Of a stretch of 64,000 bases of DNA, positions 1 through 64,000 are shown one piece after another. How positions within the stretch are numbered: the stretch's first letter is position 1; every line of letters starts with the position of its first letter. Position numbers and translations under genes: made by a program. The notes beneath the pieces were generated by a model. The model was not told the origin of the DNA. It saw nothing but the letters and a program-made list of their open reading frames with translations, and did not search any database. The stretch is from Elusimicrobiota bacterium. GTDB lineage: Bacteria; Elusimicrobiota; Elusimicrobia; UBA1565; UBA9628. The stretch is from contig DAIDHI010000080.1 in NCBI GenBank assembly GCA_027452025.1, positions 58 through 64,057 on the forward strand, in the 5' to 3' direction.

Positions 1-14
1 GCCGGCGAGGGCGA

Positions 15-470
15 CTACCCGCGGTGGGTGTCGAAGAAGAAGCGCAGGCCGACGACTCCCGTCCCGTCGACCCCGGCGTCAGGGGTCAAACGGAAGATGG
101 GGCCGGCCTCGACGAACGCCTGCACCGGATGCGCCGGGAGCCAATATTCGAGGCCGCCCACGGGCCGCAGCCCGAACTGGTCCTCGCGCAGCCGGAACCC
201 AAGCCCTCCATAGAGCCCGAAGGTTCCCTTGGGCGGCTTGGGCAAGATGTCCCAGGCATGCCACGTATAACCGGCGTGAAAGGACACTTCGCCGGCGCTG
301 TCGCCGAGTCCGGCGTCGAACGCCTGCGAAGGGCCGAGCCAGTATTGTCCCGTCACCCCGTCTTCCTCGCCCACTTCCACGCCCGCGCCCAGCTGCCCCG
401 CGTGCGGCTGAGCCGCGGCGGGAACGGCGGCGAGCGCGATCACGATTGCGGCTGCCAGTGTCTGCTTCAT
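15..470 (-). CDS. outer-membrane beta-barrel protein (OmpW/porin-like) with signal peptide
   Basis: Signal peptide MKQTLAAAIVIALAAVPAAA. Gly/aromatic-rich alternating beta-strand pattern. Phe-rich C-terminus. Confidence 0.5.
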   Translation of the reverse strand: MKQTLAAAIVIALAAVPAAAQPHAGQLGAGVEVGEEDGVTGQYWLGPSQAFDAGLGDSAGEVSFHAGYTWHAWDILPKPPKGTFGLYGGLGFRLREDQFGLRPVGGLEYWLPAHPVQAFVEAGPIFRLTPDAGVDGTGVVGLRFFFDTHRG

Positions 471-578
471 ATCGACGCGATCCTGCTAAAACAAAGAAGG
501 GCCGCACGTTGAGCCCCTCGTTCCGGGCAACCCTTCCCGTCCTCAGGATACCCGGCCGCGGCGCCCGCCGCCAGTCAA

Positions 579-3287
579 ATGGCGCTCAAATATCCATCGG
601 TTTCACATGTCGGCGCGCATTTGTTACACTGCAGCCCGGAGACCTTGATGGCCATTGCCCTGCCCAGCCGCGAGCGCCCAGCTTCCGCCGCCGCCAGCGC
701 CTCCGCGCAAGGCGAGCGTGAGATGCTCTCCTGCGCGTCGCTGACTCCCGAAGCGGCGCTGGCCAAACTCAGCTCCTCCGACAAGGGCATTGCGGCCTCC
801 GAGGCGGACGAGCGACGCGCGCGCTGCGGCGACAACTCCGTCGAGAAGGAGCACAAGGCCGGCCCGCTGAAAGACCTGCTCCACCGCTGCAGCAATCCTC
901 TCGTCGTCCAACTGCTCATCATCGCCGCCGTCTCCCTGGCCATGGGAGACCAGGCCTCTGCGGCCGTCGTCGGCCTCATGGTGGTGCTCAGCGTGGCCCT
1001 TTCCTATTTCCAGGAGCGCCGCTCGGGCAAAGCCGTGGAGCGGCTGATGGCCATGGTCAAGACCACCTGCACGGCCCTGCGCGACGGCAAGGAGACCGAG
1101 GTGGCGCTGACGGCGCTGGTGCCGGGCGACGTCGTCGTCCTGGCCGCGGGCTCCATCATCCCCGCCGATCTGCGCCTCATCTCCGCCAAGGACTTCTTCG
1201 TCAGCCAGGCCGCGCTGACCGGAGAATCGATGCCGGTCGAGAAAAACGCCGCGCCCTGCGACACGGCGGGCAAGACCGCGCTCGACTTGACCAACGCCGC
1301 CTTTCTCGGCAGCAACGTCCTCAGCGGAACGGCGCGGGGCGTCGTCGTCAACACGGGAACGCGCACGTATTTCGGCTCCATTTCCCGAAAGCTCGCCGCC
1401 CAGCGCACGCTGACCAGCTTCGACCGCGGCATCGCGGATTTCACCTGGCTGATGGTGCGCTTCATGGTCGTCATGGTCGCCGCCGTCTTCCTCATCGTCG
1501 GCGCGACGAAGGGCAACTGGATCGAGGCTCTGCTCTTCGGGCTCGCCGTCGCCGTCGGCCTGACCCCCGAGATGCTGCCGATGATCGTGACGGTCAACCT
1601 CTCGAAAGGCGCCATCGCGATGTCTCGCAAGAAAGTCATCGTCAAGCGCCTCAACTCCATCCAGAATTTCGGCGCGATGGACATCCTGTGCACGGACAAG
1701 ACCGGGACGATGACGCAGGACAAGATCGTCCTGGAGCGCCACGTCGACGTCACCAATCGCGAGAGCGCCGACGTGCTGCGCTACGCGTACATGAACAGCT
1801 ATTACCAGACGGGCCTGCGCAATCTCATCGACAAGGCCATCCTCGCGCACTCGGACCTCGACGTCGAGCGCACCTGCCGCAAGGTCGACGAGATTCCCTT
1901 CGATTTCCAGCGCCGGCGCATGTCGGTCATCATCGACTACGAAGGCGATCACGTGCTCATCTGCAAGGGAGCCGTGGAAGAGGTCTTCAACGCCTGCAGC
2001 CGCTACCAGGTCGACGATGAGATCTATCCGCTCATCGACATGCTCAAGCACGACCTTCTCGACGAGTATGAGGACCTCAGCGCCGACGGCTACCGGGTGC
2101 TCGCCGTGGCCTACCGGGAATTCCCGCGCAGCAAGGAGGTCTTCTCGGCGGGCGACGAGAGCGACTTGGTTCTCCTGGGCTACGTGGCCTTTTTCGACCC
2201 GCCGAAGGAATCGGCATCGGCCGCCCTCGAGGCCCTGCGCAAGGCCGGCGTGGCGACCAAGATCCTGACCGGCGACAACGCCCTCGTGACGCAGAAGATC
2301 TGCCGGGAAGTCGGCTTGCCGGTGGATCACATCGTCACGGGCAACGAGCTGCAGGGCCTCTCCGACGCCGAACTGACGGCCGCCGCGCAGAAAGCCAACG
2401 TCTTCGCGAGGCTCTCGCCGGCGCAGAAGGAAGACATCATCCGCGCCCTGCAGCGCGGCGGTCACGTCGTCGGCTTTTTGGGCGACGGCATCAACGACGC
2501 CCCCGCGATGAAGACGGCGGACGTCGGCATCTCCGTCGACACGGCCGTCGACGTAGCCAAGGAAGCCGCCGACATCATCCTGCTCAAGAAGAGCCTGCTC
2601 GTTCTCGACGACGGCATCATGGAAGGACGCAAGGTTTTCGGCAACATCATCAAGTACATCCGCATGGGCGCCAGTTCCAACTTCGGCAACATGTTCAGCA
2701 TGGTGGGCTCCAGCTACATTCTTCCCTTCCTGCCCATGGCCCCGATCCAGGTGCTCGTCAACAACCTGCTCTATGATTTCTCGCAAATCGGCATTCCCCT
2801 GGACCGCATCGACGACGAATATACGCAGAAGCCTCGCAAATGGGACATCGGGCTCATCAAGAAGTTCATGATCTGGATCGGGCCGACGAGCTCGGTCTTC
2901 GACTACACGACCTTCGCGATCATGCTGTATTTCTTCGGCTGCATCAAATGGTCGTCGGCGGCCGCCTCCCAAAAGGTCTACTTCGAGAGCTTGTTCCACA
3001 CCGGCTGGTTCGTGGAGTCTCTGCTCACGCAGACGATGATCGTGCACATCATCCGCACCAAGAAGATCCCGTTCCTGCAGAGCGCGGCGAGCCCCGCCTT
3101 GATCCTGACCACCGTCGCCGTGATGGCCGCGGCCTGTCTTCTGCCCTATTCGCCGCTGGCCCATCCGCTCGGGCTCGTCGCCCTGCCTTGGACGTTCTGG
3201 CCCTGGATGGTCGTGACGATCCTGGCCTACTCGCTGCTGACGCATTTCGTCAAGATGAAGTATTTCGCCTACTTCGGGGCGGACTAA
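579..3287 (+). CDS. mgtA: magnesium-translocating P-type ATPase
   Basis: DKTGTMTQDKIV phosphorylation motif, TGDNALV, GDGINDAPAMKTADVGIS and 10 TM segments. Length about 900 aa. True start may be the internal Met at 648. Confidence 0.9.
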   Translation: MALKYPSVSHVGAHLLHCSPETLMAIALPSRERPASAAASASAQGEREMLSCASLTPEAALAKLSSSDKGIAASEADERRARCGDNSVEKEHKAGPLKDLLHRCSNPLVVQLLIIAAVSLAMGDQASAAVVGLMVVLSVALSYFQERRSGKAVERLMAMVKTTCTALRDGKETEVALTALVPGDVVVLAAGSIIPADLRLISAKDFFVSQAALTGESMPVEKNAAPCDTAGKTALDLTNAAFLGSNVLSGTARGVVVNTGTRTYFGSISRKLAAQRTLTSFDRGIADFTWLMVRFMVVMVAAVFLIVGATKGNWIEALLFGLAVAVGLTPEMLPMIVTVNLSKGAIAMSRKKVIVKRLNSIQNFGAMDILCTDKTGTMTQDKIVLERHVDVTNRESADVLRYAYMNSYYQTGLRNLIDKAILAHSDLDVERTCRKVDEIPFDFQRRRMSVIIDYEGDHVLICKGAVEEVFNACSRYQVDDEIYPLIDMLKHDLLDEYEDLSADGYRVLAVAYREFPRSKEVFSAGDESDLVLLGYVAFFDPPKESASAALEALRKAGVATKILTGDNALVTQKICREVGLPVDHIVTGNELQGLSDAELTAAAQKANVFARLSPAQKEDIIRALQRGGHVVGFLGDGINDAPAMKTADVGISVDTAVDVAKEAADIILLKKSLLVLDDGIMEGRKVFGNIIKYIRMGASSNFGNMFSMVGSSYILPFLPMAPIQVLVNNLLYDFSQIGIPLDRIDDEYTQKPRKWDIGLIKKFMIWIGPTSSVFDYTTFAIMLYFFGCIKWSSAAASQKVYFESLFHTGWFVESLLTQTMIVHIIRTKKIPFLQSAASPALILTTVAVMAAACLLPYSPLAHPLGLVALPWTFWPWMVVTILAYSLLTHFVKMKYFAYFGAD

Positions 3288-3299
3288 AAGGCCCAAGCC

Positions 3300-4082
3300 A
3301 TGAAAAGCATGCTCAACGCCCTGCAGGAGGGACGGCTCATCGAGCTGCCCGACACGGACAAGGAGAAGTCGCTCAAGCTCCTGGCCCACCTCATCGAGGC
3401 CATCCCCGATCTCGGAGGCAATCCTGAGCTTGAGGAAGCGATGCTGGCGCGCGAGCGGGTCCAAAACACGGCCCTGGGCGTCGGCGTCGCCTGCCCGCAC
3501 GTGCGGGCGGCCTCCGGCTCCGGCGGAGAGCTGCTTTGCGCCGTGGGCTGGACGCCGGCCGGCATCGATTACGGCGCCCCCGACGGCAAGAAGGTCCACC
3601 TCGTCGTCATGTACTATATCCCCGACTCGCAGAAAGGGACCTATCTCAAGGAAGTGTCGGCGCTGGCCAACGCCATCCGCAAGGAAGGAGGCATACAATC
3701 CATCGCCTCCGCCGAGGACCTGGGCTCCGTGCGCGAGCGCCTGCTCGACTGGGTGCAGGCCGCCATCGACGCGAGCGTCCCGGAGGCCAAGGCGCGCATG
3801 ATCCGGCTGGAGGCGCGCCAAGCGGCGGTGGAAGCCGCCCCGTCCGGCGCGCCGGGCGCCGTCCAGGTCCTGCCCCTGACCGTGGTCACGCTGCCCGAGC
3901 GCCATATCGTGCTGTGCGCCAACCGCGAGCTCGCCGAGTTGCTCGAGCGAGACGAGACCCTGCCCGCCGCCCTCAAGGCGAAGACGCAATTCAACCGCGG
4001 CGGCTATCAGCTGGTTTTTCGCTGCGCGGCGGACTTCGACTCGCGTTCGCTCTACGAGTATCTGGCGGTCAAGGCGGGATGA
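3300..4082 (+). CDS. PTS EIIA (fructose/nitrogen type 2, PtsN-like) domain protein with C-terminal extension
   Basis: N-terminal about 150 aa with ALGVGVACPHVR active-site-His region typical of EIIA-Ntr/Fru. Extra about 110-aa C-terminal domain of unknown function. Confidence 0.6.
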   Translation: MKSMLNALQEGRLIELPDTDKEKSLKLLAHLIEAIPDLGGNPELEEAMLARERVQNTALGVGVACPHVRAASGSGGELLCAVGWTPAGIDYGAPDGKKVHLVVMYYIPDSQKGTYLKEVSALANAIRKEGGIQSIASAEDLGSVRERLLDWVQAAIDASVPEAKARMIRLEARQAAVEAAPSGAPGAVQVLPLTVVTLPERHIVLCANRELAELLERDETLPAALKAKTQFNRGGYQLVFRCAADFDSRSLYEYLAVKAG

Positions 4083-4133
4083 CCCCCCAGCCGCGGCGGC
4101 GAACTCCCCGGCGCGCCAGCGCCGGCCGAGGTC

Positions 4134-4862
4134 TCATTTCCTCCTGCCCATGATGCGCAGGATATCGAGAAAGAGGTTGATGAAATCCAAGTACAGGGTC
4201 AGCGCGCCGAGCACGGCCTCCTTGCGCTCCTGGTCGCTTCCGGGCACGGCGATGAGCTCCATCTGCCGGATCTTCTGCGTGTCGTAGGCGGTTAAGCCTA
4301 CGAAGACCAGCACGCCGATGTAGGTCGTCGCCCAGCCAAGGGCTCGGCTATGCAGGAAGAAGTTCACCACCGAAGCGATGATGATACCGATGAGGGCCAT
4401 CAAGCAGAGGTTTCCCACCCTGGTGAGGTCGGTCTGCGTCGCGTAGCCATACGCGCTCATCACCGCGAAGGTACCCGCCGTGACGAAGAAGGCGGAAGCA
4501 ATCGTGGATTGGGCGTAGGCCAGGAAGATCACGGACATGGTCACGCCGTTGAGCGCGGAGTAGAAGAGGAATAGGCCCGCGGCCGCCGAGGCGGAAAGCC
4601 TGTTGACCAGCCAGACCAAGCCGACCACCATGAGCAGCTCGACGCCCAAAAGGCCGAAAAAGAGGACTTGATCCCGGAGGATCATTGGAGCCAGGATCGG
4701 ATTGACTCCTATATAGGCGGCGACAGCGCCGGTGAGCGCGAGTCCTCCGGTCATCCAGCCGAAAACCTCGGCGAAGAAGCGGCGGTTCTCGGCGCTGTCG
4801 TGAGCCTGCAGGCCGGAACGGGCGTCTCTGAGCACGGCGGCGGCGTTGGCGGCGGCGTTTTC
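4134..4862 (-). CDS. Bax inhibitor-1/YccA family membrane protein
   Basis: 7-TM profile with FFAEVFGWMTGGLALTGAVAAY and YLDFINLFLDILRIMG C-terminal motif. Start taken at internal Met (MENAAANAAA) rather than the track's upstream start. Confidence 0.8.
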   Translation of the reverse strand, partial: ENAAANAAAVLRDARSGLQAHDSAENRRFFAEVFGWMTGGLALTGAVAAYIGVNPILAPMILRDQVLFFGLLGVELLMVVGLVWLVNRLSASAAAGLFLFYSALNGVTMSVIFLAYAQSTIASAFFVTAGTFAVMSAYGYATQTDLTRVGNLCLMALIGIIIASVVNFFLHSRALGWATTYIGVLVFVGLTAYDTQKIRQMELIAVPGSDQERKEAVLGALTLYLDFINLFLDILRIMGRRK

Positions 4863-4913
4863 CATGCCGCCAGTGTGGCCCCGAAGCCGCAGTGCGTCAA
4901 GGGCGGCTAAGCC

Positions 4914-4942
4914 TTGACAGCACCAGGCCCCCCTGTTATATA
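4914..4942 (+). promoter_or_regulatory. sigma70-like promoter (TTGACA-N17-TATATA) upstream of amidase gene
   Basis: TTGACA at 4914-4919, 17-nt spacer, TATATA at 4937-4942. ATG of the downstream CDS at 4959. Confidence 0.4.
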
Positions 4943-4958
4943 TGGAAAGCCGCCGCGC

Positions 4959-5666
4959 ATGAAAAATACGATCCTCGCCATCAGCCTGCTGTCGGTCTGC
5001 GCGCCGCTGCGCGCGCAGTTGCTCGTGCTCGATCCGGGCCACGGCGGCCACGATCTCGGGGCCGTCGTGCGCGGGCGCTACGAGAAGCGGCTCACGCTGG
5101 AGATCGCCCAAAAGCTCAAGGAAAAGCTAGAAAAAGAGGGGGCGTCGGTGGCGCTGACCCGCGATCACGACGTCTATCTGCCGCTCGACGAGCGCGTGAA
5201 TCTGGGCGAGCGCGGCGCCGCCTTCATCTCGCTGCATCTCAACGACGTGCGCTCGCGGCGCGAGCGCGGCATCACGGTCTACGCCTTCGGCCGCGACCGG
5301 CGCCGCATCCCGCGCCGCCGGCACCGATACGCCATCCCGCCGCTTCCCGCTCCGCCCATGCAGCAGCGGCGCCAGAGCGCGCGCCTGGCCGCCGCGTTCG
5401 TCGGCACGCTGCGCAGCCGAGGCTTCCGCGTCGACCCTCCGGCTCGCGCGGGCTTTTACGTGCTCAAGAATCCGGACGTTCCGAGCGTCCTCATCGAACT
5501 GGGCTACCTGAGCAACCCGCGGGAAGCGGCGCGCTTGGAAAGCCCCGCGTATCAGGACCGCCTGGCCGACGCCCTTGCCGCGAGCCTCAGGCGTTATTTC
5601 GGACCATTTGCCGGCTCCACGCTGCAGGCGAAAGCCTCCGCCCTCAGCGCCGGCCGCTTGCGTTGA
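4959..5666 (+). CDS. N-acetylmuramoyl-L-alanine amidase (Amidase_3 family)
   Basis: Signal peptide MKNTILAISLLSVCA, then LVLDPGHGGHDLGAV and ISLHLNDVRSRRERGITVY motifs typical of AmiC-like amidases. Start moved to MKNT. Confidence 0.75.
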   Translation: MKNTILAISLLSVCAPLRAQLLVLDPGHGGHDLGAVVRGRYEKRLTLEIAQKLKEKLEKEGASVALTRDHDVYLPLDERVNLGERGAAFISLHLNDVRSRRERGITVYAFGRDRRRIPRRRHRYAIPPLPAPPMQQRRQSARLAAAFVGTLRSRGFRVDPPARAGFYVLKNPDVPSVLIELGYLSNPREAARLESPAYQDRLADALAASLRRYFGPFAGSTLQAKASALSAGRLR

Positions 5667-5678
5667 CCGGAGATCGCC

Positions 5679-6074
5679 ATGCGAAGACTCCTTTTCGCCT
5701 TCTTCGCCTTGTCCGCCCTCGTCTCGGCGCGCCTCTTCGGCGGCCCGATGGACGGCACCGTCTGGGACGTCAAGGTCAAGCCCGACTCCTTTTTCGCGAT
5801 GTCGCATCGCGGCACTCTGATGTTCGCGCGAGGACGCCTCAGCGTAGCCACGGCCGCGTCGCCCGACTTCCAGCCCGGCTACTATACCGCGCAATCGGTC
5901 GACGGCACCACGGCCGACGCGGTCTGGAACGCCTCCCTTAAAGAGCCGGATCAAGGCGTCATGAACTGGCATGGGCTCGTCCGCGGAGATCGCATCGAGG
6001 GCTTCGCGGTCTGGTGGACTAGGTCGGGGAAAGCCCGGCGCTTCAGCTTCACCGGCTCTCGACGCGAAGGCTAG
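5679..6074 (+). CDS. hypothetical secreted protein
   Basis: Signal peptide [17 protein letters not shown]. No recognisable domain. Confidence 0.45.
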
Positions 6075-6631
6075 TGCTGCTGGCGTTCTACAAGCCCTAC
6101 GGCGTGGTGTCTCAGTTCACTCCTCTGGCGGGACATCCCACCCTCGCCGGCTTCGGCCTGCCCAAGGGCGTCTACCCCTGCGGCCGCCTCGACCGCGACA
6201 GCGAAGGCCTGCTGCTGCTCACCGACGACGGGGCCCTCCAGCATCGGCTCAGCGACCCGAGATTCGGCCAAGCGCGGACCTACTGGGCCCAGGTGGAGGG
6301 GGCGGCGCAGGAAGCGGCGCTCGCCAGGCTGCGGCGAGGGCCCCGGCTTTCCGATGGCCCGACTAGGCCGTGCGAGGCCCGGAGGCTTTCGGCGGAGCCC
6401 GATCTTGCGCCGCGCGATCCGCCGATCCGCTACAGAAGGACGGTCGCCACTTCGTGGCTCGAGATCACGCTGACCGAAGGCCGCAACCGCCAGGTGCGGC
6501 GTATGACGGCCGCCGTCGGCCTGCCTACCCTGCGCCTGGTACGCGTGCGCCACGGCGGCGCCGGGCTCGAAGGGCTCGCGCCCGGAGAGTGGCGGCCGGT
6601 CCGTCCAGACACTGTCACGCGTTCGCGCTAG
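6074..6631 (+). CDS. rluE: rRNA pseudouridine synthase (RsuA/RluE family)
   Basis: [22 protein letters not shown] catalytic Asp motif and NRQVRRM motif. GTG start overlapping the upstream stop (taGTG). Confidence 0.8.
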
Positions 6632-6824
6632 GCCGGGTACGACGCCTTTGTTAGCATCGCGCCATGTCCAACCGGGAATTTTTCTTCGTGGCGACGATGA
6701 CCCTGGGCCTGGCCTTCGCCAATCTCATGGGCCCGCATTGGCTGGTCCGCAAATTCGCGCCTGACGGCAGCTTCATCCTCTGGAAGGTGGTGCCGCGCCC
6801 GACCCTCCCCCGCCGGCGCCAACC

Positions 6825-7262
6825 TCAGACGCCGATGTCCTCGTTCCAGAGACGCGGATTGGAAGCGATGAAGCCGCGCATCAAGCCGATGCAAGCTTCG
6901 TCGCCGAGATCGACGATCTGGGCGCCTTGGGCGCGCAGCCAATGAGGCGCGCCGGCGAAATTCACCGACTCGCCGACGACGACCTTCGGGATGCGGAACT
7001 GCACGACGGCCCCGGAACACAGGTAGCAGGGCATCAGGGTCGAATACAGCACGGTCCCTTCATAGCGGCCGACGCGTCCGGCCTGGCGCAGGCAGTCGAT
7101 CTCGGCGTGGGCCATGGGGTCTCCCTGCTGGACGCGCCGATTGCGGCCCCGGCCGATGATGCGCCCGTCCTTGACCAGCACCGAGCCGATCGGAATGCCG
7201 CCTTCCTGGAGGCCCTGGCGAGCCTCGTCGAGAGCCGCTCGCAGAAAGACGTCGTGTTCCAT
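6825..7262 (-). CDS. nucleoside/nucleotide deaminase (CDA/TadA zinc-deaminase fold)
   Basis: HAEIDCL and PCYLCSGAV zinc-ligand motifs (H-A-E ... P-C-x-x-C). Confidence 0.75.
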   Translation of the reverse strand: MEHDVFLRAALDEARQGLQEGGIPIGSVLVKDGRIIGRGRNRRVQQGDPMAHAEIDCLRQAGRVGRYEGTVLYSTLMPCYLCSGAVVQFRIPKVVVGESVNFAGAPHWLRAQGAQIVDLGDEACIGLMRGFIASNPRLWNEDIGV

Positions 7263-7304
7263 GGCGATATGATATGATCTTTGCCGCTATATAAGGAGAG
7301 ATCA

Positions 7305-8012
7305 ATGAGAATGACCGCCGCCGTCGTCGCCCTCTTGCTCGGCTCGCAGGCCTTCGCCGACGCCGCCCCCGCGAAGAAGTCGTCGTCGACGGGGACGTCC
7401 TCGTCGATGAGCGCGGACCAGAAGACATTCTACGCCCTCGGCATGGCGTTGGCCGATAATCTGAAGGTGTTCAGCCTGACGCGCCCGGAAGTCAAGCTCG
7501 TGGAACGAGGCCTGGAAGACGCCACGCTGGGCCGGCCGACCTCGGTGACCCTGCAGGAATACGGTCCAAAGATCCGGGCCTTGGCGGAGCAGCGCATGGC
7601 TGCCCAGGCGAAGAAAGAAAAGGCGCGCGACGCCGCGTTCGCGACCAACGTCCTCAAGGAACCGGGCGCCAAGACGTATCCTTCGGGCCTGATCATGATC
7701 GTGCTCAAGCCCGGCAAGGGGCCCTCGCCCAAGGCGACGGACACCGTCAAGGTGGACTACGAAGGCAAGCTCACCAACGGCAAAGTCTTCGACAGCTCGA
7801 TTGCCCGCGGCCAGCCCGCGGAATTCCCGCTCAACGCCGTCATCCCGTGCTGGACGGAAGCCGTCCAGAAGATGAAGGTCGGAGAGACGGCCCGACTGAT
7901 CTGCCCGTCGAAGATCGCCTACGGCGACGAGGGCCGGCCGCCTCAGATTCCGGGCGGCGCGACGCTGGACTTTAAGGTCACCCTGCTCTCCATCGTCAAC
8001 AAGAAGCCCTGA
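7305..8012 (+). CDS. FKBP-type peptidyl-prolyl cis-trans isomerase (FkpA-like, periplasmic)
   Basis: Signal peptide MRMTAAVVALLLGSQAFA. C-terminal FKBP domain VKVDYEGKLTNGKVFDSS...GATLDFKVTLLSI. Confidence 0.85.
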   Translation: MRMTAAVVALLLGSQAFADAAPAKKSSSTGTSSSMSADQKTFYALGMALADNLKVFSLTRPEVKLVERGLEDATLGRPTSVTLQEYGPKIRALAEQRMAAQAKKEKARDAAFATNVLKEPGAKTYPSGLIMIVLKPGKGPSPKATDTVKVDYEGKLTNGKVFDSSIARGQPAEFPLNAVIPCWTEAVQKMKVGETARLICPSKIAYGDEGRPPQIPGGATLDFKVTLLSIVNKKP

Positions 8013-8015
8013 CGA

Positions 8016-8381
8016 TCAGCCGCGCCGGCGCCGGTGCTGGCGCAAAAGGCAATCGTCGGATACGACGAGGAGGCCCGCTTTGCGGGCGCGCTCTTCGCCG
8101 GCCGGGTGCGTGATCCCGTCTTGCAGCCAAAGCGCCTTCGCCTTGATCTTGATGGCCTCGTCGATCACGGGACCCACGACCTCGGGGTTGCGAAAGACAT
8201 CGACGACGTCGACGGGAAACGGGATCGCCGACAGGCTCGGATAGCACGTCTGCCCCAGCAATTCCTCGTGCCCGGGATTGACGGGAACCACGCGGTAGCC
8301 CCGCTCCTGCAGGTAGGCGGCCACGTAGTGGCCGGGACGGTCGGGCTTGGGCGAGCAGCCCACGACGGCGATGGTCTTCAT
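8016..8381 (-). CDS. CoA-binding domain protein (YccU-like)
   Basis: MKTIAVVGCSPKPDRPGHYVAAYLQERGYRVVPVNP Rossmann-like CoA-binding signature. Start moved to the internal Met. Confidence 0.7.
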   Translation of the reverse strand: MKTIAVVGCSPKPDRPGHYVAAYLQERGYRVVPVNPGHEELLGQTCYPSLSAIPFPVDVVDVFRNPEVVGPVIDEAIKIKAKALWLQDGITHPAGEERARKAGLLVVSDDCLLRQHRRRRG

Positions 8382-8452
8382 CGCCAGAATCCGATCGACG
8401 ACGTCGGCCGGCGCGCCTCCGGGCGTCAACCGGCAGGCGGAGCCGTCGGCCA

Positions 8453-8830
8453 CTAGGCGCGGTACGCTTCGACCTGGACTTCGCCGTCCTCGATCTGGAC
8501 GTGCACGGAGACGACGCGCGAGCAGACCTCGCAATCCTCGTACATCGTCTGCCCGTCGGATTCCGACGTGACATGGACCTCGAAAGTCTCCCCGCAATAG
8601 GGGCACTCGACTTCGGCGTCCTCGTCGATGGCCGGCGTCTCCGGTGCGGCCGTGACCTCGGTCAAAACGGCTTCCAGGACCTTGGCCTGCCGGCTTTCCT
8701 CCCGCTCCTCCGCCGGCTCGGCGGTCCGGGCGGAAGCCGCCTTCCTGCGAACGGCTGGCCTCTTCGCGTGACTCGGCTTGGCTTTCACAAGCAATATATA
8801 CCCCCCACCTTTTTCCCGCGCAAGACCCAA
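8453..8830 (-). CDS. CPXCG-motif cysteine-rich small protein
   Basis: CPYCGETFEVHV...CEVCSRVV zinc-ribbon-like pair. Confidence 0.5.
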   Translation of the reverse strand: MGLAREKGGGYILLVKAKPSHAKRPAVRRKAASARTAEPAEEREESRQAKVLEAVLTEVTAAPETPAIDEDAEVECPYCGETFEVHVTSESDGQTMYEDCEVCSRVVSVHVQIEDGEVQVEAYRA

Positions 8831-8846
8831 AACTCCTGGGACCAGC

Positions 8847-11561
8847 CTATGCGCCTTTGCTCACCTTCTCGAGAGTCAGCCAGCGGTTGGTGCCCGCGAA
8901 CTTTTGGTGCATGCGCGTGCGCGGCTCGCCGTGGGGTGCTCCGAGCTCGGCCACCTGCAAGTCGGCCAGCGCCTCCAGGCCCTTCTTCTTGAACTCGCGC
9001 AGCGAGGCCTCGAGAGCCATGCCCACTGTGCGGAAGGCCAGCAGCGTCGAGAATTGCAGGACGTAGCCGAGACCGCCGAGCTCCTCGTTGGCGATGAGCC
9101 GGCCCTCTTGCTTGGCCTTGCCCCAATGCAGCGAGGGGGAGAGATTGAAGCCCAGCATCTGATCCGGGAAATACTTGTGCACGCCTTGGGCGAAGGCCCT
9201 CGGCCCGTCGATGCCGGTGTCGTTGAACTCGGCCCAAATGACGTCCACGCCCAGAGACGCCGCCTCCAGGGCCCGCGCGATCGCGTGGTCGACGCCCGGC
9301 CCGCGCCCCCCCGGCACGGCGCCGTCCACGGCGTCGGTGCGCGCGATCACGACGAGGTCCGTCTCCGTCGCCTGGGCGGCGGCCTTGACGGCGATGAGCT
9401 TCTCGATCCACTTGTGGGTAGGTACGAGCACCTTGTCTCGCTTGCTGCCGTGATGGGCGATGATGTGGCCGCACGTGCGCTCGGCCGGATCCTGGTCCTC
9501 GAGATGCACGCCGGCGGCGCCCGCGCGGATGAGCTCGCGCGCCAGCGTGAATGTCTGCGTCGGCCCGCCGAAGCCGGCCTCGATGTCGGCGAAGATCGGA
9601 GGCGCGGCCAGGACCTCGCCGTCGCGGTCGTAGAAGTGTCGGTCGCGCGTGCCCTCGATGCCGCGCAGGAGCTCCTGCACCAGCGAGACCATGGAATGTG
9701 AAGGATATATCCCGATGTCTGGATACATGTTGTGGGCGACGGCCAGCTGCCAGCCGCTGGCGTAGATCGCCTCGAAGCCGAGCTCGGTCAGCAGCGACGC
9801 CGTCACGGCGTCGTAGGCCCCCGCCGTGTGGAGGTAGGACTCCGCCGGATCGCTCCGCCGCCGGGCGAAGCGCGCCTTGAGCAGCGCCCTCAGCTTCTGC
9901 GCCGGATGCGTTTTTTCAAGCGGCGCATACATCTTCGCGAACTGCGCCGCGGGATAGGTCCACTTCTTGAAACCTTCGCTGGGAACGGCCGCCGTCTCGC
10001 TGATCATATCTTGGCTCCATTGGCTGGCGCGCTCATAGCGTCGCTCCAGCGCCTCTCTTTGTGCGCGCTCGCCGTTCTGGCGCTGCGCGCGCAGATCCTT
10101 GAAAATCTTCTTCAGCTCCTCGTCGAACCAGCCCGCGACGAGCTCGCGCGTGACGCGCTCTCCCTCCGCGGCCGCGACGGCGTGCCTGATGCGCTGCGCG
10201 ACCATCAGCCGGTAAATCCGGTCCGTCGCCAGATCCTCCATGAAGTTGCCGATGAGGTCGCCGTGCCGGTCGTAGCCTTTGATCATCCGAGCGCCGAGCC
10301 CCGAGAGCACGCCGAATCGATATTCGATCATGGTCCGGATCGCGTCCTTGGTCCCGGCGACGGTGATCGCCCCGATCCCGGTCGGCGCGGGAGTCAGATC
10401 GGGCTTGACCTCGGCGCGCGCGGGAAACGAATGGAGCTGGTTGGGGGCGGGGAATTGGGAAATGGCGGCCTCGTGTTGATCGGGATGCCCGGTCCAAGCC
10501 CCGTCGAAGCCGCAATCCGCTTCATTCTTCTTGTCCGCGGCCAGCCGCTCCATGGCTCGTCCGTTGACCGCGGCATCGCCGCGGTCGGGAAAGAGCGCCG
10601 TCATGCCCCCGATCGCCAGCGCCCCTCGCCGATGGCAGATCTCGACGAGCCGGCGGCGAACATTCTGAAAAAAAGGGATGTCGTGCGGAATCGTGTTACG
10701 GTCCGGCAGGATCCAGCCCGGGTCGGCGAGCTTGAACTCGAGGAGGCTGGCCATATAGTCCCAGCGGCCCAAATTGAGGCCGATCGCGTGTCGGCGAGCC
10801 TCGTAGAGGATCTCCTCGATCTGATAAGCTGCGGGCAGCGACTCGATAAGATACATGATTTTCGTCGTTCCCTCCGGCACGCCGATCGCCGCCTCCATCG
10901 CGGCCAGCGCGTCCGAAAACCACCGCGCCTCGGCGGCCGATTCCACTTTCGGGATGTAGAATCCGAGCTTAGCCTGCAGCCCCGGCGAGTGGACCGCCGC
11001 TTTACGCAGGTCCGCCGTCGGGAAAAAGACCGCGACCATGTCGAAGAGCGAGGCCGACACAATCTCTCCCGGGACGGCTCGCGTTTCGTCGAGATGCAGG
11101 CCGCGGGGGCGGTAATACATAGCCTGAGCGCTCGGCTTGACGCGGGCGGTCTTGCCCGTTTGGGGGTCGGCATAGGCGAGCGTGCCGCGAATGGCCAAGA
11201 CGGTGTTTTCTTGGGCCGTCCGCACGTGCTCCCACTCGGGCGAGATGGAGTCCTCTCCATCCGGCATGCATCCCGGATCGTCGGCGTTGCACATGCCGAC
11301 CAGGATCTTCGCGTTGTCGGCCGGACCGGTGATCTGATTGCGCTGGTCCTTGGCCCAGTCCGGCAGCCGGATCTTCCAGGCCCCGCTCGTCGCCTCCGAT
11401 TCCGGGAGGTAGTCGGGCATCCGTCCTGCGCGCGCGGACGCCAGGGCCGCGCGGCGCTGCTGCAACAGGGCCTGGCGCCTAGGCTCGAAGCGCCTGTGGA
11501 GAGGCAGCAGGAACCCGCGCAAGTCATCCGGAACAATCGCGACGCTTTGTGTCGTTTTCAT
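8847..11561 (-). CDS. bifunctional malate synthase A / isocitrate lyase fusion (MS N-terminal, ICL C-terminal)
   Basis: Residues about 1-540 align with AceB (ITGP, RGLHL, GLNLGRWDY, ETLPA-like LIESLPA). Residues about 590-904 align with AceA (YASGWQLAVA, ADIEAGFGG, GVHLEDQ, TCGH in place of KKCGH, ARTDA). Single uninterrupted 904-codon frame. Confidence 0.85.
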   Translation of the reverse strand: MKTTQSVAIVPDDLRGFLLPLHRRFEPRRQALLQQRRAALASARAGRMPDYLPESEATSGAWKIRLPDWAKDQRNQITGPADNAKILVGMCNADDPGCMPDGEDSISPEWEHVRTAQENTVLAIRGTLAYADPQTGKTARVKPSAQAMYYRPRGLHLDETRAVPGEIVSASLFDMVAVFFPTADLRKAAVHSPGLQAKLGFYIPKVESAAEARWFSDALAAMEAAIGVPEGTTKIMYLIESLPAAYQIEEILYEARRHAIGLNLGRWDYMASLLEFKLADPGWILPDRNTIPHDIPFFQNVRRRLVEICHRRGALAIGGMTALFPDRGDAAVNGRAMERLAADKKNEADCGFDGAWTGHPDQHEAAISQFPAPNQLHSFPARAEVKPDLTPAPTGIGAITVAGTKDAIRTMIEYRFGVLSGLGARMIKGYDRHGDLIGNFMEDLATDRIYRLMVAQRIRHAVAAAEGERVTRELVAGWFDEELKKIFKDLRAQRQNGERAQREALERRYERASQWSQDMISETAAVPSEGFKKWTYPAAQFAKMYAPLEKTHPAQKLRALLKARFARRRSDPAESYLHTAGAYDAVTASLLTELGFEAIYASGWQLAVAHNMYPDIGIYPSHSMVSLVQELLRGIEGTRDRHFYDRDGEVLAAPPIFADIEAGFGGPTQTFTLARELIRAGAAGVHLEDQDPAERTCGHIIAHHGSKRDKVLVPTHKWIEKLIAVKAAAQATETDLVVIARTDAVDGAVPGGRGPGVDHAIARALEAASLGVDVIWAEFNDTGIDGPRAFAQGVHKYFPDQMLGFNLSPSLHWGKAKQEGRLIANEELGGLGYVLQFSTLLAFRTVGMALEASLREFKKKGLEALADLQVAELGAPHGEPRTRMHQKFAGTNRWLTLEKVSKGA

Positions 11562-11637
11562 GGTCGCCTAGCGTAAGAAATACCGCCGCGGGACTCAACG
11601 GAGGATCGGATGCGGGAGAGTAAAAGTTTCTTGACGG

Positions 11638-12396
11638 CTAGATGGCGATGCGAAGGAGGTCGCGCGCCAGGCCGACCCGACGCCGACCGCGCACGAGGGC
11701 GCGCAGCTCGGCCTCCGAGCGTTCCGACAGGTGGGTCAGCAGCCCGCGCCGGCACGCGGACGCGCCAAGAGTCGCCAAGGCCAAGGGAGGCGTCAAATGC
11801 CCGGCCGCGGGCGAAAGAGAGGACAGGGTGCACTCGAGAAGGAAGAGATCGGCCTCGGCCGCGAAATCGGCCAATCCCGGATCGTAGCCGGCGTCTCCGG
11901 AATAAACAAAGCTCTTCCTCTTATACGAGAGCCGGTATGCCAGGGCCGGCGTCGGATGCGGGACCGAGCGCGCCGCGACGCGCCAGTCCGCGCCTCGCGC
12001 GTCGCGGCCGGCAGAGAGTTCCTCGACCTCAAGGCGGTAGCCCCGGGGCGACAGCCAGGGGCGATAGGCGCCGCGCAAATCGTGGAGGAATCGCGCGAAA
12101 TCCCGCGGGCCCCAGAGCCGCAGCCGCCGGCTCCTCGGGCGGGCCTCGTAGCGCAGGAAGAAGAGGAGCGCCGCCAAGTCCCCTACGTGGTCGGGGTGGC
12201 GATGCGAGATGAAGACGTCGGTCACGCGCGCCGGGTCCAGGCCCGCGCGCGCCATCTGCCGGACGGCGCCGAACCCTAGGTCGAAGAGCATGATCCGGCC
12301 GTCCAGCACGACGGCGTTGGCCGCGGCGTTGCGTACCGCAGCTTTCGGCCGCCGCGGCGCGAACGCGCTGCCTGATCCCAAGATGACCAATTCCAT
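11638..12396 (-). CDS. MBL-fold metallo-hydrolase
   Basis: ISHRHPDHVGDL (HxHxDH) and downstream His/Asp ligands. Confidence 0.75.
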   Translation of the reverse strand: MELVILGSGSAFAPRRPKAAVRNAAANAVVLDGRIMLFDLGFGAVRQMARAGLDPARVTDVFISHRHPDHVGDLAALLFFLRYEARPRSRRLRLWGPRDFARFLHDLRGAYRPWLSPRGYRLEVEELSAGRDARGADWRVAARSVPHPTPALAYRLSYKRKSFVYSGDAGYDPGLADFAAEADLFLLECTLSSLSPAAGHLTPPLALATLGASACRRGLLTHLSERSEAELRALVRGRRRVGLARDLLRIAI

Positions 12397-12417
12397 GGGA
12401 CAATGTTAGAATAACAA

Positions 12418-12476
12418 GGTGTCAGACTTTCACTTTTCACTTACCTTTAATAAGTGGAAAGTGAAAGTCTGACACC
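12418..12476. repeat. 59-bp AT-rich near-perfect inverted repeat (23-bp arms, 11-nt spacer) in the divergent intergenic region upstream of acnA
   Basis: GGTGTCAGACTTTCACTTTTCAC ... GTGGAAAGTGAAAGTCTGACACC. One mismatch between the arms. Confidence 0.8.
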
Positions 12477-12518
12477 GATCGGACCGGTCGCCGTTAAGTC
12501 GGCTCCAGGAGAAACTCC

Positions 12519-15269
<2,751 letters not shown>

Positions 15270-16738
15270 CCCAGGGGTCCTCCCGGATCTGGGCGTCCCG
15301 CTGCTCGATCTGAGCGTCGAGGCGTTCGCGCTCGTTGGCCGGCAGGAGCTCGTTTTCCTGGCGCCGGCGCGCGGCCCAGCGCCGCCACCGCGCCAAAAAG
15401 TCGTGCACGAGGCGCTGGCGCCAACGCGCGTGGAAGGCGGCCGCGAAGCGCGCCAGCCGCGCGTCCGTGGGCGAGGGCGGAACCTTCGGAGCCATGCCCA
15501 GATCTTGATAAGGCTCGACCAGGTCCGAGGCGAGCAATTCCCGACGGCGCTCGCAGGCCGAGACCAGGCGGCGCAGGGGCGCGTCCAGGATCAAGTCGGG
15601 CTGGACCTGCTCGAGGCGGACGTAGAAGCGGCATTGGCTGGCCTGGGCGTCGCGCTCGTCGTAAAACCGGTCGCCTCCGCCTCCGTCCAGGCGCCGGTCC
15701 AGGTGCTGCAGTTCGTGAAGCAGCACGCCCGCCAACTGCCCTGACGCGTATTCGACCCGGGTGCTGCCGTCGGGATAGCCGTAGCGCACGGGCTCGCCGC
15801 GGCGGCCCGGCAGAAGATGCCGCCGCTCGTCGAGCGGATTGACGGCGGCCAGGGGAACAGGACGGCCTTGAAGCCCGGCCCGAGCCAACTGCTTGGCCAG
15901 AACCTGGGCATTGACGGCCAGGCGCCCCTTGAGCATCGGCGTCTCGACGTAGCCGGGAGTGACGGTGATGATCCAGCCGTCTTGCGGCTGCGCGGGAGAA
16001 ACCGGCACGACGAGCCCGTAAGGCTGGCCGCGCGTGCCGTCCATGACCAAAAAGGTTTGGGTCCTTTTGAGGGCGGCCACCGCGGCCCACGCGTCCTCGG
16101 GGTCGGCCGCCTGGAGGACCAACCTCGCCAGCGAATCGAAGGGCGGGCGCAGTGGGGGCAAGTCGGCCGCGGTGGGGCGTCCGGGATGCGGCTGGCGCCA
16201 GGGCACGACGAACGGCTTGGGAGCTTCGGCCTCCTTGGGCGGGGCGGCTCCGGTGCTGACGGCCACCGCGGGCGTGCTCACGGCCACCGCGGCGGTGCTT
16301 TGGGCGATCTGCGCGGCCGCGGTCGGCGTGCTGACGCGGACCGCCGCAGCCTTCGCTTTGCGCGGCGGGATCTTGACCTTGGGCAGCGGCTGGCCTTGCG
16401 CCTCCCATGCGGTCTCGAGATAGCGCTCGCCCTCGGGCGTCAGGCAGAGCTTCTTGAGGTCCTCGACGGCGACCAGCTTGGCCGCCACCGCGGGGCCGAA
16501 GCGCGTCTGGCACCTCCTCCAAAAGGCCATCTCGGCGGCCTTGCGGATGTTTTCCGGAGCATGGCCGGCCTCGCAGTCCTCGTTCCAGAGCCTCTGGTCG
16601 ACCTGCCAGTCGTCGGCCAGATCCTTGGTGAAGGAAGCCTCGCACTTCTTGACGGCCTGGGTGGCGCAGCCGCTCAAGAGCAGCGCGCCGGCCGCGCAAA
16701 GGCCCAGCGCCCGGACGGCGCTGCGCGCGCCGGCGACC

Positions 16739-17887
16739 TTAGGCCCTCGAGCGAAACCGGGACAGTCGGAAGCGGTGGAGGTTGAGATCGGGCTTGCCTC
16801 CCATGATCATCTCCGCCATCGTCTTACCGACGAGCGGGGCGAACTTGAAGCCGTGGCCGGAAAAGCCCGCCGCCACGAAGCCGTTGGGCGCGTCGGGCAG
16901 GCGGTCCAGGATGAAGTCGTCGTCCTTGGTGTTGTCGTAATGGCAGACGGCGCCCTCGAACTCGGTGAAATCGGCGAGCTCGGGGATGTAGCGGCGGAAA
17001 AAAGCCCGGCATTTTTTCTCGAACGCCGGCGGAGCCTCGCGCGGCGAGCCCGGCTCCGGCTTGCCCGCAGGCCCCTTGCGATGATCGGCGACCTTGAGGA
17101 AGCCGTGGATATGCAGAGGGAAGCCATAGAAGCCGAGCGGCAGGGCCGCGAAGACCGGGAAATGCTCGGGCCGGTAGCGCCCGCGGTTGGCCGGCGGGCG
17201 CACGTAGAGCTGGAACTGCCGTGTCACCTTGATCGGCAGGCGGAAATCCTTAAGCAGCTCGGGAGTCCAGACGCCGCCGGCGAAGAGATAGGCGTCGCCG
17301 CGCCAGACCTTGCCCGTCGCGTCCTTGACGCCCTTGATGCCCGACTTCTTGTCGTGGAGCACGGCGGTGACGCGGGTCTGCGCCCGAAACTTAGCGCCCT
17401 TGCGCTGGGCCAGGGCGGCGTAAGCCGCCACGGCGCGCTGGGCCCAAATCATGCCGCCGTCCTTGTGGAACAAGCCGTACTTGATGGCGCGGGTGTTCAC
17501 CATCGGGTAATTGCGGCGCACCTCGTCCTTGCTCATCTTGACGACGGGCAGCTTCATCTCCTTGAGGACGTCGTAGCTCTGGTCCTCGTAGCCCTTCGTC
17601 TTCGTGGCCAGCTCGAGCATGCCGTTCTGGACGAGGATCTTGTCCTCCCACTCGGCGTTGAGACCCAGCCACAGCGGCAGCGCCTTGACCGCCATGTCGG
17701 TGTAGAAAGCGTCCTTGCCGTAGGTCAGGCGGAAGGCGCGCAGGTGGTCGCCGGAGGCCTGCCACTGATTGGGGACGTCGAACTGGTCGAGCAGGGTGAC
17801 CGCCCGGCCCTTTTGGGCCAGCCAGTAGGCGGCGGTCACGCCCACGATCCCGCCTCCGACGACGATGACGCCGTTGCTGTCGTTCAT
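16739..17887 (-). CDS. FAD-dependent oxidoreductase (DAO / sarcosine-oxidase-like family)
   Basis: VIVVGGGIVGVTAAYWLA dinucleotide-binding motif. C-terminal GFSGHGFKFAPLVG typical of the DAO/SoxB/SolA family. Start moved to MNDSNG. Confidence 0.8.
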   Translation of the reverse strand: MNDSNGVIVVGGGIVGVTAAYWLAQKGRAVTLLDQFDVPNQWQASGDHLRAFRLTYGKDAFYTDMAVKALPLWLGLNAEWEDKILVQNGMLELATKTKGYEDQSYDVLKEMKLPVVKMSKDEVRRNYPMVNTRAIKYGLFHKDGGMIWAQRAVAAYAALAQRKGAKFRAQTRVTAVLHDKKSGIKGVKDATGKVWRGDAYLFAGGVWTPELLKDFRLPIKVTRQFQLYVRPPANRGRYRPEHFPVFAALPLGFYGFPLHIHGFLKVADHRKGPAGKPEPGSPREAPPAFEKKCRAFFRRYIPELADFTEFEGAVCHYDNTKDDDFILDRLPDAPNGFVAAGFSGHGFKFAPLVGKTMAEMIMGGKPDLNLHRFRLSRFRSRA

Positions 17888-18282
17888 CTCAAAAATCGAG
17901 CTTCGATGCGCCTGAGGACTCCGTCGTAGCCGCCGGGCCCCGTCCGCAGCCATACGGCTCCTTCCTGCTCGGCGGCCCGGCCCAACCCGCCGTCCGCCGT
18001 CACGACCGTCACTCCCGCGCCGGAATACCGGCGGGCGCGCACGCGATCGAGGATCAGCGCGTCCGCCGGCTCCTCATGAGAGGCCCTCACACGCAGGTTC
18101 TCGGCCTCCCAGCGCCAGCCCCGCCTGGGGCCGTCGAAGAACAGCTCGACTTCCAACTGCCCTCCGGCCTCGGCGCAGATGCGCGAAAGAATCGTCACCA
18201 GGCGCTGCGCTTCCTCGTCTTCGTCCTGGGCATCCACCCCGCGCACGAGGTTGGTCCCATCCACACAATAAAGCCGCGACAT
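17884..18282 (-). CDS. NYN/YacP-like domain protein
   Basis: YCVDGTNL ... LFFDG ... ADALILDRV pattern resembling the YacP NYN ribonuclease-like fold. Weak. Confidence 0.4.
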   Translation of the reverse strand: MSRLYCVDGTNLVRGVDAQDEDEEAQRLVTILSRICAEAGGQLEVELFFDGPRRGWRWEAENLRVRASHEEPADALILDRVRARRYSGAGVTVVTADGGLGRAAEQEGAVWLRTGPGGYDGVLRRIEARFLR

Positions 18283-18380
18283 CGGATTATATCTTAAAGT
18301 CTAGCAAACCTGTGTTCATAGGACCGGGACCCAGGGGCCCTTGACACCCACGGCCGGGCTCTTTAAACTTTTCGCAGGCG

Positions 18381-20517
<2,137 letters not shown>

Positions 20518-20534
<17 letters not shown>

Positions 20535-20967
20535 GGATCGCCGCCCATTCGGCGGGCGCGACCGGCTGGACCGAGAGGCGAGAGCGCTTGAAGAGCGCCA
20601 TATTCTCGAGCTCGGGCATCCCGCGAAGCTCGTCTAAAGGGATCAGCCGCTTAAACCTGCGCCCGAAGCGCACGTCGACATGGAACCAGATGGGCGCGTC
20701 CATTTTGGCCTTGGGATCGAAATGGACGTCCTTGCGGTCGAATTGGGTCGCGTCGGGATAGGCCTCGCGCGCGACCTCGACGACGCCGGCGATGCCGGAA
20801 GGCTCGGCATTGGAATGGTAGAAGTAGGCCAGATCGCCCCTCTTCATCTCCTTCATGTAGTTGCGCGCCTGGTAGTTGCGCACGCCGCTCCAGCCCGTGA
20901 CCTTGTCGCGCGCGAGGTCGGCGATGGAGTAGGCCGACGGCTCCGACTTCATGAGCCAGTGGCGCAC
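20518..20967 (-). CDS. EVE (PUA-like) domain protein
   Basis: MRHWLMKSEPSAYSI...GVRNYQARNYM EVE signature. Confidence 0.8.
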
Positions 20968-20968
20968 G

Positions 20969-22423
20969 TTATTTAGAGCCGTTGCTCTTGGGCCCGTAAG
21001 GATACCACCACGGCTTGGCCTTCTGCTCGAAGTCCCAGTGGACGTGCTTGGACTGCTGGAACTCCTCCAGGCCCTCTTCGCCGAGTTCCCGCGAGCCGCC
21101 GGTCGCCTTGTAGCCGCCGAAGGGACCGGCGTCGTTGTCGGTGAGCGGATCGTTGATCCAGATCGTGCCCGCCTGGACCTCCTCGAAGAACTTCTTGGCC
21201 TTGCGCGCGTCGTGCGTGTAGAGGTTGGCGCCGAGTCCGTAGATCGAGTCGTTGGCCAGCTTGATCGCGTCGTCGAAGTGCCGATAGGGCATGACGGGAC
21301 AGACCGGGCCGAAGGTCTCGTCGCGCATGACCGTCATCTTGTGGTCGACGTCGGCCAGCACGGTGGGCTCATAGAAGAAGCCCCGCGGCCGGTCCTTCGG
21401 CCGCTTGCCGCCGGCCAGGAGCTTGGCTCCCCTTTTGAGCGCGTCGCGCACGTGCTCCTCCACCTTCTCGCGGTAGACCCCGCCGATCATGGGCCCCACG
21501 TCGGTGGCCGGATCGAAGCCGTCGCCGAGCCGGAGGGACCTCGTGAAGTCGGCCAGCCTTTCCAGAAAGGGCTTATAGATATCCTTCTGGACGTAGACGC
21601 GCTCGGCCGACGTGCAGACCTGCCCGGTGTTGAGAAAAGAGGCCCAAGCCACGGCCTTGACGGCCACGTCGAGATCGGAGTCCTCGCAGACGACGAAGGC
21701 GTCCTTGCCGCCCAGCTCCAGGTGAGCCTTCTTGACCATGTCGGCGCAGATCCGCGAGATGCGCTTGCCGGTTTCCAGCGAGCCCGTGAAGGCGATGAGG
21801 GCGACGTCTGGATGCCGCACGATCGCCTCCCCCGCCGTCTCCCCCAGGCCGGTCACGATCTCGACGACGCCGGGAGGCAGGACGTCGAAGATCCTCTCGA
21901 AGGCGAGCGTCGAAAGCGGCGTCTGCTCGGCCGGCTTGAGCACGATGGTGTTTCCGGCGGCCAGCGCCGGAGCGAGCTTCCAGGCCATGAGCAGGATCGG
22001 GTAATTCCAGGGCACGATCGCGCCGACGACGCCGTAGGGCTCCTTGACGACGAGGTTGAGCTGCGAGGTCTCGATCGACGGGATCACGCGGCCGCGGCGG
22101 CCCCGCGCGAGCTCCGCGTAGAATTCAAAGCAGGAAGCCGACCAGCCCATCTCGTCCTTGTTCTCCCGAAAAGGCTTGCCGCCTTCCTGGGTGAGGACCT
22201 TGGCCAGGTCGTCGGCGCGGTCCTGGATGCGGCGGGCGATCTCGCGCAGCATCTGCGCCTTTTCGTGGGCCGGCGTCCGGCGCCAGCCGTCCCAGGCCTT
22301 CTTGGCGCGGGCGACGGCCTTGTGCACTTGCTCGGCCGGCATGTCGGGCACCTGGCCGATGATCTGCTCGGTGGCCGGATTGACGACGGATATGGCGGCG
22401 TTCTGGATTTTAGGCATGGTCAC
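20969..22423 (-). CDS. NAD(P)-dependent aldehyde dehydrogenase
   Basis: ALDH family. ELGGK and catalytic Cys region (GQVCTSAER), FTGS..TG. 484 aa. Confidence 0.9.
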   Translation of the reverse strand: MTMPKIQNAAISVVNPATEQIIGQVPDMPAEQVHKAVARAKKAWDGWRRTPAHEKAQMLREIARRIQDRADDLAKVLTQEGGKPFRENKDEMGWSASCFEFYAELARGRRGRVIPSIETSQLNLVVKEPYGVVGAIVPWNYPILLMAWKLAPALAAGNTIVLKPAEQTPLSTLAFERIFDVLPPGVVEIVTGLGETAGEAIVRHPDVALIAFTGSLETGKRISRICADMVKKAHLELGGKDAFVVCEDSDLDVAVKAVAWASFLNTGQVCTSAERVYVQKDIYKPFLERLADFTRSLRLGDGFDPATDVGPMIGGVYREKVEEHVRDALKRGAKLLAGGKRPKDRPRGFFYEPTVLADVDHKMTVMRDETFGPVCPVMPYRHFDDAIKLANDSIYGLGANLYTHDARKAKKFFEEVQAGTIWINDPLTDNDAGPFGGYKATGGSRELGEEGLEEFQQSKHVHWDFEQKAKPWWYPYGPKSNGSK

Positions 22424-23697
22424 ACCTTCGAGAACGCCCGGCGGGCGGCCAGGATCGTGCGGTCGACGTCCTTGGGCCGATGAGCCGCCGACAAGAAGGC
22501 CGCCTCGAATTGCGCGGGCGGGAAATAGACGCCCTCCCGGAGCATCGCGTTGAAGAAGCGCGCGTAGCGCTTGGCGTCGGCCTTCTTGGCCGACGCGTAG
22601 TCAAAGACGGGAGAGTCGCAGAAAAAGACCGTGAACATGGAGCCGGCGGAGTTGACCCGCACCGGCACCTTGGCCGCGCGCGCGGCGCCCAGCAGGCCGG
22701 CGACGAGCCGCGTCGTGGCTTCGTTGAGGCCCCGGTAGGGCCGGTCGCGGCGCAGCAGGCGCAGGCACTCGAGGCCGGCGGCCACGGCGACGGGGTTACC
22801 GGAAAGCGTGCCGGCTTGATAAACGGGGCCGAGGGGCGCCACGAGCTCCATGATCTCGCGCCGTCCGCCGTAGGCCGCCAGCGGCAGGCCGCCTCCGACG
22901 ATCTTGCCGAGAGTCGTCAGATCCGGCGTGATGCCCAGGGCGTTTTGCGCCCCGCCGTAGCAAAGGCGAAAGCCGGTGATCACCTCGTCGAAGATGAGCA
23001 GGGCCTTGTGCCTCTTCGTCAGCGCGCGCAGCCCCTCGAGAAAGCCGGGCCTCGGCAGCACGACGCCCATATTGCCCACGAAGGGCTCGACGATGACGGC
23101 GGCGATCTTGCCGCCGAGCTTGGAAAACGTCCGACGCGCCGCCTCGAGATCGTTGTAGGGCAGGGTCAGGGTGGTCCGGGCCCAGGCGGCGGGCACTCCC
23201 GCGGAGTCCGGCACCCCGAGCGTCGTCGCCCCCGAGCCGGCCTGCACCAGCAGGCTGTCCACGTGGCCGTGATAGCAGCCCGAGAACTTCACGATCAGGT
23301 CCCGCGAGGTCGCGGCCCGCGCCACCCGCAGCGCGCTCATCACGGCCTCGGTGCCGGAGCTCGTCAGCCGCACGCGCTCCAAGGACGGGATCGCGCGCCG
23401 CAGCTCCTCGGCGAGCTCCACTTCGGCCTCGGTGGCCGCGCCGAACGTCGAGCCCCGCCGCAGCGCCTTGGCCGCCGCGGCGGCGATCTCCGGCCGCGCG
23501 TGGCCCAGGATCAGCGGCCCCCAGGAGAGGCAGTAGTCGATGTAAGCGCGGCCGTCGGCGTCGACGAGCCGGCAGCCTGAGCCTTCGACGGCGAAGCGCG
23601 GCGCGCCCCCCACGGCCCTGAAGGCCCGCACCGGGGAATTGACGCCGCCGACGAGGACTTTTTGCGCGCGAGAAAAGAGCTTTTGGGACCGGGTCAT
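22420..23697 (-). CDS. hemL: glutamate-1-semialdehyde 2,1-aminomutase
   Basis: LVGGVNSPVRAF N-terminal motif. PLP-lysine region of aminotransferase class III. Start moved to MTRSQ. Confidence 0.9.
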   Translation of the reverse strand: MTRSQKLFSRAQKVLVGGVNSPVRAFRAVGGAPRFAVEGSGCRLVDADGRAYIDYCLSWGPLILGHARPEIAAAAAKALRRGSTFGAATEAEVELAEELRRAIPSLERVRLTSSGTEAVMSALRVARAATSRDLIVKFSGCYHGHVDSLLVQAGSGATTLGVPDSAGVPAAWARTTLTLPYNDLEAARRTFSKLGGKIAAVIVEPFVGNMGVVLPRPGFLEGLRALTKRHKALLIFDEVITGFRLCYGGAQNALGITPDLTTLGKIVGGGLPLAAYGGRREIMELVAPLGPVYQAGTLSGNPVAVAAGLECLRLLRRDRPYRGLNEATTRLVAGLLGAARAAKVPVRVNSAGSMFTVFFCDSPVFDYASAKKADAKRYARFFNAMLREGVYFPPAQFEAAFLSAAHRPKDVDRTILAARRAFSKV

Positions 23698-23734
23698 AGG
23701 GCCTAAGGTACAATAAATAAGGAGGGTACGGGCC

Positions 23735-24478
23735 ATGGTCCCGATCGGCGCGGTGCGGCGTTATCTGGACGCGATGTCGTTTCGCCTCAAGCAGGCCGAG
23801 GAGCGCGCCCAATGGAACGCGTTTCCTTTCGTGACGATCTCCCGCCGCGCGGGGGCGGGCGGCCGCAGCCTGGCCGCGGCGCTCGAGGGCGAGATGCGCT
23901 CGCGCAGCCGCGATGACCCCGCTCTATTCCTCGACTGGCACGTCTTCGACGAGACCCTCCTGCGGCTGCTCACGGAGCATCCGGGCTCCAAGACCCGCTT
24001 CGAAGAGCTCCTGGCCGAGGAATACCGCTCGAAGGCGCAGGATTACGTGCACCAGCTCCTCACGGGCGGCCCGCCCCAGGATCTCGTGCTCGCCCGGGTC
24101 TTTCACTCGCTGCGCGCCGTGGCGGGCTTCGGCAAGGCCCTCATCATCGGCCGCAGCGGCGCCTGCCTGACGCGCGACCTGCACAAGGGCGTGCACGTCA
24201 GGCTGGTCGGCAGCGAGAAGCCGTGCGTGGACCGGCTCAGGGAGCGTTACGGCCTCGACGAAGGCGAAGCCCGCCGGCGCCGGCTCCAGCTCGACGCCTC
24301 CCGCGCCAGGCTCGTCGCGGCGTATTTCGAGCGCGACATCGACGACCCGCTGCTTTACGACTGCGTCTGGAACACCGATCGCGTCTCCTTCGAGGAGATC
24401 GCGCGGGCGGTTTGCGACCGTGTGGAGGAGAAGGCGCGGGCCTACTCGGTCAGCCAGCGCGCCGCTTCGAGCGCGTAA
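23735..24478 (+). CDS. cytidylate-kinase-like family protein (AAA/P-loop-like)
   Basis: [13 protein letters not shown] Walker-A-like. Overall similarity to the cytidylate kinase-like family. Confidence 0.55.
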
Positions 24479-25416
24479 TAGGTGAGGATGAAGTCCGCCC
24501 CGGCGCGCTTGATCGAGCCGAGGGCTTCCAGGGCGATCTTTTTCTCGTCGATCCAGCCGTTCTTGGCGGCCGCCTTGATCATGGAGAACTCGCCCGAGAC
24601 CTGGTAGGCCGACGTGGGCAGGCCGAAGCGCTCGCGCACGGCGGCCAGCACGTCGAGGTAAGGCAGAGCCGGCTTGACCATGATCATGTCCGCGCCCTCC
24701 TCCACGTCGAGGGCGGCCTCGCGCAGGGCCTCGCGGAAATTGCCCGGGTCCATTTGATAGGTCGAGCGGTCGCCGAACTGCGGCGGAGACTCGGCGGCGT
24801 CTCGGAAAGGGCCGTAGAAGGCGCTGGCGTACTTGGCCGCGTAGGCGAGGATCGGCGTGTCGGCGAATCCCGCGCAGTCCAGCGCCCGCCTGATCGCCGC
24901 CACCTGCCCGTCCATCATACCCGAGGGCGCCACGACGTCGAAGCCGGCCTGGGCCTGGGAGACGGCCGTCTTGGCCGCCAGCTCCAGCGTCGGATCGTTG
25001 AGGACGCGGCCCTTCTCCACGATGCCGCAGTGCCCGTGATCGGTGTATTCGCAAAAGCAGAGATCGGCGATGACGCAAAGCTCCGGATGCCGGTCCTTGA
25101 CCGCGCGCGCCGCGCGCTGGACGATGCCGTCCTTGGCATAGGCGCCGCTGGCCTTGGCGTCCTTCTTGTCCGGGATGCCGAAGAGGATGACGGCCGGAAT
25201 CCCCAGCTTGACGACGGCGTCGGCCGCCTTGACGGCCTCGTCGACGGAATACTGGAAGTGGCCCGGCATGGACGCGATCGGCCGCTTTTCGCTCTTGCCG
25301 GGGCGCACGAAGAGCGGAAGGACGAAGTCCGTCGGGTGCAGGCGAGTCTCGCGCACCAGGCGCCGCAGGGCGGCAGCCGCGCGCAGGCGGCGCGGGCGAG
25401 TCGTGGGAAAGGCCAT
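24442..25416 (-). CDS. hemB: porphobilinogen synthase (delta-aminolevulinic acid dehydratase)
   Basis: RPRRLR...[12 protein letters not shown]-terminus. Active-site lysines region (MVKPA). 324 aa. Confidence 0.9.
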
Positions 25417-25436
25417 CTCGCCGTCATTTTACTATA

Positions 25437-26876
25437 ATGGTCCGCCCCATGAAAGAAGCCTTCACTTTCCACGATGTCCTCCTTGTCCCGAAGCGCTCCT
25501 CGATCCGCTCGCGCCGCGACGTCGACACCTCCGGGCGTTTCTCCAAGAACATCGCCCTGGAATGCCCCATCGTCTCCGCGAACATGGATACGGTCACGGA
25601 GGCGAAGATGGCCATCGCGCTCGCGCAGGCCGGGGGCCTGGGCGTCATCCACCGTTTTCTGACGATCGAGGAGCAGGTGGCCGAGGTGGCCAAGGTCAAG
25701 CGCGCCGAGAACATCGTCATCGAGAAGCCTTACACGGTGGGGCCCGACAACAGCGTGGATTTCGCCAGGCGCCTGATGGCCGAGCAGGAGGTTGGCGGCC
25801 TGCTGGTCGTCGACGCCGGGCAAAAGCTGCTGGGCATCGTCACCTCGCGCGACCTGCAGTTCCAAAAAGACGACACCCTCCCGATCAAGCGCGTAATGTC
25901 CAAGAAGCTCGTCACCGGCAAGGTCGGCCTGGACCTCGAGGAAGCCCAGGATATCCTGCGCGAGCACAAGATCGAGAAGCTTCCTCTCATCGACAAGGAC
26001 GGCAAGCTCGCCGGCCTCATCACCGCCAAGGACATCCGCAAGAAGAAGCACCATCCGCACGCCTCCAAGGACAAGAAGGGGCGGCTGATGGCCGGCGCCG
26101 CGGTGGGGGTCGTCGGGGATTTCATGGAGCGCTCCTCCGCGCTCATCGCGGCCGGCGCCGACGTCCTGGTCGTCGACGTGGCGCACGGCCATGCCGACCA
26201 CGTCATCGACGTCGTCAGGAAGATCAAGCGCAAGTGGCCGGGCGCGGAACTGGTGGCCGGAAACGTGGCGACTTACGAGGGCGCCAAGGACCTGGCCGGC
26301 GCCGGCGCCGACGGCGTCAAGGTAGGCGTCGGGCCGGGCTCGATCTGCAGCACCCGCATCGTCTCCGGCTCGGGGCTGCCGCAGCTCTCCGCCGTCATGG
26401 AGTGCGCCAAGATCACCCGCGAGCGCGGCATCCCGGTCTGCGCCGACGGCGGCATCCGGGACTCCGGAGACATCGCCAAGGCCCTGGCCGCGGGAGCTTC
26501 CTGCGTCATGCTCGGCTCTCTTTTTGCCGGCACCGAGGAAAGCCCGGGCTGGACCGTGGTGCGCGACGGAGCACGCTACAAGGTCTACCGGGGCATGGCC
26601 TCCCTGGGAGCGACGTTGTCGCGCAAGCGCAAGGAGCGCTCCGACGACGAGCTGGATCCCATCGAAGTGGCCGAGGTCGTGCCCGAGGGGGTGGAGTCCA
26701 TGGCGCCCTTCAAGGGTCCGGTGGCCGACGTGCTCTACCAGCTCCAGGGCGGCCTTCGCTCCGGCATGAGCTACTCCGGGGCGCGCACGCTCAAGGAGTT
26801 CTGGGACAACTCGGAGTTCGTCCGGATCACCGCCGCCGCTTGGGCGGAGTCGCGGCCGCATCATCTCGACCGCTGA
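25437..26876 (+). CDS. guaB: IMP dehydrogenase
   Basis: [14 protein letters not shown]-terminus, CBS pair, catalytic loop [11 protein letters not shown]. Confidence 0.9.
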
Positions 26877-28197
26877 AGAGCGGAGAAAGCTCCGGAAACG
26901 CTTCCAGCAGCTGCTCGCCGCGCAAGCGGTCCAGCCTCGCCGTCATCGAGCGCAACGCCTCGAGCTCTCCGCGGCAATCGTCGCGCGAATTCAAAAAGGC
27001 AAGCGCCGACCGAAACGGCGCCGCCGCGGCCTCACCCAAGGGCTCGAGGCGGTCGACGTAGGCCCGGTAAGCATCGATGGCGCGCTCCAGCAGCTCCGGG
27101 CCGAGGACGTGCGCCCGGTAATAGCGCGGCCAGCGCAGGGCTTTGATGCGCATGCCGTCCGCGGCCAGGTAGCCTTTTTCAACCCAGTCGCGGTGAAAAT
27201 TGGGCAGGTGGAGCGCGTTAAAGACGCTCAGCGTCGAGGCCACGGCGAAATCCACCCGGGGGCACTCACGCATGAGGCGCTTGCGGTTGTCCACTATGCC
27301 GTCCCACTTCTGCCCTTTGCGCAGGTACTGCGCCCGCGCGCCCATGGCATCGAGGCTGGCGACAACGCGCACTTCGCGGAACTTCGTCCAATAGCGCAAG
27401 GCGTCCCGGGAGCCCAGGCGCAGCGTGGAAAAGTTGGTCGTGTAGAACAAGGCGACGTCGAAGCGCCTGCGCGACGCCAGGTAGTCGAGGACGTCGTAAT
27501 GCTCGCGGGCCAGAAGAGGCTCTCCCGCGCCGCCGAATTGGATCGTGTGAGCCTCGTCGAGATGCGGCTTGAGGACCTCCAAGAAGCGCGCGCCCCGCGC
27601 CCCGGGCTCGATGAGCCTGGGCCGGGGGACCTTGCCGAGACGCTCGCCCGCCATGGCCGCCAGGTCGGGATACCAGCCCGAGCTGAGCTCGGGGTTGCAG
27701 GTCCGGCAGCTGTAGTTGCAAAGGTTGGAAAAGGTCAGGTGCAGGTAGCGCAGACGGGGATCGCGGAGGCCGCCGTCCTTCCTTGTCTGCGCGACCGCGT
27801 CGAAAAAACCGGAGAACCGGTCGTTGGCCCAATTGCGCATGCTGTACCAGCCGAAGCTCTCATGGGCCTGGCAGCGCTCGCATTGCGCAAGCCTCTTGCC
27901 CGCCAGCATGTCCCGGCGCGCCTTCTTGAGGGTTGGCTGGTTGAGAAAGCCGTCCGCGCGCAGGCCCTCCAAGCGCCCCAGGGACTTGCCTCGCGCGTCC
28001 CAGCGGCAGCACGGCGCCAGCCCCCCGTCGGCGAGGTTGCGCACGGCGAGCCAGGGCAGTATGCAGAAGCCCGGCGCTCGTTTAAGCGCGGCGTCGGGGC
28101 TCAGGCCTTCTTCAGGAGCTTGTTCTTGCAGAGTTGCTCGACCAGTGACCCAATCTCCGCCTCGGCCGCGGCGCCAGACACCTCGAAGAGACCGCAA
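26827..28197 (-). CDS. radical SAM protein with Cys-rich N-terminal domain, no SPASM cysteines
   Basis: CNYSCRTC CX3CX2C motif. N-terminal CILPW...CC...CERC cysteine cluster. N-terminal about 97 nt overlap the upstream PqqD gene in another frame. Confidence 0.7.
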   Translation of the reverse strand: MRSLRGVWRRGRGGDWVTGRATLQEQAPEEGLSPDAALKRAPGFCILPWLAVRNLADGGLAPCCRWDARGKSLGRLEGLRADGFLNQPTLKKARRDMLAGKRLAQCERCQAHESFGWYSMRNWANDRFSGFFDAVAQTRKDGGLRDPRLRYLHLTFSNLCNYSCRTCNPELSSGWYPDLAAMAGERLGKVPRPRLIEPGARGARFLEVLKPHLDEAHTIQFGGAGEPLLAREHYDVLDYLASRRRFDVALFYTTNFSTLRLGSRDALRYWTKFREVRVVASLDAMGARAQYLRKGQKWDGIVDNRKRLMRECPRVDFAVASTLSVFNALHLPNFHRDWVEKGYLAADGMRIKALRWPRYYRAHVLGPELLERAIDAYRAYVDRLEPLGEAAAAPFRSALAFLNSRDDCRGELEALRSMTARLDRLRGEQLLEAFPELSPLFSGRDDAAATPPKRRR

Positions 28198-28373
28198 AGC
28201 TCGTCGCGAGCCTCGGCCAGCGACAGGCCGCGGGTGAGGGAGTCCCAGATGGCCGCGCCCGTCTCATTGAGCGAGAAATAAGCGCTCGTGTCGGTGTCGA
28301 GGATCACCGTCTCTTTATCGACCTTCCTGAAGGCCACGTTATCAGGAATCTGGAACTTGTCGTTGAGCGTCAT
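28101..28373 (-). CDS. PqqD-family peptide chaperone (RiPP recognition element)
   Basis: 90 aa. VDKETVILDTDTSAYFSLNETGAAIWDSL...LVEQLCKNKLL matches the PqqD/RRE fold pattern. Confidence 0.75.
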   Translation of the reverse strand: MTLNDKFQIPDNVAFRKVDKETVILDTDTSAYFSLNETGAAIWDSLTRGLSLAEARDELCGLFEVSGAAAEAEIGSLVEQLCKNKLLKKA

Positions 28374-28385
28374 GTCGACCGGAGT

Positions 28386-29513
28386 CTACCTAAATATGGA
28401 TAACCGCAGGTAGGCCAGCGCGGCCGCCTCCCAGCGATAACGCGGCGAGCGCGCCAAGGCCGCCGCCCCGAGCCGCCGGCGCAAAGGGGCGTCTCGAAGC
28501 AGGCGCTCCAGCCCGGCGGCGAGCGCCGCCGGGTCCTTGGGCGCGACGAGCAGGCCCGTGCGCCCGTCCTGGACTACGTGGGCCAGCCCGCCGACGCGCG
28601 TCGCCAGGACGGGCTTCGCGCAGGCCATGGCTTCGACGGCGGCCATGCCGAATATCTCGAAGCGAGACGGCAGGACGAGGAAAAGGCACCGGCGCATCAA
28701 GGCGCGCAAGGCGGGGCGCTCGACGAGGCCTAAAAACCGCACGCGCCGGCCAAGGCCCAGCTTGGCGGCCAGCGACTGGAAATAGCCGTCGAAATGATCC
28801 GGGCCGCAGAGCACGAGCGTAACCCCGGGGAATCGCGCGCACACATCGCGCCAGGCGAGCAGCAGCAGGTCGATGCCTTTGTAGTAGTGAAGCCGCGCCG
28901 CGCAAAGGATGAAGCGCGAGCCCGCAGGCAGCGGAAGCGGCGCCGGGCGGCCCCGAAACTCGCCGGGGTCGAAGCCCGACGGCACGACGGCGACGCGGCG
29001 CGAGGCTCCGTCCGTGCGGCGGATGTCCTCGGCCACCGAGGGCGAGATCACGGTGACCCAGGCCGCGCGCCGAAACGCTTCGTCGAGAAGCCGCCAGCGC
29101 CGGCCGCGCTGAGGACGCTCGCCGGTGACCCGGTCCCAGGAATGAAAGGTCAGGCCTACGGGCACGCGGCGCGCCGAGCAGGCCCGCCAAAGCGCCGTGA
29201 GCTGGTTGTCTCGGAAGCAGCGCATGACGTGAAGATGGATCATGTCGGGCCGGAAGTCCGCGAGGGCCGAGGACAGCTGCGCGAAGATGCGCCGGCCGCG
29301 CCGGCGACGCTGCGAGCCGTTGCCCCCGAGGCGCCAGAAGCGGCCCCAGGGCCTGTCCTCGAAAAACGGCAGCCGCGCGCCGGGCGCCAACTGCGCCGCG
29401 GCGGCGACCGGGCAGCCGAGCTTGGCATAACCCGCGGCGAGGCCTGCGATGGTGGACTCGGCCGTCGGATCGCCGGCGAGGAACTCGGCGCAGATGAAAA
29501 CGCGGGGCCGGGC
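28386..29513 (-). CDS. glycosyltransferase family 1 (start codon unresolved)
   Basis: C-terminal GT1 (GT-B) signature ILCAARLHYYKGIDLLL...EIFGMAAVEAMACAKPVLATRVGG. Frame is open far upstream with no canonical start near the domain N-terminus. Confidence 0.55.
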   Translation of the reverse strand, partial: ARPRVFICAEFLAGDPTAESTIAGLAAGYAKLGCPVAAAAQLAPGARLPFFEDRPWGRFWRLGGNGSQRRRRGRRIFAQLSSALADFRPDMIHLHVMRCFRDNQLTALWRACSARRVPVGLTFHSWDRVTGERPQRGRRWRLLDEAFRRAAWVTVISPSVAEDIRRTDGASRRVAVVPSGFDPGEFRGRPAPLPLPAGSRFILCAARLHYYKGIDLLLLAWRDVCARFPGVTLVLCGPDHFDGYFQSLAAKLGLGRRVRFLGLVERPALRALMRRCLFLVLPSRFEIFGMAAVEAMACAKPVLATRVGGLAHVVQDGRTGLLVAPKDPAALAAGLERLLRDAPLRRRLGAAALARSPRYRWEAAALAYLRLSIFR

Positions 29514-29635
29514 TAGGGGAGGACGGCCAGGGCGATGCCGGCCTGCGTGGCCAAATAGGTCAACGCGCCGTGGACCACCAGCACCGGCTTGAGCCAAGGG
29601 CGCCTCTTGCGCTTCTTGTCCTTTCCCTTGGCCAT
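29513..29635 (-). CDS. small ORF (40 aa) with Lys-rich N-terminus and one hydrophobic segment, not in ORF track
   Basis: MAKGKDKKRKRRPWLKPVLVVHGALTYLATQAGIALAVLP. Lies between GT2 stop and GT1 domain. Confidence 0.3.
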   Translation of the reverse strand: MAKGKDKKRKRRPWLKPVLVVHGALTYLATQAGIALAVLP

Positions 29636-29653
29636 CCTCGGAATTAAAGCAGG

Positions 29654-30622
29654 TCACGGGGCCCCTGTCAACGCCAGGACGCCTCGCAGAGCGGGAGAGG
29701 CGAAATAAGGGTGCGCCGCGGCGCGCGAAAGCCACTCGCGCGCCCGCGGCCCGTCGCCGCTTTTGAGGCAGAGACCGGCCATCGCCGCGTAGAACTGCGC
29801 CGGCGCGGGATGTCCCTTGACGGCCTCGGCGTAGCGCCTGATGGCCAGGTCGAAGCGTCCGGCGGCGGCGTGCCGGGCCGCCAGCCACTCCGCGCGGTCC
29901 CAAGGGTGGCTGTCGGGCAGCGGAAAGCGCGCGAGACGAGAGCCCCATTTCTCGAAGAACTTCAAGCGCGCCGCCCCGGAGTCCGGATTGCGCCGCAGAT
30001 GGTCGTGGATCACGGCGCTGCCGCCGTGATAGAGGACGGCGAGCCCCTTCAAGCGAGCCCTCAGGCAATAGTCGAGGTCCTCGAACTGGCAAGGGAAGAA
30101 CCTCTCGTCGAACGGACCGACGCGCGAAAACAGCGAGCGGCGCATGAGCCAGCAGGCGCCGATCACGCTTTCGCAGCGGCGGGTGTAGTCGCGCTGGCCC
30201 AGGTCGCGCTCTTCCTCCCCGGCGTTGCGGCTCCACGGAGAGCCCATCTCCGCGGCGTTGATCGTGCCGTCCGGCCGCGCCACCTTGCAGCCGACGATGA
30301 CGGCCTTACGGTCGCCCTCGGCGGCCCGGAGCATCCCTTCCAGCCAGCCAGCCGTGGCGCGGGCATCGTCATCGAGCAGGACCACCCAATCAGAGCGGAG
30401 TCGCCCGCGGACGGCGTTGACGGCGCCGGAAAATCCCAGGTTGCGGCGGTGGCGAACCGCCTCGACGTCGGCGCCTCGCAGCCACGACGCCGTTCCGTCG
30501 CGGGAGGCGTTGTCGACGATGATCAGCCGGTGCGGGACGGCCCGCGTGTGGCGTCGGACCGATTGCACGCACGACGCCAGAGCCCGTCTGGCGTCGTGCG
30601 TGACCACGACGATGTCGATCAT
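29654..30622 (-). CDS. glycosyltransferase family 2
   Basis: IDIVVVTHDA...LIIVDNASRDGT GT-A N-terminus. DxD region. Confidence 0.8.
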   Translation of the reverse strand: MIDIVVVTHDARRALASCVQSVRRHTRAVPHRLIIVDNASRDGTASWLRGADVEAVRHRRNLGFSGAVNAVRGRLRSDWVVLLDDDARATAGWLEGMLRAAEGDRKAVIVGCKVARPDGTINAAEMGSPWSRNAGEEERDLGQRDYTRRCESVIGACWLMRRSLFSRVGPFDERFFPCQFEDLDYCLRARLKGLAVLYHGGSAVIHDHLRRNPDSGAARLKFFEKWGSRLARFPLPDSHPWDRAEWLAARHAAAGRFDLAIRRYAEAVKGHPAPAQFYAAMAGLCLKSGDGPRAREWLSRAAAHPYFASPALRGVLALTGAP

Positions 30623-30629
30623 CGGCTCC

Positions 30630-32612
30630 TCAGCTGGCCGCGGCGGAAAACGCGGCGAAATCGCTCATGCGAGGCATCTTGCGCACATAGGCGACGGCCT
30701 GCATCCGGTCGAGCGCGAGGCGCTGGGCGACCGGCAGGCTCGACATGGGCATGGCCAGGAAAAGGAAAGAGTCGTCCTCTTCGAAGACCCAGCGCCGCTT
30801 GACGAGGTCTGCGAGCGCCCGGCGCACGCGCTTGGCCGAGCAGCGGGGAAACTTTTCTTGGCAGGCCCGCAGGACGCCGGGGAAGGGACGGATCTCGTCG
30901 CAGGCTTCCAGGATCGCGGCCTCAAGGCCCGTGACCAGGCGCTGCCGGTGCTCGATGCGCCGGGAAAGCCCGAGCGGACGCGAGTCGTAGACCTCCATGA
31001 AGCCGAGGCCCTTGCGATAGGCGAAATAGTTCTTCTGGTAGATCCGCTGCCAATGGTCGAATATCGGGCGTATCACGGGCTCGGCGTAGTCAGCCGGATC
31101 CGGCTGCCCTTCGACGCTCGGCGCCTCGAAGAAGTAGGCGATCTCGCCGCGCTTGAAGCGCGGCTCTGGGTAGAGGAAACGGTATTCCTCCATAGGCACG
31201 GGCTCCCGCAGCCCGAAGCGCCGCCAGTCGAAGTAGTAGGGGCTGAAGCGGTCGACCCGGATGACGTGGGCGTAAAACGGCGGCTGCAGGTGCGTCGCCG
31301 CCGCCATCGTATCGGCGATCCTGCGGTACTCGTCGGGCGACTCGCCGGGAAAGCCCCACAGCATCCCCCACGTCAGCTGAATGCGGCCCGCGCAGGCCTT
31401 GAGCGCCTGGAGGTTTTGGATGGTCTTGACGCCCTTGCGCATCAGCTTGAGGACGGGCGTGCTGAAGCTCTCGATGCCCGCTTGGATCGCCAGGATTCCG
31501 GCCTCGTGAAGAGTCTCGATCTGGGCCGCCGTCAAGTTCGCCTTGGTCTCGAAAAAAACGTGCCACTCGAGCTTGTGCTTCTTGCGAAACTCCGCCAGGA
31601 CGGCGGTGAGGCTGGTGAGGTGCTCCACGCTCAGGATGTTGTCGCAGGCATGCAGCCGGTAGGTCTTGTATCTCTCGAAGAGGAAGGCGATCTCGGCGGC
31701 GACGGCCTGCGCCGGCTTGGCGCGGAACGTCATGCCGTCGCGGTTGAGCCCGCAGAACGTGCAGTGCTGCTTCTGCCCCCACCAGCATCCGCGGGAGGCC
31801 TCGAAAGTCACCTGCGGCGAGACCCACGATGCCATGCCCGAGGCCTCAAGCTCACGGAAATAGTCGTCGTGGTCGGGAACTGGCACGCGGCGCATGTCGG
31901 CCAGGCGCGTCTCAGCGGGGTTTCGGGAGACGACGCCCTCGCCTGTCCGCGCCGAGACATGCGGCATCCCCTTCGGGAGCCGGCCGGAGCGGATGTGCCG
32001 CAGCAGCGCCGGAAACGCCTCCTCGGCCTCGCCTTCGACGACGTAGTCGACCCACTCGCAGCCCTTGAGCGTCGCCACCCCCATCTCGCCGTCGCAATTG
32101 GCTCCGCCGAGGACGATCGTCGTTTTCGGATGCTTGCGCTTGATGAGGCGGGCCAGCGCCAGAGAGGCGATGTGATTGTGGAACATGCTGCTGAAGCCGA
32201 CGACGTCGTAGCGCCCCCAGGGGACGTCGGCCAGGCAATGCTCGAGGAAAGCCGGCACGTCGTCGCGCACGAGCCTGCGCAGGCGCTCGCGCGGAAATTT
32301 TCCAAGGTTCTTGGCGAACACGGGCTCGGCGAGGACGTCCTCGAGCTCGTCAGGCAGCTCCTTGAGGCCGCCCGGGCCGAAAAGATGATAGGCGAAGGCC
32401 CACTGCGCGAAATGCCCGTAGGGAGCGAGCGCGAAGGCGTCGAGAAGGTCGTCGGCCCACCGGCCGAAGCGCAAGTTGAGGTAGTGGACGTCGCAAGGCA
32501 TCCCTTCACGCGCGAGGACGCTTTTGAGCACGCCGACTCCGAGCGGAGGCCGGTCGGGCGCGGCCCAAGGCATGACGACCAAGGCGACGCGGAGGCTGCG
32601 CGGTTTGGACAT
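30630..32612 (-). CDS. B12-binding domain radical SAM protein
   Basis: N-terminal B12-binding-like domain (LRVALVVMPWAAPDRPPLGVGVL). Radical SAM core with CWWGQKQHCTFC. Start moved to MSKPRSL because the upstream part of the long ORF would overlap the divergent oxygenase gene. Confidence 0.8.
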   Translation of the reverse strand: MSKPRSLRVALVVMPWAAPDRPPLGVGVLKSVLAREGMPCDVHYLNLRFGRWADDLLDAFALAPYGHFAQWAFAYHLFGPGGLKELPDELEDVLAEPVFAKNLGKFPRERLRRLVRDDVPAFLEHCLADVPWGRYDVVGFSSMFHNHIASLALARLIKRKHPKTTIVLGGANCDGEMGVATLKGCEWVDYVVEGEAEEAFPALLRHIRSGRLPKGMPHVSARTGEGVVSRNPAETRLADMRRVPVPDHDDYFRELEASGMASWVSPQVTFEASRGCWWGQKQHCTFCGLNRDGMTFRAKPAQAVAAEIAFLFERYKTYRLHACDNILSVEHLTSLTAVLAEFRKKHKLEWHVFFETKANLTAAQIETLHEAGILAIQAGIESFSTPVLKLMRKGVKTIQNLQALKACAGRIQLTWGMLWGFPGESPDEYRRIADTMAAATHLQPPFYAHVIRVDRFSPYYFDWRRFGLREPVPMEEYRFLYPEPRFKRGEIAYFFEAPSVEGQPDPADYAEPVIRPIFDHWQRIYQKNYFAYRKGLGFMEVYDSRPLGLSRRIEHRQRLVTGLEAAILEACDEIRPFPGVLRACQEKFPRCSAKRVRRALADLVKRRWVFEEDDSFLFLAMPMSSLPVAQRLALDRMQAVAYVRKMPRMSDFAAFSAAAS

Positions 32613-32657
32613 TTTGTTGCAAGGGGACGTCGCTGAAGTATTATAGTATATCGCCCT

Positions 32658-33209
32658 ATGGAGATCGTCGAGGAAGCCAGCGATATTTTCAGCTTTCAGC
32701 TCCTCTCGCCGAGCTATTGCCAAAAACTCGTCCGGTGGGCTTCGCGGGACCTCCGGTGGAATCGCGGGCGCGTGTACGCCGGTCCGCGGCGCCTGCAGGA
32801 CGCCGCCTCCCGCCGCTGCCTGGAGCGCACGGTCGCCGGCCTGCCCCCTCCCTGGAACGAGCTGGCGCAGGCTTGCCGCGAAAAGGCGCTTTCCGCGGCG
32901 CGGCTGTGCTGGCGCGAGCGCTTCAGGCGGCTGACCGGAGCGCGTCTGGTGCGCTACGACCCCGGCGGCTATTTCAAGATGCATTGCGACTTCCTCCCCA
33001 GCCTGCGGGTCAAGCCGCGCTTCCTGAGCCTGGTCTGCTATCTCAACGAAGACTTCTCGGGCGGGCGCACGGCCTTCCCGCGGCAAGCCCACGACATCGT
33101 CCCAAAGACCGGGAAAGCCGTCCTCTTCCCGTCCTCGATCACGCACCCTCACGAAGCCCAGGCCGTCCGAGAGGGGACCCGCTACGTGATCGTGGCCTGG
33201 GTCGAATGA
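32658..33209 (+). CDS. 2OG-Fe(II) oxygenase (prolyl-4-hydroxylase-like)
   Basis: YFKMHCDF ... ITHPHEA His-x-Asp...His facial triad spacing. RYVIVAWV. Confidence 0.75.
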   Translation: MEIVEEASDIFSFQLLSPSYCQKLVRWASRDLRWNRGRVYAGPRRLQDAASRRCLERTVAGLPPPWNELAQACREKALSAARLCWRERFRRLTGARLVRYDPGGYFKMHCDFLPSLRVKPRFLSLVCYLNEDFSGGRTAFPRQAHDIVPKTGKAVLFPSSITHPHEAQAVREGTRYVIVAWVE

Positions 33210-33964
33210 GGGGCCGCCGCCCCGCGGTCTGCGTCGTCATCCCGACCTTCGACCGCATCGAGTTCCTCAAGCCCTGCCTGGAGTCCGTCTACGCGCAGAC
33301 GTTTCGCGGCTTCGAAATCGTCGTCGTGGACGACGGCTCGACCGACGGCACGGCGCGCTGGCTTGCCTCGCGGCGGCTGCCGCGCCTGACCTTGCTGCGC
33401 AACGCGCGCAACCGCGGCCCGGCCAGAGCCCGCAACCGCGCCCTCGCCGCGGCTTCGGCGCAGCTCTTGGCGTTCCTCGATTCGGATGACCTCTGGCGGC
33501 CCGGCTATCTGGACGCGATGACGCGCGCCTTTCGCGATCCGGGCATCGTGGCCGCGTTCTCGGGCTACGACCGCATCGACGAGCGCGGACGCCTGCGCCG
33601 CGGCGCCGGGCGCCCGCGCCGCAACCTGGCCCTGGAGGCGGTCGCGGGCCTCGAGACCCCGCCGCCGCCCTCGACGATGGTCATCCGAAGGCAGGCCTGC
33701 CGAGAGCTCGGCGGCTTCGACGAGCGCTTCGGACGGGTAAACGAGGACATCGACTTCCTGCTGCGCGCGGGCCTGCGCTACGGACCCGCCTCCTTCCGCC
33801 TCCAGCCGCGCAAGCTTGTCTTGCGCCGGCGTCATGGCGGCCAGATCAGCCGCCGCCTGCAAATCGAGCCTCTCGACACCGCCTGGCTCAACCTCAAGCA
33901 TCGCTGGTGGCTCGAGCTCCTGGCCGAAGGCGCTGGGCCCGGGCCCAGCGCGCTTAGGCCCTAA
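33205..33964 (+). CDS. glycosyltransferase family 2
   Basis: VCVVIPTFDRIEFLKPCLESV...VVVDDGSTDGT. ATGA overlap with the oxygenase stop. Confidence 0.8.
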
Positions 33965-34005
33965 GCCCCTGGGGCGCGCGGCGTGTTGCCGTTAAAATAG
34001 TCCAG

Positions 34006-35943
34006 ATGCTCAGAATATTGGCAGCTCTCCTGCTCGCCTGCCCGGCCGCCGCCGGCCAACTCCAGCAGGCCCCGGGGCCAGTCGAAGTCCCCTCTTTGCC
34101 CGCCGCGCAGGCCGCCGTTTTCCCGCGGCTCGACGCCCCGGCCGCGGCCGCGTCGCCCCAGGCGACGGCTTCCCAGGCGCCTCAAGCGCCCGCCGCGGCC
34201 GAAGCGGCGGAGCCGGCGGCCGCTCCGGCGCCGGCAGCCTTCGAGGCCCGGCCCTCCTTCGCGCGCCGCCTGCTCTATTCCAACTTCGCCGCGCGGCGCA
34301 TGGCGGCGCGCCTGCTCGACCGAAACCTTGGCTCCGCCCTCGGCGACCGGCTGTCATCGGAGCCGGCGCTGGCCCCTCACGCGCGGTTTTGGAGCGACCA
34401 ATCCGTGCGCATCGAGCTCGTCCCGGCCAAGGCCCTCGGTGCCTCGACGCGCGCGGCGAGCTACTCCCACAACCGGCGAGTCGTCCGGATCAACCGCGAC
34501 CGGGCCGCGCGCTGGCTCTGCGAGATCGCCGCCCAGGGAGCCCCTTTCGCGCAAGGCATCGACGTCCTGACCGAGAAACTCTTGCCGCTGCTGGCCCACG
34601 AGTTGCGCCACGGAATCACCAAGACCCAATGGCAGCGCGCCCTGGGCCATCGCCTCCCGATCGAGGCGCGCGAAAACGAGGTCCTCTCCTTCGCCGACGA
34701 GCTGCGCGTCTGGCAGGGGCTCAAGGATCGGCCGTCGGCGAGCGCCGAGCTCAGCCACCTCGACGAGCATCACCGGATCGTCGCCTCCTACTGGGCGCGG
34801 GACGGCTGGGCCGGTCTGGACTCGATCATCGACCAGGTGTATCGCCAGCCCGCCTTGCTCGGAGACCGGCAGGCCGTGCACGACGCCGCGCTCGCGGCCG
34901 CGGTCCGGACGCTCGGCGGCTCCGAGATCTCCGGCCTCCCCCAGACGCTCGCCGCGGCCTCCGGCGACGAGTCTTGGAGCCGCTTTCAGGAAGGCTTCCG
35001 CCCGCTCTATGAGGAGCAAAAGCGGGCCGTGGCGCCGGCGCCCGAGGAGACGCATCCGGCCTCGGCCATCGTCGCCGCGCTCAAGGCGACGGCGCTCAGG
35101 CGCCTGGCCTTCCGGCCTTGGGTCGTTCATCGCCTTCTGCCGCGCCTGCTCGGCGGCGCCGTGGTCAAGACCATGACCGCGGAGCTCGCGCGTCTCGCCT
35201 CGACCGGAGAGGAGGCCGCGTATCTGGCGCGCCAAGGTCCGGCGATCAAGCTCGACGGCGCTCCGCGCCTCGACGCGCACGACATGGCGCTCTACGACCG
35301 GGGCGCGCGCGACACGATCTATCTCAACCGCGACCGGCTGGGCGTCTGGCTGGCCTACCGTCTCATCGAGGGAGACTCGCCCAGGCAAGCCGCGCGCACG
35401 GTCGGCCTGAAGTTCCTTCCCACTCTCGCACACGAAGTGCGTCACGCGATCACCGACGGCCAATGGCTCGAGCGTTTGGGGTTCACCTTCATGGGCGGCA
35501 ACATCGAGACGGAGATGATCTCCCACGCGCAGACCGTCCGGGTCATCGGCGAGGTCAGGGCCAGGCACGAAAAGGAGCTTTCCTCGCGCCCGATCCCCGG
35601 ACTCGACGACCACCACGACGAGCTGCTCGAGCTTTGGCGGCAGGGCGGCTGGAGCGCCCTGGGCGCCTACGTGCGCCGCGAATACGAGACGCGCGTCTCC
35701 ATCCTCCGGACGGAGCGCGGCGAGCTCCACAACGTCATGAGCGCCATCGGCCTCGTCACCGCCGTGGGCATGTCCCAGGAAAAGGACGCCGCCGCGGCGA
35801 TGCGCGCCGTCTACGGCGACTTCCGCGCGTTTTTCTCCCAGCTCGACGACGCGGCCTCCTGGGAGGCCTTCCGCGGCCGCTTTTCCGGCGTCTACGCGCG
35901 CCAACTGCGCGCCGTCAGCCCCCGCCTTCCTTCCGCCCGCTGA
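34006..35943 (+). CDS. secreted protein with internally duplicated HExRH-containing domain
   Basis: Signal peptide MLRILAALLLACPAAAG, Ala/Pro-rich linker. Two repeats each containing LAHE(L/V)RH(G/A)IT..QW. Confidence 0.5.
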   Translation: MLRILAALLLACPAAAGQLQQAPGPVEVPSLPAAQAAVFPRLDAPAAAASPQATASQAPQAPAAAEAAEPAAAPAPAAFEARPSFARRLLYSNFAARRMAARLLDRNLGSALGDRLSSEPALAPHARFWSDQSVRIELVPAKALGASTRAASYSHNRRVVRINRDRAARWLCEIAAQGAPFAQGIDVLTEKLLPLLAHELRHGITKTQWQRALGHRLPIEARENEVLSFADELRVWQGLKDRPSASAELSHLDEHHRIVASYWARDGWAGLDSIIDQVYRQPALLGDRQAVHDAALAAAVRTLGGSEISGLPQTLAAASGDESWSRFQEGFRPLYEEQKRAVAPAPEETHPASAIVAALKATALRRLAFRPWVVHRLLPRLLGGAVVKTMTAELARLASTGEEAAYLARQGPAIKLDGAPRLDAHDMALYDRGARDTIYLNRDRLGVWLAYRLIEGDSPRQAARTVGLKFLPTLAHEVRHAITDGQWLERLGFTFMGGNIETEMISHAQTVRVIGEVRARHEKELSSRPIPGLDDHHDELLELWRQGGWSALGAYVRREYETRVSILRTERGELHNVMSAIGLVTAVGMSQEKDAAAAMRAVYGDFRAFFSQLDDAASWEAFRGRFSGVYARQLRAVSPRLPSAR

Positions 35944-36011
35944 GGGAACTTTTTTACCCCCTCGTTCGTATACCTAGGGTCGAGACCTTCGACAAGGAGG
36001 AGGAAGAAGCC

Positions 36012-36371
36012 ATGAAACGGACACGTTGGGCGTTGACGTTGGGCCTGCTGCTCGCCACCGCGGCGGCGACGCAGGCCAAGGGCCGCAAGGCGGATCAGGC
36101 TCTGCCGGACTCGGCGTTCGCGTCGATCGAGCAGGGGCCGCAGGGCCAGAAGATCCGGCGCCTGCCCTACCGCGACTCGTCGGGCGTGGTCGACCCCAAG
36201 CGCCTGCGCGCCGCGCTGCGCATGTGGAAGCGCGTCAAATGGCAGGACCCCACGGATGCGCAGCCGGCGCTGGCCCTGCTCACGCAGGCCAAGCAGCGGC
36301 TGTGCCAAGAGGGCAAGATGAAGTGCGGCAAGGGCCGCAAGAAGGGCAAGCCCAAGAAAGCCAAGGTCTGA
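36012..36371 (+). CDS. small secreted basic protein
   Basis: Strong SD aaggaggagg upstream of ATG. Signal peptide MKRTRWALTLGLLLATAAATQA. Lys-rich C-terminus. Confidence 0.5.
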   Translation: MKRTRWALTLGLLLATAAATQAKGRKADQALPDSAFASIEQGPQGQKIRRLPYRDSSGVVDPKRLRAALRMWKRVKWQDPTDAQPALALLTQAKQRLCQEGKMKCGKGRKKGKPKKAKV

Positions 36372-36389
36372 GACGGCCGCGAAAGCGGC

Positions 36390-36426
36390 GCGGCCTCTCC
36401 GCTCGCGCGGAGAGGCCGCTCATTTT
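36390..36426 (+). terminator. rho-independent terminator hairpin (shared region with the 3' end of antisense RNase P RNA)
   Basis: GCGGCCTCTCCGC-tcgc-GCGGAGAGGCCGC followed by TCATTTT. Confidence 0.6.
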
Positions 36427-36799
36427 AGGGAGAGCCTGTACCCCGAATTCTGTTCCCCCCTCGCGGAGGGCGAGGATCATTTCTCTGATGCGGCTACCGA
36501 GGAGCCGCCCCGCCTCTCGGCGGGACCGCGCGGGCCGCGCGAGCTCCCACACTGCCTTGCTCCGGACGGGGTTTGCCGTGACGCCGTCCCTCGCGGGACG
36601 GCCGGTGGGCTCTTGCCCCACCTTTTCACCCTTGCACTCCGCACGGTCTGCGGAGTGCGGTTGTTCTCTGTGGCACTTTCCGTCGGCGAAGCGTATGGTC
36701 TTCGCCTCCCCGCCTTTCGACGGGCGTCCTGCCCTGCGGAGTTCGGAAGTTCCTCCCCCCGCGACGCGTCGCGGAAGGCGATCCCCCGGCTCTCCCTAA
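36424..36799 (-). ncRNA. rnpB: RNase P RNA (bacterial type A)
   Basis: Minus-strand sequence has the P1 pairing AGGGAGAGCC / GGCUCUCCCU. It has GGAGGAACUUCCGAACUCCGCAGGGCAGG (P4/P5 region), GGAAAGUGCCACAGAGAACAACCG, AAGGGUGAAAAGGUGGGGCAAGAGCCCACC, CCGUCCGGAGCAAGG and ACAGAAUUCGGGGUA. These are collinear with E. coli M1 RNA conserved regions. Confidence 0.85.
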
Positions 36800-36802
36800 A
36801 TC

Positions 36803-37540
36803 TTACGCCGCCGGAGCCGAGGCCTTGGCCAGGATCTCGGGGCGATAGAGGATGCGCTGGCAGCTCTCGCAGGTGACCAGGCTTTTGAGCTTGGTCGCCT
36901 CGACGATGACCTGGGGCGCCAGATTGATGCGGCAGGCGCTGCAGATCGCGGCCTCGATGGGCACCACGGCGTCCGGCTTGCCGCGGGAGCGGATGTGATC
37001 GTAGACGCGCATGGCCTGCGGAGGGATCGGAGCCGCGTCTTGGTCGCGCACGGCCTTGGCGGCGTCGTATTCCGCCTGGGCCTGCTTGAGGCGCCCCTCG
37101 TGGGCGGCGATCTCGGCCTCGAACTTCTTGGCCTCGGCGGCCACCTCGGCGGCGGCGGCCTTTTCGTCCTTGCGCGCCCCGTCGATCTGCTCCATCAGCA
37201 TCAAGATCTCGGTCTCGATCTCGCCGGCCGCCTGCTTGGCGAATCCGATCTCGGTCTGGAGAGCCTTGAAAGCCTCGTTGGTCTTGACCGTGTTGAGCTC
37301 GGCGCCGTGCTTCTTGGCCTGCTCTTCCTTCTGGGCGAGTTCGAGCTCCTTTTCCTTCTTCTTCTTTTCCAGGGCGATCGTCCTGGCCTTGGTCTCGCCG
37401 GCCCTGGCCTTCTCGGCCTCGAGCTGCGCCTTGAGATTGGCGATCATGACGGGAATCTTGTCCAGGACGGCCTTGAGCTTGTCGAGCGCGAAATCCTGCT
37501 TCTGGAGCTCGATAAGTTTAAGCAAGCTCTCCTTGTTCAT
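36803..37540 (-). CDS. zinc-ribbon / coiled-coil protein (COG1579-like)
   Basis: Long coiled-coil region. C-terminal CSAC...CESCQ zinc ribbon. Confidence 0.7.
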   Translation of the reverse strand: MNKESLLKLIELQKQDFALDKLKAVLDKIPVMIANLKAQLEAEKARAGETKARTIALEKKKKEKELELAQKEEQAKKHGAELNTVKTNEAFKALQTEIGFAKQAAGEIETEILMLMEQIDGARKDEKAAAAEVAAEAKKFEAEIAAHEGRLKQAQAEYDAAKAVRDQDAAPIPPQAMRVYDHIRSRGKPDAVVPIEAAICSACRINLAPQVIVEATKLKSLVTCESCQRILYRPEILAKASAPAA

Positions 37541-37565
37541 CGTTTTATTATACTATAGAAACGTC

Positions 37566-38084
37566 ATGGCGGCCTCAAAAGTCGTTTTGCTCGTCGGCCA
37601 CGGGGGAATCCCCAAGGATTGCCCGCCGCAGCTCGTCTCCGAGTTCAAGCGCGAGGAGGCCCGGGCGGCCGGAAAGCCCTCCGCGCGCCTCCTCGAGCTC
37701 GACGCCCGCCTGCGCCAATGGCCCCGGACGCCGGAAAACGACCCCTATAAGCCCGGCTTGGAGGCCGTGGCGGCCTCCCTCGCCGCGGCCCTGCCGGAGC
37801 ACGACGTCGTCACCGCCTACAACGAATTCTGCGCGCCAAGCCTCGAGCAGGCCTTCGACGAGGCCGTGGCGGGCGGCGCCCGCCAGATCATTGTGATCAC
37901 CACCATGTACACGCGCGGGGGCATCCACAGCGAAAAGGAAATCCCAGCGATCCTGGAGGGCCTGCGCCGGCGCCATCCGGGAGTCGAGGCCCGCTACGTC
38001 TGGCCCTTCGATGCCGCGGCGATCGGGGAGTTCCTGGCCCGGGAAGTGCGCCGTACCGAGACGGACGCGCCGGCCCCGGCATGA
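37566..38084 (+). CDS. sirohydrochlorin chelatase CbiX-like
   Basis: VVLLVGHGGIPKD and second-half His region typical of small CbiX/SirB chelatases. Only the last 173 codons of the long track ORF are used. Confidence 0.65.
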   Translation: MAASKVVLLVGHGGIPKDCPPQLVSEFKREEARAAGKPSARLLELDARLRQWPRTPENDPYKPGLEAVAASLAAALPEHDVVTAYNEFCAPSLEQAFDEAVAGGARQIIVITTMYTRGGIHSEKEIPAILEGLRRRHPGVEARYVWPFDAAAIGEFLAREVRRTETDAPAPA

Positions 38085-39865
38085 AGCTCTGGCTGACCTT
38101 GGCCGCGCTCCTGGCAGCCGCGACGCCCGCGCAAGCTTTCTTCTCCCACGCCCGAAAGGCCGCTTCCCCGCCGGCCGCGCCCGCGCCGCCGCCCGAACCC
38201 CTCGATCCGCTGACGACGGCCGAGATCGACGGCGCGGCGCAGGCGCTGCGCGACTCGCGGCTTTTCAGCGATTCCGCCGTCTACCTTTCCATCGCCCTCC
38301 AGGAGCCGTCCAAAGACGAGCCGGGCGCGGGCAAAAGGCTCGCCGCCGCCGTCATCTATGACCGCGCGCGCCGCGAGACCTCGGAGGCCGTCGTCGACGT
38401 CGCCAACCGCAAGCTCGAGTCGTGGCGCCTGGTCCCCGGCATAGAGCCCGGGCTTTCCGACGAGGAGCTCTCGCGGGCGCGGAAACTGGCGTTGTCCGAC
38501 TCCCGCTTCAAGGCGGCGATGGCGGCGCGCGGCCGCAAGACCTGGGACGATCTCGAGGTCGACGGCTGGTCGCCCGGGCCGCTCGACGCGGCGCGCAACT
38601 CGCCGCACCGGGTGGCGCGTCTGGACTTCTACGTGCCCGCGGCGCGCGGCCGCGTCCTCATCGACGGGCTGCAGGCGCTGGCCGACCTGACCGAGGGCAC
38701 GGTCGTCGAGCTGCTCGACGCCGGCGGGCCGCCTCTGCCGCCGCCGGCCCAGGCCCAGGCCCCGGCCCCCGCGCCGCCGCCGCAGCCGGCCAAGAAGAAG
38801 AAAAAACGGGAGGAAGCCCCCGCGCCTGCGGCGCCCTCCTACCCGTTCGAGGTCGCCGGCCACGAACTGCGCTGGCGAGGATGGACGCTGCGCTACGCGC
38901 TGACGCCGCGCGAAGGGCTCGTCCTCTACGAGGTCTCGCGCGACGGCCGGGGGATCGCCGACCGGGCGAGCCTTTCCGAGACGTTCGTCGTCTACGGCGA
39001 CGCGCGGCCGCAGTGGGCCGACCGCTCGGTTTTCCAGGAAGGCGAGCGCGGCCTGGGCCTGCGCGATATCCCGCTCGATCCCGCCCTGGACGCTCCCTCG
39101 CAAGCCGCCTTTTTCGACGAACCGGGCCCGGGGCCGGACGGCCGGGGCCGGATGCTGACGCGCGCCGTCGCCGTCTTCGAGCGAGACGCCGGCCGCGGAG
39201 CCGTCCGCCGCCTCAAGGAGCTCGTCCTCGAATCCAAGGCGCAGGCCGGACCCGAGACCTACGTCACGCGCTGGACCCTGGGCGACGACGGCGAGCTCGA
39301 CGCCGGCGTCGACGTCTCGCAAGACGACCCGGAGGCGCCGCCGCACCAGCATTTCTTCAATTTCAGGGTGGATTTCGACGTCGACGGCAGCACCGACTCG
39401 GTGGCCGAGCTGGAGGCCGCGCCCGGACGGATGACCCTGCTGTCGACGCCCCTGGAAAACCGCTCCCAGGCCCGTCGCGACGTCGACGAGGCGGCGGGCC
39501 GCCGGTGGCTCGTGACGGCGTCCTCCCCCTCGGCCGACGCCTCCCGAGGCTACCTGATCATCCCGGAGGGCAACGCGGCGCCGCTTTCGCCCGCCTTCTC
39601 GCCCGCGCGCCGCGCCGCGCCCTTCATCGGTCACCAGCTTTGGATCACGGCCTACCGCCCCGACGAGCTTTACGCGGCCGGAGAGTTCCCGGGCCGCCGC
39701 GCGCGCGCCGGAGGCGTCGAGCGCTGGACCCAGCGCGACGAGCCGATCCGCGACGCAGACCTCGTCGTCTGGTACACGCTGGGAGCCACGCATCTGCCCA
39801 GGGCCGACGGCTCCGCCCGCCGCCCGCTTTCCTGCCGCCTGCGCCTGGTCCCCGCCGGGCGCTAG
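38081..39865 (+). CDS. copper amine oxidase-like secreted protein (TPQ consensus absent)
   Basis: HQHFFNFRVDFDVDG matches the CuAO copper-His / RLDxDVDG signature. No T-x-x-N-Y-(D/E)-Y topaquinone motif at the expected position. Poly-Lys/Pro low-complexity insert. Confidence 0.5.
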   Translation: MKLWLTLAALLAAATPAQAFFSHARKAASPPAAPAPPPEPLDPLTTAEIDGAAQALRDSRLFSDSAVYLSIALQEPSKDEPGAGKRLAAAVIYDRARRETSEAVVDVANRKLESWRLVPGIEPGLSDEELSRARKLALSDSRFKAAMAARGRKTWDDLEVDGWSPGPLDAARNSPHRVARLDFYVPAARGRVLIDGLQALADLTEGTVVELLDAGGPPLPPPAQAQAPAPAPPPQPAKKKKKREEAPAPAAPSYPFEVAGHELRWRGWTLRYALTPREGLVLYEVSRDGRGIADRASLSETFVVYGDARPQWADRSVFQEGERGLGLRDIPLDPALDAPSQAAFFDEPGPGPDGRGRMLTRAVAVFERDAGRGAVRRLKELVLESKAQAGPETYVTRWTLGDDGELDAGVDVSQDDPEAPPHQHFFNFRVDFDVDGSTDSVAELEAAPGRMTLLSTPLENRSQARRDVDEAAGRRWLVTASSPSADASRGYLIIPEGNAAPLSPAFSPARRAAPFIGHQLWITAYRPDELYAAGEFPGRRARAGGVERWTQRDEPIRDADLVVWYTLGATHLPRADGSARRPLSCRLRLVPAGR

Positions 39866-39938
39866 TCATCCGGGCGTCCCGACCTTTTGACGCGGCCGCC
39901 ATGGCCGCTCCTATGGCGCGCCGATATGATGAGGCGCC

Positions 39939-41699
39939 ATGTCCCGACGCCGCCGCGCCCCGCTCCTGCTGGCCGCCGCGCTGCTGGGGGCGGGGCCGGC
40001 GTCGGCGAGGACGTCGAGCAGGGCTGCCGCGGTCGAGCAGCTGTGCCCCCGCATCCGCTTCGTAGGCCCGGCGATCGACCTCGACGACGTCGAGAAGCGC
40101 CTGGTCTGCGGAGATCCGAGCCGCCCGGCCTGGAGCCGCATCCCGCTCAACCAGGCCGAGCAGTTCATGCGCGCGTTCCTGCAGAGGCGCGGGCGCAATT
40201 TCCCGACCTTCAAGGCCGTCGACGACACCCTGGAGGTGCGCATCGGGACGCCGACCTACGTGACGAAGATGACGACCACGGGACTGGAGGGCATTTTGGA
40301 CATGAGCAAGCGCCGCCACATCGTCGGCGAGCTCATGACCCCGGCGGAGCTCGACAAGTTCACCAGCGCCGTCAAGTTCGAGCTCCAGAGCCGCGGCTAC
40401 GCCTGCCCCAAGATCAGCGTGACCGGCGACGCCCGCACGGGCGAGGTGCACGCCTCAGTCGATCCCGGGCCGCGCTACACGATGAGCGACATCGCCACGC
40501 CGCCGCCTCCGGGCATCGACCCGGACATCTTCCGCCGCTATTGGGCCTTCGAGCCCAGCCAGCCATTCGACACGCGCCTGCTGTCTTTGACCTCCGACCG
40601 CATCCAGACCGACGCGCTCTTCCTGAGCGCCTATTACGAGGTCGCGTGCACGACCACGGGGCTGCACATCACCCAAAGGGTCGTCGAGGCTCCTCCGCGC
40701 GAGGTGCGCATCGGCGTGGGGGCCGACACCGAAGGCTATCTGCGCGGCCGCGCCGAGTGGAAGCATTCCCGGATAGGCTACCGCGCCAGCTCCATCGACG
40801 TCACGGCCTTCGACTCCTTCCTCGAACAGTCGGTCGACGGCAACATGAAGTACTACCTGCGGCCTTCCGACCGCATCTACCTGATGCCGCGGGTCTTCCT
40901 GCGGCGCGAGAGCTACACTCCCTACGAAGCCGCCCACTCCGAGGCCGCGATCCTGCCCAGCTGGACTTGGGACGGCACCGACCTCCACGTCGAGACGCGC
41001 GGCGGCCCGGGCATCGAATATTTCAACACCTTGCGCGGCGAGGGCCCGATCGACGACAAGTTCCTCAGCTTCGACACTCAGGCCAAGGTGATGTCGCACC
41101 TCTACGAATATTACGAGCGCGACCCGCGCGAAGGCTGGACGGCCTCGTTCCAATCCAAGTCCCGCGTCTCCGGAGCTTATTCCGACCTGACGGCGCACAT
41201 GATGCGCGTCGACGAGGAGGATCTCTGGAACCTCGGGCGCTACAGCCCGCCGCTGGCCGTCCTGGCGATCCGAGGCTTTGCCGGCACCACCTGGCTCTCC
41301 GACCCCTCTCTGGCCTTCACCAAGCTCCCGCCGAGCATGCGCTTCTTCATGGGCGGCGACGCTAATTTCCGCGGAGCCCCGCTCATGGAGCTGCCCAACG
41401 ACGCCGGCGGGTTTTTGACGGCCGTCTATCAAGGCGTCGAGCTGCGCGCGGGCGACCTCCTTCCCTACGGGCTGCAGCCGCTCGTCTTCATGGACGGCGC
41501 GATGGGAGGCGAGAGCGCCTTCCACCTCGACCCCGCCGTCTACTGGGCTCCGGGAGCGGGCCTGCGCTGGGCGCTGCCCTTCGGCTCCATGCGCGCCACG
41601 ATCGCGCGGGGCCTGACCTGGGCGCGAGGCCAGCAGACCCTGCCGACCTTGAATCTGCCTCGCTGGCAGTTCTTCTTCACGTTCGGACAGGAATTCTGA
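39939..41699 (+). CDS. Omp85-family outer-membrane protein (TamA-like)
   Basis: Signal peptide. POTRA-like N-terminal region. C-terminal beta-barrel ending FFFTFGQEF. Confidence 0.6.
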   Translation: MSRRRRAPLLLAAALLGAGPASARTSSRAAAVEQLCPRIRFVGPAIDLDDVEKRLVCGDPSRPAWSRIPLNQAEQFMRAFLQRRGRNFPTFKAVDDTLEVRIGTPTYVTKMTTTGLEGILDMSKRRHIVGELMTPAELDKFTSAVKFELQSRGYACPKISVTGDARTGEVHASVDPGPRYTMSDIATPPPPGIDPDIFRRYWAFEPSQPFDTRLLSLTSDRIQTDALFLSAYYEVACTTTGLHITQRVVEAPPREVRIGVGADTEGYLRGRAEWKHSRIGYRASSIDVTAFDSFLEQSVDGNMKYYLRPSDRIYLMPRVFLRRESYTPYEAAHSEAAILPSWTWDGTDLHVETRGGPGIEYFNTLRGEGPIDDKFLSFDTQAKVMSHLYEYYERDPREGWTASFQSKSRVSGAYSDLTAHMMRVDEEDLWNLGRYSPPLAVLAIRGFAGTTWLSDPSLAFTKLPPSMRFFMGGDANFRGAPLMELPNDAGGFLTAVYQGVELRAGDLLPYGLQPLVFMDGAMGGESAFHLDPAVYWAPGAGLRWALPFGSMRATIARGLTWARGQQTLPTLNLPRWQFFFTFGQEF

Positions 41700-44074
41700 T
41701 GCGTACCCTGCGGCGCGCCGTCAAACGGCTCCTCCAGGCCCTCGGCCTGCTCCTCACGCTGACGACCGCGCTCCTGACGGCCTTCATCGCCCGTCCCGAA
41801 TGGTTCCTGACCTCGAGTCGCGTCGAGAGGCTGGCGCGCCGGTTCGGCAAGGCCTATCAGCCCTCATGGACGAGCTTCCATTTCGAGATCGTGTCCCGAA
41901 GCTTCCGCGACAAGACCGTCTCGGTCCGCGTGAAAGACCTGCGCTTCGACGATCCCGCCGCCGGCGCTTCCGGACTGGCGTCCACGGCGGCCGTGACCGT
42001 CAGCTTCCGCCTCGGCCTGCGTCCCCTCGTCCGGCTGACCAGGCTGGACTCGGCCGAGCTCGACGCGCGCTGGCTGCGGCTCGACGAGCGCGGGCCGCGC
42101 CCGGCCAAGCCGGCCAGGAAGACGGTGGAGCGCTACGTCTCGCTGCCGAACCTCCTGCCCGGGCCGGCGCGCTCGATGACATTCGGGGTCGTCGACCTGC
42201 GCGCCCGGCGATTCGTGATCCTGCGCTCGAGCGGCTCTCTGTCCGGCTCGGCCTGGGCGCGCTATCCGTGGCGCAGCCGGCCGCAGCTCGACGCCGCCTC
42301 CGACGTGATCTCGCGCTCGGCCGCGGGCGCCTCGCGCTGGCGCGCCCGCGCGGCCGTGACCTCCGACGTGTTCCAGAAAGGCGGCCTGACCTATCTCCAG
42401 GCGCGGGCGGACTTGGCGGGCCCGGGCTCGACGGCCAAGCTGAGCGCGCGGGTGTTCCAATCCGGGCCCCGGCAGACCCGGCTTCGCGCCGTCGCCGGCG
42501 GCCGCATCGGCGGGCACGCTTTCACCGCCGACCTAGCCGGCTCGCAGACGCCCGCGGCCTACGCCCTGCGCGGCTCGCTGGCCGTACTCGCTCCGACGCC
42601 GCGGCTGCGCTCCGTCTCCTTGGACGACTGCCGCCTCGACGTTCCCCTGCGCAAGGGCTCCCTTTCGCCGCGCGCGCTGACGCTCGATTGCCAGCTCGCG
42701 CTGGCGCCCGCGCCGTTCGGCCCGTCGCCCAACGCCGTTCCCAAGACCATCGCGGGGCGCGTCGCCTTCGACGCCGACGTCAAGAGCTACACGCTGGAGG
42801 GCAAGCCCGACGCCTTCGACGCCCGCCTAGACGCTGCGCTTGGGCCGATGCGCGGCTGGTACCGGTTCGACGCGCGCCTCCAGCTCCAGGCCTCCGGACG
42901 GCTCGCCGCGCTGCCCGCGAGCCTCAAAGCCCGGCACCGCTTGAGCGCCCGCCTGCGCGTGGCGCGCTTCCGCGACCTGGTCGAGTTCCTCAAAGGCACG
43001 AAATACGCCATTCCAGCCCCGCTCAACGTCCTGGAAGGCTCGATCGGCGCCTCGTTTTACGGCTCGGGCGACGCGCGCAGCCCCTCCCAGACGTTCGATT
43101 ATCGCGCGGGAACGGACCTCTCGGGCGCCGGCGAGCGCCTGAAGGTCTCCGTCGCCGGCTCGCTGCTCGCCAAGCGGCTCTTCGAGCCCTCGCGCTCCTT
43201 TTTTGACCGCACCGACGTCGACTTGGAGGAGGTGTCCGTCGAGCTGCCCTATCTGCGCCTGGGGCCGCTGCCGAAGGTGTTCGTCGACAGCCGGATCCAG
43301 ACCGGAGCCGCTTCGCGGCGCGCGGTCGACCCCGTGCCCCCCCCGCCCGCCGAGGCCGTGGCGGGCTCCACCGCGTCCGTGGTCGACTACGACGCGCGCG
43401 TGTTCACCTCCTCGCCCGCCGTGGTCCGGTCCAATCTCGCCAAGACGCCGGTCCCGGTCTCTCTGCGCCTGCGCGCCAGGCCGCAAGCCGTGAGCGGCAC
43501 GATCGCGATCGGGCGCTTCGAAGCCGAGCTGTTCCGGCAGCTGGCCGTCATCGACCACGTGATCCTGACCGAGCACCCGGGCGCCTCGGCGCTCGGCCTC
43601 GACGGCCTCGTCACCTATAAGCGTCCGGAAGCGACGATCTACATCCATCTGCTCGGCAGCACCTCCAAGCCGCAGGTCGCCCTGTCCAGCGACCCTCCGA
43701 TGACGCGAGACGAGATCCTGGCCCTGCTGCTCTACGGCCAGCCGCCGGACGCGCTCGACGAAGATCAGCGCAGCAACGTCGGAAACGCCTCCAACGGCAT
43801 GGCCGCGGGAGCCTTCGGCCTGGCCTCGCTCTATCTCTTCGCCTCCACGCCCGTGGAATACGTGGGCTACGATCCGGCGACGCAGACCTACGCCGTGCGG
43901 CTGAAGCTTCCGGGCGGGGTGCACATGCAGCTGGGCTCCTCGGCGCTGCAGGAATCGCGCACGCTCACGCTGCGCAAGCGGCTGGCGCCCCATTGGCAGA
44001 TCGAGACGCAAGCCGCGACCAGCCAGCAAGGCAACGCCATCACCACGTTCCTCGAGTGGTTCGAACGCTACTAG
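41699..44074 (+). CDS. TamB-like translocation and assembly module protein (DUF490 C-terminus)
   Basis: N-terminal TM anchor, long beta-rich body. C-terminal DEILALLLYGQPP...TFLEWFERY resembling the TamB DUF490 end. Start overlaps the TamA stop. Confidence 0.6.
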   Translation: MRTLRRAVKRLLQALGLLLTLTTALLTAFIARPEWFLTSSRVERLARRFGKAYQPSWTSFHFEIVSRSFRDKTVSVRVKDLRFDDPAAGASGLASTAAVTVSFRLGLRPLVRLTRLDSAELDARWLRLDERGPRPAKPARKTVERYVSLPNLLPGPARSMTFGVVDLRARRFVILRSSGSLSGSAWARYPWRSRPQLDAASDVISRSAAGASRWRARAAVTSDVFQKGGLTYLQARADLAGPGSTAKLSARVFQSGPRQTRLRAVAGGRIGGHAFTADLAGSQTPAAYALRGSLAVLAPTPRLRSVSLDDCRLDVPLRKGSLSPRALTLDCQLALAPAPFGPSPNAVPKTIAGRVAFDADVKSYTLEGKPDAFDARLDAALGPMRGWYRFDARLQLQASGRLAALPASLKARHRLSARLRVARFRDLVEFLKGTKYAIPAPLNVLEGSIGASFYGSGDARSPSQTFDYRAGTDLSGAGERLKVSVAGSLLAKRLFEPSRSFFDRTDVDLEEVSVELPYLRLGPLPKVFVDSRIQTGAASRRAVDPVPPPPAEAVAGSTASVVDYDARVFTSSPAVVRSNLAKTPVPVSLRLRARPQAVSGTIAIGRFEAELFRQLAVIDHVILTEHPGASALGLDGLVTYKRPEATIYIHLLGSTSKPQVALSSDPPMTRDEILALLLYGQPPDALDEDQRSNVGNASNGMAAGAFGLASLYLFASTPVEYVGYDPATQTYAVRLKLPGGVHMQLGSSALQESRTLTLRKRLAPHWQIETQAATSQQGNAITTFLEWFERY

Positions 44075-44086
44075 GCGGAGCTTGAT

Positions 44087-44155
44087 GGTGTCAGGCCTTG
44101 AATTGTTTGACTTGTTTGCCGAGCAAACAAGTCAAACAATTCAAGGCCTGACACC
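44087..44155. repeat. 69-bp perfect AT-rich palindrome (32-bp arms, 5-nt loop) between convergent genes; likely bidirectional terminator / REP- or MITE-like element
   Basis: GGTGTCAGGCCTTGAATTGTTTGACTTGTTTG-ccgag-CAAACAAGTCAAACAATTCAAGGCCTGACACC. Shares GGTGTCAG/CTGACACC termini with the repeat at 12418-12476. Confidence 0.8.
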
Positions 44156-44163
44156 AAGCCCAG

Positions 44164-44679
44164 TCAGTAGCCGCCGGGAACGGCGCCGTAGGGACCCGGC
44201 ACGGACGGAGCCGGCCGCTCGGGCGGGATCGCCGGCTCCGCTTCCTCGCGGGAAAGCTCCGACCAGAATTGCCGGATCTCGCGGGGCAAGATGAACCGGA
44301 TCGCCCGTACTTCGCCCGGGGATAAATGCTCCTCGACGACCCGGAACACCGCCCGCGCCGCGAGCGCGCCGTCGAGACCCGGCTGGCCGCGCAGGGCGTC
44401 GCCGATCGCGCGCAAGAACCGGTCCTTGGTGTAGCGCCGGGGCTTGCGCCGCGGCTTCCAGCCGTCGAAAAAGACGCCTCGCACGAGCAGCGGCATCTGG
44501 GACGAGAACTTGGCCGTCTCGTCGACGGGCATGCAGTCGCGCAGCGCATGCAGCACGGCCCTCAGCGCCGAATAGGCGCGGGGCCGGTCCGTCGAGTGGA
44601 TCTCCGACTCCACCCCCTTGATCCAGAGGTTCGTCTTTTGGAGCGACGAATCGAAGACGTCGATGTTCCTCACCGCCAT
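44164..44679 (-). CDS. DUF2267 domain protein
   Basis: Two-helix-bundle repeat pattern typical of DUF2267 (YALRAVLHALRD ... FLRAIGDALRG). Confidence 0.6.
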   Translation of the reverse strand: MAVRNIDVFDSSLQKTNLWIKGVESEIHSTDRPRAYSALRAVLHALRDCMPVDETAKFSSQMPLLVRGVFFDGWKPRRKPRRYTKDRFLRAIGDALRGQPGLDGALAARAVFRVVEEHLSPGEVRAIRFILPREIRQFWSELSREEAEPAIPPERPAPSVPGPYGAVPGGY

Positions 44680-44710
44680 AAATCCTCCCTCACTGGATTG
44701 TATCGGGCGG

Positions 44711-45655
44711 CTAGACCGACGGGACTGGGCGAGCTTGCAACTGTTTTGTGGCGGGAATGAGACGCTGGATCGCCTCCGCCATCCCCCTCGCGGCGGCTTC
44801 CTCGCCCGCGGCGTTGGGCCACGGCAGGCCCGGACGCAGCCGATAGCGCTTGAGCGGCGGCCTCAGGTCGCCGACCCCGTCATGAAAGGGAAGGCCGCAG
44901 GCGGCCGCGTACGTCCGGTAGGCCTGACGGACGGGCTCGGCGTCTCGAAGCGACCGCAAGGCGGGATCGGGGAACAGGACGACGACCCCCGGAACGCGGG
45001 CGCGGCGCAGGATCCTCGCGACGAGCGCCAAGTTGTCCCGGATCGACTTCGGATGAAACGGGATCGCGGGCCTGGGCCGCGACCAATAGGAGCGTTCCAT
45101 GTACCAGCGCAGCAAGACGCTGTGCGTCCTGAGGAAGTTCTTGAGGCGGGGAAAAGGATACCGCGCCTTGGCCAGAGGAGGCCCTTGGTCCAAGGCGGCT
45201 TCGAAGACCACGAGATCGGGGTGCCATTGCAGCGCCCGCGCCTTGAGGAACTCCCGCTCCTGGCCGAACTGGTAATGGTACATCGAAGCGTTGATCACAA
45301 CCAGCCGCATGCCCCGCGGCGGCCGGAGCAGGCCTTCCAGGCGGCGGACGAAGCCGGCCGCCTCCGGCAGCCCCAAAGCGAACGCCGGCTCGTCTCCGAC
45401 GACGACGACCCGGTATTCGCCGGCGGGCTTGGCCTTCGGGATGTCGCGCTCGCGCAGGCCGTCGGCGTTGATGCGGGTAAACGCCCCTTCCTTCATGCCG
45501 GCGGCCCCAGGACGCAGCTCGAAGCCGAGGCCGGGATCGAGGCTGTCCTCGTAGACGAGCGCGTCCTCGTGAATCACGGCCCTGGCGACGGCCTCCGCGC
45601 AGGCGGCCGCGGCGACAAGCGCGCAGGCGGCCGCGGCTATGGTCCTCGGCAACAT
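44711..45655 (-). CDS. SGNH/GDSL-like hydrolase family protein
   Basis: Signal peptide. RVVVVGDEPAF GDS-like block. C-terminal DxxH-like region. Moderate. Confidence 0.55.
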   Translation of the reverse strand: MLPRTIAAAACALVAAAACAEAVARAVIHEDALVYEDSLDPGLGFELRPGAAGMKEGAFTRINADGLRERDIPKAKPAGEYRVVVVGDEPAFALGLPEAAGFVRRLEGLLRPPRGMRLVVINASMYHYQFGQEREFLKARALQWHPDLVVFEAALDQGPPLAKARYPFPRLKNFLRTHSVLLRWYMERSYWSRPRPAIPFHPKSIRDNLALVARILRRARVPGVVVLFPDPALRSLRDAEPVRQAYRTYAAACGLPFHDGVGDLRPPLKRYRLRPGLPWPNAAGEEAAARGMAEAIQRLIPATKQLQARPVPSV

Positions 45656-45773
45656 CTCGTGCTCAGATTATCAACTTTTCCGGCAACCCACAACCCGGGC
45701 ATAAATCACTGACGAAACGGCTATCCCGCCGGCTTCGCCTCGGGCGCCTATAATTCGAGCAAGGAGGAAAACC

Positions 45774-46346
45774 ATGAACTCTTGGAAACCATGCATAAGA
45801 CGGGCGCTCGCGGCCGTCGGCGCGACGGCGCTGGCGCTGAGCGTGCTGGCGCTGCCGTCCGCCGTGTCCGCGGACACCGAAAGCGACGCGCACCCGCATA
45901 CGGGCGTGTCGATCGGAGGCAACGCGACGTACTTTCACGGCAACAAGGGCACGGCCGACGGCTGGTACGGCGGGGCGGACCTGCGGCTGCAATTCGCTCC
46001 CGCCTTGGCGCTGGAAGGCTCGGTCAACTACCAGCAGGATCGTTCCATCGACTACTACCCGGTCCAGGCGTCGCTGCTGGTCTACCTGACGCCGCAATAT
46101 CGCTTGAGCCCCTACATCCTGGGCGGCGGCACGTGGTATCTTCAAAGCGGGCCGGGCAACATGGGCAATTCGTTCGGGCCGCACGCGGGCGCAGGCCTGG
46201 AGCTCTATCTCAGCCGCGACTGGTCCATCGACAGCTCGTGGCGCTACATGTGGCTCCAGAACACCGGCACGGGCACGAACTACTTCAACCGCAGCTACAG
46301 CAGCAACACCTGGATGGTGCAGTCGGGCCTGCACTACCACTTCTAA
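45774..46346 (+). CDS. outer-membrane beta-barrel protein (OmpA-like barrel family)
   Basis: AGGAGG SD, signal peptide, alternating aromatic/Gly strands. C-terminal GLHYHF. Confidence 0.65.
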   Translation: MNSWKPCIRRALAAVGATALALSVLALPSAVSADTESDAHPHTGVSIGGNATYFHGNKGTADGWYGGADLRLQFAPALALEGSVNYQQDRSIDYYPVQASLLVYLTPQYRLSPYILGGGTWYLQSGPGNMGNSFGPHAGAGLELYLSRDWSIDSSWRYMWLQNTGTGTNYFNRSYSSNTWMVQSGLHYHF

Positions 46347-47236
46347 AAGAGGCGGACCGCGCCCCGGACGCCGCTGGAATCGCCGTGCCGGGCCCGGGCC
46401 AGCTTGGTGCGGACGTCGTCGGAGAAGACGTAGCGCCCCCAGAGCCGCGGGACGGACTGATAGAGCCGCGCGAGGTTGGAGAGCCCGCCGCCGAGCACGA
46501 TCACCTCGGGATCGAGGACGTTGATGACGGTGGCCAGCGCCCGGGCGAGGCGGTCCTCGTAGCGCTCAAGCGCCGCCGCCGCCCGAGGCTCTCCGGCGGC
46601 GGCCCGACGCGCGACCTCCTCGGACGCGACCCGCGTTTTCGCGCCCGGCTCGTAGTCGCGCGCCAGGCCCGGGCCCGACAAGAAGGTCTCGATGCAGCCG
46701 CGCTTGCCGCAGTAGCAGGACGGTCCCGGGCGCTCGTCGTCGGCCGGCCAGGGCAGCGGGTTGTGCCCCCACTCGCCGGTGATGGCGTTGGGGCCGGAGA
46801 GGATGCGTCCCGAAACCACCACGCCCCCGCCCACGCCCGTGCCGAGGATCGCGCCGAAGACGCAAGAGGCTCCGGCGGCGGCCCCGTCGGCCGCTTCCGA
46901 AAGGGCGAAACAGTCGGCGTCGTTGGCCAGCCGCACCGGCCGGCCCAGCGCCCGCGCCAAGTCCCGGTCCAGGGGCTTGCCGATGAGGCACGTCGAGTTG
47001 GCGTTCTTGACGAGGCCGGTGGCGGGCGAGAGCGCGCCCGGCATGGCGACGCCGATTCCCGCCGCCCGCGCTCCCGTCCGCTCCTCGGCCCGCCGGACGA
47101 GGCCGACGATGGCCGAAAGCGTCGCCTCGTAATCGCCGGCCGGCGTGGGCACGCGCTCCCGGAAGAGCTCCCGGTCCCCGCCGTCCAGGACGGCGGCCTC
47201 GATCTTGGTGCCGCCCAAGTCGACGCCGATGCGCAC
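46343..47236 (-). CDS. ROK family sugar kinase (N-acetylglucosamine kinase-like)
   Basis: MRIGVDLGGTKIE N-terminus. CxCGxxGCxE zinc motif (CYCGKRGCIE). Confidence 0.8.
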   Translation of the reverse strand: MRIGVDLGGTKIEAAVLDGGDRELFRERVPTPAGDYEATLSAIVGLVRRAEERTGARAAGIGVAMPGALSPATGLVKNANSTCLIGKPLDRDLARALGRPVRLANDADCFALSEAADGAAAGASCVFGAILGTGVGGGVVVSGRILSGPNAITGEWGHNPLPWPADDERPGPSCYCGKRGCIETFLSGPGLARDYEPGAKTRVASEEVARRAAAGEPRAAAALERYEDRLARALATVINVLDPEVIVLGGGLSNLARLYQSVPRLWGRYVFSDDVRTKLARARHGDSSGVRGAVRLF

Positions 47237-47253
47237 GCCGCTAGACTAGCCTA

Positions 47254-47733
47254 TTATGGCGACGTCTGCACGCCCCCCGAAGGCGTCGCCGCCGCGCCCT
47301 GGCCGGCCGCCCCCGCCGCCGGGCGCTTGACCTCGACGAGGACCAAGTCGCAGGCATGATCGCCCGTGGCCGCGGCGCCGCGCTGGGCGGCGTCCGACCA
47401 GATGACTTGGTCCTTCTTCGTGTTCAGGTCCCACGTCCGTCCGTCCGCGGACTCCAGCCGCAGAGAGCAGTCCTGAAGCGAATACATCATCTCGTTGGGC
47501 GTATCCGGCATCGTGACGCGCTGGCCGGGACTGATCGACAGCCGGCTCACGCGCACTTGCGCGTTGTCGTAGATGGGCTGCGCCTGGCCCGGCAAGGGCG
47601 CCTCTCCGGCCGGCTGCACGTTGGTGGCGGACGGGGAACTCGACGACGCCTGGGCCGTGGCCTCGCCGGCGCGGGTGTGAGCGCACGCGCACCCCAGCAC
47701 GGCGGCCGCGGCCAAGAGAAACAGTCTCTTCAT
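47254..47733 (-). CDS. hypothetical lipoprotein
   Basis: AAGGAGG SD. MKRLFLLAAAAVLGCACA lipobox. Start moved to the internal Met. Confidence 0.55.
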   Translation of the reverse strand: MKRLFLLAAAAVLGCACAHTRAGEATAQASSSSPSATNVQPAGEAPLPGQAQPIYDNAQVRVSRLSISPGQRVTMPDTPNEMMYSLQDCSLRLESADGRTWDLNTKKDQVIWSDAAQRGAAATGDHACDLVLVEVKRPAAGAAGQGAAATPSGGVQTSP

Positions 47734-47804
47734 GGCTGCCTCCTTTGCGACGCCTCCAGTATAGCCGGACGGACGCGACGATCCTCGGACGGGGCGCAAA
47801 CGAG

Positions 47805-48467
47805 TCAGTGAAGCAGCGCGGCCCAGTCCAGCCGCAGAAGGTCGCCGATGCGCGGGACCGCGACGTCGGCCCAGTCCCCCCGCGAGACACCCGCCGCGTA
47901 ATGCCCCTGGCGGGGCCACACGGTGATCACGCGGTCCTTCCACGCTCTCTTGACGGCCTTCAGGATGCGCGGCTTGTCGTCGACGAGCACATAGCGCCGG
48001 GCGGGATACAGACGCTCGACGTCGCGCAGGTTCTTCTCCTTGTGCACGTAGACGAGGGCCCGGCCGCCCGTCGCGCGGGAAAGGCCCGACGCGCGGGTCT
48101 TGAGCGGCTGGAACACGGCGTCGCCGTCGGTGAAGAGCACGGTCCTCCCGAGGCGGCGCAAAAGCCCGAGGACCCGCCGCGCGCGCGGGTAGACGCGGCG
48201 GGCGAAGGGATAGTCGATCAAGAAGGCGGAGACTTGGGCGAAATGCTGGTCGGCGGGATAGCGCGCCCGATAGCGCTGGACGGCGCCCAGATAGTCGGCG
48301 TAGCCGAGCTCCCGGCGCAGGCTCTCGAAGATGCGCCAGTAAAGCCTCTGGCGCGCGGCGCCGATCTGGCGATTGAGATGCCGGCGCAAGTCGGCCGCCA
48401 CCGTGTCGTTGTCGAGCAGGGTGTTGTCGACGTCGAGCAGGAAGACGACGCGGCCGATGCGCTTCAC
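47805..48467 (-). CDS. HAD-family hydrolase
   Basis: FLLDVDNTLLD motif I (DxD). Later K and DD motifs (FTDGDAV, VLVDDKP). Confidence 0.7.
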   Translation of the reverse strand: MKRIGRVVFLLDVDNTLLDNDTVAADLRRHLNRQIGAARQRLYWRIFESLRRELGYADYLGAVQRYRARYPADQHFAQVSAFLIDYPFARRVYPRARRVLGLLRRLGRTVLFTDGDAVFQPLKTRASGLSRATGGRALVYVHKEKNLRDVERLYPARRYVLVDDKPRILKAVKRAWKDRVITVWPRQGHYAAGVSRGDWADVAVPRIGDLLRLDWAALLH

Positions 48468-49000
48468 GAGCCGAGCACGGCCTCCGGCCTGAGATAATGG
48501 CAGGTGTAGCCGCCGGGGTCCTTCTGCAGGTAGTCCTGATGGTAATCTTCGGCGGGATAAAACGGCCCCGCGGGCGAGATCTCGGTGACCAGCGGCGCGC
48601 CCCAGCCGCCCGCCTCGTCGATCCTCCTCTTGAGCGCCTCGGCGGCCTTGCGCTGCTCCTCGGTATGGAAGAAGATCGCCGAGCGGTAGGAGGTGCCGAC
48701 GTCGTTGCCCTGCCGGTTGAGGGTCGTCGGATCGTGCATGCGGAAGAACCAGCGCAGGAGGACCTCGAAGGGCAGCCGGTCCGGGTCGTATTCGACGCGC
48801 ACGGCCTCGGCGTGGCCCGTGGCGCCGGAATGGACGGCCTCGTAGCGCGGGTTGGGCGTGCGCCCCCCGGTATAGCCGACTTCCGTGCGCGTCACGCCGG
48901 GGATGCGGCGCAGCAGCTCCTGCATGCCCCAGAAGCAGCCTCCCGCCAGGTCCACCGTCTCCGTCCGCTTGCGCTCGGTCATGTCCTCGGTCTCCGCCAA
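48464..49000 (-). CDS. msrA: peptide methionine sulfoxide reductase A
   Basis: AGGCFWGMQ active-site motif. Confidence 0.9.
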   Translation of the reverse strand: MAETEDMTERKRTETVDLAGGCFWGMQELLRRIPGVTRTEVGYTGGRTPNPRYEAVHSGATGHAEAVRVEYDPDRLPFEVLLRWFFRMHDPTTLNRQGNDVGTSYRSAIFFHTEEQRKAAEALKRRIDEAGGWGAPLVTEISPAGPFYPAEDYHQDYLQKDPGGYTCHYLRPEAVLGS

Positions 49001-49048
49001 ATGGTATAGTGCGCTGCCGGGGAAAAATTACTTTAAAAGGAAGACGAC

Positions 49049-49474
49049 ATGCCAGGGCACTTCAAGAAACGCCGCCACGCGCCGGGACCGAGCAAGAACG
49101 AGGAGAAGATCATGCGCGCCCGCCGCGCCGAGAATCAAACCCGCCTGGGCTCCCGCCACGCCGCCGTGCGTCAACTGCGCGCGGAATTGGTGTTCCTCGA
49201 CGCCCACCAGACGGAGCTCGACCGCAAGGCCGTGACCCGCGGACCCTCGGACGCCGCCTCGCTTTCCTTCTCCTGTCCCGGCCTCTGCGGGCGCAGCGTC
49301 TTCGACCTGGAGCCGCTGCTTTTGCAGAACGTGGCGTCCCGAGCGCCCTCCTTCGAGGTCGGTCTAAAATGCGCGGCGCAGGTCGCCTCCTCCGGCCAGC
49401 CCTGCGGCTGCGAGCTCAAGGGCCGCATCGACATCGACTACTTCCCGGCCGAGAACCCCGCCCCCGGCGCCTGA
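49049..49474 (+). CDS. hypothetical Cys-rich protein
   Basis: SD aaaggaag upstream. No recognisable domain. Confidence 0.35.
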   Translation: MPGHFKKRRHAPGPSKNEEKIMRARRAENQTRLGSRHAAVRQLRAELVFLDAHQTELDRKAVTRGPSDAASLSFSCPGLCGRSVFDLEPLLLQNVASRAPSFEVGLKCAAQVASSGQPCGCELKGRIDIDYFPAENPAPGA

Positions 49475-49634
49475 CGCTCCGGGCTCGAGGGCAGCCTGCT
49501 TTTCCGCCCGACAGCCCGGGTCCCTTGGCCCGCGCGGAGGGCGCGCACGACGGCGAATCTATGATCCCCATCATGGTCGCCGCATTGCCGCACTGGTAAA
49601 CTTCGAAAGCCCAGGAGGGCCCGACCCGCCAACC

Positions 49635-50300
49635 GTGCTGTCATCAAAGGAGATTCGCCGCTTCCTCGCCTGCATCAAGCCCTTCGCCGCGCTGCCCAGC
49701 CGGGAGCTCGACCGCGTCGCCAGCCACGCCGTGAGCCGGCGATTCCTGGACGGGGAGACGGTCTACGAGGAAAGCGCCGCGGCCGAGAGCATCTGGATCG
49801 TCCATCAGGGCCGCGTCGTCGTCTTTAAGAACGCGCCGCTCCAGGGCCGCTTCCCGATCGAGTCGCTGGGCCCGGGCGAGGTCTTCGGCGCCTTCTGCCG
49901 CCTCGGCGAGGATTCCGGGAAATACCCCTGCTCGGCCCTGGCCGCAGGCAAGGCGACGATCATCCGCCTGCCCGAGCGCTCCTTCTTCGAGCCTTACGAC
50001 GGCAACTCCGCCTTCGCCCGCCAGGCTTGCGCGCTCTGCTCGGTGCGCCTGGCGATCACGCTCACTCTCAGGAACGTCGATCAAGCGCCGGTCGAGACGC
50101 GCGTCGCCCACACGCTCGCGCGCCTGCACCGCGTCTACGGGGCGACGATCCCCTTGACCAAGCGCGAGCTCGCCGAGCTCGTCGGCTCAGCCCTAGAGAC
50201 CACCTTCCGGGCGCTGGCCAAACTCCAGCGCCAGGGAGTGGTCTTTTCCTCGCGCGGCAGGATCGAGATCAAGAAGCCGGAGCGGCTGACGGCTTCTTAG
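49635..50300 (+). CDS. Crp/Fnr family transcriptional regulator
   Basis: cNMP-binding beta-roll (GEVFGA...). C-terminal HTH (TKRELAELVGSALETTFRALAKLQRQG). Confidence 0.8.
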   Translation: MLSSKEIRRFLACIKPFAALPSRELDRVASHAVSRRFLDGETVYEESAAAESIWIVHQGRVVVFKNAPLQGRFPIESLGPGEVFGAFCRLGEDSGKYPCSALAAGKATIIRLPERSFFEPYDGNSAFARQACALCSVRLAITLTLRNVDQAPVETRVAHTLARLHRVYGATIPLTKRELAELVGSALETTFRALAKLQRQGVVFSSRGRIEIKKPERLTAS

Positions 50301-50302
50301 CC

Positions 50303-50902
50303 CTACTCGACGCGAAAGACCTGCCCCGTCTGCGCGCCCTCCACGCTCTTGGCGTAGGCCAGCGCCACCCGCGCGCCGGCCACGGGCTCGTAGCCCCGGA
50401 AATAGGGCCCGAAATCCTTCATCGACTCGGCGAGCACTCCGGGGCAAACGGCGTTGATGCGCCGGCCGCGCGAAAGCTCCACGGCCGCCGCGACGCAGAA
50501 CGAGTTGATCGCGCCGTTGACCATGGAAGCGGAGCTGCCGAAGCGGATCGGGTCGCGGTCGAGGATTCCGGAGGTCAGAGTGAAGGAGCCTCCGTCGCTG
50601 ACGTGCTCGCGGCCGAGGAGCACCAGGTTGACCTGCCCCATGAGCTTGTCCTTGAGGCCGATCTCGAAGCCGCTTGCGTCGAGCTGCTCGAGCGGCGCGA
50701 ACTTCACGCGCCCGGCCGCCGACACGACGGCGTCGACTTTGCCGAGCTTCGCGAACGCCGCCCTGATCGACTCGACCGAGGTGATGTCGACGCGAATGTC
50801 GCCCGTCTTGCTGCCGCCCGAAACGATCTCGTGCCGCGAGCCCAGCTCCGCGGCCACGGCCCGCCCGATGGTGCCCGACGCGCCCACGAGGAATATTTTC
50901 AT
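50303..50902 (-). CDS. SDR-family NAD(P)-dependent oxidoreductase
   Basis: MKIFLVGASGTIGRAVA Rossmann motif. Short-chain dehydrogenase length. Confidence 0.8.
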   Translation of the reverse strand: MKIFLVGASGTIGRAVAAELGSRHEIVSGGSKTGDIRVDITSVESIRAAFAKLGKVDAVVSAAGRVKFAPLEQLDASGFEIGLKDKLMGQVNLVLLGREHVSDGGSFTLTSGILDRDPIRFGSSASMVNGAINSFCVAAAVELSRGRRINAVCPGVLAESMKDFGPYFRGYEPVAGARVALAYAKSVEGAQTGQVFRVE

Positions 50903-50944
50903 GGGCCGATTATGACAATTCCAGGGGGCGGGCCGCGACGCCGG

Positions 50945-51496
50945 CTACTGATTTCCGCCAGAGGGCTGCGTCGACTCGCCGAGCTTGCCCTGCAGACGCT
51001 TGGCCTCGCCCAGGTGCCGGGCGACGGTCTCCCGGGTGCTCTCGATGAACCGCCGGAATTCCTTGTTCGACGTGGAAGCCAGGGCCGAATCGAGCTTGTC
51101 GAGCGCCTGCTGGTGCTCCTTGATCTGCGCTTCGATGTAGGCGGCGTCGAAGCCGCCGGCGCCCCGCGCCTGCAGCTGCTGCGTCGTCTCCTGCGCCTGG
51201 CTCGACAAGGCCTGGACCTCCGACGTCGCCTCCGGCTGTATTCCCTGGCGCTTGTCGACGGACGCCAACTGGGAGTCGTTCTTGCTGTGGTCTCGCAGCA
51301 TCATATGGGCGAAGCGCTTGACCGCCGGCGACTGGGCGCTCTGCTCGGCGACCTTCGCCTGGGAGATCTCCGCGTGGTTGATCGCCTGGATCATCGCCGC
51401 CGTCTGCGCGTCCGCGGGGCCCTGGTTGGAAGTCCCTTGAGCGAAAGCCGTCGCCGCCAGCGCCGCCGCCGAGACCGCCAAGATCAATCTGTTCAT
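50945..51496 (-). CDS. DUF4142 domain protein (periplasmic)
   Basis: AAGGAGG SD. Signal peptide MNRLILAVSAAALAATAFA. Paired helical repeats with HAEISQAK / EAQIKEHQQAL typical of DUF4142. Start moved. Confidence 0.6.
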   Translation of the reverse strand: MNRLILAVSAAALAATAFAQGTSNQGPADAQTAAMIQAINHAEISQAKVAEQSAQSPAVKRFAHMMLRDHSKNDSQLASVDKRQGIQPEATSEVQALSSQAQETTQQLQARGAGGFDAAYIEAQIKEHQQALDKLDSALASTSNKEFRRFIESTRETVARHLGEAKRLQGKLGESTQPSGGNQ

Positions 51497-51676
51497 AGTG
51501 TTCCTCCTTGGTTGGGCGGTCATTCTACCAGCGCGCCGCGACGGCCCGGCGTCGGCCGCGTAAGCAAGGCCGGACGGACGTCGCCGGCGTTGAATTACCT
51601 GGAGTTGCGGAAAATCGGCGGTCCCCGTCAAGCAAAAGCCCTTCCGCGAGGAAGGGCTTATCCGGCAGGGTCGAGA

Positions 51677-51751
51677 TGGTGGGCAGTATAGGATTCGAAC
51701 CTATGACCCCTGTCGTGTGAGGACAGTGCTCTACCGCTGAGCTAACTGCCC
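51677..51751 (-). tRNA. tRNA-Val (anticodon CAC)
   Basis: Minus strand GGGCAGUUAGCUCAGCGGUAGAGCACUGUCCUCACACGACAGGGGGUCAUAGGUUCGAAUCCUAUACUGCCCACCA. 7-bp acceptor stem, GGUUCGAAUCC T-arm, anticodon loop CUCACAC, encoded CCA. Confidence 0.9.
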
Positions 51752-51803
51752 GCAAAGCGGTTCGTTGATTATAGCAATTTCCCGATTTGCCACTCGCAGC
51801 CAA

Positions 51804-51832
51804 TTGACAACCCAAGTTCTCCCTTATTAGTA
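51804..51832 (+). promoter_or_regulatory. sigma70-like promoter (TTGACA-N17-TTAGTA) in AT-rich region upstream of the regulator/cluster
   Basis: TTGACA at 51804-51809. TTAGTA at 51827-51832. Local AT-rich island in a 68% GC genome. Confidence 0.4.
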
Positions 51833-51862
51833 TTTTCAGAACTTATTGAAACAATAGAAACC

Positions 51863-52378
51863 ATGAGCGACAGGCTTAAGGCGGCGAAGGCGCGGTTCGT
51901 GTCCACCTGGGGCGAGATGGCGTCCCATTGGGGCATCAACAAGACGATGGCGCGCATCCATGCGCTGCTCATCGCCTCCGACGCCGCGCTCTCGGTCGAC
52001 GAGATCATGGCAACGCTCTCGATCAGCCGCGGTAACGCCAGCATGAACCTGCGGGCGCTGATGGACTGGGGCCTGGTCAGGCGCGTTTCGGTGGGCAGCG
52101 AGCGGCGCGAGTATTTCCAGAGCGAGAAGGACGTCTGGAACATGTGCTGCCGCATCGCGCGCGAGCGCAAGAAGCGGGAGATCGAGCCCGTGATCGGCGC
52201 TCTGGAGGAATGCCTGCGCGAAGCCGGGGAAGGCCAGGACTCGGCGGCCTTCCGGCGCCGGACCAAGGAGCTCTTGGAGCTGGTCAAGACCCTCGATTTC
52301 GTGCTCGGCAAGGTCGCCGCGCAAGAGAAGAACGCCGTCATGCCGCGCGTGCTGACGCTGCTCAAGGCCATGTCATGA
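51863..52378 (+). CDS. MarR/GbsR-family transcriptional regulator
   Basis: Winged-helix pattern (SVDEIMATLSISRGNASMNLRALMDWGLVRRV) as in GbsR/MarR-like regulators. Confidence 0.65.
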   Translation: MSDRLKAAKARFVSTWGEMASHWGINKTMARIHALLIASDAALSVDEIMATLSISRGNASMNLRALMDWGLVRRVSVGSERREYFQSEKDVWNMCCRIARERKKREIEPVIGALEECLREAGEGQDSAAFRRRTKELLELVKTLDFVLGKVAAQEKNAVMPRVLTLLKAMS

Positions 52379-53319
52379 CTCCCGCTTCTTTATTAAAGGT
52401 GGAGGACTCGCTCTCCCGCGTTCGCGCGGGCCTGGAGAGCCGCGCCCTGCGCATCGAGGGCCGGGTCGGCCGGGAGCTGGCGGCCTTCGTGGCCCGCCCG
52501 GGAAAGATGCTGCGCTCGCGCTTCTGCCTGCTTTTGGGCGGCGCGCTGGGCGTGCCGCGGGACAAGGCCGAGGCGGCCGCCCGGGCGCTGGAGCTGGTGC
52601 ACAACGCCAGCCTCCTCCATGACGACTGCATCGACGAGGCCACGCTTCGCCGCAGCCGGCCCACGCCCAACGCCCTTTTCAACATCCCGACGGCGCTGCT
52701 CATCGGCGATCTGGCTTTTTCCCAAGGCCTCGAGGAGGCCGTGGACGTTTCGCCGAGCGCGGCCAAGCTCCTGGCCGCGGCGGTGCGCGAGATGTCGGTC
52801 GGGGAGCTTCAGGAGGAGTTCCTCAAGGGCGACGCCGACTTGACCGTCGACGCCTACATCGGCGTCTGCTCGCGCAAGACCGGCGCGCTCTTCGAGTGGG
52901 CCGGGGCGGTGCTCTCGGAGCTGAGCCCCTTTCCCCACGAGCAGGCGGACCCGCCGCGGCTGGCCTGCGCGGCCGGCATCCTCCTTCAGGTCGTCGACGA
53001 CATCCACGACTACACCCTGGGCGAGCGGGTGTCGGGCAAGGACGAGGGCCAGGACGTCAAGAACCGGCGGCTGACGCTGCCCTGCCTCTACGCCCTGGCC
53101 GACGCGCGGGCCCGCGAGGAGTTTCTCAAGCTTTGGCGAGGCGGCGACGCGACGGGAGTGGGACGGTTCCTCGTCGAGGGCGGGTTCGTCGCGAAGGCGC
53201 GCGGGAAGGGGCGGGAGCTGGCCGACTCCATGACGGCGATGGCGCGCGCCCTGCCCTGCCGCGCCGAGGCCTCCCAATTGGCCTTCTTCATCGACCTGCT
53301 GGTCAAGAGGGAATTTTGA
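52375..53319 (+). CDS. polyprenyl diphosphate synthase (trans-isoprenyl diphosphate synthase family)
   Basis: First Asp-rich motif LLHDDCIDE and second VVDDIHDY. ATGA overlap with the regulator stop. Confidence 0.85.
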   Translation: MTPASLLKVEDSLSRVRAGLESRALRIEGRVGRELAAFVARPGKMLRSRFCLLLGGALGVPRDKAEAAARALELVHNASLLHDDCIDEATLRRSRPTPNALFNIPTALLIGDLAFSQGLEEAVDVSPSAAKLLAAAVREMSVGELQEEFLKGDADLTVDAYIGVCSRKTGALFEWAGAVLSELSPFPHEQADPPRLACAAGILLQVVDDIHDYTLGERVSGKDEGQDVKNRRLTLPCLYALADARAREEFLKLWRGGDATGVGRFLVEGGFVAKARGKGRELADSMTAMARALPCRAEASQLAFFIDLLVKREF

Positions 53320-53320
53320 G

Positions 53321-53761
53321 ATGTCTTACGAGGCCCTGGTCAAGAAAGCGTGGGCGAGCGGGACGTTCAAGCTCGACGAGGCCGAGGCCGGAAAGGCCGA
53401 TCCGTCGGCGGCCGTCAGTCGCGAGGCCGTGCGCCGGGAGATGGAACAGATCGCGGAGAGGGAGACCTGGGACGCCGCAAGCTGCTTCTCCGCCCATAAA
53501 GAGGGAATCATGAAACTAGCTCCGTTCGTGAAGTTCCGTGAAGAGAAGTTCGGCGCCGTGCTCTTTGAGACGCGCTCGGAGAAGGTCTATACGCTCAGCC
53601 CGAGCGGCGCCGCCGTCGTGCGGGAAGTGGTCGCCGGGGCCACTTCCAGCGACCTGCCGGCCAGGCTCAAGCAGAAGTTCGAGGACCCCACCGGGAAGAT
53701 GGAGCAGGAAGCGGCAAGCTTCCTGGCCCAGCTCAAGGACAAGGGCCTCGTCGTCGAGTAG
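53321..53761 (+). CDS. PqqD/MftB-like RiPP recognition element protein with about 65-aa N-terminal extension
   Basis: C-terminal VKFREEKFGAVLFETRSEKVYTLSPSGAAVVREVVAG...AASFLAQLKDKGLV matches the PqqD/MftB pattern. SD aagaggga before the ATG. Confidence 0.65.
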   Translation: MSYEALVKKAWASGTFKLDEAEAGKADPSAAVSREAVRREMEQIAERETWDAASCFSAHKEGIMKLAPFVKFREEKFGAVLFETRSEKVYTLSPSGAAVVREVVAGATSSDLPARLKQKFEDPTGKMEQEAASFLAQLKDKGLVVE

Positions 53762-53767
53762 GGCGCC

Positions 53768-54739
53768 GTGACCGCGCAAGCTCCCGAAAGCGCGCCGCAG
53801 ACGGGCACCGAGGATCTCGGCGCCCCGCTCTACGTCGCCTGGCAGATCACCAACGAGTGCAACCTGGCCTGCCTACACTGCATCGAGGAGTCCGGGCCGG
53901 GAAAGGCCTTCAAGGACGAGCTGACCACCGAGGAGGCTTACCGCCTCATCGACCAGCTCGCGCAAGGCGAGGTGCCCTACGTCTCCTTCTCGGGCGGCGA
54001 GCCGATGGTCCGGCCGGACTTCTTCGGCATGGTCGAGAGAATCACTCGGGGCGGCGTCGGGCTCAAGATCGAGACCAACGGCCATTACCTAACCGCTGAC
54101 AACTGCCGCCGCCTCAAGGACCTGGGCGTCAAGGCCGTCCAGGTCTCCCTCGACGGCGCCAGCCCCGCCTCGTTCAACAAGATGCGGGTCCACGGCCGCT
54201 TCGAGTCGGCGCTGGAAGGCATCGGCCGGCTGCGCGAGGCGGGCGTGCCGATCGAAATCAACTTCGTGCCGGCGAAGTTTAATATCCGCGAGATCGGCGC
54301 CGCCGTCGACTTGGCCTACCGGCTCGGGGCGTATTCGTTCTATACCGGCAAGCTGATGTATACCGGCAACGCCGTGCGCACCTGGGGCATCACCGCCCCC
54401 GACGAGGCGGAGTATCCCGCCTACTTCGCCGCGCTCAAGGAGAAGGCCAAGGAGTACGAAGGCCGCATGCGCGTCTACTACCACGAGATGGGGCTGCTCG
54501 AGGAGCTGCGCTACCGCCTGAAAAACCCCGCCGCCCTCTTCATCGTCCTGCCCAACGGCAAGGTCAAGCTCATCAACGCCCTGCCCTTTATCTGCGGCGA
54601 CCTGCGCCGCCAGAGCCTGGGCCAGGTCTGGCAGAGCTTCCAGCTCGCCTGGAAAAGCCCGCGGGTCAGCGCCTTCATCGACGAGCTCGCCGCCGACCCC
54701 TCGATCCTGTCTCGTCTGCACCGCTGGGAGGAGGTCTAG
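53768..54739 (+). CDS. radical SAM enzyme (PqqE/MftC/NirJ-like N-terminus, no SPASM cysteines), paralog 1
   Basis: APLYVAWQITNECNLACLHC CX3CX2C. SFSGGEP and KIETNG motifs. Single Cys in the C-terminal half. Confidence 0.8.
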   Translation: MTAQAPESAPQTGTEDLGAPLYVAWQITNECNLACLHCIEESGPGKAFKDELTTEEAYRLIDQLAQGEVPYVSFSGGEPMVRPDFFGMVERITRGGVGLKIETNGHYLTADNCRRLKDLGVKAVQVSLDGASPASFNKMRVHGRFESALEGIGRLREAGVPIEINFVPAKFNIREIGAAVDLAYRLGAYSFYTGKLMYTGNAVRTWGITAPDEAEYPAYFAALKEKAKEYEGRMRVYYHEMGLLEELRYRLKNPAALFIVLPNGKVKLINALPFICGDLRRQSLGQVWQSFQLAWKSPRVSAFIDELAADPSILSRLHRWEEV

Positions 54740-54745
54740 GCGGAC

Positions 54746-55633
54746 ATGAGCCTCGTCGGCAAGGCCGCGGCGCTGGTGCGCTACCGCTTCTTTCTCTACG
54801 CGGGCCTCCTGCCCTATCTGCTGGGCGCGGCCTGGGCCTACGGCGTGGACCGGCAGTTTCGGCCCGGCGTCTTCTGGCTCGGCCTGCTCGGGATCTTCCT
54901 CGCCGTCGTCGGAGTCGAGAGCTTCAACGAGTATTTCGACGCGAAGATGGGGACCGACCGGGTCTTCAATCCCGACGCCGACGAGAACATCCCGGAGTGG
55001 ATGTTCTCGCTCGGCGTGGCCGCCTTCGCGCTGGCCGCGGCGGTCGGCTTCTACCTGGCCTGGGAAGGCGGCTGGCCCGTGGTCCTCTATACTCTGCTCG
55101 GCGGCGCCGCCGCCGTCTGGTACGTGGGCCCGCCCGTGCGCTGGGTCTACCGGGGCCTTGGCGAGGCCGTGATCGGGCTGTCCTACGGCCCGTGGATGAC
55201 GCTGGGCTCGGTGCAGCTGCACACGCACCGTTTTTCCTGGGGCGCGCTGGCCGCGTCGCTCGTCCCCGGCCTGCTGATCATGGCGCTGGCCGTGGTCAAC
55301 AACATCCCCGATTATCATCAGGACCGGCTGGTCGGCAAGAGGAACCTCGTCGTGAGGCTGGGCCGGGAGAAGGGACGGCTGCTCTACCTCGCCTTGTCGG
55401 GGCTGGGCTTGGCCGTGATCGTCGCCGGAGCGGCGGCGGGGACGTTCCCGCGCCTTTGCCTGCTGGCCGCGCTGCCCGGCGCCGCCCTTTGGTGGGCGAG
55501 CCTGCGCGCCGGCCGGGACACCTGGGACACGCCCCGCGCCTTCCTGCCGGCCATCAAGAGCATCGTGCAATGCTACGCCTTGACGACGCTGATCTTCGCC
55601 TTGGCGGTGGCGTTCGGAGCGCGCCTGGCATGA
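54746..55633 (+). CDS. UbiA-family aromatic prenyltransferase
   Basis: 8-9 TM helices. Asp-rich motifs NEYFDAKMGTD and NNIPDYHQD. Confidence 0.85.
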   Translation: MSLVGKAAALVRYRFFLYAGLLPYLLGAAWAYGVDRQFRPGVFWLGLLGIFLAVVGVESFNEYFDAKMGTDRVFNPDADENIPEWMFSLGVAAFALAAAVGFYLAWEGGWPVVLYTLLGGAAAVWYVGPPVRWVYRGLGEAVIGLSYGPWMTLGSVQLHTHRFSWGALAASLVPGLLIMALAVVNNIPDYHQDRLVGKRNLVVRLGREKGRLLYLALSGLGLAVIVAGAAAGTFPRLCLLAALPGAALWWASLRAGRDTWDTPRAFLPAIKSIVQCYALTTLIFALAVAFGARLA

Positions 55634-56592
55634 GGATCGATTCCCTGAGCGCCCCGGCGATGGTCGCCTGGCAGCTCACGCGCGACTGCAACCTCGCCTG
55701 CCTGCACTGCTGCACGGACTCCGCGCCGGGCCGGGCGCTGCCCGGCGAGCTGCCGCGCGAGAGAGCCCTGTCTCTGGCGCGCGAGATCGCCGAGGCGGGC
55801 GTGCCTTACGCGCTGATCGCCGGCGGCGAGCCGAGCTTGGTCTCGCATTTCGGCGAGGTCTGCGCCGCGCTTTCCCAGGGCGGCGTCTGGCTCAAGGTCG
55901 AGACCAACGGCCAGAGCTTCGACGTCTCGGCGCTGCGCGGCCTGCGCGTGCGCTCGGTGCAAGTCTCGCTCGACGGCGCGACTCGGCGCGTCTACGCCCG
56001 ACAGCGGCCGGGCGGCGACCTGGAGAAGGCCCTGGCCTGCGGCCGCGCCGTGCGCGCCGCCGGGCTGCCCCTGGAGATCACGTTCGCCCCCACTCTCCTC
56101 AACATCGACGAGGCCGGCGCCGTCATCGACTTGGCCCTGGAGCTCGGAGCCTTCCGCTTCAACACCGGAAGGCTCATGCGATTGGGCACCGCCGCCAAGC
56201 TCTGGCAGCGCCTGGAGCCTTCGCAGGAGCGCTACGAAAGGTTCCTCGCGCTGCTCGAGCGGCGCGAGCGCGAGCTGGCCGGACGCCTGGAGCTGTGCTT
56301 CCGGCCGTTTTCGCTGCCCGAGGATGCCCGGGCCCTCAGACGCGAGCCCCCGGGGACCTTGCTGATCCTCCCCGACGGCCGCGTGAAAGTGGCCGCGCCG
56401 CTGCCCTACACCTGTTTCGACGTGACGAAACGTCCGTTTCTCGAGGCGTGGGACGCGTATCGCAAGTCTTTCGGCGATCCGCGCGTCCTGCGCGCCTTCG
56501 AGCGCCTCGCCGCCGACCCCGCGTCGTCGGCGAAGGCCAATGAGTGGGTCGACCTGGAGTCCGTCGCCTTCGATTTGCCGGCCGTGGTCTGA
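55629..56592 (+). CDS. radical SAM enzyme, paralog 2
   Basis: MVAWQLTRDCNLACLHC. IAGGEP, KVETNG. ATGA overlap with the UbiA stop. Confidence 0.8.
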
Positions 56593-56612
56593 CCGGCAGA
56601 CAGGAGTCAAGC

Positions 56613-56735
56613 ATGAACGACCAGAAGAAGACCGTGACCGTCGTGAAGGCCGAGCCGAAGCTCGTTTGGCAGACCCCCTCCCTGGAGGAGGTCTCCGATC
56701 GGGTGATGGCGCAGCCTTACATCCGGTTCACGTGA
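56613..56735 (+). CDS. 40-aa candidate precursor peptide (PqqA-like leader)
   Basis: MNDQKKTVTVVKAEPKLVWQTPSLEEVSDRVMAQPYIRFT. caggag SD 7 nt upstream. Located between radical SAM paralogs 2 and 3. Stop overlaps GTG of paralog 3. Confidence 0.5.
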   Translation: MNDQKKTVTVVKAEPKLVWQTPSLEEVSDRVMAQPYIRFT

Positions 56736-57700
56736 CGCACGGGAGAGGGGCGTCCGTGGGCGACTACGGCGCCCCTCTCTTTCTGGCCTGGCAGCTGACC
56801 AACCGCTGCACGGGCAGCTGCCTGCACTGCTGCGAGGAATCCGGGCCCGACAAGGCTTGGCCCGACGAGATGAGCCGCGAGCAGTGCTTGTCGCTGGCCC
56901 GGCAGATCGCGCGCATGGGCGTGCCTTACGTGGCCTTCGGCGGCGGCGAGCCGATGGGCTCGCCCCACGTCTGGGAGATCTTCGAGATCCTGGCGCGCGG
57001 CGGCGTCGAGATCAAGATCGAGACCAACGGGCTGCTCCTGGACGACGCGGCCTGCGACCGGCTCAAGGCCTTGAACGTCGCCTGCGTGCAGATCTCCATC
57101 GACGGGGCGACGGCCGCCGTTCACGAGGGCCTGCGTCCCGGCTCCGGCTACGCGCCGGCCTGGGAGGCGATCGACCGCCTGGTCTCGCGCGGCCTGGGTC
57201 CCGAGCTCGTTTTCATCCCCACCAAGCTCAACGTCTCCGGCGCCGTCGCCGTCTATGAGCAAGCGGCGCGGCGGGGCGTGCGCACGTTCGTGACGGGGCC
57301 GCTCATGCGCCTGGGGCGGGCCGCCGCGGCCTGGGAGGCCCTGGCCTGCTCCGAGGAGCAATGGGCCGCCGCGGCCGAGGCCCTGCGGCAGGCCTCGCTG
57401 CGCGAAAAAGGCCCGCGCCTGGCGCTCTATCCTTGGGGCATCCAGGCCGAGATGAAGACCCGCGCCGAAAGCCCGCAGGCCATGGTGCTGGTCGTGCCCA
57501 ACGGCCGGGTCAAGCTCCTCAACGCCCTGCCCTTCGCCGCCGCCGACCTCAAGACCGAGACGCTGGCCGCGGCCTGGCCGAAGGTCGCCGCCGCCTGGCG
57601 GCGGCCCGAGGTCCAGGACTTCGTGCGCCGCGCGCAAAGCGACCCCGGTCTTCTGCGCCACGCCAACGAGTGCTGGGACGTGGCCCTCGCCGGCGCCTAA
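56731..57700 (+). CDS. radical SAM enzyme, paralog 3
   Basis: APLFLAWQLTNRCTGSCLHC. FGGGEP, KIETNG. GTG start overlapping the peptide stop (GTGA). Confidence 0.75.
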
Positions 57701-57744
57701 AACTCGCTGCGACGGGCGGCAAAACTGCTATCCTGAGACGTCGC

Positions 57745-58191
57745 ATGGCGGCTCTCTTTCCTCACGGCTGGATCCATTACTTGGCGGGCGGCCTGCTCAT
57801 CGGCTGCGGGGTCTCGCTGATCTATCTCTGCACCGGCGTGGCCGCCGGCACGAGCTCTTTTTTCAGCGCGCAGTGGTCCTGGTTCTCGCGCCTGGGCTTT
57901 TTTAGGCAGGAGCGCTGGCGCGAGGAACGCGGCTGGCGGCTGATCTACGCCGCCGGCCTGGTCGCCGGAGCGCTGCTTTGGCGGCTCGAGACCGGCGTCT
58001 GCCTGACGACGTCCGTGGAGCCGCGCAGGCTCCTCGTCGGCGGCCTGCTGGCCGGCTTCGGTGCGCGCCTTTCGGGCGGCTGCACGGCCGGCCACGGCAT
58101 CTGCGGCCTCGCCTCTCTCAAGAAGGAGTCTTTCGTGGCCGTTCCCGTCTTCCTGCTCACGGCGATCCTCGTGGCGAGGCTCCTGCCGTGA
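57745..58191 (+). CDS. YeeE/YedE-family membrane protein (sulfur-compound transporter half)
   Basis: LSGGCTAGHGICG signature. 4 TM. Confidence 0.7.
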   Translation: MAALFPHGWIHYLAGGLLIGCGVSLIYLCTGVAAGTSSFFSAQWSWFSRLGFFRQERWREERGWRLIYAAGLVAGALLWRLETGVCLTTSVEPRRLLVGGLLAGFGARLSGGCTAGHGICGLASLKKESFVAVPVFLLTAILVARLLP

Positions 58192-58598
58192 AGCGCGCCG
58201 CCGCGGCGCTCTTGGGCGGCGTCCTCTTCGGCCTGGGCCTGGCCGTTTCCGGCATGGTCCGGCCCGAGACCGTCCTCGATTTCCTCCACCTGCGCGACAT
58301 GGGCCTTTTGCTCGTGCTCGGCGGGGCGGCGGGCGTCAGCCTCCTCGCCTTCCAGCTCGCGCCGCGGCTGCTCGGCCGGCCGGCGTTCGGAGGAAGCTTC
58401 GAGCCGCATCCCGGGCGCCTGAGCGGACGCACCTTCGCCGGCGCGGCGATCTTCGGGGCGGGCTGGGGCCTGTGCGGAGTCTGCCCGGGGCCGGCCGTGG
58501 CGGGCCTGGGCGCGGGCCTGACGGCGCTCTTGTGGTCCGTCGCCGGGCTCGCGCTCGGCGCCTGGCTGCACGGGCTCTATCAAGAGCTGGCCGGCTAG
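58188..58598 (+). CDS. YeeE/YedE-family membrane protein (second half)
   Basis: GWGLCGVCPG signature. GTGA overlap with the preceding gene. Confidence 0.7.
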   Translation: MKRAAAALLGGVLFGLGLAVSGMVRPETVLDFLHLRDMGLLLVLGGAAGVSLLAFQLAPRLLGRPAFGGSFEPHPGRLSGRTFAGAAIFGAGWGLCGVCPGPAVAGLGAGLTALLWSVAGLALGAWLHGLYQELAG

Positions 58599-58599
58599 C

Positions 58600-59760
58600 T
58601 CAGGTTCCGATCTTGTCGCTGCGCGCCGGCAGGGGATTGTCCCCCGGCCGGAACGGATGAGCCAGCAGGTAATGCGCGTAGCGCTGCACGCCCCACAACG
58701 GCGGCTGGCGCAGCGCCTGCCGGTAGGCGTCCCGGGCGTCCGCCCGGCGTCCGAGCAAGTCCAGCGACTCGCCCTTGAACAAGCTCAAGACGCTGCAGAA
58801 GCGCTGGCCGCGCGGCACGAATTGCGCGGCCCGTTCGTAGTCGACGAGGGCTTCCTGGGGCCGGCCCTCCATCTGGCGGGCCAGGCCGAGGAAGCCGCGG
58901 CCGATGGCGCGGTCGAGCGGCCGGTAGAACGGCGCTTTGGCGCGCGCGTGGTCCAGATACCGGCGCGCCTGCTCGCCTAGGCCCTGCGCGTCGCCCAGGC
59001 GCACGAGCCCGACGAGCCGCAGGAAGGCGAAGAAGGGGCTGCCGGGATAGCGCTTGCCGGCGTCCTCCAGGATCTGCCAGGCCTCCTGGGGCTTCTTCTC
59101 GAAGGTCCAGTCGATGGCGACGAGCAGGAGCTTGGCGGCCATGGCGCTGAAGCGGCCTTGCGAGGCCAGCGCCAATTCGTGAAGACCGCGCGCCTTGCCG
59201 CCGCCGCCCATGAAGGCCAGGAAGCGCACGATGCGAGACAGCGTGGCCAGGTAGTAGTCGAAGGCTCCAAGGCCGAGATAGGCGTCGTCGAGGGCCGGGT
59301 CGAGGGAAACGGCGCGCCGCTCCGCCTTGTAGGCGCGGCGGCCGTCGAAGTAGGCGCGCACCCATTTCTGGCGCGCGGCCTCCCAGCGCCCGCGCAGGCC
59401 GTAGGCCGCGCCCAGATAAAGGTAGGCCTCGGGATCCTTGGCGTGGCCGCGCGCGTAGGACGAGGCGTCGGCGATCGCCGTCGAGACGGCGGCGGTGAAC
59501 CTCGCTTCCTCCGGGCTGCCCGGAAGCGCCAGGAGGTTTTCCATGCGCCACCAGGTCGCCGTGGCGTAGCCCAGGGAGAGCACGGGGTCGCCGGGGCGCT
59601 GCGCCATCAAGACGGCGAAGTCCTGTTCCGCGCCGTCGTAGTCGCACATGTAGAGCGCGTCGATGCCCTTGGTGACGGCGGCCTGGTCCTCGGGCGTCAT
59701 GGCTCGGGCCGCGCCAGGGATCGCGAGCAGCGCCGCCAACGCCAGGCCCCGAAGGTTCAC
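58600..59760 (-). CDS. secreted TPR-like repeat protein
   Basis: Signal peptide MNLRGLALAALLAIPGAARA. Repeated helical TPR-like units (AYLYLGAAYGLRGRWEAA etc.). Confidence 0.55.
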   Translation of the reverse strand: MNLRGLALAALLAIPGAARAMTPEDQAAVTKGIDALYMCDYDGAEQDFAVLMAQRPGDPVLSLGYATATWWRMENLLALPGSPEEARFTAAVSTAIADASSYARGHAKDPEAYLYLGAAYGLRGRWEAARQKWVRAYFDGRRAYKAERRAVSLDPALDDAYLGLGAFDYYLATLSRIVRFLAFMGGGGKARGLHELALASQGRFSAMAAKLLLVAIDWTFEKKPQEAWQILEDAGKRYPGSPFFAFLRLVGLVRLGDAQGLGEQARRYLDHARAKAPFYRPLDRAIGRGFLGLARQMEGRPQEALVDYERAAQFVPRGQRFCSVLSLFKGESLDLLGRRADARDAYRQALRQPPLWGVQRYAHYLLAHPFRPGDNPLPARSDKIGT

Positions 59761-59860
59761 GGGGGCATCATACCCGATTTTGAAGCGTGATTTTATCGCC
59801 TAGCCGCGCCGAGTTTTGTTAGGATGATCTCAAGCCGTTTCCATTTCAGGAGGAATCTCA

Positions 59861-60241
59861 ATGCCAATCACCACAGATCGTCAGACGTCCGTCGCGGGAG
59901 CCGTGGACTATTTCCGCGCCAAGCTCCAGTTCGAGACGACGCCGCACCAAGTCAAGGCCGCCGTCGAGCATGGCGACATCGTGCTCCTCGACGTGCGCGA
60001 CGCCGAGTCCTACAAGGCCGAACGCATCCCCGGCGCCAAGAACGTCCCCATGACCGAGCTCGAGAAGCACCTCAAGAGCCTGCCCAAGGACAAGACCCTC
60101 GTGACCTACTGCTGGAACATCACCTGCGCCATGGCGCCCAAGGCGGCCCTCATGCTGGCCGAGAAAGGCTTCCAGGTCCAGGAGCTCGTCGGCGGCCTGG
60201 AGGAATACCGCAAGAAGTTTCCCACCGAAAAGGCCAAGTAG
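59861..60241 (+). CDS. rhodanese-domain sulfurtransferase
   Basis: AGGAGG SD. VLLDVRDAESYKAERIPGAKNVP. Active-site loop CWNITC. Confidence 0.8.
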   Translation: MPITTDRQTSVAGAVDYFRAKLQFETTPHQVKAAVEHGDIVLLDVRDAESYKAERIPGAKNVPMTELEKHLKSLPKDKTLVTYCWNITCAMAPKAALMLAEKGFQVQELVGGLEEYRKKFPTEKAK

Positions 60242-60259
60242 ATCGCCTGTCGCCGTCTC

Positions 60260-60294
60260 GACCCCGCTCGCCCCGCGAGCGGGGTCTTTTTTTT
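60260..60294 (+). terminator. rho-independent terminator
   Basis: GACCCCGCTCG-cccg-CGAGCGGGGTC followed by T8. Confidence 0.8.
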
Positions 60295-61478
60295 CAGCGC
60301 AAGACCAGCCGCGAGTCCGGCGGCCACAGGCGCGGCGTCTGATCCCGGCCGAAGCCCCGGGCCGCGTCCTCGACGCGCGGCGCGAGATAGCGCTCGAGGC
60401 CCGCGGCCGTCACGCGGCCGGAGGCGTCGGCGGCCTCGCCGTCGAGGCCCTTGAGCAGGTAATACGTGAAGGCGCCATGGCCGACGCGGTCGAGCGAGAC
60501 GGAGACTTGCCTCGGGCCGGAGGCCGTCAGGACGGTCAGCGTGGGGTCGCGAGGCAGAGCTGATTCGACCCGCGTGACCAGCGGGCGGACGTTGGAGGCC
60601 AGGACCGAGCGCGGGCCCGCGCCCGAAAAGCAGGCGTCGAGCGCGACGAAGGTTTGGCGCGCGCCGAGCTCGGAAAGGTCGGCATAGAGGCGTTTGAGCG
60701 GGAAGCCAGTTTTCTTGAGGTAGTTCGCATCGCCGTCCCAGGGCACCAGATAAGCCGCGCCGGTGACCGGGTCCGGCGCTCCGTGGCCGGAAAAGAAGAA
60801 ATAGACCCGGCTGTCCTCCTTGACGCGGCGAGGCAGCCACAGCTCCAGGTATTTCTCCAGGCTCGCCAGCCCGGCCTTGTCGTCGGCCAGGAAGACCACG
60901 TTGCGCGGCGGCACGCCCAGGGCGAGCAGGTGCCGGTAGACGGCCCGGGCGTCGCGCACGGCGTAGCGCGCGTCGGGCAGGTCCGAATAATGCTCGACGC
61001 CGACGGCCACGGCCAGGTCGTGCGGCCGCTGCGGCAGCCGGTAGTCCGGCTCGGCCAGCGGGTCCTCGGAGCCGGGCAGCGGCCCGGGCGCGGACGGCTG
61101 GGCCCCGGCCGCCGGCAGCGAGGCGAGCAGGCCGGGGTCGGAGAGCAGCCGGCGGGCGACCTTCCGCGACAAGTCGCGCATCGCGCCCGACCACGTCCAG
61201 AGGCTGCGCGTCTCGACTGAAAAAAGCCGCCGCGAGCGGGCGCCGTCGTAGACGTCCGCGGTGAATCCCACGCCGCGCCCGAGCTCTATTTGCAGGTCGC
61301 AGTCCCGCTTGCCCTGCCGCGCGCGGTCAAACTCCGCGGCGTAGCGCAGAAACAGGGGAACCAGCGGCTCGTCGTCGGCGGTCTTGGCCGAGACGCAGAC
61401 CGCGGCGTCGAACCCCGCGCGCGCCGGCGCGGCGGCGGGCCCGAAGGACGACAGAAGGAGCAGAAGCGCGGCGGTCAT
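60294..61478 (-). CDS. caspase-domain (peptidase C14) secreted protein
   Basis: Signal peptide. His-Gly (YFFFSGHG) and Cys (ALDACFSG) catalytic dyad blocks. Confidence 0.7.
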   Translation of the reverse strand: MTAALLLLLSSFGPAAAPARAGFDAAVCVSAKTADDEPLVPLFLRYAAEFDRARQGKRDCDLQIELGRGVGFTADVYDGARSRRLFSVETRSLWTWSGAMRDLSRKVARRLLSDPGLLASLPAAGAQPSAPGPLPGSEDPLAEPDYRLPQRPHDLAVAVGVEHYSDLPDARYAVRDARAVYRHLLALGVPPRNVVFLADDKAGLASLEKYLELWLPRRVKEDSRVYFFFSGHGAPDPVTGAAYLVPWDGDANYLKKTGFPLKRLYADLSELGARQTFVALDACFSGAGPRSVLASNVRPLVTRVESALPRDPTLTVLTASGPRQVSVSLDRVGHGAFTYYLLKGLDGEAADASGRVTAAGLERYLAPRVEDAARGFGRDQTPRLWPPDSRLVLR

Positions 61479-62493
61479 GCGGCGGGGCGGGGCTAGCCGC
61501 AAGGGTAGCCCCGGCCGCGGCTCCCGTCAAGGCGTCGAGGGCCCAGCGCGCGGCGCCGGTCGCCACGGCGAGGTCCCCCAGCCGCGCCGGGACGACGCGC
61601 ACGACGCGCGCGATCGGGGCCAAGGCATGGCGGCGCATGGTCTTTTCGGCCTCCGGCACGATGATGTCCCCCAAGGCCTTCACCAGGCCTCCGCCGAGGA
61701 CGACCATGTCGGGATTGAGAAAGTTCACGAGGTTGGCGAGCACCAGGCCCACGACGCTTGCGCGGCTGCGCACGAGCTCCTCCAGCTGAGCGTCGCCCTT
61801 GCGGATGGCGCGGGCCATGACGTCGGCGCGGATGTCGAGGAGGTTGGCCCCCGCCTCGCGAAACAGCGCGGGCGCCCACTGCTTGGCCGCGAGCGCCGCG
61901 GCCTGCGCGGCCACGGCGTGGCGGCTGGCGATGTCGTCGAAGAGACCCTGCCGCCCGGAGCCCGAGAGCGGCCCCAAGGCGTCGAGCAGGTAGTGGCCGA
62001 TCTCGCCGGCGAGGCCCGAGGAGCCCTGGTAAAGCCGGCCTTCGAGGATGATCGCCCCTCCGATGCCCGTGCCCAGGAATAGGCCGATCACGTTGCGCGC
62101 CAGCGCCGCCGCGCCGAGCTTGAACTCGCCGTAGAGGCCCATTTGCGCGTCGTTGCCGACGAAAACGGGGCAGCCGGTCGCGCGGCGCAGGCGGGCGGCG
62201 ATCGGGAAGTCGCGGATGAATGGGATGTTGGGGCAGGACGCCAGCGCGCCGGACTCGGCGTCGATGAAGCCCGCGCAGCCGGCGCCCACGGCTTGGATTT
62301 CGAGGCGCTCGCGGCGGGCGCGGGCTGCCAGCCTTTGCACGCTCTCATCGAGCCTGGCCGAGAACAGGCGCAGGCCCTTATCGGGCTCCGAGCGGTGCAG
62401 CAGCGACTCGACGGGCCGCAGCTTCTCGTCGAAAAGCGCCGCCAGCACTTTGGAGCCGCCCAGATCCAGGCCCAGGTAAGCCCGCCCGCTCAT
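61327..62493 (-). CDS. ROK family protein (sugar kinase/regulator) with Ala/Arg-rich C-terminal tail
   Basis: YLGLDLGGSKV N-terminus. GTGIGGAI and GEIGH motifs. The last about 80 codons are low-complexity and overlap the caspase gene start; true stop uncertain. Confidence 0.65.
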   Translation of the reverse strand: MSGRAYLGLDLGGSKVLAALFDEKLRPVESLLHRSEPDKGLRLFSARLDESVQRLAARARRERLEIQAVGAGCAGFIDAESGALASCPNIPFIRDFPIAARLRRATGCPVFVGNDAQMGLYGEFKLGAAALARNVIGLFLGTGIGGAIILEGRLYQGSSGLAGEIGHYLLDALGPLSGSGRQGLFDDIASRHAVAAQAAALAAKQWAPALFREAGANLLDIRADVMARAIRKGDAQLEELVRSRASVVGLVLANLVNFLNPDMVVLGGGLVKALGDIIVPEAEKTMRRHALAPIARVVRVVPARLGDLAVATGAARWALDALTGAAAGATLAASPAPPHDRRASAPSVVLRARRRAGARGVRRRGLRLGQDRRRRAAGSPVSALRRGV

Positions 62494-62553
62494 GATTGAA
62501 TTTTACCGCCGCCAAGATGACGGGCGCTTGCCCGCGAGGTCGCGATCGGTCGC

Positions 62554-63861
62554 CTAGCGAGCGGCGGCGTCGGCCTGGGTGGCGACCGGCAGGGCGGGCC
62601 GGTCCTGGTAGGCGGCGACGAAATTGCGCATGATCGTGACGACGTAAGCGCGCGTCTCCGCCGGCAGGCTGCGCCCGCGGGTGACGAACTGGTCGACGCG
62701 CCCCATGCCCGCGTTGTAGGCCGCCAGCGCGAGGATGACGGCCTTGACGGCCTGCGTCATCTGGCTCGTCGCGTCATAGCCGCCGCGGCGCACCTGGCGG
62801 TAGGCGACCTCGACGACGTCGTCGGCGTCCCTGCGGACCGCGGCCCCGAACTCGGCCATGACCTGCTGCGCGGAACGGCCGGAATAGCGCTCCAAGAGCA
62901 TCCGGAAGATGCCCGTGCCCTTATCGACGTTCTCGCGCGGCCGCAGCATCTGCGCGCGCGTCGTGTTCCAATCGCCGGGGACCACCTGCATCAGGCCGAC
63001 GGCCTGCCGGCCGCTGATCGCCGCCGTCTTGAAGTCGGATTCGATCCGGGCCATGGAGGTCACGAGCCGCGCGGCGGCGGCGCGTGCCTTGCCGAAAGAC
63101 CGAGACGCCGCGTCCAAGGCCAGGGTGTAGACTTGGCCATAGGACAGCCGCCGGGCGGCGGCCGCGTCGGGGACGGCCGCCGCGGGAACAGGGGCGAGAT
63201 CGGGCGACGAGGCCCCCGGCCAGCGCCTGGCGGGCTCGAAATCCCGCGCGACCATGGTGGAAAGGGCGTCGAGGCGGCGGCGCTCGGCGACGGGCAGGCG
63301 GTCGGCCAGGACGCCGAGGTCCACGTCGCCTCGTCCGGACTGCAGCGCGGCCACGATGCCCTCGGCCTTGGCCTTGGCGCGCGAGGCCGCCGGCCCGCGG
63401 CGCCGGCTGAGGCTTTCAACGATCGCCTTTTCGCTAGCCGTCAGGGCTTTCGCCTGCAGCCGAGCAACATAGCCCTGGACGCCCAGGGCCATGTAGCGGC
63501 CGTCCTGGGCCTGGGATTCATAGCTGAGGCGCAGGGCGCAGGAGAGGGCGGCCTTGAAGCGCTCGCCCTGCTTATTGAGCTGGGTCAGATACATGGGAGC
63601 GGCGGTGACTTTCCGGACCTCCTCCATCTCGCCCCTATAATAGGCGTAGCCTTGCGGGCACTGCGCCTCGGGCCCCGGGCTCTTATCGAGAGTTTCCGGC
63701 AGGAGCTGAAGGTAGCCCGCGGCGTCGGAGTTGAGCTGGAGCCTTTCTTGACGGACGGCCTCGGAAAACGGCACCGTCTGCGGCTTGGCGGCGCCGAGGC
63801 CCTCGGCGAAAGCGCCCTGGGCGGGGAACGCCAGGACCGCGGCGAGCAGGACCGTCTTCAT
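62554..63861 (-). CDS. lytic transglycosylase domain protein (SLT family)
   Basis: GGGGAGG SD. Signal peptide MKTVLLAAVLAFPAQGAFA. C-terminal SLT domain with ...ESDF... and AVGLMQVV block. Start moved. Confidence 0.75.
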   Translation of the reverse strand: MKTVLLAAVLAFPAQGAFAEGLGAAKPQTVPFSEAVRQERLQLNSDAAGYLQLLPETLDKSPGPEAQCPQGYAYYRGEMEEVRKVTAAPMYLTQLNKQGERFKAALSCALRLSYESQAQDGRYMALGVQGYVARLQAKALTASEKAIVESLSRRRGPAASRAKAKAEGIVAALQSGRGDVDLGVLADRLPVAERRRLDALSTMVARDFEPARRWPGASSPDLAPVPAAAVPDAAAARRLSYGQVYTLALDAASRSFGKARAAAARLVTSMARIESDFKTAAISGRQAVGLMQVVPGDWNTTRAQMLRPRENVDKGTGIFRMLLERYSGRSAQQVMAEFGAAVRRDADDVVEVAYRQVRRGGYDATSQMTQAVKAVILALAAYNAGMGRVDQFVTRGRSLPAETRAYVVTIMRNFVAAYQDRPALPVATQADAAAR

Positions 63862-64000
63862 CCTCCCCAGTATGCCCCCGGCCGCTCCCGCGGCGGCTGA
63901 GGCCAAGGGCCCATTCCCGGTTGGGACTAAAGGCCTAGGCGCGCAAGCGGCCTGCCGGCTGGCTGGCATGCTCTAAGGATAAGGGACATTCGGCGGGCCC

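What the first reader, a model, noticed from the sequence alone, without database searches (positions are those of the whole stretch)
8847..11561. Glyoxylate-shunt enzymes fused in one 904-aa protein, malate synthase first and isocitrate lyase second
One uninterrupted frame contains a full malate synthase A domain (GLNLGRWDY etc.), a short Arg/Glu-rich linker (about 540-590), and an isocitrate lyase domain (YASGWQLAVA, ADIEAGFGG, VHLEDQ, TCGH, ARTDA). The only fused form I recall, from nematodes, is ICL-MS. The order MS-ICL and a bacterial context are unusual. The ICL active-site KKCGH is TCGH here. Aconitase is encoded 1 kb away.
Basis: partly seen in the sequence, partly recalled or inferred. 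Interest (0 to 1): 0.65.

Follow-up and report, generated by a model that had tools for sequence, protein, structure and literature searches.

The report
Fused malate synthase–isocitrate lyase gene
An Elusimicrobia bacterium encodes both glyoxylate-shunt enzymes as one conserved 904-residue protein; the fusion is real, but similar bacterial fusions are already common and documented, so it is a modest find and not a surprising one.

Summary
Window 8847-11561 (-) is one 904-aa ORF with a complete malate synthase A-like half (res 1-524), a short flexible linker (~525-537) and an isocitrate lyase-like half (538-904). It is not an assembly artefact. The same fusion is intact in 47 protein clusters (70-78% identity) and in at least 20 species-level Elusimicrobia genomes. 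It forms one clade, and both halves are under purifying selection (dN/dS 0.17 and 0.15). Catalytic and ligand-binding residues of both enzymes are conserved. RTCGH plus a 7-residue loop insertion is the signature of a whole "short ICL" clade, not a defect of this protein. Stand-alone relatives occur as MS->ICL operons 22-35 bp apart, the likely ancestral state.

The claim of rarity does not hold. MS->ICL order is known from Euglena. Bacterial fusions were noted in 2006 and 2016 (Anaeromyxobacter). More than 110 clusters of canonical bacterial MS->ICL fusions exist, including cultured Bdellovibrio bacteriovorus.

This is most likely a bifunctional glyoxylate-shunt enzyme that arose independently from divergent MS and ICL subfamilies. 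Both halves score below NCBI's equivalog cut-offs, and no member has been characterised. Interest is low to moderate.

The parts
8847..11561 (-). Complete fusion gene (904 codons plus stop at 8847-8849)
   Evidence: ORF list. Identical protein P0001 is in NCBI. GC3 is 0.80-0.91 throughout.
9990..11561 (-). Malate synthase A-like half, residues 1-524 (MS_N 9-55, TIM barrel 148-376, MS_C 399-491, long C-terminal helix 499-524)
   Evidence: Pfam. TIGR01344 343 bits, below the 594.5 cut-off. Aligns to 3CUX/3CUZ over residues 10-498, E about 1e-75. Foldseek TM 0.85-0.87 to MSA. AF2 secondary structure.
11091..11111 (-). MS motif RPRGLHL (151-157) containing the conserved active-site Arg
   Evidence: Identical column in the E. 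coli and B. anthracis MSA alignment. The role of the residue is from my knowledge of the MSA/MSG structure literature.
10755..10850 (-). MS Mg-ligand motifs LIESLP (238-243, Glu) and GRWDY (265-269, Asp)
   Evidence: Conserved in the alignment to 3CUZ/3CUX. Coordinates.
10224..10280 (-). MS clade-specific 10-residue insertion KGYDRHGDLIGN (428-439), followed by MEDLAT (441-446) with the catalytic-base Asp443
   Evidence: Gap in both PDB alignments. GYD..LIGNFMEDLATD is conserved in 47 of 48 fusions. A 17-residue versus 7-residue loop class separates the stand-alone MS relatives.
9951..10007 (-). Fusion junction and linker (residues about 519-537: MISE-TAAVPSEGFKKWTYP)
   Evidence: Least conserved, length-variable segment, 4-22 residues in relatives. 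dN/dS 0.34 against 0.15-0.17 in the halves. AF2 pLDDT is below 50 at 529-537. Stand-alone MS ends and stand-alone ICL begins here.
8850..9950 (-). Short isocitrate lyase-like half, residues 538-904
   Evidence: Pfam ICL. NF011645 203 bits and TIGR01346 188 bits, both below cut-off. Aligns to solved ICLs 6LRP/7CMX, E about 1e-50, over the whole core. Foldseek finds ICLs.
9420..9482 (-). ICL catalytic loop: E-R-T-C697-G-H (694-699) plus the clade-specific insertion IIAHHGSKRD before KVLVP
   Evidence: Alignment gap against canonical KKCGH-MGG-KVL. Invariant RTCGH and a 10-residue loop in 48 fused and 104 stand-alone proteins. pLDDT dips at 701-703.
9033..9764 (-). ICL substrate and Mg-binding motifs: YASGW (600-604), YPD (613-615), DIEAGFGG (659-666), HLEDQ (686-690), ARTDA (740-744), NLSPSLHW (806-813), QFSTL (836-840)
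   Evidence: All are aligned to identical or conservative residues in 6LRP, 7CMX and 3E5B. F/T in QFxT is the ICL-type state of the ICL/MICL selectivity positions (PMC11982470).
11562..11637 (-). 76-nt upstream spacer between the MBL-fold gene and the fusion start; no convincing promoter
   Evidence: Sequence. No sigma-70-like site on this strand, and one weak terminator-like hairpin at 11601-11583. No sigma-54 consensus anywhere in the window.
12519..15269 (+). Aconitase A (916 aa), divergently oriented; supplies isocitrate in the same pathway; linkage conserved only in close relatives
   Evidence: Pfam Aconitase E 1e-167. Synteny in L007, L020 and L024 only.

Best explanation
The gene encodes a bifunctional glyoxylate-shunt enzyme. 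The C-terminal short ICL cleaves isocitrate to succinate and glyoxylate, with Cys697 of RTCGH as general acid/base and Mg2+ held by the D/E cluster. The N-terminal malate synthase A-like domain condenses that glyoxylate with acetyl-CoA to malate, using Asp443 as base, Arg153 (of RPRGLHL), and Glu240 and Asp268 as Mg ligands. The net reaction is isocitrate + acetyl-CoA -> succinate + malate + CoA. The fusion arose once in one Elusimicrobia lineage, by joining an adjacent MS->short-ICL operon end to end, and has been kept by selection. What is shown: the fusion is real, has a single origin, is under constraint on both halves, and keeps the catalytic residues and folds of both enzymes. What is inferred: both activities, a 1:1 stoichiometry, and the benefit, which is probably co-expression and local capture of reactive glyoxylate around an ICL-type oligomeric core.
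For: The ORF is intact here, in 47 full-length clusters of 875-922 aa at 70-78% identity from four source collections, and in at least 20 GTDB species genomes. The fusions are monophyletic in both the MS and the ICL NJ trees. 390 of 904 positions are invariant. The junction is the only poorly conserved, length-variable part. Median dN/dS is 0.17 (MS), 0.15 (ICL) and 0.34 (junction). MS half: all three Pfam MS domains; the Arg, Glu, Asp and Asp active-site columns are identical to E. coli and B. anthracis MSA; Foldseek TM 0.85-0.87. ICL half: SGW, YPD, D-EAGFGG, EDQ, CGH, ARTDA, N-SPS--W and QF-T are conserved against three solved ICLs; the ICL-type W and F/T selectivity residues are present; ICL models outscore PrpB by about 2-fold. 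Unfused relatives form MS->short-ICL operons with 22-35 bp gaps in Elusimicrobiota and Acidobacteriota (L002, L003, L090, L021, L030). The wider MS clade sits in operons with canonical KKCGH ICLs. AF2 gives two confident domains joined by a disordered 529-537 segment. Precedent: the Euglena MS-ICL fusion, named in the cited title as a bifunctional glyoxylate cycle enzyme, and bacterial fusions with glyoxylate as the reactive shared intermediate. Groundwater Elusimicrobia are predicted to have a TCA cycle, respiration, acetate use and beta-oxidation, and aconitase is adjacent here.
Against: No member of this fusion family, of the short RTCGH ICL clade, or of this MS subclade has been assayed. 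Both halves fall below NCBIfam equivalog cut-offs (343 vs 594.5; 203 vs 562; 188 vs 276). The canonical KKCGH signature is not met: the two lysines are R and T. The catalytic loop carries a 7-residue insertion, and the roughly 25-35-residue C-terminal tail of canonical ICL is missing, so kinetics or specificity could differ. Genomes carrying the fusion often hold a second, stand-alone short ICL not linked to MS, and in Gemmatimonadota the short ICL is solitary. The lyase therefore does not always work with an adjacent MS. Channelling is pure inference: pTM 0.62 gives no fixed domain interface. The rest of the pathway (citrate synthase, acetyl-CoA synthetase, SDH) could not be checked because only this window is available.
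Confidence: 0.75

Rival explanations
1. The architecture is as described, but the lyase half (and perhaps the synthase half) has a shifted substrate. It could be, for example, a methylisocitrate or other 2-hydroxy-acid lyase whose 2-oxo-acid product is condensed with an acyl-CoA by the MS-like half. The protein would then not be a classical glyoxylate shunt.
For: Both halves are below equivalog cut-offs. The motif is RTCGH and not KKCGH, with an extended catalytic loop and no C-terminal tail. Canonical ICLs already show secondary methylisocitrate lyase activity, and specificity determinants are incompletely understood (PMC11982470). Extra stand-alone paralogues in the same genomes suggest functional diversification.
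Against: The residues that distinguish ICL from MICL are in the ICL state (W602 of SGW, and F837/T839 of QFST). The succinate-binding N-SPS--W motif is conserved. PrpB models score only 75-90 bits. The MS active-site columns are identical to MSA.
Confidence: 0.13
2. One half is a non-catalytic (regulatory or scaffolding) domain. For example, the MS-like half could act only as an acetyl-CoA sensor that activates the ICL half, by analogy with acetyl-CoA activation of M. tuberculosis ICL2.
For: Mtb ICL2 is activated by acetyl-CoA binding to an appended domain (PMC6788997). The MS half is divergent and has a clade-specific insertion right before the catalytic Asp.
Against: All four MS catalytic or Mg-ligand columns are conserved, and dN/dS is 0.17. 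Stand-alone members of the same MS clade exist as separate genes in operons with ICL, where they can only be useful as enzymes.
Confidence: 0.06
3. The fusion is an assembly, frameshift or gene-calling artefact that joins two adjacent genes.
For: Two relatives show split genes: CP096137.1 (L001/L026) and JAHFCE010000003.1 (L023). Unfused operons with tiny gaps exist.
Against: The same uninterrupted frame recurs in 47 clusters and at least 20 species genomes from unrelated studies and assemblers. The GC3 frame signal is continuous. The CP096137.1 breaks are two 1-nt deletions next to C-runs in a locus with the same flanking genes as intact fusions, i.e. sequencing error or a recent pseudogene.
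Confidence: 0.01

Closest known systems
Canonical bacterial MS->ICL fusions (e.g. Bdellovibrio bacteriovorus P0465, 969 aa; Anaeromyxobacteraceae P0419; Planctomycetota P0412; more than 110 clusters)
   Same: Same domain order (MS N-terminal, ICL C-terminal), bacterial, single ORF, short linker. Glyoxylate as the shared reactive intermediate was already proposed as the rationale for the Anaeromyxobacter sp. Fw109-5 fusion (PMC4921024).
   Different: Only about 31% identical to the window protein. Both halves of P0465 pass the equivalog cut-offs (695 and 713 bits), the motif is KKCGH, and the ICL is full-length at about 430 aa. The Elusimicrobia fusion groups with unfused relatives at 61-79% identity, so it is an independent fusion event. 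Some canonical fusions carry a third, hemerythrin domain.
[quoted passage not shown] 2005, cited in PMC1630690)
   Same: MS-then-ICL order in one polypeptide. The cited title describes it as a molecularly characterised bifunctional glyoxylate cycle enzyme.
   Different: It is eukaryotic. No sequence comparison was made here. I did not read the primary paper, which is not in the library.
Nematode ICL-MS bifunctional protein (C. elegans ICL-1; Strongyloides P0243, 967 aa)
   Same: The same two enzymes in one chain.
   Different: Opposite order (ICL 18-249, MS 598-962), canonical KKCGH, about 34% identity.
Unfused MS->short-ICL operons of Elusimicrobiota and Acidobacteriota (L002/L003: P0068+P0187; L090; L021; L030)
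   Same: Same MS subclade (61-68% identity, same 10-residue insertion) and same short ICL clade (70-79% identity, RTCGH plus loop insertion). Same gene order, with gaps of 22-35 bp or an overlap.
   Different: Two polypeptides. In L002 and L090 the operon follows a GAF-sigma54 activator gene, which is absent from the window.
Solved canonical enzymes: E. coli / B. anthracis malate synthase A (3CUZ, 3CUX) and ICLs of Chloroflexus aurantiacus (6LRP), Bacillus cereus (7CMX/7CMY) and M. tuberculosis ICL1 (1F61/1F8I)
   Same: Folds and active-site motifs.
   Different: About 27-33% identity in the structural alignments. The MS half has a 10-residue insertion before the catalytic Asp. The ICL half has R-T in place of K-K, a 7-residue loop insertion, about 20 fewer residues after ARTDA, and no C-terminal tail.

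Membership tests
Malate synthase A (PF01274 / TIGR01344) | Three-part architecture: MS_N, TIM barrel, MS_C | tested here: met
   PF20656 9-55, PF01274 148-376 (187 bits), PF20659 399-491
Malate synthase A (PF01274 / TIGR01344) | Score above the NCBIfam equivalog cut-off | tested here: not met
   343.3 bits against a cut-off of 594.5. The stand-alone relative P0068 is also below it, at 308 bits.
Malate synthase A (PF01274 / TIGR01344) | Catalytic Arg, two Mg-ligand acids (Glu, Asp) and the catalytic-base Asp | tested here: met
   RPRGLHL, LIESLP, GRWDY and MEDLAT are aligned to identical residues in 3CUZ/3CUX and conserved in the family. The residue roles come from prior knowledge of MSA/MSG structures.
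Malate synthase A (PF01274 / TIGR01344) | MSA fold | tested here: met
   Foldseek E 3e-36, target TM 0.85-0.87 to 3CV2/3CUZ/3CUX; pLDDT mostly above 90
Malate synthase A (PF01274 / TIGR01344) | Glyoxylate + acetyl-CoA -> malate activity | not testable with these tools
   Indirect support only: operon or fusion linkage to ICL genes
Isocitrate lyase (PF00463 / TIGR01346 / NF011645) | Pfam ICL family match over the catalytic core | tested here: met
   PF00463 144 bits in two stretches. Full-core alignment to 7CMX residues 58-398.
Isocitrate lyase (PF00463 / TIGR01346 / NF011645) | Score above the NCBIfam equivalog cut-offs | tested here: not met
   203 against 562 (NF011645) and 188.5 against 275.9 (TIGR01346). 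The same holds for the stand-alone P0187.
Isocitrate lyase (PF00463 / TIGR01346 / NF011645) | Signature catalytic motif K-K-C-G-H | tested here: not met
   The motif is R-T-C-G-H. Cys, Gly and His are retained, the first Lys is conservatively Arg, and the second Lys is Thr. This is invariant in 48 fused and 104 stand-alone clade members. Canonical motif per PMC11982470 and PMC6788997.
Isocitrate lyase (PF00463 / TIGR01346 / NF011645) | Mg2+, glyoxylate and succinate binding residues (SGW, YPD, D-E of DxEAGFGG, EDQ, R of ARTDA, N-S-S of NCSPSFNW, T of QFxT) | tested here: met
   All are conserved in alignments to 6LRP, 7CMX and 3E5B. Residue roles come from prior knowledge of Mtb ICL1 structures.
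Isocitrate lyase (PF00463 / TIGR01346 / NF011645) | ICL-type (not MICL-type) selectivity residues: Trp in SGW, Phe/Thr in QF-T | tested here: met
   W602, F837 and T839 are present. F/T against L/S as selectivity positions per PMC11982470.
Isocitrate lyase (PF00463 / TIGR01346 / NF011645) | Canonical length, with the C-terminal tail that follows the HQREVG motif | tested here: not met
   The protein ends 10 residues after the position aligned to residue ~398-410 of the 433-436-residue chains. The whole clade is 375-400 aa.
2-Methylisocitrate lyase PrpB (TIGR02317) | Equivalog score, KRCGH motif, about 295 aa, MICL-type selectivity residues | tested here: not met
   90 bits against 354. The motif is RTCGH. 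ICL-type W/F/T residues and an ICL-specific N-SPS--W segment are present.
Bifunctional MS-ICL glyoxylate-cycle proteins | Both complete domains in one reading frame, reproducibly | tested here: met
Bifunctional MS-ICL glyoxylate-cycle proteins | Common descent with the known bacterial (Bdellovibrio / Anaeromyxobacter-type) fusions | tested here: not met
   About 31% identity to those fusions, against 61-79% to unfused relatives. The clade signatures (RTCGH loop, MS insertion) are shared with unfused relatives only. This points to an independent fusion.
Bifunctional MS-ICL glyoxylate-cycle proteins | Both activities demonstrated in one polypeptide | not testable with these tools
   Needs an enzyme assay

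The most novel reading that the evidence does not exclude
The short RTCGH ICL clade and its partner MS subclade may be a mechanistically distinct, uncharacterised version of the glyoxylate shunt. The extended catalytic loop (I-[IV]-AHHG-KR-K) would replace the missing C-terminal lid of canonical ICL. In the fused form, the acetyl-CoA-binding MS domain would gate or activate the lyase, or obligatorily channel glyoxylate. The fusion would then be a regulated two-step machine and not two enzymes that happen to be tethered.
Probability: 0.12. Interest if true: 0.55.

Novelty: new member of a known kind. Interest (0 to 1): 0.27.

Why it matters
If both halves are active, this is one more independent case of evolution fusing the two glyoxylate-shunt enzymes. 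That strengthens the argument that tethering ICL to MS is selectively useful, for stoichiometry and for containing reactive glyoxylate. It also assigns acetate or fatty-acid assimilation capacity to a group of uncultured, free-living Elusimicrobia whose main genomic survey does not mention the shunt.

There is a practical point too. NCBI names these proteins only "isocitrate lyase/phosphoenolpyruvate mutase family protein" or "aldolase/citrate lyase family protein", because both halves miss the equivalog thresholds. Pathway reconstructions based on those models will therefore score the shunt as absent in these lineages. The short RTCGH ICL clade, with more than 150 clusters across Elusimicrobiota, Acidobacteriota and Gemmatimonadota, is an uncharacterised minimal ICL that would be worth one biochemical study.

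Tried and rejected
1. I looked up the window protein's own contig for precomputed gene calls. It is not on record, so I annotated neighbours by Pfam instead.
2. At first I read L001 (CP096137.1) as an ancestral two-gene MS/ICL locus. I rejected this: it has the same flanking genes as intact fusions (L085-L087), and its breaks are two 1-nt deletions next to C-runs.
3. I considered aconitase linkage as functional evidence. It is only weak, because the linkage is conserved in L007, L020 and L024 but not in the other sublineage, where the fusion is a solitary gene among unrelated neighbours.
4. I searched the window for a sigma-54 promoter, because unfused operons follow a GAF-sigma54 activator. 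There was no TGGCAC-N5-TTGC match, and no convincing sigma-70 site on the gene's strand.
5. I searched the window for a second MS or ICL copy and found none.
6. A literature search for 'RTCGH' gave no relevant paper. The Elusimicrobia + glyoxylate search gave nothing describing this fusion.
7. I at first took the roughly 45 Acidobacteriota/Syntrophobacterales loci matching residues 10-903 for further fusions. They are two genes separated by a stop codon and a short spacer.
8. Methylisocitrate lyase, PEP mutase, oxaloacetate hydrolase and malyl-CoA lyase/CitE identities were considered and rejected on score and on diagnostic residues.
9. The metagenome and viral collection scans were not used, because the genome collection and protein searches already answered the distribution question.
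Full report
**Observation.** Pfam finds the three malate synthase domains: MS_N 9-55, TIM barrel 148-376 (E 4e-55) and MS_C 399-491. The isocitrate lyase family follows from residue 552 (E 6e-42). All quoted motifs are present. GC3 is 0.80-0.91 in this frame along the whole gene, including the junction. The long ORFs on the opposite strand are the usual shadows of a 67% GC genome. Aconitase A lies at 12519-15269 (+), 958 nt away, with an MBL-fold gene in between. There is one correction. The junction is at residues about 519-537 (nt 9951-10007), not 540-590. The Arg/Glu-rich stretch at about 490-524 is the natural C-terminal helix of this MS clade, and residues 538-575 are the natural N-terminus of the stand-alone lyase.

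**Artefact test.** The identical protein is in NCBI (P0001). Another 46 full-length clusters (875-922 aa, 70-78% identity) come from NCBI, ENA, JGI and Logan assemblies, and those with names are Elusimicrobia MAGs. A scan of one genome per GTDB species found the two halves in one open frame in at least 20 Elusimicrobia species genomes (L005-L020, L022, L024, L025, L027). Two relatives have split copies. In CP096137.1 the locus has the same flanking genes as intact fusions (L085-L087), and the breaks are two single-base deletions next to C-runs. That looks like long-read error or a recent pseudogene, not a natural two-gene state. The artefact explanation is effectively excluded.

**The two halves.**
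- The N-terminal half aligns over residues 10-498 with E. coli and B. anthracis malate synthase A (E about 1e-75).
- The active-site Arg (RPRGLHL), the two Mg-ligand acids (LIESLP, GRWDY) and the catalytic-base Asp (MEDLAT) align with identical residues. A 10-residue insertion precedes the Asp. The roles of these residues come from my knowledge of the MSA/MSG structural literature.
- The C-terminal half aligns over the whole catalytic core of solved ICLs (6LRP Chloroflexus, 7CMX B. cereus, 3E5B Brucella; E 1e-45 to 1e-52).
- It conserves SGW, YPD, D-EAGFGG, EDQ, CGH, ARTDA, N-SPS--W and QF-T.
- The Trp and the Phe/Thr positions are in the ICL state, not the methylisocitrate-lyase state (PMC11982470). 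PrpB and PEP-mutase-type models score far lower than ICL models.
- An AF2 model built on a 104-sequence alignment is confident (mean pLDDT 88.8). Its low-confidence segments are 529-537 (the linker) and 701-703 (the loop insertion). pTM is 0.62, which fits two rigid domains without a fixed interface.
- Foldseek recovers MSA (target TM 0.85-0.87) and ICLs. No solved chain holds both domains.

**Divergence from the canonical enzymes.**
- Both halves fall below the NCBIfam equivalog cut-offs: 343 against 594.5 for MSA, and 203 against 562 and 188.5 against 275.9 for ICL. This explains the generic NCBI names.
- The ICL signature KKCGH reads RTCGH. The catalytic loop is 7 residues longer, about 20 residues are missing after ARTDA, and the C-terminal tail of canonical ICL is absent.
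- None of this is private to this protein. RTCGH with the 10-residue loop is found in all 48 fusions and in 104 of 105 stand-alone short lyases of this clade (375-435 aa, 62-79% identical; the remaining one has RACGH) from Elusimicrobiota, Acidobacteriota (Polarisedimenticolia) and Gemmatimonadota.
- The MS insertion is likewise shared with the stand-alone MS relatives at 61-68% identity.
- I found no paper on this motif or clade.

**Origin.**
- Stand-alone relatives form MS->short-ICL operons. In L002/L003 the gap is 22 bp and in L090 it is 35 bp, and both follow a GAF-sigma54 activator gene. L021 and L030 are similar.
- The stand-alone MS ends, and the stand-alone lyase begins, exactly where the fusion's variable segment lies.
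- In NJ trees of each half the 47 fusions form one clade. The only other members are the frameshifted CP096137.1 copy and two lyase-only entries, P0122 and P0124; P0124 comes from a 1.6-kb contig and is probably a fragment of a fusion, while P0122 (423 aa) was not examined.
- 390 of 904 positions are invariant. The linker varies from about 4 to 22 residues.
- Median dN/dS is 0.17 (MS), 0.15 (ICL) and 0.34 (tail plus junction).
- The fusion therefore arose once, by end-to-end joining of an operon, and both halves have stayed under selection.

**Context.** In the closest relatives (L007, L020, L024) the order aconitase - MBL - fusion - CPXCG protein - CoA-binding protein - FKBP - deaminase is conserved. 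In the other sublineage the fusion is a solitary gene among unrelated, divergently oriented neighbours. The window has no sigma-54 consensus and no second MS or ICL copy. Other genes in the window are housekeeping or unrelated. Free-living Elusimicrobia lineages are predicted to have a TCA cycle, respiration, acetate use and beta-oxidation. The survey paper never mentions glyoxylate.

**Comparison with what is known.**
- Kondrashov et al. 2006 state that Euglena has the MS-ICL order and nematodes the ICL-MS order, and they count a third fusion in Anaeromyxobacter dehalogenans (PMC1630690).
- Henry et al. 2016 list an ICL/MS fusion of Anaeromyxobacter sp. Fw109-5 among fusions that handle a reactive intermediate, glyoxylate (PMC4921024).
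- An exhaustive representative search found further fusion clusters (P0240, P0250, P0263, P0324 and others) and the nematode form (P0243).
- A search with P0240 returned more than 110 clusters of MS->ICL fusions of 950-1150 aa. The named ones come from Deltaproteobacteria, Planctomycetota, Anaeromyxobacteraceae, Thermoleophilia and cultured Bdellovibrio bacteriovorus.
- In Bdellovibrio P0465 the MS domain (11-512) precedes the ICL domain (526-948), and both pass the equivalog cut-offs.
- These fusions are only about 31% identical to the window protein and carry KKCGH. The Elusimicrobia fusion is therefore an independent, convergent event built from divergent subfamilies.

**Verdict.** The gene is real, conserved, and most likely encodes a bifunctional glyoxylate-shunt enzyme (confidence 0.75).
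- The main rival is a shifted substrate specificity of the divergent lyase or synthase pair (0.13).
- A regulatory pseudo-enzyme role for one half (0.06) and an artefact (0.01) are unlikely.
- Novelty: a new, independently evolved member of a known kind.
- Interest is low to moderate (0.27). The fusion itself would not surprise a specialist. The uncharacterised short RTCGH ICL clade, and the fact that current equivalog models miss both halves, are the useful by-products.

Noticed in passing
L028, L031-L072, L077, L081 (Acidobacteriota / Syntrophobacterales loci); also L021: In about 42 of about 46 loci the canonical MS and KKCGH-ICL genes are in the same reading frame. They are usually separated by one stop codon (TAA 15, TAG 12, TGA 5) plus a stop-free spacer of 11-21 codons with an SD-like CAGGAG before the ICL ATG. 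This could mean fission of an old fusion, an easy route to fusion by stop-codon loss, or low-level readthrough. The tblastn-based ranking of loci may favour in-frame pairs, so selection bias is not excluded.
   Followed up: partly
Proteins P0408, P0410, P0411, P0414 and others; P0408 residues 990-1102: Many canonical bacterial MS->ICL fusions of about 1100 aa carry a third, C-terminal hemerythrin domain (PF01814). This suggests O2, iron or redox sensing coupled to the glyoxylate shunt.
   Followed up: partly
L004 (CP096137.1 1004883-1022049), L060 with L016 (MAG Co_metawrap_2019), L051 + L062 (MAG GFS_2774), L088/L089 (Gemmatimonadota): Genomes carrying the fusion often also encode a stand-alone short RTCGH ICL paralogue that is not next to any MS gene. 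In Gemmatimonadota the short ICL is a solitary gene. The role of these extra copies is unexplained.
   Followed up: partly
L002 6096-7640 and L090 2446-3975: Unfused MS->short-ICL operons in two lineages are immediately preceded by a GAF-sigma54-activator-HTH_8 gene, suggesting ligand-controlled sigma-54 regulation. No such gene or sigma-54 promoter consensus is present near the fusion in the window.
   Followed up: partly
L001/L026 (CP096137.1, 'complete genome') and L023 (JAHFCE010000003.1): The fusion gene is split in these assemblies. In CP096137.1 the cause is two 1-nt deletions next to C-runs, typical of long-read homopolymer error, so other genes of that 'complete' MAG may be similarly affected.
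   Followed up: yes
window 8016-8830 (-): Directly downstream of the fusion are a CPXCG cysteine-rich protein (8453-8830) and a CoA-binding-domain protein (PF13380; the ORF listed as 8016-8606 overlaps the former, so its true start is probably further in). This trio is conserved in L007, L009, L020 and L024. A CoA-binding protein next to an acetyl-CoA-using enzyme may or may not be meaningful.
   Followed up: partly
window 28001-30000 and 60001-62000: There are AT-skew spikes (0.20 and 0.16) against a background near 0-0.05.
   Followed up: no
window 15217-16677 (-), 26827-28197 (-), 34006-35943 (+), 44711-45655 (-): Four ORFs of 314-645 aa have strong coding-type GC3 (0.82-0.88) but no Pfam family at E <= 1e-5.
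   Followed up: no
window 38081-39865 (+), 60294-61502 (-), 30630-33152 (-), 18381-20534 (+): The window also encodes a copper amine oxidase, a caspase-domain (Peptidase_C14) protein, an 840-aa B12-binding radical SAM protein and a TPR-Ser/Thr kinase. This gene content fits a free-living, metabolically versatile Elusimicrobia lineage.
   Followed up: no
L014 (CALRXP010000125.1): A MAG labelled 'Candidatus Endomicrobium trichonymphae' carries the fusion at 72% identity. That is surprising for a reduced termite-gut endosymbiont, and the taxonomic label of this MAG is probably wrong.
   Followed up: no

Follow-up and report, generated by a model that had tools for sequence, protein, structure and literature searches.

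Transposition in the IS200/IS605 superfamily acts on a single-stranded hairpin, and the same has been proposed for REP/RAYT systems. The attC site of integrons is also read as a folded single strand; it is a hairpin recombination site in which short conserved inverse ends enclose a variable self-complementary interior. In Neisseria, the DUS are uptake sequences that occur as pairs in terminators.

Classical REPs are 20-40-bp stem-loop units with a GTAG or CGTC tag at one end (PMC3733652). The same work describes RAYT-like HUH Y1 genes, the TIRYTs, which are flanked not by REPs but by TIRs sharing the sequence GGGGWSAS (Di Nocera, De Gregorio, Rocco 2013, PMC3733652). TIR repeats are also reported to occur without a gene, as moderately abundant families that form dimers and clusters and some of which are self-complementary (PMC3733652). 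The published TIRtron/TIR families are defined within single genomes, i.e. those of S. maltophilia and K. versatilis (PMC3733652).

The subject of the present work is E1, an AT-rich foldback lying between the divergently transcribed genes for aconitate hydratase A (acnA) and a metallo-beta-lactamase-fold (MBL) hydrolase in a 64-kb stretch of Elusimicrobiota DNA, here termed the window, together with a second copy, E2, and the hairpin family to which they belong. The kind of element is already known, from REPIN/REP-RAYT systems and from the TIRYT/TIRtron variant. As with REPINs and REP/RAYT elements (Bertels and Rainey 2011, PMC3116915; Nunvar 2010, PMC2817692), the copies are extragenic, non-coding and hairpin-forming, with two inverted units making up one long stem-loop; there is no target duplication, mobilisation is presumed to occur in trans through a single-copy Y1 transposase, and the location is often near gene 3' ends. 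TIRtrons are resembled in that GGGGTCAG fits GGGGWSAS exactly and in that the same tip bounds Y1 genes in the present data. By contrast with TIRtrons, the third base of E1 and of E2 is T (GGTGTCAG...CTGACACC ends), there is no TIRYT gene in the window, and the phylum breadth, the invariant 10-nt tip and the 121 arm types are not described in the accessible part of the TIRtron paper (PMC3733652).

Classical REPs, which have a GTAG (or CGTC) tag and a 6-13-bp stem per unit, differ in that E1 has neither, and the present family conserves a 10-nt tip while its stems vary. The ends of E1 and E2 do carry GGTGTCAG, in which TGTC is a listed variant of CGTC (PMC3733652), but they lack the REP arrangement of stem and tail, and assignment as a classical REP was rejected. 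As a separate observation, long hairpins starting CGTCATCCCGGCGAAAGCCGGGA at two other loci (L036, positions 3627-3707 and 6213-6294; L196, positions 8220-8297) resemble head-to-head dimers of CGTC-tagged REPs.

With attC sites, the hairpins share short conserved inverse ends, a variable self-complementary interior, occurrence across phyla, location 3' of ORFs and, on the proposed mechanism, recognition as folded single strands. However, the ends are RYYYAAC...GTTRRRY in attC and GTCAGRC...GYCTGAC in E1, the arrangement being opposite with one base different; moreover E1-type copies are solitary, with no cassette arrays and no IntI, and the implied enzyme is a HUH Y1 transposase, not a tyrosine recombinase. 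Bidirectional terminators and paired DUS similarly comprise perfect hairpins between convergent genes with a short conserved stem sequence, but E1 and E2 are without a U-tract, E1 lies in a promoter region, and there is no link to transformation. Resemblances to attC, Tn3-type MITEs, parS, the PhoB box and uptake sequences were dropped because the defining features of these are missing.

The hairpin upstream of acnA

A first-pass annotation of the window had called an inverted repeat upstream of acnA, the coordinates of which were confirmed exactly (Table 1). A repeat search of the window shows E1 to be a 59-nt foldback with 26-nt arms (12418-12443 and 12451-12476) that are 96% complementary and are separated by a 7-nt loop, CCTTTAA (CCUUUAA as RNA). 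There is no bulge in the stem, and the sole arm mismatch is T opposite G, which is G·U on the acnA sense strand. The arm subrepeats are TTTCAC-T-TTTCAC, and the element is flanked by AACAA on the left and GATCG on the right. Fold and chance statistics are far beyond random, with a predicted RNA fold of -57 kcal/mol (z = -9.6; equalled by 0 of 200 shuffles), a predicted ssDNA fold of -25.5 kcal/mol (z = -10.7), and a chance expectation of approximately 2e-8 per 64 kb for a 26-nt arm with at most one mismatch.

Several figures in the first-pass annotation needed adjustment, while the features that they describe stand. The repeat had been given 23-nt arms around an 11-nt spacer, but the spacer is 13 nt with arms of that length, and the arms extend to 26 nt. 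AT-richness was correctly noted, but the GC content, put at about 35% in a 68% GC genome, is 39% for E1 overall and 28% for its interior, i.e. the region inside the 10-nt ends, the window being 68.4% GC. Proximity to both flanking genes was also correctly noted, but the distances of 40 nt to the acnA start and 22 nt to the divergent MBL-hydrolase start are in fact 42 nt (ATG at 12519) and 21 nt (start at 12396), respectively.

Table 1. Positions in the window of E1, E2 and the features of the acnA/MBL intergenic region.
Feature	Position	Strand	Remarks
MBL-fold hydrolase gene, 252 aa	11638..12396	-	Divergent from acnA; Pfam Lactamase_B
-35-like hexamer ATGACC of predicted acnA promoter	12383..12388	+	Within MBL gene start region; consensus match only
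Extended -10 of acnA (TGtTAGAAT)	12404..12412	+	Kept in orthologous loci without hairpin; E1 starts 5 nt downstream
E1 foldback element	12418..12476	.	Repeat search, RNA and ssDNA folds
E1 left tip GGTGTCAGAC	12418..12427	+	Conserved end motif of hairpin family; also bounds Y1-transposase genes
E1 variable T-rich arm	12428..12443	+	Tandem TTTCAC(T) subrepeats; complement at 12451-12466
E1 right tip GTCTGACACC	12467..12476	+	Reverse complement of left tip, from sequence
Shine-Dalgarno AGGAG of acnA	12507..12511	+	30 nt downstream of E1; unpaired in predicted fold
acnA, aconitate hydratase A, 916 aa	12519..15269	+
E2, second family member	44086..44156	.	34-nt perfect arms, 3-nt loop, ends GGTGTCAGGC/GCCTGACACC; between convergent TamB-like and DUF2267 stop codons

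E1 and E2 are the two longest inverted repeats of the window, which has no other strong hairpin. All four occurrences of the GGTGTCAG octamer in the window are ends of E1 or E2, and the two elements share the ends GGTGTCAGRC...GYCTGACACC and nothing further, the spacing between the shared ends being 39 nt in E1 and 49 nt in E2. The suggestion made in the first-pass annotation that E1 forms a repeat family with a sequence at 44087-44155 is supported, both by the same 10-nt ends at 44086-44156 and by the finding of the family elsewhere. E2 begins 12 nt past the TamB-like stop and ends 7 nt before the convergent DUF2267 stop, with TTGAT on its left and AAGCC on its right; its predicted ssDNA fold is -42 kcal/mol, and its arms contain the short tandem subrepeats TTGTTTGAC-TTGTTTGC. 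Each E2 arm (44090-44111 and 44131-44152) can also fold on itself (GTCAGGC...GTTTGAC, seven pairs of which two are G·T), with a T-rich run following; the arms of E1 do not self-fold individually.

Promoter scanning predicts for acnA a -35 element ATGACC, an 18-nt spacer and a TG-extended TAGAAT ending at 12412. Because the start of transcription is expected 6-8 nt after the -10 element, the predicted +1 is among the opening bases of E1, and the idea in the first-pass annotation that the hairpin is transcribed is thus probably right, in so far as the conserved extended -10 promoter is correctly predicted. The sequence preceding E1 (12397-12417, TGTTAGAATAACA) is near-palindromic, with a TG-extended -10 on both strands, an arrangement that is kept in the orthologous loci considered below. 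On the opposite strand, TGtTATTCT, whose TATTCT box precedes the MBL ATG by 11 nt, resembles a promoter for the MBL gene that would be back-to-back with that of acnA and near-leaderless.

Some other features of the window may be recorded here. Adjoining the MBL hydrolase gene and acnA is a 904-aa ORF (8847-11561, minus strand) with N-terminal malate synthase domains and a C-terminal isocitrate lyase/PEP-mutase domain, which, from its domain content, would be a single-polypeptide glyoxylate shunt; the same fusion, of 915 aa, is present in one of the orthologous loci (L120). The window also has a class A bacterial RNase P RNA (36423-36797, minus strand; 182 bits with Rfam) and a tRNA gene (51680-51751, minus strand).

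Orthologous acnA loci

Three orthologous Elusimicrobia acnA loci (L120, L121 and L122; 68 kb in all), with AcnA identities to that of the window of 78%, 75% and 72%, respectively, were used for comparison; named Elusimicrobia provide the next best AcnA matches, at 78-67% identity. The divergent MBL-hydrolase/acnA pair is kept in two of the three loci, and the intergenic spacers are 27 nt (L120), overlapping start codons (L121) and 217 nt (L122). The hairpin is absent from acnA in all three, and neither GGTGTCAG nor a comparable hairpin was found anywhere in the 68 kb. By contrast, the extended -10 box aaATGtTAGAATA is aligned and conserved in all four sequences, i.e. in the window and the three orthologous loci. 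Since the orthologous loci have the same -10 box yet lack the hairpin, E1 is, by sequence comparison, a lineage-specific insertion in the leader of acnA, downstream of the -10 box and upstream of the ribosome-binding site. The orthologous sites are seen empty, although at 72-78% AcnA identity they are too diverged to fix the junction to the base.

The hairpin family

Scanning of genomes, one per species, for GGTGTCAGRC-N26-56-GYCTGACACC gave at least 119 loci from many phyla, and a stricter metagenome scan, with two additional fixed bases per side, gave at least 120 loci with at least 135 elements, compared with an estimated 3.5 or so by chance. Nearly all matches of both scans are hairpins, such that hundreds of hairpins have these ends; the matches include Elusimicrobia, Acidobacteriota, Bacillota, Proteobacteria, Actinobacteria, Planctomycetota and Omnitrophota. 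Numerous copies in random contexts, which the first-pass annotation had named as evidence against an acnA-specific site, were therefore found at the level of the family in other genomes and metagenomes, the window itself having two copies in 64 kb. Among the matches listed, no other family copy has an acnA or MBL neighbour. Only seven viral contigs match, and a phage origin was rejected. Many short metagenomic contigs terminate at an element, as expected for repeats.

The 149 E1/E2-type elements listed comprise 121 distinct arm types. Pairing of an arm with its own partner extends over 11.0 of 14 positions, compared with 4.5 of 14 between different elements, and at most arm positions all four Watson-Crick pair types are present. 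Judged on the aligned ends and arms, the family, including E1, thus combines invariant ends, GG(T/G)GTC(A/G)GRC, with freely varying self-complementary arms. Subfamilies with many near-identical copies have unrelated flanks, their loop lengths varying via deletions and insertions at the hairpin tip; TTTCAC-type arms like those of E1 are present on other high-GC contigs, at the unrelated loci L047 (an Elusimicrobia MAG), L171, L173 and L182. The GGTGTCAGACACC 13-mer dominates the proteobacterial matches, and Bordetella has GGTGTCAGACACC repeats; the 'Bor' repeats of Bordetella are published (PMC1590033).

Most of the copies are located at the 3' ends of genes. In high-GC loci, for which third-position GC was used to read the coding strand, 38 of the matches listed are in convergent, 34 in tandem and 8 in divergent contexts, which places E1 in the rare (divergent) class and E2 in the common (convergent) one. 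Convergent genes flank 47% of the confidently placed copies, whose distance from the stops is usually between a few nt and a few tens of nt. Flanking A-runs and T-runs in low-GC hosts resemble those of bidirectional terminators, and there is weak A enrichment at -5, -3 and -2 in high-GC hosts. Where the direction of transcription is known, the mismatches comprise 10 G·U and 11 A·C; as these are equal, there is no sign of RNA-level selection in the family. No target-site duplication was seen at E1, at E2 or at the two Sporomusa copies described below, and none was consistent in the at least 135 metagenomic elements. All-against-all BLASTP of the ORFs of the 119 loci revealed, as recurrent neighbours, common families only and no transposase, and a search of the fetched loci for paired ends enclosing a gene at long range found only neighbouring small elements. 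BLAST of a Bacillaceae member against plasmids gave no match.

Variation within and around the arms takes several forms. Arm positions 17-24 tend towards TTTTGACA, a sequence complementary to TGTCA in the tip. At L002, L019, L063 and others, an inverted form of the inner arm motif recurs in the flanks (M'-tip-M ... M'-tip-M), so that the tip of these members has two possible positions, at the base of a single long hairpin or at the apex of two smaller hairpins. One Treponema MAG locus (L081, 2193-4536) has a tandem array of dozens of approximately 25-28-nt units, each with GGTGTCAGAC(A/G)CC and then a GCCTTAYCCGCCGCT-like sequence. On a contig of 71% GC (L231), two perfect palindromes of 117-124 nt (1141-1257 and 2188-2311) flank a single ORF, their arms containing three direct GGTG(Y)C motifs with A5 tracts between them (GAAAAAGGTGCCACG-GAAAAAGGTGTCG-GAAAAAGGTGTCAGAC). 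Hairpins without the GGTGTCAG tip but with arms of 7-8-nt tandem repeats, the units being GTTAACNG, AGGCAGT and GGCAAAG, are present at L097 (4593-4679), L124 (562-628) and L153 (72-145); arms built from short tandem repeats thus seem to be a wider phenomenon.

Association of the tip with Y1 transposase genes

The tip GG(G/T)GTC(A/G)GRC bounds RAYT-like Y1-transposase genes at six or more independent loci (L275, L271, L267, L270, L146 and L253-265). The gene at L146, found by a profile search of all ORFs, has perfect 19-nt inverted repeats, TTGGGGTCGGACCAAGCTA, and the same repeat bounds the gene in every copy of its close homologues examined; metagenomic Y1-transposase loci are bounded by GGGGTCGGACCAAGC. 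Distant homologues, all annotated as 'transposase', were obtained by tblastn against annotated plasmids. Of these, the Iodobacter gene has AATAACTGGGGTCAGAGCAAA, the Pseudoalteromonas gene AAAGGGTCAGAG and the Rhodospirillum rubrum gene AAAAGGGGTCAGACCCC on both sides, the last being the G-version of the GGTGTCAGACACC 13-mer; in Skermanella, three tandem copies of AAATGGGGTCAGAG lie upstream of the transposase gene. The Y1 proteins score 69-76 bits against the NCBIfam model 'REP-associated tyrosine transposase', just under its cut-off of 80, which fits with their being relatives of RAYTs rather than canonical RAYTs.

The Sporomusa termitida plasmid gene has the ends GGGGTCAGGCCTCAC/GGGGTCAGGCCTTAC, which are the first 12 nt of E2 save position 3. 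The same plasmid has a 980-bp copy that carries the gene and a 393-bp copy in which an internal deletion has removed most of it; both have identical GGGGTCAGGCC ends, with flanks that are unrelated immediately outside the GGGG. This pair provides direct evidence that the tip-bounded unit moves and yields deletion derivatives.

All the transposase-flanking repeats found have G at position 3 (GGGG...), whereas this position is T in both E1 and E2 (GGTG...). Inside one hairpin subfamily, however, the tips GGTGTCAGAC, GGGGTCAGAC and GGGGTCGGAC interchange, which ties the T-variant to the G-variant of the transposase genes, and hairpins with GGGGTCAGRC ends are present among the fetched loci. Profile searching of all ORFs found no Y1-transposase gene in the window, and approximately 1.6 Mb of element-bearing loci contained none apart from those at L146 and L049. 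The RayT gene at L049 (Anaerocolumna), 0.8-1.2 kb from GGTGTCAG elements, was rejected as the mobiliser, as L049 has different repeats; its homologues at L250 and L251 have other inverted repeats, and the motif does not flank them.

Two further observations concern the transposase loci. At L146 (7192-7273), the left inverted repeat is duplicated within a perfect 41-nt tandem repeat. The TIRYT genes at L263-L265, L268, L271 and L274 adjoin type II toxin-antitoxin pairs, of the PIN/PhdYeFM, PemK/MazE and Doc types.

Discussion

The tip that E1 shares with TIRYT-type transposase genes leads to its interpretation as a gene-less, REPIN-like derivative; it is probable, though short of certain, that E1 is a miniature of a RAYT/TIRYT-type mobile element, moved by HUH Y1 transposases of the IS200/IS605 superfamily. 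E1 would then consist of two inverted element ends placed back to back without the gene, as in a REPIN or a 'TIR dimer', and its movement in trans would have depended on a Y1 transposase that acts on the folded single strand, as in IS200/IS605 transposition and as proposed for REP/RAYT. It would have landed by chance past the conserved extended -10 box of acnA and ahead of the ribosome-binding site, replacing the spacer/-35 region of the putative back-to-back MBL promoter. If the acnA promoter is as predicted, the mRNA would thereafter start with a very stable 5'-terminal stem-loop. Any effect on acnA, most plausibly a shielding of the mRNA from 5'-end-dependent decay, would be a by-product of the insertion, with no dedicated design.

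The first-pass annotation had raised two roles specific to acnA. The location of a palindrome between two divergent genes, overlapping the predicted transcription start, is what might be anticipated of an operator through which a dimeric transcription factor controls acnA and/or the MBL-hydrolase gene. However, the hairpin is absent at the orthologous promoters despite their conserved -10 box, the same ends recur at E2, where the window has unrelated convergent genes, and elsewhere in hundreds of contexts that are likewise unrelated, the half-site spacing is unlike in E1 and E2, and a near-perfect palindrome of 59 nt far exceeds known operators in length; the operator proposal is thus not supported and its likelihood is considered to be very small. 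The other proposal, in a broadened form, is of a co-opted RNA hairpin in the acnA 5' UTR, acting as a 5' stabiliser, an RNase III site or an aconitase-binding structure. The predicted +1 maps to the opening bases of the hairpin, the predicted fold is strong and leaves the Shine-Dalgarno sequence free, and the lone mismatch is G·U on the acnA sense strand, all of which favour an RNA role. By contrast, an IRE is characterised by a CAGUGN loop of six nt and a stem in which a C is left unpaired, and E1 has neither an IRE-like CAGUGN loop nor a C-bulge; there is no Rfam 15 match at the gathering score, and searches of the window and eight loci at gathering and permissive thresholds gave, for the hairpins, only sub-threshold generic miRNA-precursor hairpins. 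G·U does not predominate over A·C among the mismatches of the family (10 versus 11), the hairpin is not kept in relatives, and the acnA transcription start is itself a predicted one. Aconitase binding in particular finds no support, and an RNA role in general is unlikely. An outward hybrid promoter, with CTGACA in the hairpin end as its -35, was rejected, there being no suitably spaced -10 at E1.

Other explanations apply to the family as a whole. Its members could be host-selected bidirectional terminator or insulator hairpins, or sites bound by a conserved DNA- or RNA-binding protein, with the GC-rich 10-bp clamp kept by function, and the high proportion of copies between convergent genes near stops, the A-run/T-run flanks in low-GC hosts (as in bidirectional intrinsic terminators), the enrichment of A upstream of elements in high-GC hosts and the covariation that preserves arm pairing are consistent with this. 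Neither E1 nor E2 has a U-tract or T-run, however, and neither is called as a terminator, terminator calling at E2 returning only small sub-hairpins inside one arm; E1 is in a promoter, where termination would be harmful, and there is no G·U bias in the family. Moreover, transposase genes are bounded by the identical tip, as is a deletion derivative whose flanks are unrelated, which suggests that the conserved ends stem from mobility. A terminator/insulator role is compatible with mobility, in that a mobile element may also terminate transcription, but it leaves the promoter position of E1 and the transposase-bounding tips unexplained, and as the primary explanation we regard it as improbable. 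Small size and terminal inverted repeats would also fit a MITE derived from a DDE-type insertion sequence, e.g. one that is Tn3-like; Tn3 repeats start GGGGTCTGAC, which we take the first 10 nt of E1 to resemble. This origin is made highly unlikely by the absence of target-site duplications at E1, E2 and the Sporomusa copies; further, no DDE transposase recurs near the elements, and the tip instead bounds Y1 (HUH) genes.

Interpretation of E1 as a gene-less derivative of a Y1-mobilised element therefore appears preferable, although arms of such great diversity are not usual in a simple family of transposon origin and could reflect selection for hairpin function. As far as was found, the presence of the family in Elusimicrobia, the T-variant of the tip, the combination of a 10-nt invariant end with very diverse arms, and the breadth across phyla are apparently undescribed; literature searches with the end sequences as 13-mers, 11-mers and 10-mers returned unrelated primers only. 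As a special site at acnA the finding is ordinary, and it is the family behind E1 that is of moderate interest.

More tentatively, and with doubt outweighing conviction, all hairpins with GG(T/G)GTCAGRC ends may form one pan-bacterial foldback superfamily, mobilised by TIRYTs, in which recognition is of sequence at the tip and of structure elsewhere, and which hosts reuse as terminators or 5' caps. On such a reading the arms would be free to diversify because only the tip is read by sequence, as in attC. If this is correct, hosts would repeatedly have reused insertions as portable bidirectional terminators or, at acnA, as 5' mRNA caps. The strong bias towards convergent gene ends allows a mobile-terminator role to be asked about directly.

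The results connect extragenic hairpins of very wide distribution with TIRYTs, a branch of the RAYT-like transposases of which, to our knowledge, there is only a brief description and no biochemical test. The invariant 10-nt tip is a simple search key for annotation, and experimental systems are at hand in the Sporomusa plasmid pair and in the copy-rich culturable hosts Bordetella petrii, Achromobacter and Niallia. For the acnA locus itself, a dedicated regulator or aconitase-binding RNA would be replaced by a mobile hairpin that, on the predicted promoter, happens to cap the acnA mRNA.

Follow-up and report, generated by a model that had tools for sequence, protein, structure and literature searches.

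Several described systems resemble parts of the locus analyzed here. The clavusporin (mpc) system comprises the precursor MpcA and the peptide beta-C-methyltransferase MpcB, a B12 radical SAM enzyme in which a CX7CX2C motif has been described and whose methylation requires the leader peptide (PMC10849626). The same motif occurs in the B12-binding radical SAM enzyme of a gene cluster in the window, a 64,000-nucleotide stretch of DNA from an Elusimicrobiota bacterium, and the large C-terminal domain of MpcB can be likened, by description, to the extension that the window enzyme has C-terminal to its radical SAM domain, which includes a winged helix. The leaders of the two systems differ, and the window lacks the DUF5825 partner (MpcC), the S9 peptidase and the MFS transporter of the mpc clusters, which, as described, have no PqqD, 2OG oxygenase, glycosyltransferase or second radical SAM (PMC10849626).

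Lasso peptide clusters with split B1 and B2 proteins (TbiB1, TfuB1) share with the window a discrete PqqD-type RRE, the window PqqD being closest in sequence to B1. Lasso B1 proteins recognise the segment YxxPxL, which lies at -17 to -12; similarly, in the window's family a [YW]xxPxL segment precedes the variable tail by about 17 residues. YxxPxL is a conserved lasso leader peptide motif (PMC10368454). Unlike lasso clusters, however, the window has neither a B2 protease nor a macrolactam synthetase, an acidic acceptor residue is missing from the tails of two of the five orthologs, and the tailoring enzymes are instead of the radical SAM, 2OG and glycosyltransferase types. Mycofactocin clusters (MftA-F) resemble the window in combining a small peptide, a PqqD-family chaperone, a radical SAM enzyme and a GT2, but all Mft models score under their cutoffs in the window, MftD and MftE are absent, the radical SAM has an N-terminal twitch rather than a C-terminal SPASM domain, and the tail is variable where that of mycofactocin is a conserved GVY.

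The window's B12 radical SAM shares 34% identity with a pheganomycin-type enzyme whose cluster includes an annotated pheganomycin-family RiPP precursor, and the two bear the same NCBI name, 'RiPP maturation radical SAM C-methyltransferase'; polytheonamide, a proteusin, is included for function only, namely methylation of unactivated side-chain carbons in ribosomal peptides. Unlike the window's, the precursors of these systems are of the pheganomycin family or carry an NHLP-type leader, and the partners also differ, with a peptide ligase or the epimerase PoyD but no glycosyltransferases and no discrete PqqD. Finally, the lysyl hydroxylase/glycosyltransferases of collagen (LH3) and mimivirus (L230) and the prolyl hydroxylation-glycosylation pathway of Skp1 are comparable by analogy only: the window's 2OG oxygenase is weakly similar to peptidyl Pro/Lys hydroxylases (E about 1e-4 to 1e-3), and in the window hydroxylase and glycosyltransferases are separate proteins. 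By this analogy, a 2OG oxygenase related to peptidyl hydroxylases and encoded beside glycosyltransferases suggests hydroxylation of the peptide, then glycosylation.

We judge with a probability of roughly 0.7 that the cluster makes a RiPP, the precursor being a 40-amino-acid ORF whose product would then be tailored by the cluster enzymes. No published description of this cluster type was found.

The candidate precursor and its leader family

All genes listed in an earlier note on this DNA for 26827-33964 were found at those coordinates, and the boundaries of five (the 40-amino-acid ORF and the PqqD, B12 radical SAM, 2OG oxygenase and 645-amino-acid protein genes) equal proteins recorded by NCBI for the 64.5-kb source contig. 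Housekeeping genes flank the cluster on both sides. The same note had seen no obvious precursor, wrongly, as the 40-amino-acid ORF that it listed in passing (29513-29635, minus strand; recorded at NCBI as P0121) is the best candidate. In its product, MAKGKDKKRKRRPWLKPVLVVHGALTYLATQAGIALAVLP, a Lys/Arg-rich N-terminus is followed by a leader motif (W14-x-K-P17-x-L19-x-x-H-G23), and the hydrophobic C-terminal tail has Pro as its last residue.

Orthologs of the peptide (51-68% identity) occur in four other organisms (loci L062/L079, L081, L087 and L088), each with an orthologous GT4 directly downstream. The peptide followed by GT4 is the conserved neighbourhood, an arrangement seen also in L001 and in the P0127 contig; on one contig two small ORFs of unread sequence sit at the peptide's place ahead of GT4. 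Relative to L062, nucleotide identity is 69% within the ORF versus 18-28% in the flanks, which are unalignable; the differences fall mostly at third codon positions (8/8/22), the codon changes split evenly into 13 synonymous and 13 nonsynonymous, and the GC3 of the ORF is 0.93. Given the orthologs ahead of GT4, the coding-type substitutions and the unalignable flanks, the ORF is very probably a real gene. Between the close relatives L081 and L088, codons 1-36 show no nonsynonymous and four synonymous changes, while codons 37-40 are all changed and the terminal Pro is retained; across the orthologs, the C-terminal tail is hypervariable and the final Pro invariant. A phmmer search of 1.84 billion proteins returned P0246 (E 3.9e-5) and P0247 (E 7.1e-5).

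Ten distinct peptides, a sample drawn from metagenomes only, have a common leader, [YW]xKPxLxxHG, after a K/R-rich N-terminus and are followed by unrelated C-termini; five of them are more distant, and their loci carry the same enzyme set. When a leader HMM made from the ten was searched against six-frame ORFs of about 90 loci and the window, no family peptide scored worse than E 9e-9, and the best ORF outside the family reached E 0.017. The window peptide matches the lasso leader model NF033534 weakly (21.9 bits, under the cutoff of 30), and in several family peptides weak matches to lasso leader models fall exactly on the leader segment. Conservation and leader motif together make the ORF very likely the precursor. 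The last 23 residues have a mean Kyte-Doolittle value of 1.6 and are preceded by the basic N-terminus, a combination that a small protein anchored in the membrane could show as well.

At least six further metagenomic loci carry the cluster's gene set, so the arrangement is beyond chance, and the co-occurrence of peptide, TIGR03975 B12 radical SAM and 2OG oxygenase is kept across loci, most of which also have a lasso-B1-like PqqD. Hydroxylase genes and peptides number 1/1, 1/1, 1/1, 2/2, 2/2 and 1/1 in six loci. There is no need to invoke the earlier proposal of action in trans at the 51.8-58.6 kb locus, since that locus is a different system (polyprenyl synthase, MenA-like prenyltransferase and three SPASM-type radical SAMs) and holds no member of the leader family.

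The modifying enzymes

The B12-binding radical SAM (660 amino acids; 30630-32612, minus strand) scores 585.7 bits against TIGR03975 (cutoff 281.85) and matches both PF02310 and PF04055, with orthologs at 53% identity in L079, L080, L081 and the P0127 contig. Its cluster motif, C276-WWGQKQH-C-TF-C, had been singled out as unusually spaced, but the spacing is no peculiarity of this gene, being nearly invariant in its homologs: CWWGxKxHCTFCG is at least 90% conserved across 93 homologs, and the spacing is that known for MpcB. By sequence, the enzyme is a bona fide TIGR03975 RiPP C-methyltransferase with CX7CX2C as its family hallmark. For its C-terminal winged-helix domain, two structure searches returned generic winged-helix matches only, and neither placed it close to a known RRE.

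The PqqD-family protein (90 amino acids; 28101-28373, minus strand) passes the PF05402 check proposed for it, at 54.5 bits against a cutoff of 23.4. Its best NCBIfam match is lasso_PqqD_Strm (53.2 bits, under the cutoff of 70), and the PDB entries nearest to it are two lasso B1 proteins, TbiB1 (5v1u, E 1.7e-7) and TfuB1 (6jx3, E 1.4e-5); a discrete peptide-binding RRE of the lasso-B1 type is thus the most likely reading of these matches. Orthologs are present in L001, L064, L081, L083 and the P0127 contig. In the closest syntenic locus, L062/L079, PqqD was not detected but the peptide is kept, so a discrete RRE is not obligatory.

Overlapping the 3' end of the PqqD gene is the 5' end of a radical SAM gene (26827-28197, minus strand) whose product carries the motif CNYSCRTC (CX3CX2C) and, at 304 bits, exceeds the cutoff of 170 for NF033640, 'twitch domain-containing radical SAM'. 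That the enzyme has no SPASM domain, as first noted, is correct at the C-terminal end; its Cys-rich N-terminal part (C45, C63, C64, C106, C109) is itself the twitch or half-SPASM-like domain. Nor do PqqD and this enzyme form a unit, as had been supposed: their adjacency is only local, L081 having PqqD without the twitch enzyme and L079 the reverse. The family is broad (Bdellovibrionota, Bacteroidota, Acidobacteriota), mostly without leader-family peptides, and the nearest structural match is the sugar-nucleotide enzyme BlsE; the twitch enzyme may act on something other than the peptide.

Divergent from the B12 radical SAM gene across a 45-nt gap lies the gene for a 2OG-Fe(II) oxygenase (183 amino acids; 32658-33209, plus strand), a head-to-head layout found also in L081 and the P0127 contig. 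The gap contains a promoter-like TTGCAA-16-TATTAT (32617-32644, plus strand), the sole sigma-70-like site found within 26.7-34.1 kb. The oxygenase matches PF13640 at 64.5 bits, with the motif H109xD111...H163/165, and has orthologs at 42-45% identity in L079 and L081. The PDB proteins closest to it are procollagen lysyl hydroxylase LH3, bacterial and viral P4H, a mimivirus lysyl hydroxylase/glycosyltransferase (aligned with residues 4-182) and PHD2, all acting on peptidyl Pro or Lys, and in sequence it resembles peptidyl prolyl/lysyl hydroxylases.

Three glycosyltransferases are encoded. The GT4/GT1 (GT-B) enzyme (28386 to about 29501, minus strand) matches PF00534 (140.5 bits) and PF13439 (66.5 bits) and resembles glycosyltransferases that act on small molecules and lipids rather than those known to act on peptides. 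The start of its gene is uncertain: where orthologs use GTG, the window has CCC, with no canonical start codon. A GT2 with C-terminal TPR repeats (29654-30622, minus strand) matches PF00535 (81.9 bits), TPR_19 (28.6 bits) and TPR_14 (24.4 bits), and a second GT2 of 252 amino acids (33206-33964, plus strand) matches PF00535 at 112.2 bits; the best NCBIfam model for both is MftF (TIGR03965), at 71 and 111.7 bits, respectively, under the cutoff of 280.

Farther along, a 645-amino-acid protein (34006-35943, plus strand) consists of two duplicated halves that share 27.7% identity (E 3e-24) and each carry HExxH (residues 198 and 476), and its N-terminus, read by eye, is signal-peptide-like. Searches of Pfam, NCBIfam and the PDB gave no match, and none of the related loci has a homolog; the protein may be a metallopeptidase, of uncertain membership in the cluster, and is a candidate peptidase for this genome only. 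A conserved protease or transporter was not found, leaving leader removal and export without a conserved gene.

Proposed pathway and competing explanations

We propose that PqqD recognises [YW]xxPxL in the leader, in the way that lasso B1 proteins recognise YxxPxL, and presents the peptide for tailoring; docking of the leader by the winged-helix domain of the B12 radical SAM itself is a further possibility. The B12 radical SAM would methylate unactivated carbons in the hydrophobic tail (Ile, Leu, Val, Ala, Pro), for which MpcB in clavusporins and family members in pheganomycin and polytheonamide are precedents. The 2OG oxygenase would hydroxylate one side chain, with the invariant C-terminal Pro or a Lys as candidates, and the GT4 and the two GT2 would add sugars, possibly on that hydroxyl or on conserved Thr residues. 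The twitch radical SAM would make a further radical modification, on peptide or sugar.

An unlikely alternative is that, as in mycofactocin, a few C-terminal residues are excised after RRE-held radical SAM chemistry and then given an oligosaccharide by the GT2 and GT4 enzymes and C-methylated, yielding a small molecule or cofactor. A PqqD-type RRE with a radical SAM follows the logic of MftB and MftC, MftF is the best match of both GT2 (71 and 112 bits), the last residue of the peptide is invariant among orthologs and is Tyr in the L061 peptide, and flavin amine oxidases present in L079, L064 and L083 could play an MftD-like part. The MftF scores, however, are far under the cutoff; the window has no ortholog of MftC (TIGR03962), MftD or MftE, and its own cluster has no amine oxidase. 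A cofactor should moreover have a conserved tail, whereas the tail differs even between close relatives.

Still less probable is modification of an envelope polysaccharide or glycolipid, in which the radical SAMs and the 2OG oxygenase would act on sugars, with PqqD and the small ORF as bystanders or structural in the membrane. Such a role would suit the three glycosyltransferases, the twitch family with its spread beyond these peptides and its match to BlsE, the DegT-type sugar aminotransferase of L064, and the lack of PqqD in L079. Yet the family in which the B12 radical SAM scores high is defined by substrates that are peptides; the small ORF, for its part, is conserved and coding-like with a leader suited to the type of RRE present, and the hydroxylase is of peptidyl type. 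Nor did a Pfam/NCBIfam scan of the cluster genes find a Wzx/Wzy-type gene or a polyprenyl-phosphate glycosyltransferase, or any flippase, polymerase, chain-length regulator or initiating phosphoglycosyl transferase. The earlier note's core idea, a tailored peptide rather than a plain polysaccharide, is supported; the combination that it had set against this idea, homologous loci without PqqD and with a polysaccharide annotation, was not encountered in full, one syntenic locus (L062/L079) being without PqqD.

A lasso peptide cluster with its cyclase and leader peptidase elsewhere in the genome is scarcely credible, despite the lasso-like leader motif, the weak matches of several peptides to lasso leader HMMs and the closeness of PqqD to B1 proteins: every lasso HMM score is under its cutoff, the tails of the window and L062 peptides have no Asp/Glu for an isopeptide ring, and neither an Asn-synthetase-like cyclase nor a transglutaminase-like B2 protease occurs among the scanned genes at 20.9-41.7 kb or among the called or scanned genes of six related loci, so lasso identity is rejected.

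We therefore favor a tailored ribosomal peptide, whose mature form, judging from the enzymes encoded, is probably methylated, hydroxylated and glycosylated. The cluster represents an uncharacterised RiPP family, seen again in a few uncultured Elusimicrobiota-like bacteria.

A small peptide encoded within a compact operon

All of the genes that an earlier note had listed at 26827-33964 are present. The G+C content of the window is about 68%, and genuine genes can be recognised by their high third-position G+C. Six genes form a closely packed operon running from 32612 to 26827 on the minus strand. In order, they encode a B12-binding radical SAM protein of 660 amino acids (30630-32612; PF02310, PF04055 and TIGR03975), a GT2 glycosyltransferase with C-terminal TPR repeats (29654-30622), a 40-codon open reading frame (29513-29635), a GT4 glycosyltransferase (28386 to about 29501), a PqqD protein of 90 amino acids (28101-28373; PF05402) and a twitch radical SAM protein (26827-28197; NF033640), the 5' end of which overlaps the PqqD gene. 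A 2OG-Fe(II) oxygenase gene (32658-33209; PF13640) diverges from the operon on the plus strand, followed on that strand by a second GT2 gene (33206-33964).

The earlier note had listed the 40-codon frame and judged that no obvious precursor was encoded; this frame is very likely the missing precursor. Its product reads MAKGKDKKRKRRPWLKPVLVVHGALTYLATQAGIALAVLP. Related loci were fetched through homologs of the twitch radical SAM protein; when every window protein was compared with them by tblastn, a single locus proved syntenic, L062 in the Elusimicrobiota MAG SMAG_U13971 (62% G+C). Identities to the window are 53% for the B12 radical SAM, 48% for the GT4, 45% for the 2OG oxygenase and 40% for the twitch radical SAM, and reach 67.5% for a 40-amino-acid frame directly upstream of the GT4 gene (MASDKDKKKKKRPYVKPLLIIHGSLTFLATQAGTALATLP), so that conservation of the peptide exceeds that of every enzyme. 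At the nucleotide level the two frames are 69% identical, compared with 18-28% in the 60-nucleotide flanks. Half of the differing codons (13/26) are synonymous, and the differences are distributed 8/8/22 over the three codon positions.

Further copies were reached by following orthologs of the B12 radical SAM. L081 (72.6% G+C) carries PqqD, the GT4, a divergent pair of 2OG oxygenase and B12 radical SAM genes, and a 41-amino-acid frame before the GT4 gene (MANEKDAGAPKRKPYVKPLLILHGSLTFLATQAEIASAFIP). The JGI contig of database protein P0127 has the same layout with two 2OG genes, and its two small frames (43 and 42 amino acids) are known by size and place. A phmmer search of the window peptide against 1.84 billion proteins added two members, P0246 (E 3.9e-5) and P0247 (E 7.1e-5), each on a short contig where the GT4 gene comes next after the peptide. 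Another match, the 452-amino-acid protein P0245, is a repetitive, unrelated sequence and was set aside as spurious. A word-indexed protein search with the 40-amino-acid peptide returned the query alone, and a metagenome scan with patterns of the Lys-rich N-terminus returned only L079, from the same organism as L062.

A conserved leader joined to a hypervariable core is the signature of a RiPP precursor, and the peptide has this architecture. The five orthologs share the invariant segment P[YW][VL]KP[LV]L..HG.LT[FY]LATQA; of their last eight residues, only Ala35 and Pro40 stay constant. The close relatives L081 and L088 share 91% nucleotide identity over the peptide region; the four changes in codons 1-36 are all synonymous, and codons 37-40 are all swapped (SAFI to AMAT), with the terminal Pro retained.

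A six-frame scan of all fetched loci revealed five further peptides of the same leader family, which share an N-terminal design of Met-Ala, a Lys-rich stretch and Y-x-[KRP]-P-x-[LVM]-x-x-[HYM]-G-[ST], and have unrelated C-termini. One, of 43 amino acids (MRKNLKGKKGKDDRKRKYIRPALVTMGTLLGATTSPPPVFASY), lies in L061 between a twitch and a B12 radical SAM gene, with a GT2 and a TPR protein as neighbours. Another adjoins an Asp/Asn beta-hydroxylase gene in L064, together with PqqD, four B12 radical SAM-like genes, a twitch radical SAM and GT2s. L083 has two, accompanied by two 2OG genes, PqqD, a SPASM radical SAM, four B12 radical SAMs and a flavin amine oxidase. The remaining member is a 134-amino-acid protein (L001, 9034-9438, minus strand; identical copy in L002, 12308-12712) directly upstream of a GT4 gene, in the company of two twitch, three B12 and SPASM radical SAMs, PqqD and three GT2s. 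Its residues 1-39, opening MAKNEGPKKKRKKKYIPPSLTVYGSIMGLGLEQVAASSS, are a leader and short tail of this family, and the remainder is Peptidase_S74, an endosialidase-type self-cleaving chaperone domain. Cleavage at the Ser/Arg junction, if it takes place, would free a peptide of about 39 amino acids, the size of the free-standing precursors. No other RiPP-like precursor that carries a fused S74 domain is known to us.

In a six-frame search of about 90 loci and the window, a profile from ten leaders recovers its members at E ≤ 9e-9, with the next frame at E 0.017; built from those same ten sequences, the profile shows separation rather than independent discovery. Weak matches to NCBI lasso leader models, always below cutoff, were obtained for several of the peptides and fall exactly on the leader-motif segment. 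Two longer members with a second block in common, G[TS]TSCC[LV]T[QE]R[ML]R, occur in L083 (4498-4677) and L064 (about 6926-7156, minus strand), and the Cys-Cys pair suggests a separate subfamily with thiol chemistry.

Probable leader recognition and predicted modifying enzymes

The PqqD assignment made earlier holds against Pfam PF05402 (54.5 bits, cutoff 23.4; profile positions 1-67 of 67). The NCBIfam neighbours of the protein are lasso B1 chaperones, both below cutoff (NF033530, 53.2 bits against 70; NF033536, 42.4 against 80), and among proteins of solved structure its sequence comes closest to the lasso B1 proteins TbiB1 (E 1.7e-7) and TfuB1. Lasso B1 proteins recognise a YxxPxL segment of the leader. 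In the window peptide the corresponding residues, W14-L19, lie 17-18 residues before Ala32, the start of the variable tail; the conserved lasso leader motif YxxPxL is found at -17 to -12 (PMC10368454). With a lasso-like leader in the peptide and a lasso-B1-like RRE encoded beside it, peptide, leader and RRE type are mutually consistent.

PqqD accompanies the peptide in most loci, the exception being L079, where phmmer with filters off found no PqqD in the six-frame translation. There the TIGR03975 enzyme may possess a peptide-binding domain of its own. In an AF2 model (pLDDT 94.6) the last 221 residues of the B12 radical SAM fold into three strands, three helices and a hairpin, and hhalign places the PqqD profile on exactly this region (62% probability, E 7.7e-5).

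The B12 radical SAM scores 585.7 bits against TIGR03975 (cutoff 281.85), covering model positions 1-605 of 606, and by this match is unambiguously assigned to the 'RiPP maturation radical SAM C-methyltransferase' family; PF02310 (39.3 bits, cutoff 32.1) and PF04055 (48.1 bits) are also detected. The cysteine spacing CWWGQKQHCTFC, previously described as unusual, is CX7CX2C (C276x7Cx2C) and is at least 90% conserved in 93 homologs. The same spacing is reported for MpcB, a B12 radical SAM whose target is the hydrophobic clavusporin peptide; it adds as many as eight beta-methyl groups there, to Pro, Val, Ile and Thr, in a largely leader-peptide-dependent manner (PMC10849626). A plasmid homolog of the same NCBI name, 34% identical to the window enzyme, adjoins an annotated pheganomycin-family RiPP precursor gene. 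The conserved 40-amino-acid frame lies 1 kb from the B12 radical SAM gene in the window, and the orthologs in L079, L081 and the P0127 contig are also near small frames.

The 2OG oxygenase retains the HxD...H motif. Its best relatives in the PDB are all hydroxylases of peptidyl Pro or Lys and include collagen LH3, a Bacillus P4H, the mimivirus lysyl hydroxylase/glycosyltransferase, which aligns across nearly the whole protein, and PHD2; the E-values of these matches are weak (1e-4 to 1e-2). The TPR repeats of the first GT2 are a typical peptide-binding module.

The twitch radical SAM matches NF033640 at 304.3 bits (cutoff 170), with no Pfam match at E ≤ 0.01. Across 80 homologs, little or no variation is seen in five N-terminal cysteines and in the CX3CX2C motif. 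The structural neighbours of the enzyme include both sugar-acting and peptide-acting proteins, and its substrate could be either the peptide, which it might for instance epimerise or cross-link, or a sugar. No characterised NF033640 member was found in the PDB or the literature searched. The family is large and phylogenetically wide, and most of its loci have no peptide of the leader family by the leader profile in six frames. In the protein database, long TPR arrays (700-790 amino acids) are attached to many of the homologs. A single Elusimicrobia MAG, MJ-2014_bin-0981, has more than 20 separate loci with paralogs (L003-L016, L019, L024, L030, L041, L045 and L049), a large expansion of this uncharacterised family.

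Variation among loci and extent of the cluster

The earlier note had treated PqqD and the radical SAM protein as a pair, and comparison of seven loci dissolves it. The window cluster has one peptide, PqqD, a TIGR03975-type B12 radical SAM, a twitch radical SAM, one hydroxylase and a GT4 gene after the peptide. L079 has the same set without PqqD, and L081 the same set without the twitch radical SAM. The P0127 contig also has PqqD, the TIGR03975-type enzyme and GT4 after the peptide, with two peptides, two hydroxylases and no twitch radical SAM; L083 repeats this content with no GT4 after the peptide. L064 combines one peptide, PqqD, a B12-type enzyme, a twitch radical SAM and one hydroxylase, with no GT4 after the peptide, and L001 has one fused peptide, PqqD, a B12-type enzyme, two twitch radical SAMs, no hydroxylase and GT4 after the peptide. 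Given this pattern, the pair is a local adjacency and not a conserved unit.

L081 (6258-9568) and L083 (17689-21247) have common flanks, comprising two response regulators, two hypothetical genes and cpn10, and differ in what lies between: one window-type peptide in L081, two other peptides and more radical SAMs in L083. The pattern resembles that of a variable RiPP island occupying one fixed position in the chromosome. Sulfatase-family (PF00884) genes occur in L081 (725-2104), L083 (1-1369), L064 (20003-21136), L084 (5139-7766) and the P0127 contig, adjoining PqqD or a SPASM radical SAM in three related loci, and are absent from the window cluster; the recurring protein could be a sulfatase or a phosphoethanolamine-transferase-like enzyme.

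To the left of the window cluster are the housekeeping genes for a cytidylate-kinase-like protein, hemB and a guaB-like protein, and to the right lie genes for a CT398-like zinc-ribbon protein, RNase P RNA, CbiX, a copper amine oxidase and an Omp85 protein. These flanks place the cluster at 26.8-34.0 kb, possibly extending to 35.9 kb. The possible extension is a plus-strand gene (34006-35943) for a 645-amino-acid protein with a signal-peptide-like N-terminus (judged by eye) and two homologous halves (27.7% identity, E 3e-24), each with an HExxH motif; tblastn found no homolog in the related loci fetched. With the class A RNase P RNA (182.5 bits; 36423-36797, minus strand), an ordinary housekeeping RNA, housekeeping territory is reached about 0.5 kb beyond the right end of that gene, and a tRNA-Val(CAC) at 51677-51751 (minus strand) is equally ordinary. 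Rfam detected no riboswitches in the cluster. The copper amine oxidase (38081-39865, plus strand; N-terminus signal-peptide-like by eye) is 2 kb from the cluster, and flavin amine oxidases sit within the cluster in related loci, a resemblance that is probably coincidental.

The boundaries of the 40-amino-acid frame, PqqD, the B12 radical SAM, the 2OG oxygenase and the 645-amino-acid protein agree with NCBI-recorded proteins, all five of which are singletons at 90% identity. At the 5' end of the GT4 gene (29495-29515) the window has CCC where the L079 and L081 orthologs start with GTG, and the nearest in-frame starts are TTG at 29597, inside the peptide frame in another reading frame, and a non-canonical ATC at 29495; possible causes are gene overlap, a start at a non-canonical codon and an error in the assembly. 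The NCBI version of the twitch radical SAM (405 amino acids, GTG at 28044) cuts off the conserved FCxLPW motif, which bears the first cluster cysteine. The sole in-frame start upstream is TTG at 28197, giving a 97-nucleotide overlap with the PqqD gene.

The only sigma-70-like site reported in the region by the promoter scanner is TTGCAA-16-TATTAT at 32617-32644, in the 45-nucleotide divergent spacer. A perfect -35 hexamer is part of TTGACA-17-TTTAAT (29643-29671, minus strand), 7 nucleotides before the peptide ATG; this candidate fails the scanner's rule of A at position 2 of the -10 hexamer and is kept as a lead only. L081 and L088 have TGCTATACT 6 nucleotides before the peptide ATG, and L079 and L087 have TATAAT and a Shine-Dalgarno sequence upstream of it, which points to separate promoters for the peptide genes and to transcripts that are in some cases leaderless.

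Cross-talk with the locus at 51.8-58.6 kb, raised in the earlier note, finds no support there: the enzyme set is different and no leader-family peptide is present. That locus (51863-57700, plus strand) encodes a GbsR/CudC-like regulator, a polyprenyl diphosphate synthase, a MenA-like UbiA prenyltransferase, a 146-amino-acid protein with a C-terminal PqqD domain, and three SPASM-type radical SAMs resembling AhbD, NirJ and MftC, all below cutoffs. Its content is suggestive of a pathway to a prenylated cofactor or a quinone, not of a partner to the 26.8-34 kb cluster.

A proposed pathway and its alternatives

The cluster is most likely a RiPP cluster; its enzyme families are known ones, and both their combination and the precursor family are undescribed. 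No description of the gene combination or leader family appeared in the full-text literature searched, which is incomplete for subscription journals, nor was any characterised RiPP from Elusimicrobiota-like uncultured bacteria found there. The nitrogenase-paralog/radical SAM clusters of Elusimicrobia (bioRxiv 10.1101/765248) represent a different context. The RiPP rules of antiSMASH include one named TIGR03975 (PMC9426513), so a standard pipeline would probably flag the region, though not its precursor or class.

Beyond the observed gene content, family memberships, co-occurrence and leader/core precursor, a pathway can be proposed by analogy with characterised systems. The B1-like PqqD would hold the leader, possibly assisted by the winged-helix domain of the methyltransferase. 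The TIGR03975 enzyme would C-methylate the hydrophobic tail, as MpcB and the pheganomycin enzyme do, and the P4H/LH-like oxygenase would hydroxylate a side chain, candidates being the terminal Pro, which is invariant, and a Lys in the basic N-terminal part. Sugars would be attached by the GT4 and the GT2s, one of which carries the TPR repeats, and the twitch radical SAM would supply one more modification. No conserved protease or exporter was found across the cluster and related loci. Only the B12 radical SAM with CX7CX2C is common to this cluster and the clavusporin (mpc) cluster; the DUF5825 partner, S9 peptidase and MFS transporter of the latter have no counterparts among the cluster genes.

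A bolder reading, at a probability of about 0.3, would make the cluster a founding member of a new RiPP class, in which a lasso-type leader and RRE deliver a short, hydrophobic and hypervariable core at the C-terminus to iterative B12-dependent C-methylation, P4H/lysyl-hydroxylase-like hydroxylation and O-glycosylation of the new hydroxyl, with no lasso formed. On this reading the product would be an amphiphilic glyco-methyl-peptide, its route would be a bacterial counterpart of collagen/Skp1-type hydroxylation with subsequent glycosylation, and the L001 variant would release a peptide of the same size through its fused, self-cleaving S74 domain.

Distinctly less probable than a tailored ribosomal peptide is a small molecule derived from the peptide by a mycofactocin-like route. 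PqqD, radical SAM and GT2 together fit such a route, flavin amine oxidases are present in related loci, and MftF is the best match of both GT2s, though far below cutoff (71 and 112 bits against 280). However, a tail that changes between relatives as close as L081 and L088 fits it poorly, the window lacks orthologs of MftC (TIGR03962), MftD and MftE, and the peptide ends in VLP, unlike the GVY of the mycofactocin precursor. A plain polysaccharide locus is unlikely: TIGR03975 membership, peptide and RRE are all present, and the nine cluster genes and the flank genes scanned contain no initiating phosphoglycosyl transferase, flippase/ABC exporter, polymerase or chain-length regulator. It retains a little weight through the twitch radical SAM and the glycosyltransferases, whose ties to peptides are presumptive. 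A lasso peptide is excluded on four tested criteria: precursor models (NF033534, 21.9 bits against a cutoff of 30; NF033528 and NF033521, below cutoff for related peptides), the B1-specific models, with PqqD below both cutoffs, the lack of a B2 leader peptidase and C macrolactam synthetase among the cluster and flank genes scanned and the called and scanned genes of related loci, and tails (AGIALAVLP in the window, AGTALATLP in L062) without the Asp/Glu needed at core position 7-9.

If the glycosylated, C-methylated peptide is indeed the product, C-methylation at unactivated carbons, side-chain hydroxylation and glycosylation, which are rarely combined chemistries, would be joined on one short peptide. 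The hypervariable four-residue tail in close relatives suggests diversifying selection, as for a molecule of competition or surface interaction. The lasso-type leader/B1 recognition module would be portable to non-lasso pathways, and genome-mining tools keyed on B1-like RREs or YxxPxL leaders would therefore mislabel such clusters. The large N-terminal-twitch radical SAM family NF033640 would likewise gain its first testable substrate context.

Follow-up and report, generated by a model that had tools for sequence, protein, structure and literature searches.

The locus examined here raises the question of what a long, perfectly paired palindrome between the 3' ends of two convergent genes is, and to what kind of element it belongs. 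It lies in a 64-kb stretch of Elusimicrobiota DNA (64,000 nucleotides, the whole of which we term the window), and we refer to it as element B. An initial annotation, made from the sequence, had placed it between convergent tamB-like and DUF2267 genes, and Pfam searches identify the same neighbors: a TamB-domain gene (41699..44074, + strand; PF04357, E = 5e-9) whose stop codon lies 11 nt before B, and a convergent DUF2267 gene (44164..44679, - strand; PF10025, E = 5.9e-29) whose stop codon lies 7 nt from B. The TamB-domain gene (41699-44074) is directly preceded by an Omp85-domain gene (39939-41699), and this TamA/TamB-like pair points to a host of the diderm type; the window further encodes a bacterial class A RNase P RNA (36423-36797, - strand; 182 bits) and a tRNA gene (51680-51751, - strand). 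The nearest relatives of the DUF2267 gene were sampled in metagenomes of farmland and forest soil, and Elusimicrobia is the name attached to one homologue. At two relatives of the DUF2267 locus (L120 and L130), a junction of 3 to 12 nt follows the DUF2267 gene and holds no element; the gene order differs there, so that neither is a valid empty site for B.

An inverted-repeat search resolved B into two 34-nt arms (44086-44119 and 44123-44156) that are 100% complementary and separated by a 3-nt loop, making the palindrome 71 bp long. The perfect pairing of the "perfect 69-bp palindrome" first described thus stands, while its length has to be extended by 1 base on each side; the 32-bp arms and 5-nt loop ascribed to it do not hold, as those 69 bp divide into 33+3+33 and not 32+5+32. 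The left arm (44086..44119, + strand) carries the tip GGTGTCAG at 44087-44094, followed by GCCT and then by subterminal direct repeats (TTGAATTGT, TTGACTTGT, and TTG, with a period of 9; 44098..44118, + strand), recognized from a 7-nt exact direct repeat at an offset of 9 and mirrored in the right arm (44123..44156, - strand), in which the inverted tip CTGACACC occupies 44148-44155. The GC content of B is 43 to 48% versus 68% for the whole window, and the element is flanked by ttgat on the left and aagcc on the right. Folded as a single strand, it reaches -63 kcal/mol as RNA (z = -15.8) and -43.5 kcal/mol as DNA, far better than shuffled sequences.

A window-wide search for long, near-perfect hairpins returned only two, B and a second one that we term element A (12418..12476), in which arms of 26 nt, paired except for one T.G mismatch, enclose a 7-nt loop. 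It sits between a divergent MBL-fold gene (11638-12396, - strand) and an aconitase gene (12519-15269, + strand), is flanked by aacaa and gatcg, and as a single strand likewise folds far better than shuffles (RNA, -42.4 kcal/mol; DNA, -26.5 kcal/mol). Its subterminal direct repeats, CTTTCACT and CTTTTCACT, have a period of 7 (12427..12441, + strand; 8-nt direct repeat at an offset of 7). A consensus scan near A found one sigma-70-like site, where 0.1 was expected, consisting of ATGACC, an 18-nt spacer, and the extended -10 element TG-TAGAAT (12383..12412, + strand; a pattern match only) and ending 6 nt before the hairpin; given this candidate promoter, the aconitase transcript would start at or close to hairpin A. 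Both elements start with GGTGTCAG(A/G)C and end with G(T/C)CTGACACC, that is, they have 10-nt termini in common (GGTGTCAGRC and GYCTGACACC), and the four occurrences that the 8-mer GGTGTCAG has in the window all fall within the arms of A and B (shuffle mean, 1.09). The shared termini and variable cores initially reported for the pair are thereby confirmed. Rfam has no family match at the elements in the window, nor in 18 related loci.

We then scanned a 596-Gb collection of bacterial and archaeal genomes, one genome per species, with the terminal-motif pair GGTGTCAGRC-N25-55-GYCTGACACC. At least 119 loci match it, where about 70 chance matches, not palindromic inside, would by our estimate be expected over the whole collection; the conservation of the 10-nt termini among these matches is partly forced by the search pattern. 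Between the forced termini, about 45 among the matches listed reach a self-complementarity of 80% or more, their cores being mutually unrelated, and the near-perfect hairpins with these termini and different cores come, among the matches listed, from about ten phyla. Their sources include Elusimicrobia (L019, L038, and L045), Acidobacteriota (L009 and L055), Geobacter (L048), Bacillaceae (L065 and L118), Lachnospiraceae, Anaerocolumna (L044 and L047), Oxalobacteraceae, Bordetella, Actinomycetota, Omnitrophota, Bacteroidota (Saprospiraceae), and Nitrospirae; the copy in one Elusimicrobia metagenome-assembled genome (L045) has an A-like core at a nonorthologous locus. The prospect, raised in the initial annotation, that the genomes would yield no further copies falls away, since these termini bound near-perfect hairpins in many of them. 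Only seven pattern matches were found in viral contigs, mostly not palindromic, and so the family is not phage borne. An all-against-all BLAST comparison of 3,548 open reading frames from the at least 119 loci listed revealed no recurrent neighbor gene, only ABC transporters, LysR regulators, and histidine kinases.

Among the matches listed, the hairpin flanks often extend the palindrome, and about 80% of the half-sites run on as a 13-bp palindrome, GGTGTCAGRCACC, which in some genomes is arrayed, in alternating orientation, immediately downstream of stop codons. Such arrays of GGTGTCWGACACC were seen in Gaiellales/Thermoleophilia, Bordetella, and Achromobacter (L017:7816-8000, L040:2331-2470, L053, L108, L027, and L073); two of these loci, L017 and L040, are 81% identical around metK and have arrays at the same place, with diverged spacers and intact 13-mers. 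The plasmid collection contained no match to an Achromobacter array, and a literature string search with the 13-mers and 10-mers recovered only unrelated primer matches. A second box, GGACAWWT, situated about 6 nt inside the 13-mer, is common to the hairpins of two distant groups, the Bacillaceae (L065:7483, L118:7244, L013, L016, L026, and L032) and the Oxalobacteraceae (L002, L015, L095, and L106); in the Bacillaceae, T-runs follow these hairpins in the manner of intrinsic terminators. A Treponema sp. metagenome-assembled genome (L080:2234-4577) contains about 77 copies of a 28-bp tandem repeat, GGCGGCGTCTGACACCAGCGGCGGGTAA, every one of which includes the CTGACACC tip; because 28 is not divisible by three, the repeat is probably noncoding.

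The lead to a partner enzyme was a 40-kb Anaerocolumna contig (L047) that holds five hairpins, surrounded by ordinary genes, and a frameshifted IS200-like Y1 gene. We rejected this gene itself as the partner: it is of a short class, and its close homologues adjoin comM-dprA and lack the GGTGTCAG motif. In several Clostridia (L132 to L135; genes at about 10001 to 13222 of L132 and L133), a 194-aa Y1_Tnp gene lies just upstream of comM and dprA in conserved synteny, and neither flanking inverted repeats nor the GGTGTCAG motif was found at these four loci; next to transformation genes, it looks like a domesticated Y1 enzyme.

With the Y1 protein of the Anaerocolumna contig as a probe, an alignment of 30 homologues led to 80 metagenome loci, retrieved by protein similarity and patterns alone. 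In these loci, GGTGTCAG recurs 50 to 90 nt upstream of the gene and, with unvarying spacing, CTGACACC about 410 nt past the matched part. Of the 53 genes that are 285 aa or longer, 46 stand between inverted repeats of 15 nt or more, and in 42 of the 53 these have a GTCA tip, reading (A/T)GG(G/T)GTCAG(G/A)(C/T)(C/T)T; genes shorter than 285 aa have GTCA-tipped flanking repeats in none of 27. The longer genes define a unit, with a median length of 1,032 bp, in which a left inverted repeat, a gene of 300 to 345 aa, and a right inverted repeat follow one another; the terminal inverted repeats (TIRs) measure 17 to 32 bp and start with GG(G/T)GTCAG, the left one beginning 25 to 105 nt before the start codon and the right one ending 3 to 25 nt after the stop codon or overlapping or containing it. 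The encoded proteins combine an N-terminal Pfam Y1_Tnp domain with a weak C-terminal match to Bac_DnaA_C/HTH, and their best NCBIfam model is the REP-associated tyrosine transposase (77 to 86 bits versus a cutoff of 80). The flanks of the gene-bearing units are A/T rich. Target-site duplications, for which the initial annotation had suggested a check around the copies, surround neither A nor B, none of the other hairpins among the matches listed, and none of 41 gene-bearing units; their absence fits HUH/Y1 elements and not classical DDE-type miniature inverted-repeat transposable elements (MITEs).

RAYT-like genes that have long TIRs, and not REPs, on either side are on record: Di Nocera et al. 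2013 (PMC3733652), in the portions available, name them TIRYTs and the units TIRtrons, note a shared TIR motif GGGGWSAS, describe the TIR repeat families as moderately abundant and occurring as singles, dimers, or clusters, and state that TIRYT gene and repeats are not always together. The available portions of Quentin et al. 2018 (PMC6006769) assign most TIRYTs to TnpA-Y1 subclass 2.1, which has members with Bac_DnaA_C or HTH tails, and describe the TIR motif as unlike a DnaA box. Those same portions of PMC3733652 and PMC6006769 report no TIRYT biochemistry and make no mention of GGTGTCAG hairpins such as those that we find over about ten phyla (among the matches listed) or of subterminal direct repeats. 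The loci recovered here permit an operational definition of the TIRYT element as a unit of about 1.03 kb with a Y1+HTH gene, TIRs starting with GG(G/T)GTCAG, subterminal direct repeats, and no target duplication.

The window tip departs from GGGGWSAS by having T for G at position 3, GGTGTCAG fitting that motif at seven of eight positions. A T at this position (GGTG) occurs at 8 of the 41 gene-bearing units, and GGTG and GGGG tips alternate between close relatives (e.g., L179 versus L183, whose proteins are 78% identical), so that the GGTG of the window is an ordinary variant. Each of two contigs, L144 and L182, contains both a gene-bearing unit and a short dimeric hairpin with matching arms. 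Solo dimers are absent from two 20-kb TIRYT-gene loci (L216 and L217; 10 kb on each side), which means that TIRYT gene and repeats do not always coexist. In the window, tblastn found no TIRYT gene within the 64 kb, so that a cognate enzyme, or mobilization in trans, from elsewhere in the genome has to be assumed; the ends expected of a cognate unit are GGTGTCAGGCCTTGAA... or GGTGTCAGACTTTCAC....

Several features of the gene-bearing loci are recorded here in their own right. One unit (L216:9900-11000) lies between microsatellite-like runs, (GACCGT)n on the left and (GTTTTC)n on the right. Partial duplications of the left tip, arranged in tandem (e.g., ggaaagtGGTGTCACaggaaagtGGTGTCAG), lie close by the left TIR on its outer side at L205:~2289-2320, L212:~335-365, L217:9939-9965, and L186:~1340-1400. 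Many contigs with TIRYT genes match the unit in length, at only about 0.95 to 1.1 kb, and among the protein clusters P0173-P0292, formed at 90% identity, some comprise up to 206 sequences; this suggests multicopy elements that break metagenome assemblies.

Whether the window arms are TIRs of this type was judged with a weight matrix built from 80 repeat ends, all protein retrieved, the window playing no part in its derivation. Of about 128,000 window positions, the four that score highest are the arms of A and B: with the 12-nt matrix, the arms score 17.2 to 18.0 bits (B, 17.2; A, 18.0) and the next site scores 11.3, and with the 25-nt matrix, the arms score 21.5 to 31.4 bits (B, 21.5; A, 31.4 and 23.5) and the next site scores 8.5. 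Subterminal direct repeats of at least 6 nt with a period of 7 to 9, as in both elements, are found inside the tip in 24% of the TIRs versus 3% of shuffles, and one TIR from a gene-bearing locus (L203), GGGGTCAGCCCTTGAATGTTGAAT, closely resembles GGTGTCAGGCCTTGAATTGTTTGAC of B. By arm pairing, folding, and the matrix, B (44086..44156) reads as a head-to-head dimer of TIRYT-type TIRs, with the left arm as one TIR copy and the right arm as a second, inverted copy.

We therefore regard it as likely, on this sequence evidence, that A and B are gene-less miniature derivatives, in the form of TIR dimers, of a TIRYT element (TIRtron). In sequence terms, they are members of the TIRYT class, a known but little-studied family, and not a new kind of element. 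The proposal of a single family of small, nonautonomous palindromic elements, conserved at the termini and variable in the core, gains support from the hairpins in many unrelated genomes and from the identity of their termini with the TIRs of a transposase gene. Of the label "REP/MITE-like," the small palindromic family survives, refined to a TIRYT TIR dimer, and the classical REP does not.

The chemistry to be expected of such elements can be sketched by analogy. The TnpA of IS200/IS605 and the TnpA-REP of Escherichia coli have an established single-strand "peel and paste" HUH chemistry. The parent TIRtron would be a unit of about 1 kb encoding a RAYT-like Y1 (HUH) transposase with a C-terminal DnaA-C-like HTH between TIRs of 17 to 32 bp, and A and B would each be two of its ends joined head to head with nothing between, a "dimer" form analogous to REPINs or MITEs; so joined, the ends make each element a palindrome. 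In a single-stranded state, e.g., on the lagging-strand template, the arms would pair and place the conserved tip duplex at the base of the hairpin. The TIRYT enzyme, supplied in trans, may then recognize the paired-arm hairpin and cut and rejoin single strands at the tips, so that the element would be moved or copied without a target duplication. The subterminal 7- to 9-bp direct repeats, which vary between lineages, are a likely address for the HTH domain. Once intergenic, B would probably be cotranscribed as a very stable RNA hairpin and could buffer the 3' ends of the tamB-like and DUF2267 mRNAs.

The first alternative is a classical REP or REPIN of the kind that a canonical RAYT (TnpA-REP) mobilizes in E. 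coli or Pseudomonas. It would account for an extragenic palindrome at gene ends, for the BIME-like alternating arrays of related sequences, and for the best NCBIfam match of the linked enzyme, the REP-associated tyrosine transposase model. We consider it improbable nonetheless. The GTAG (or CGTC) tag of classical REPs is present at neither end of A or B, and in the absence of GTAG the family is not classical REP; the conserved part is fully base paired and leaves no single-stranded "foot"; and short RAYT-like genes lack repeats of the kind seen here. The linked genes are, moreover, of the long HTH class with plain TIRs, which PMC3733652 and PMC6006769, in the portions available, keep apart from REPtrons.

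The position of B exactly between two convergent stop codons, together with an RNA stability of -63 kcal/mol on either strand, invites the reading that it is a bidirectional terminator or RNA-stabilizing hairpin that evolved locally and has no mobile origin, its termini being shared with A by coincidence or convergence; related hairpins in low-GC genomes (L004, L065, L118, and L044) have A-runs and T-runs on their flanks, in the way of intrinsic terminators. A terminator-signature check of both strands of B found no T-tract after the full stem; the matches that it did find were internal and attributable to chance. A stands in a divergent promoter region and not at a gene end. The bidirectional-terminator position suggested initially is unsupported, and the resemblance of the arms to transposon TIRs extends over 25 nt and far exceeds chance. 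A purely local origin is thus very improbable, although a terminator role could exist as a secondary, exapted effect.

Another conceivable source is an insertion sequence with a DDE transposase, from which a MITE would descend that moves as double-stranded DNA by cut and paste. Such a MITE would share with A and B the TIRs, the small size, and the lack of coding capacity, and the TG...CA ends that many DDE elements have are similar to TGTCAG...CTGACA. Such an origin has only a slight chance of being correct: besides the lack of direct target duplications at A, at B, at the other hairpins, and at the 41 gene-bearing units, a Y1 HUH enzyme is the only gene found between ends of this type, and no DDE gene recurs beside the elements among the at least 119 loci listed. 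That the arms are an inverted pair of sites bound by a cellular protein, as in an operator or the nucleoid, and selected on double-stranded DNA, as the dimer-site appearance of the 13-bp palindrome GGTGTCWGACACC and the promoter-region location of A might intimate, is most unlikely, as the half-site spacing varies from 25 to 55 nt, the cores are palindromic though their sequences differ, the arrays reach tens of units, and the same ends flank a transposase gene.

Taken as a TIRYT-type TIR dimer, the window palindrome would be a passenger repeat and not a dedicated regulatory device, and it should be annotated as such a dimer. Gene-less dimers of TIRYT ends are scattered, among the matches listed, over many phyla, and with them an in vitro test of a hairpin-forming single-strand transposition substrate becomes easy to design. 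The wider pattern, in which an 8-nt tip recurring over about ten phyla (among the matches listed) is combined with variable subterminal repeats and 13-mer arrays, merits specialist attention. More tentatively, and with somewhat less than even likelihood, the hairpins may replicate in the manner of REPINs within a TIRYT system that spans the bacteria and has a recognition code of two parts: the tip GG(G/T)GTCAG, pairing in single-stranded DNA, would be a universal signal for the Y1 domain, and the 7- to 9-bp repeats, varying by lineage, would be addresses for the HTH. In that case, many separate repeat populations could draw on a single conserved chemistry, and the 13-bp GGTGTCWGACACC arrays of Bordetella, Achromobacter, and Gaiellales would find an explanation.

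Among the known systems with which A and B may be compared, an integron attC site was considered and rejected, as the termini GGTGTCAG and CTGACACC are not RYYYAAC ... GTTRRRY, the pairing is perfect with no extrahelical bases, and neither a cassette array nor an integrase is found near B. The Correia/NEMIS, ERIC, and RUP MITEs are similarly small and noncoding, have TIRs, and are often cotranscribed as stable RNA hairpins beside genes; in contrast to A and B, which have no target duplications, they are tied to DDE transposases and to such duplications (e.g., TA). The IS200/IS605 elements (IS608 and ISDra2) share the Y1 HUH catalytic domain, the lack of target duplication, and single-stranded DNA as the expected substrate; they have a subterminal hairpin at each end and no TIRs, whereas in A and B the ends complement each other. 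REPINs and REP-BIMEs with their RAYTs, reportedly the subject of work by Bertels & Rainey in 2011 and by Ton-Hoang et al. in 2012, come closer: a long hairpin arises from two inverted short repeats, mobilization is presumed to be the work of a Y1 transposase present in single copy, and the repeats lie at extragenic gene ends and form alternating arrays. The window elements differ from them in lacking the GTAG tag, in having as their unit a plain TIR instead of a small hairpin, and in their link to an enzyme class with an extra HTH. The best counterpart is provided by the TIR repeats of TIRtrons, with which A and B share the tip motif, the relation to the TIRs of a RAYT-like Y1 gene with a DnaA-C/HTH tail, an intergenic location, and the occurrence as solo singles, dimers, or clusters, A and B being head-to-head dimers in intergenic DNA and clusters being found in other genomes; what sets the window copies apart is the T at position 3 of the tip and their form as perfect or near-perfect head-to-head dimers.
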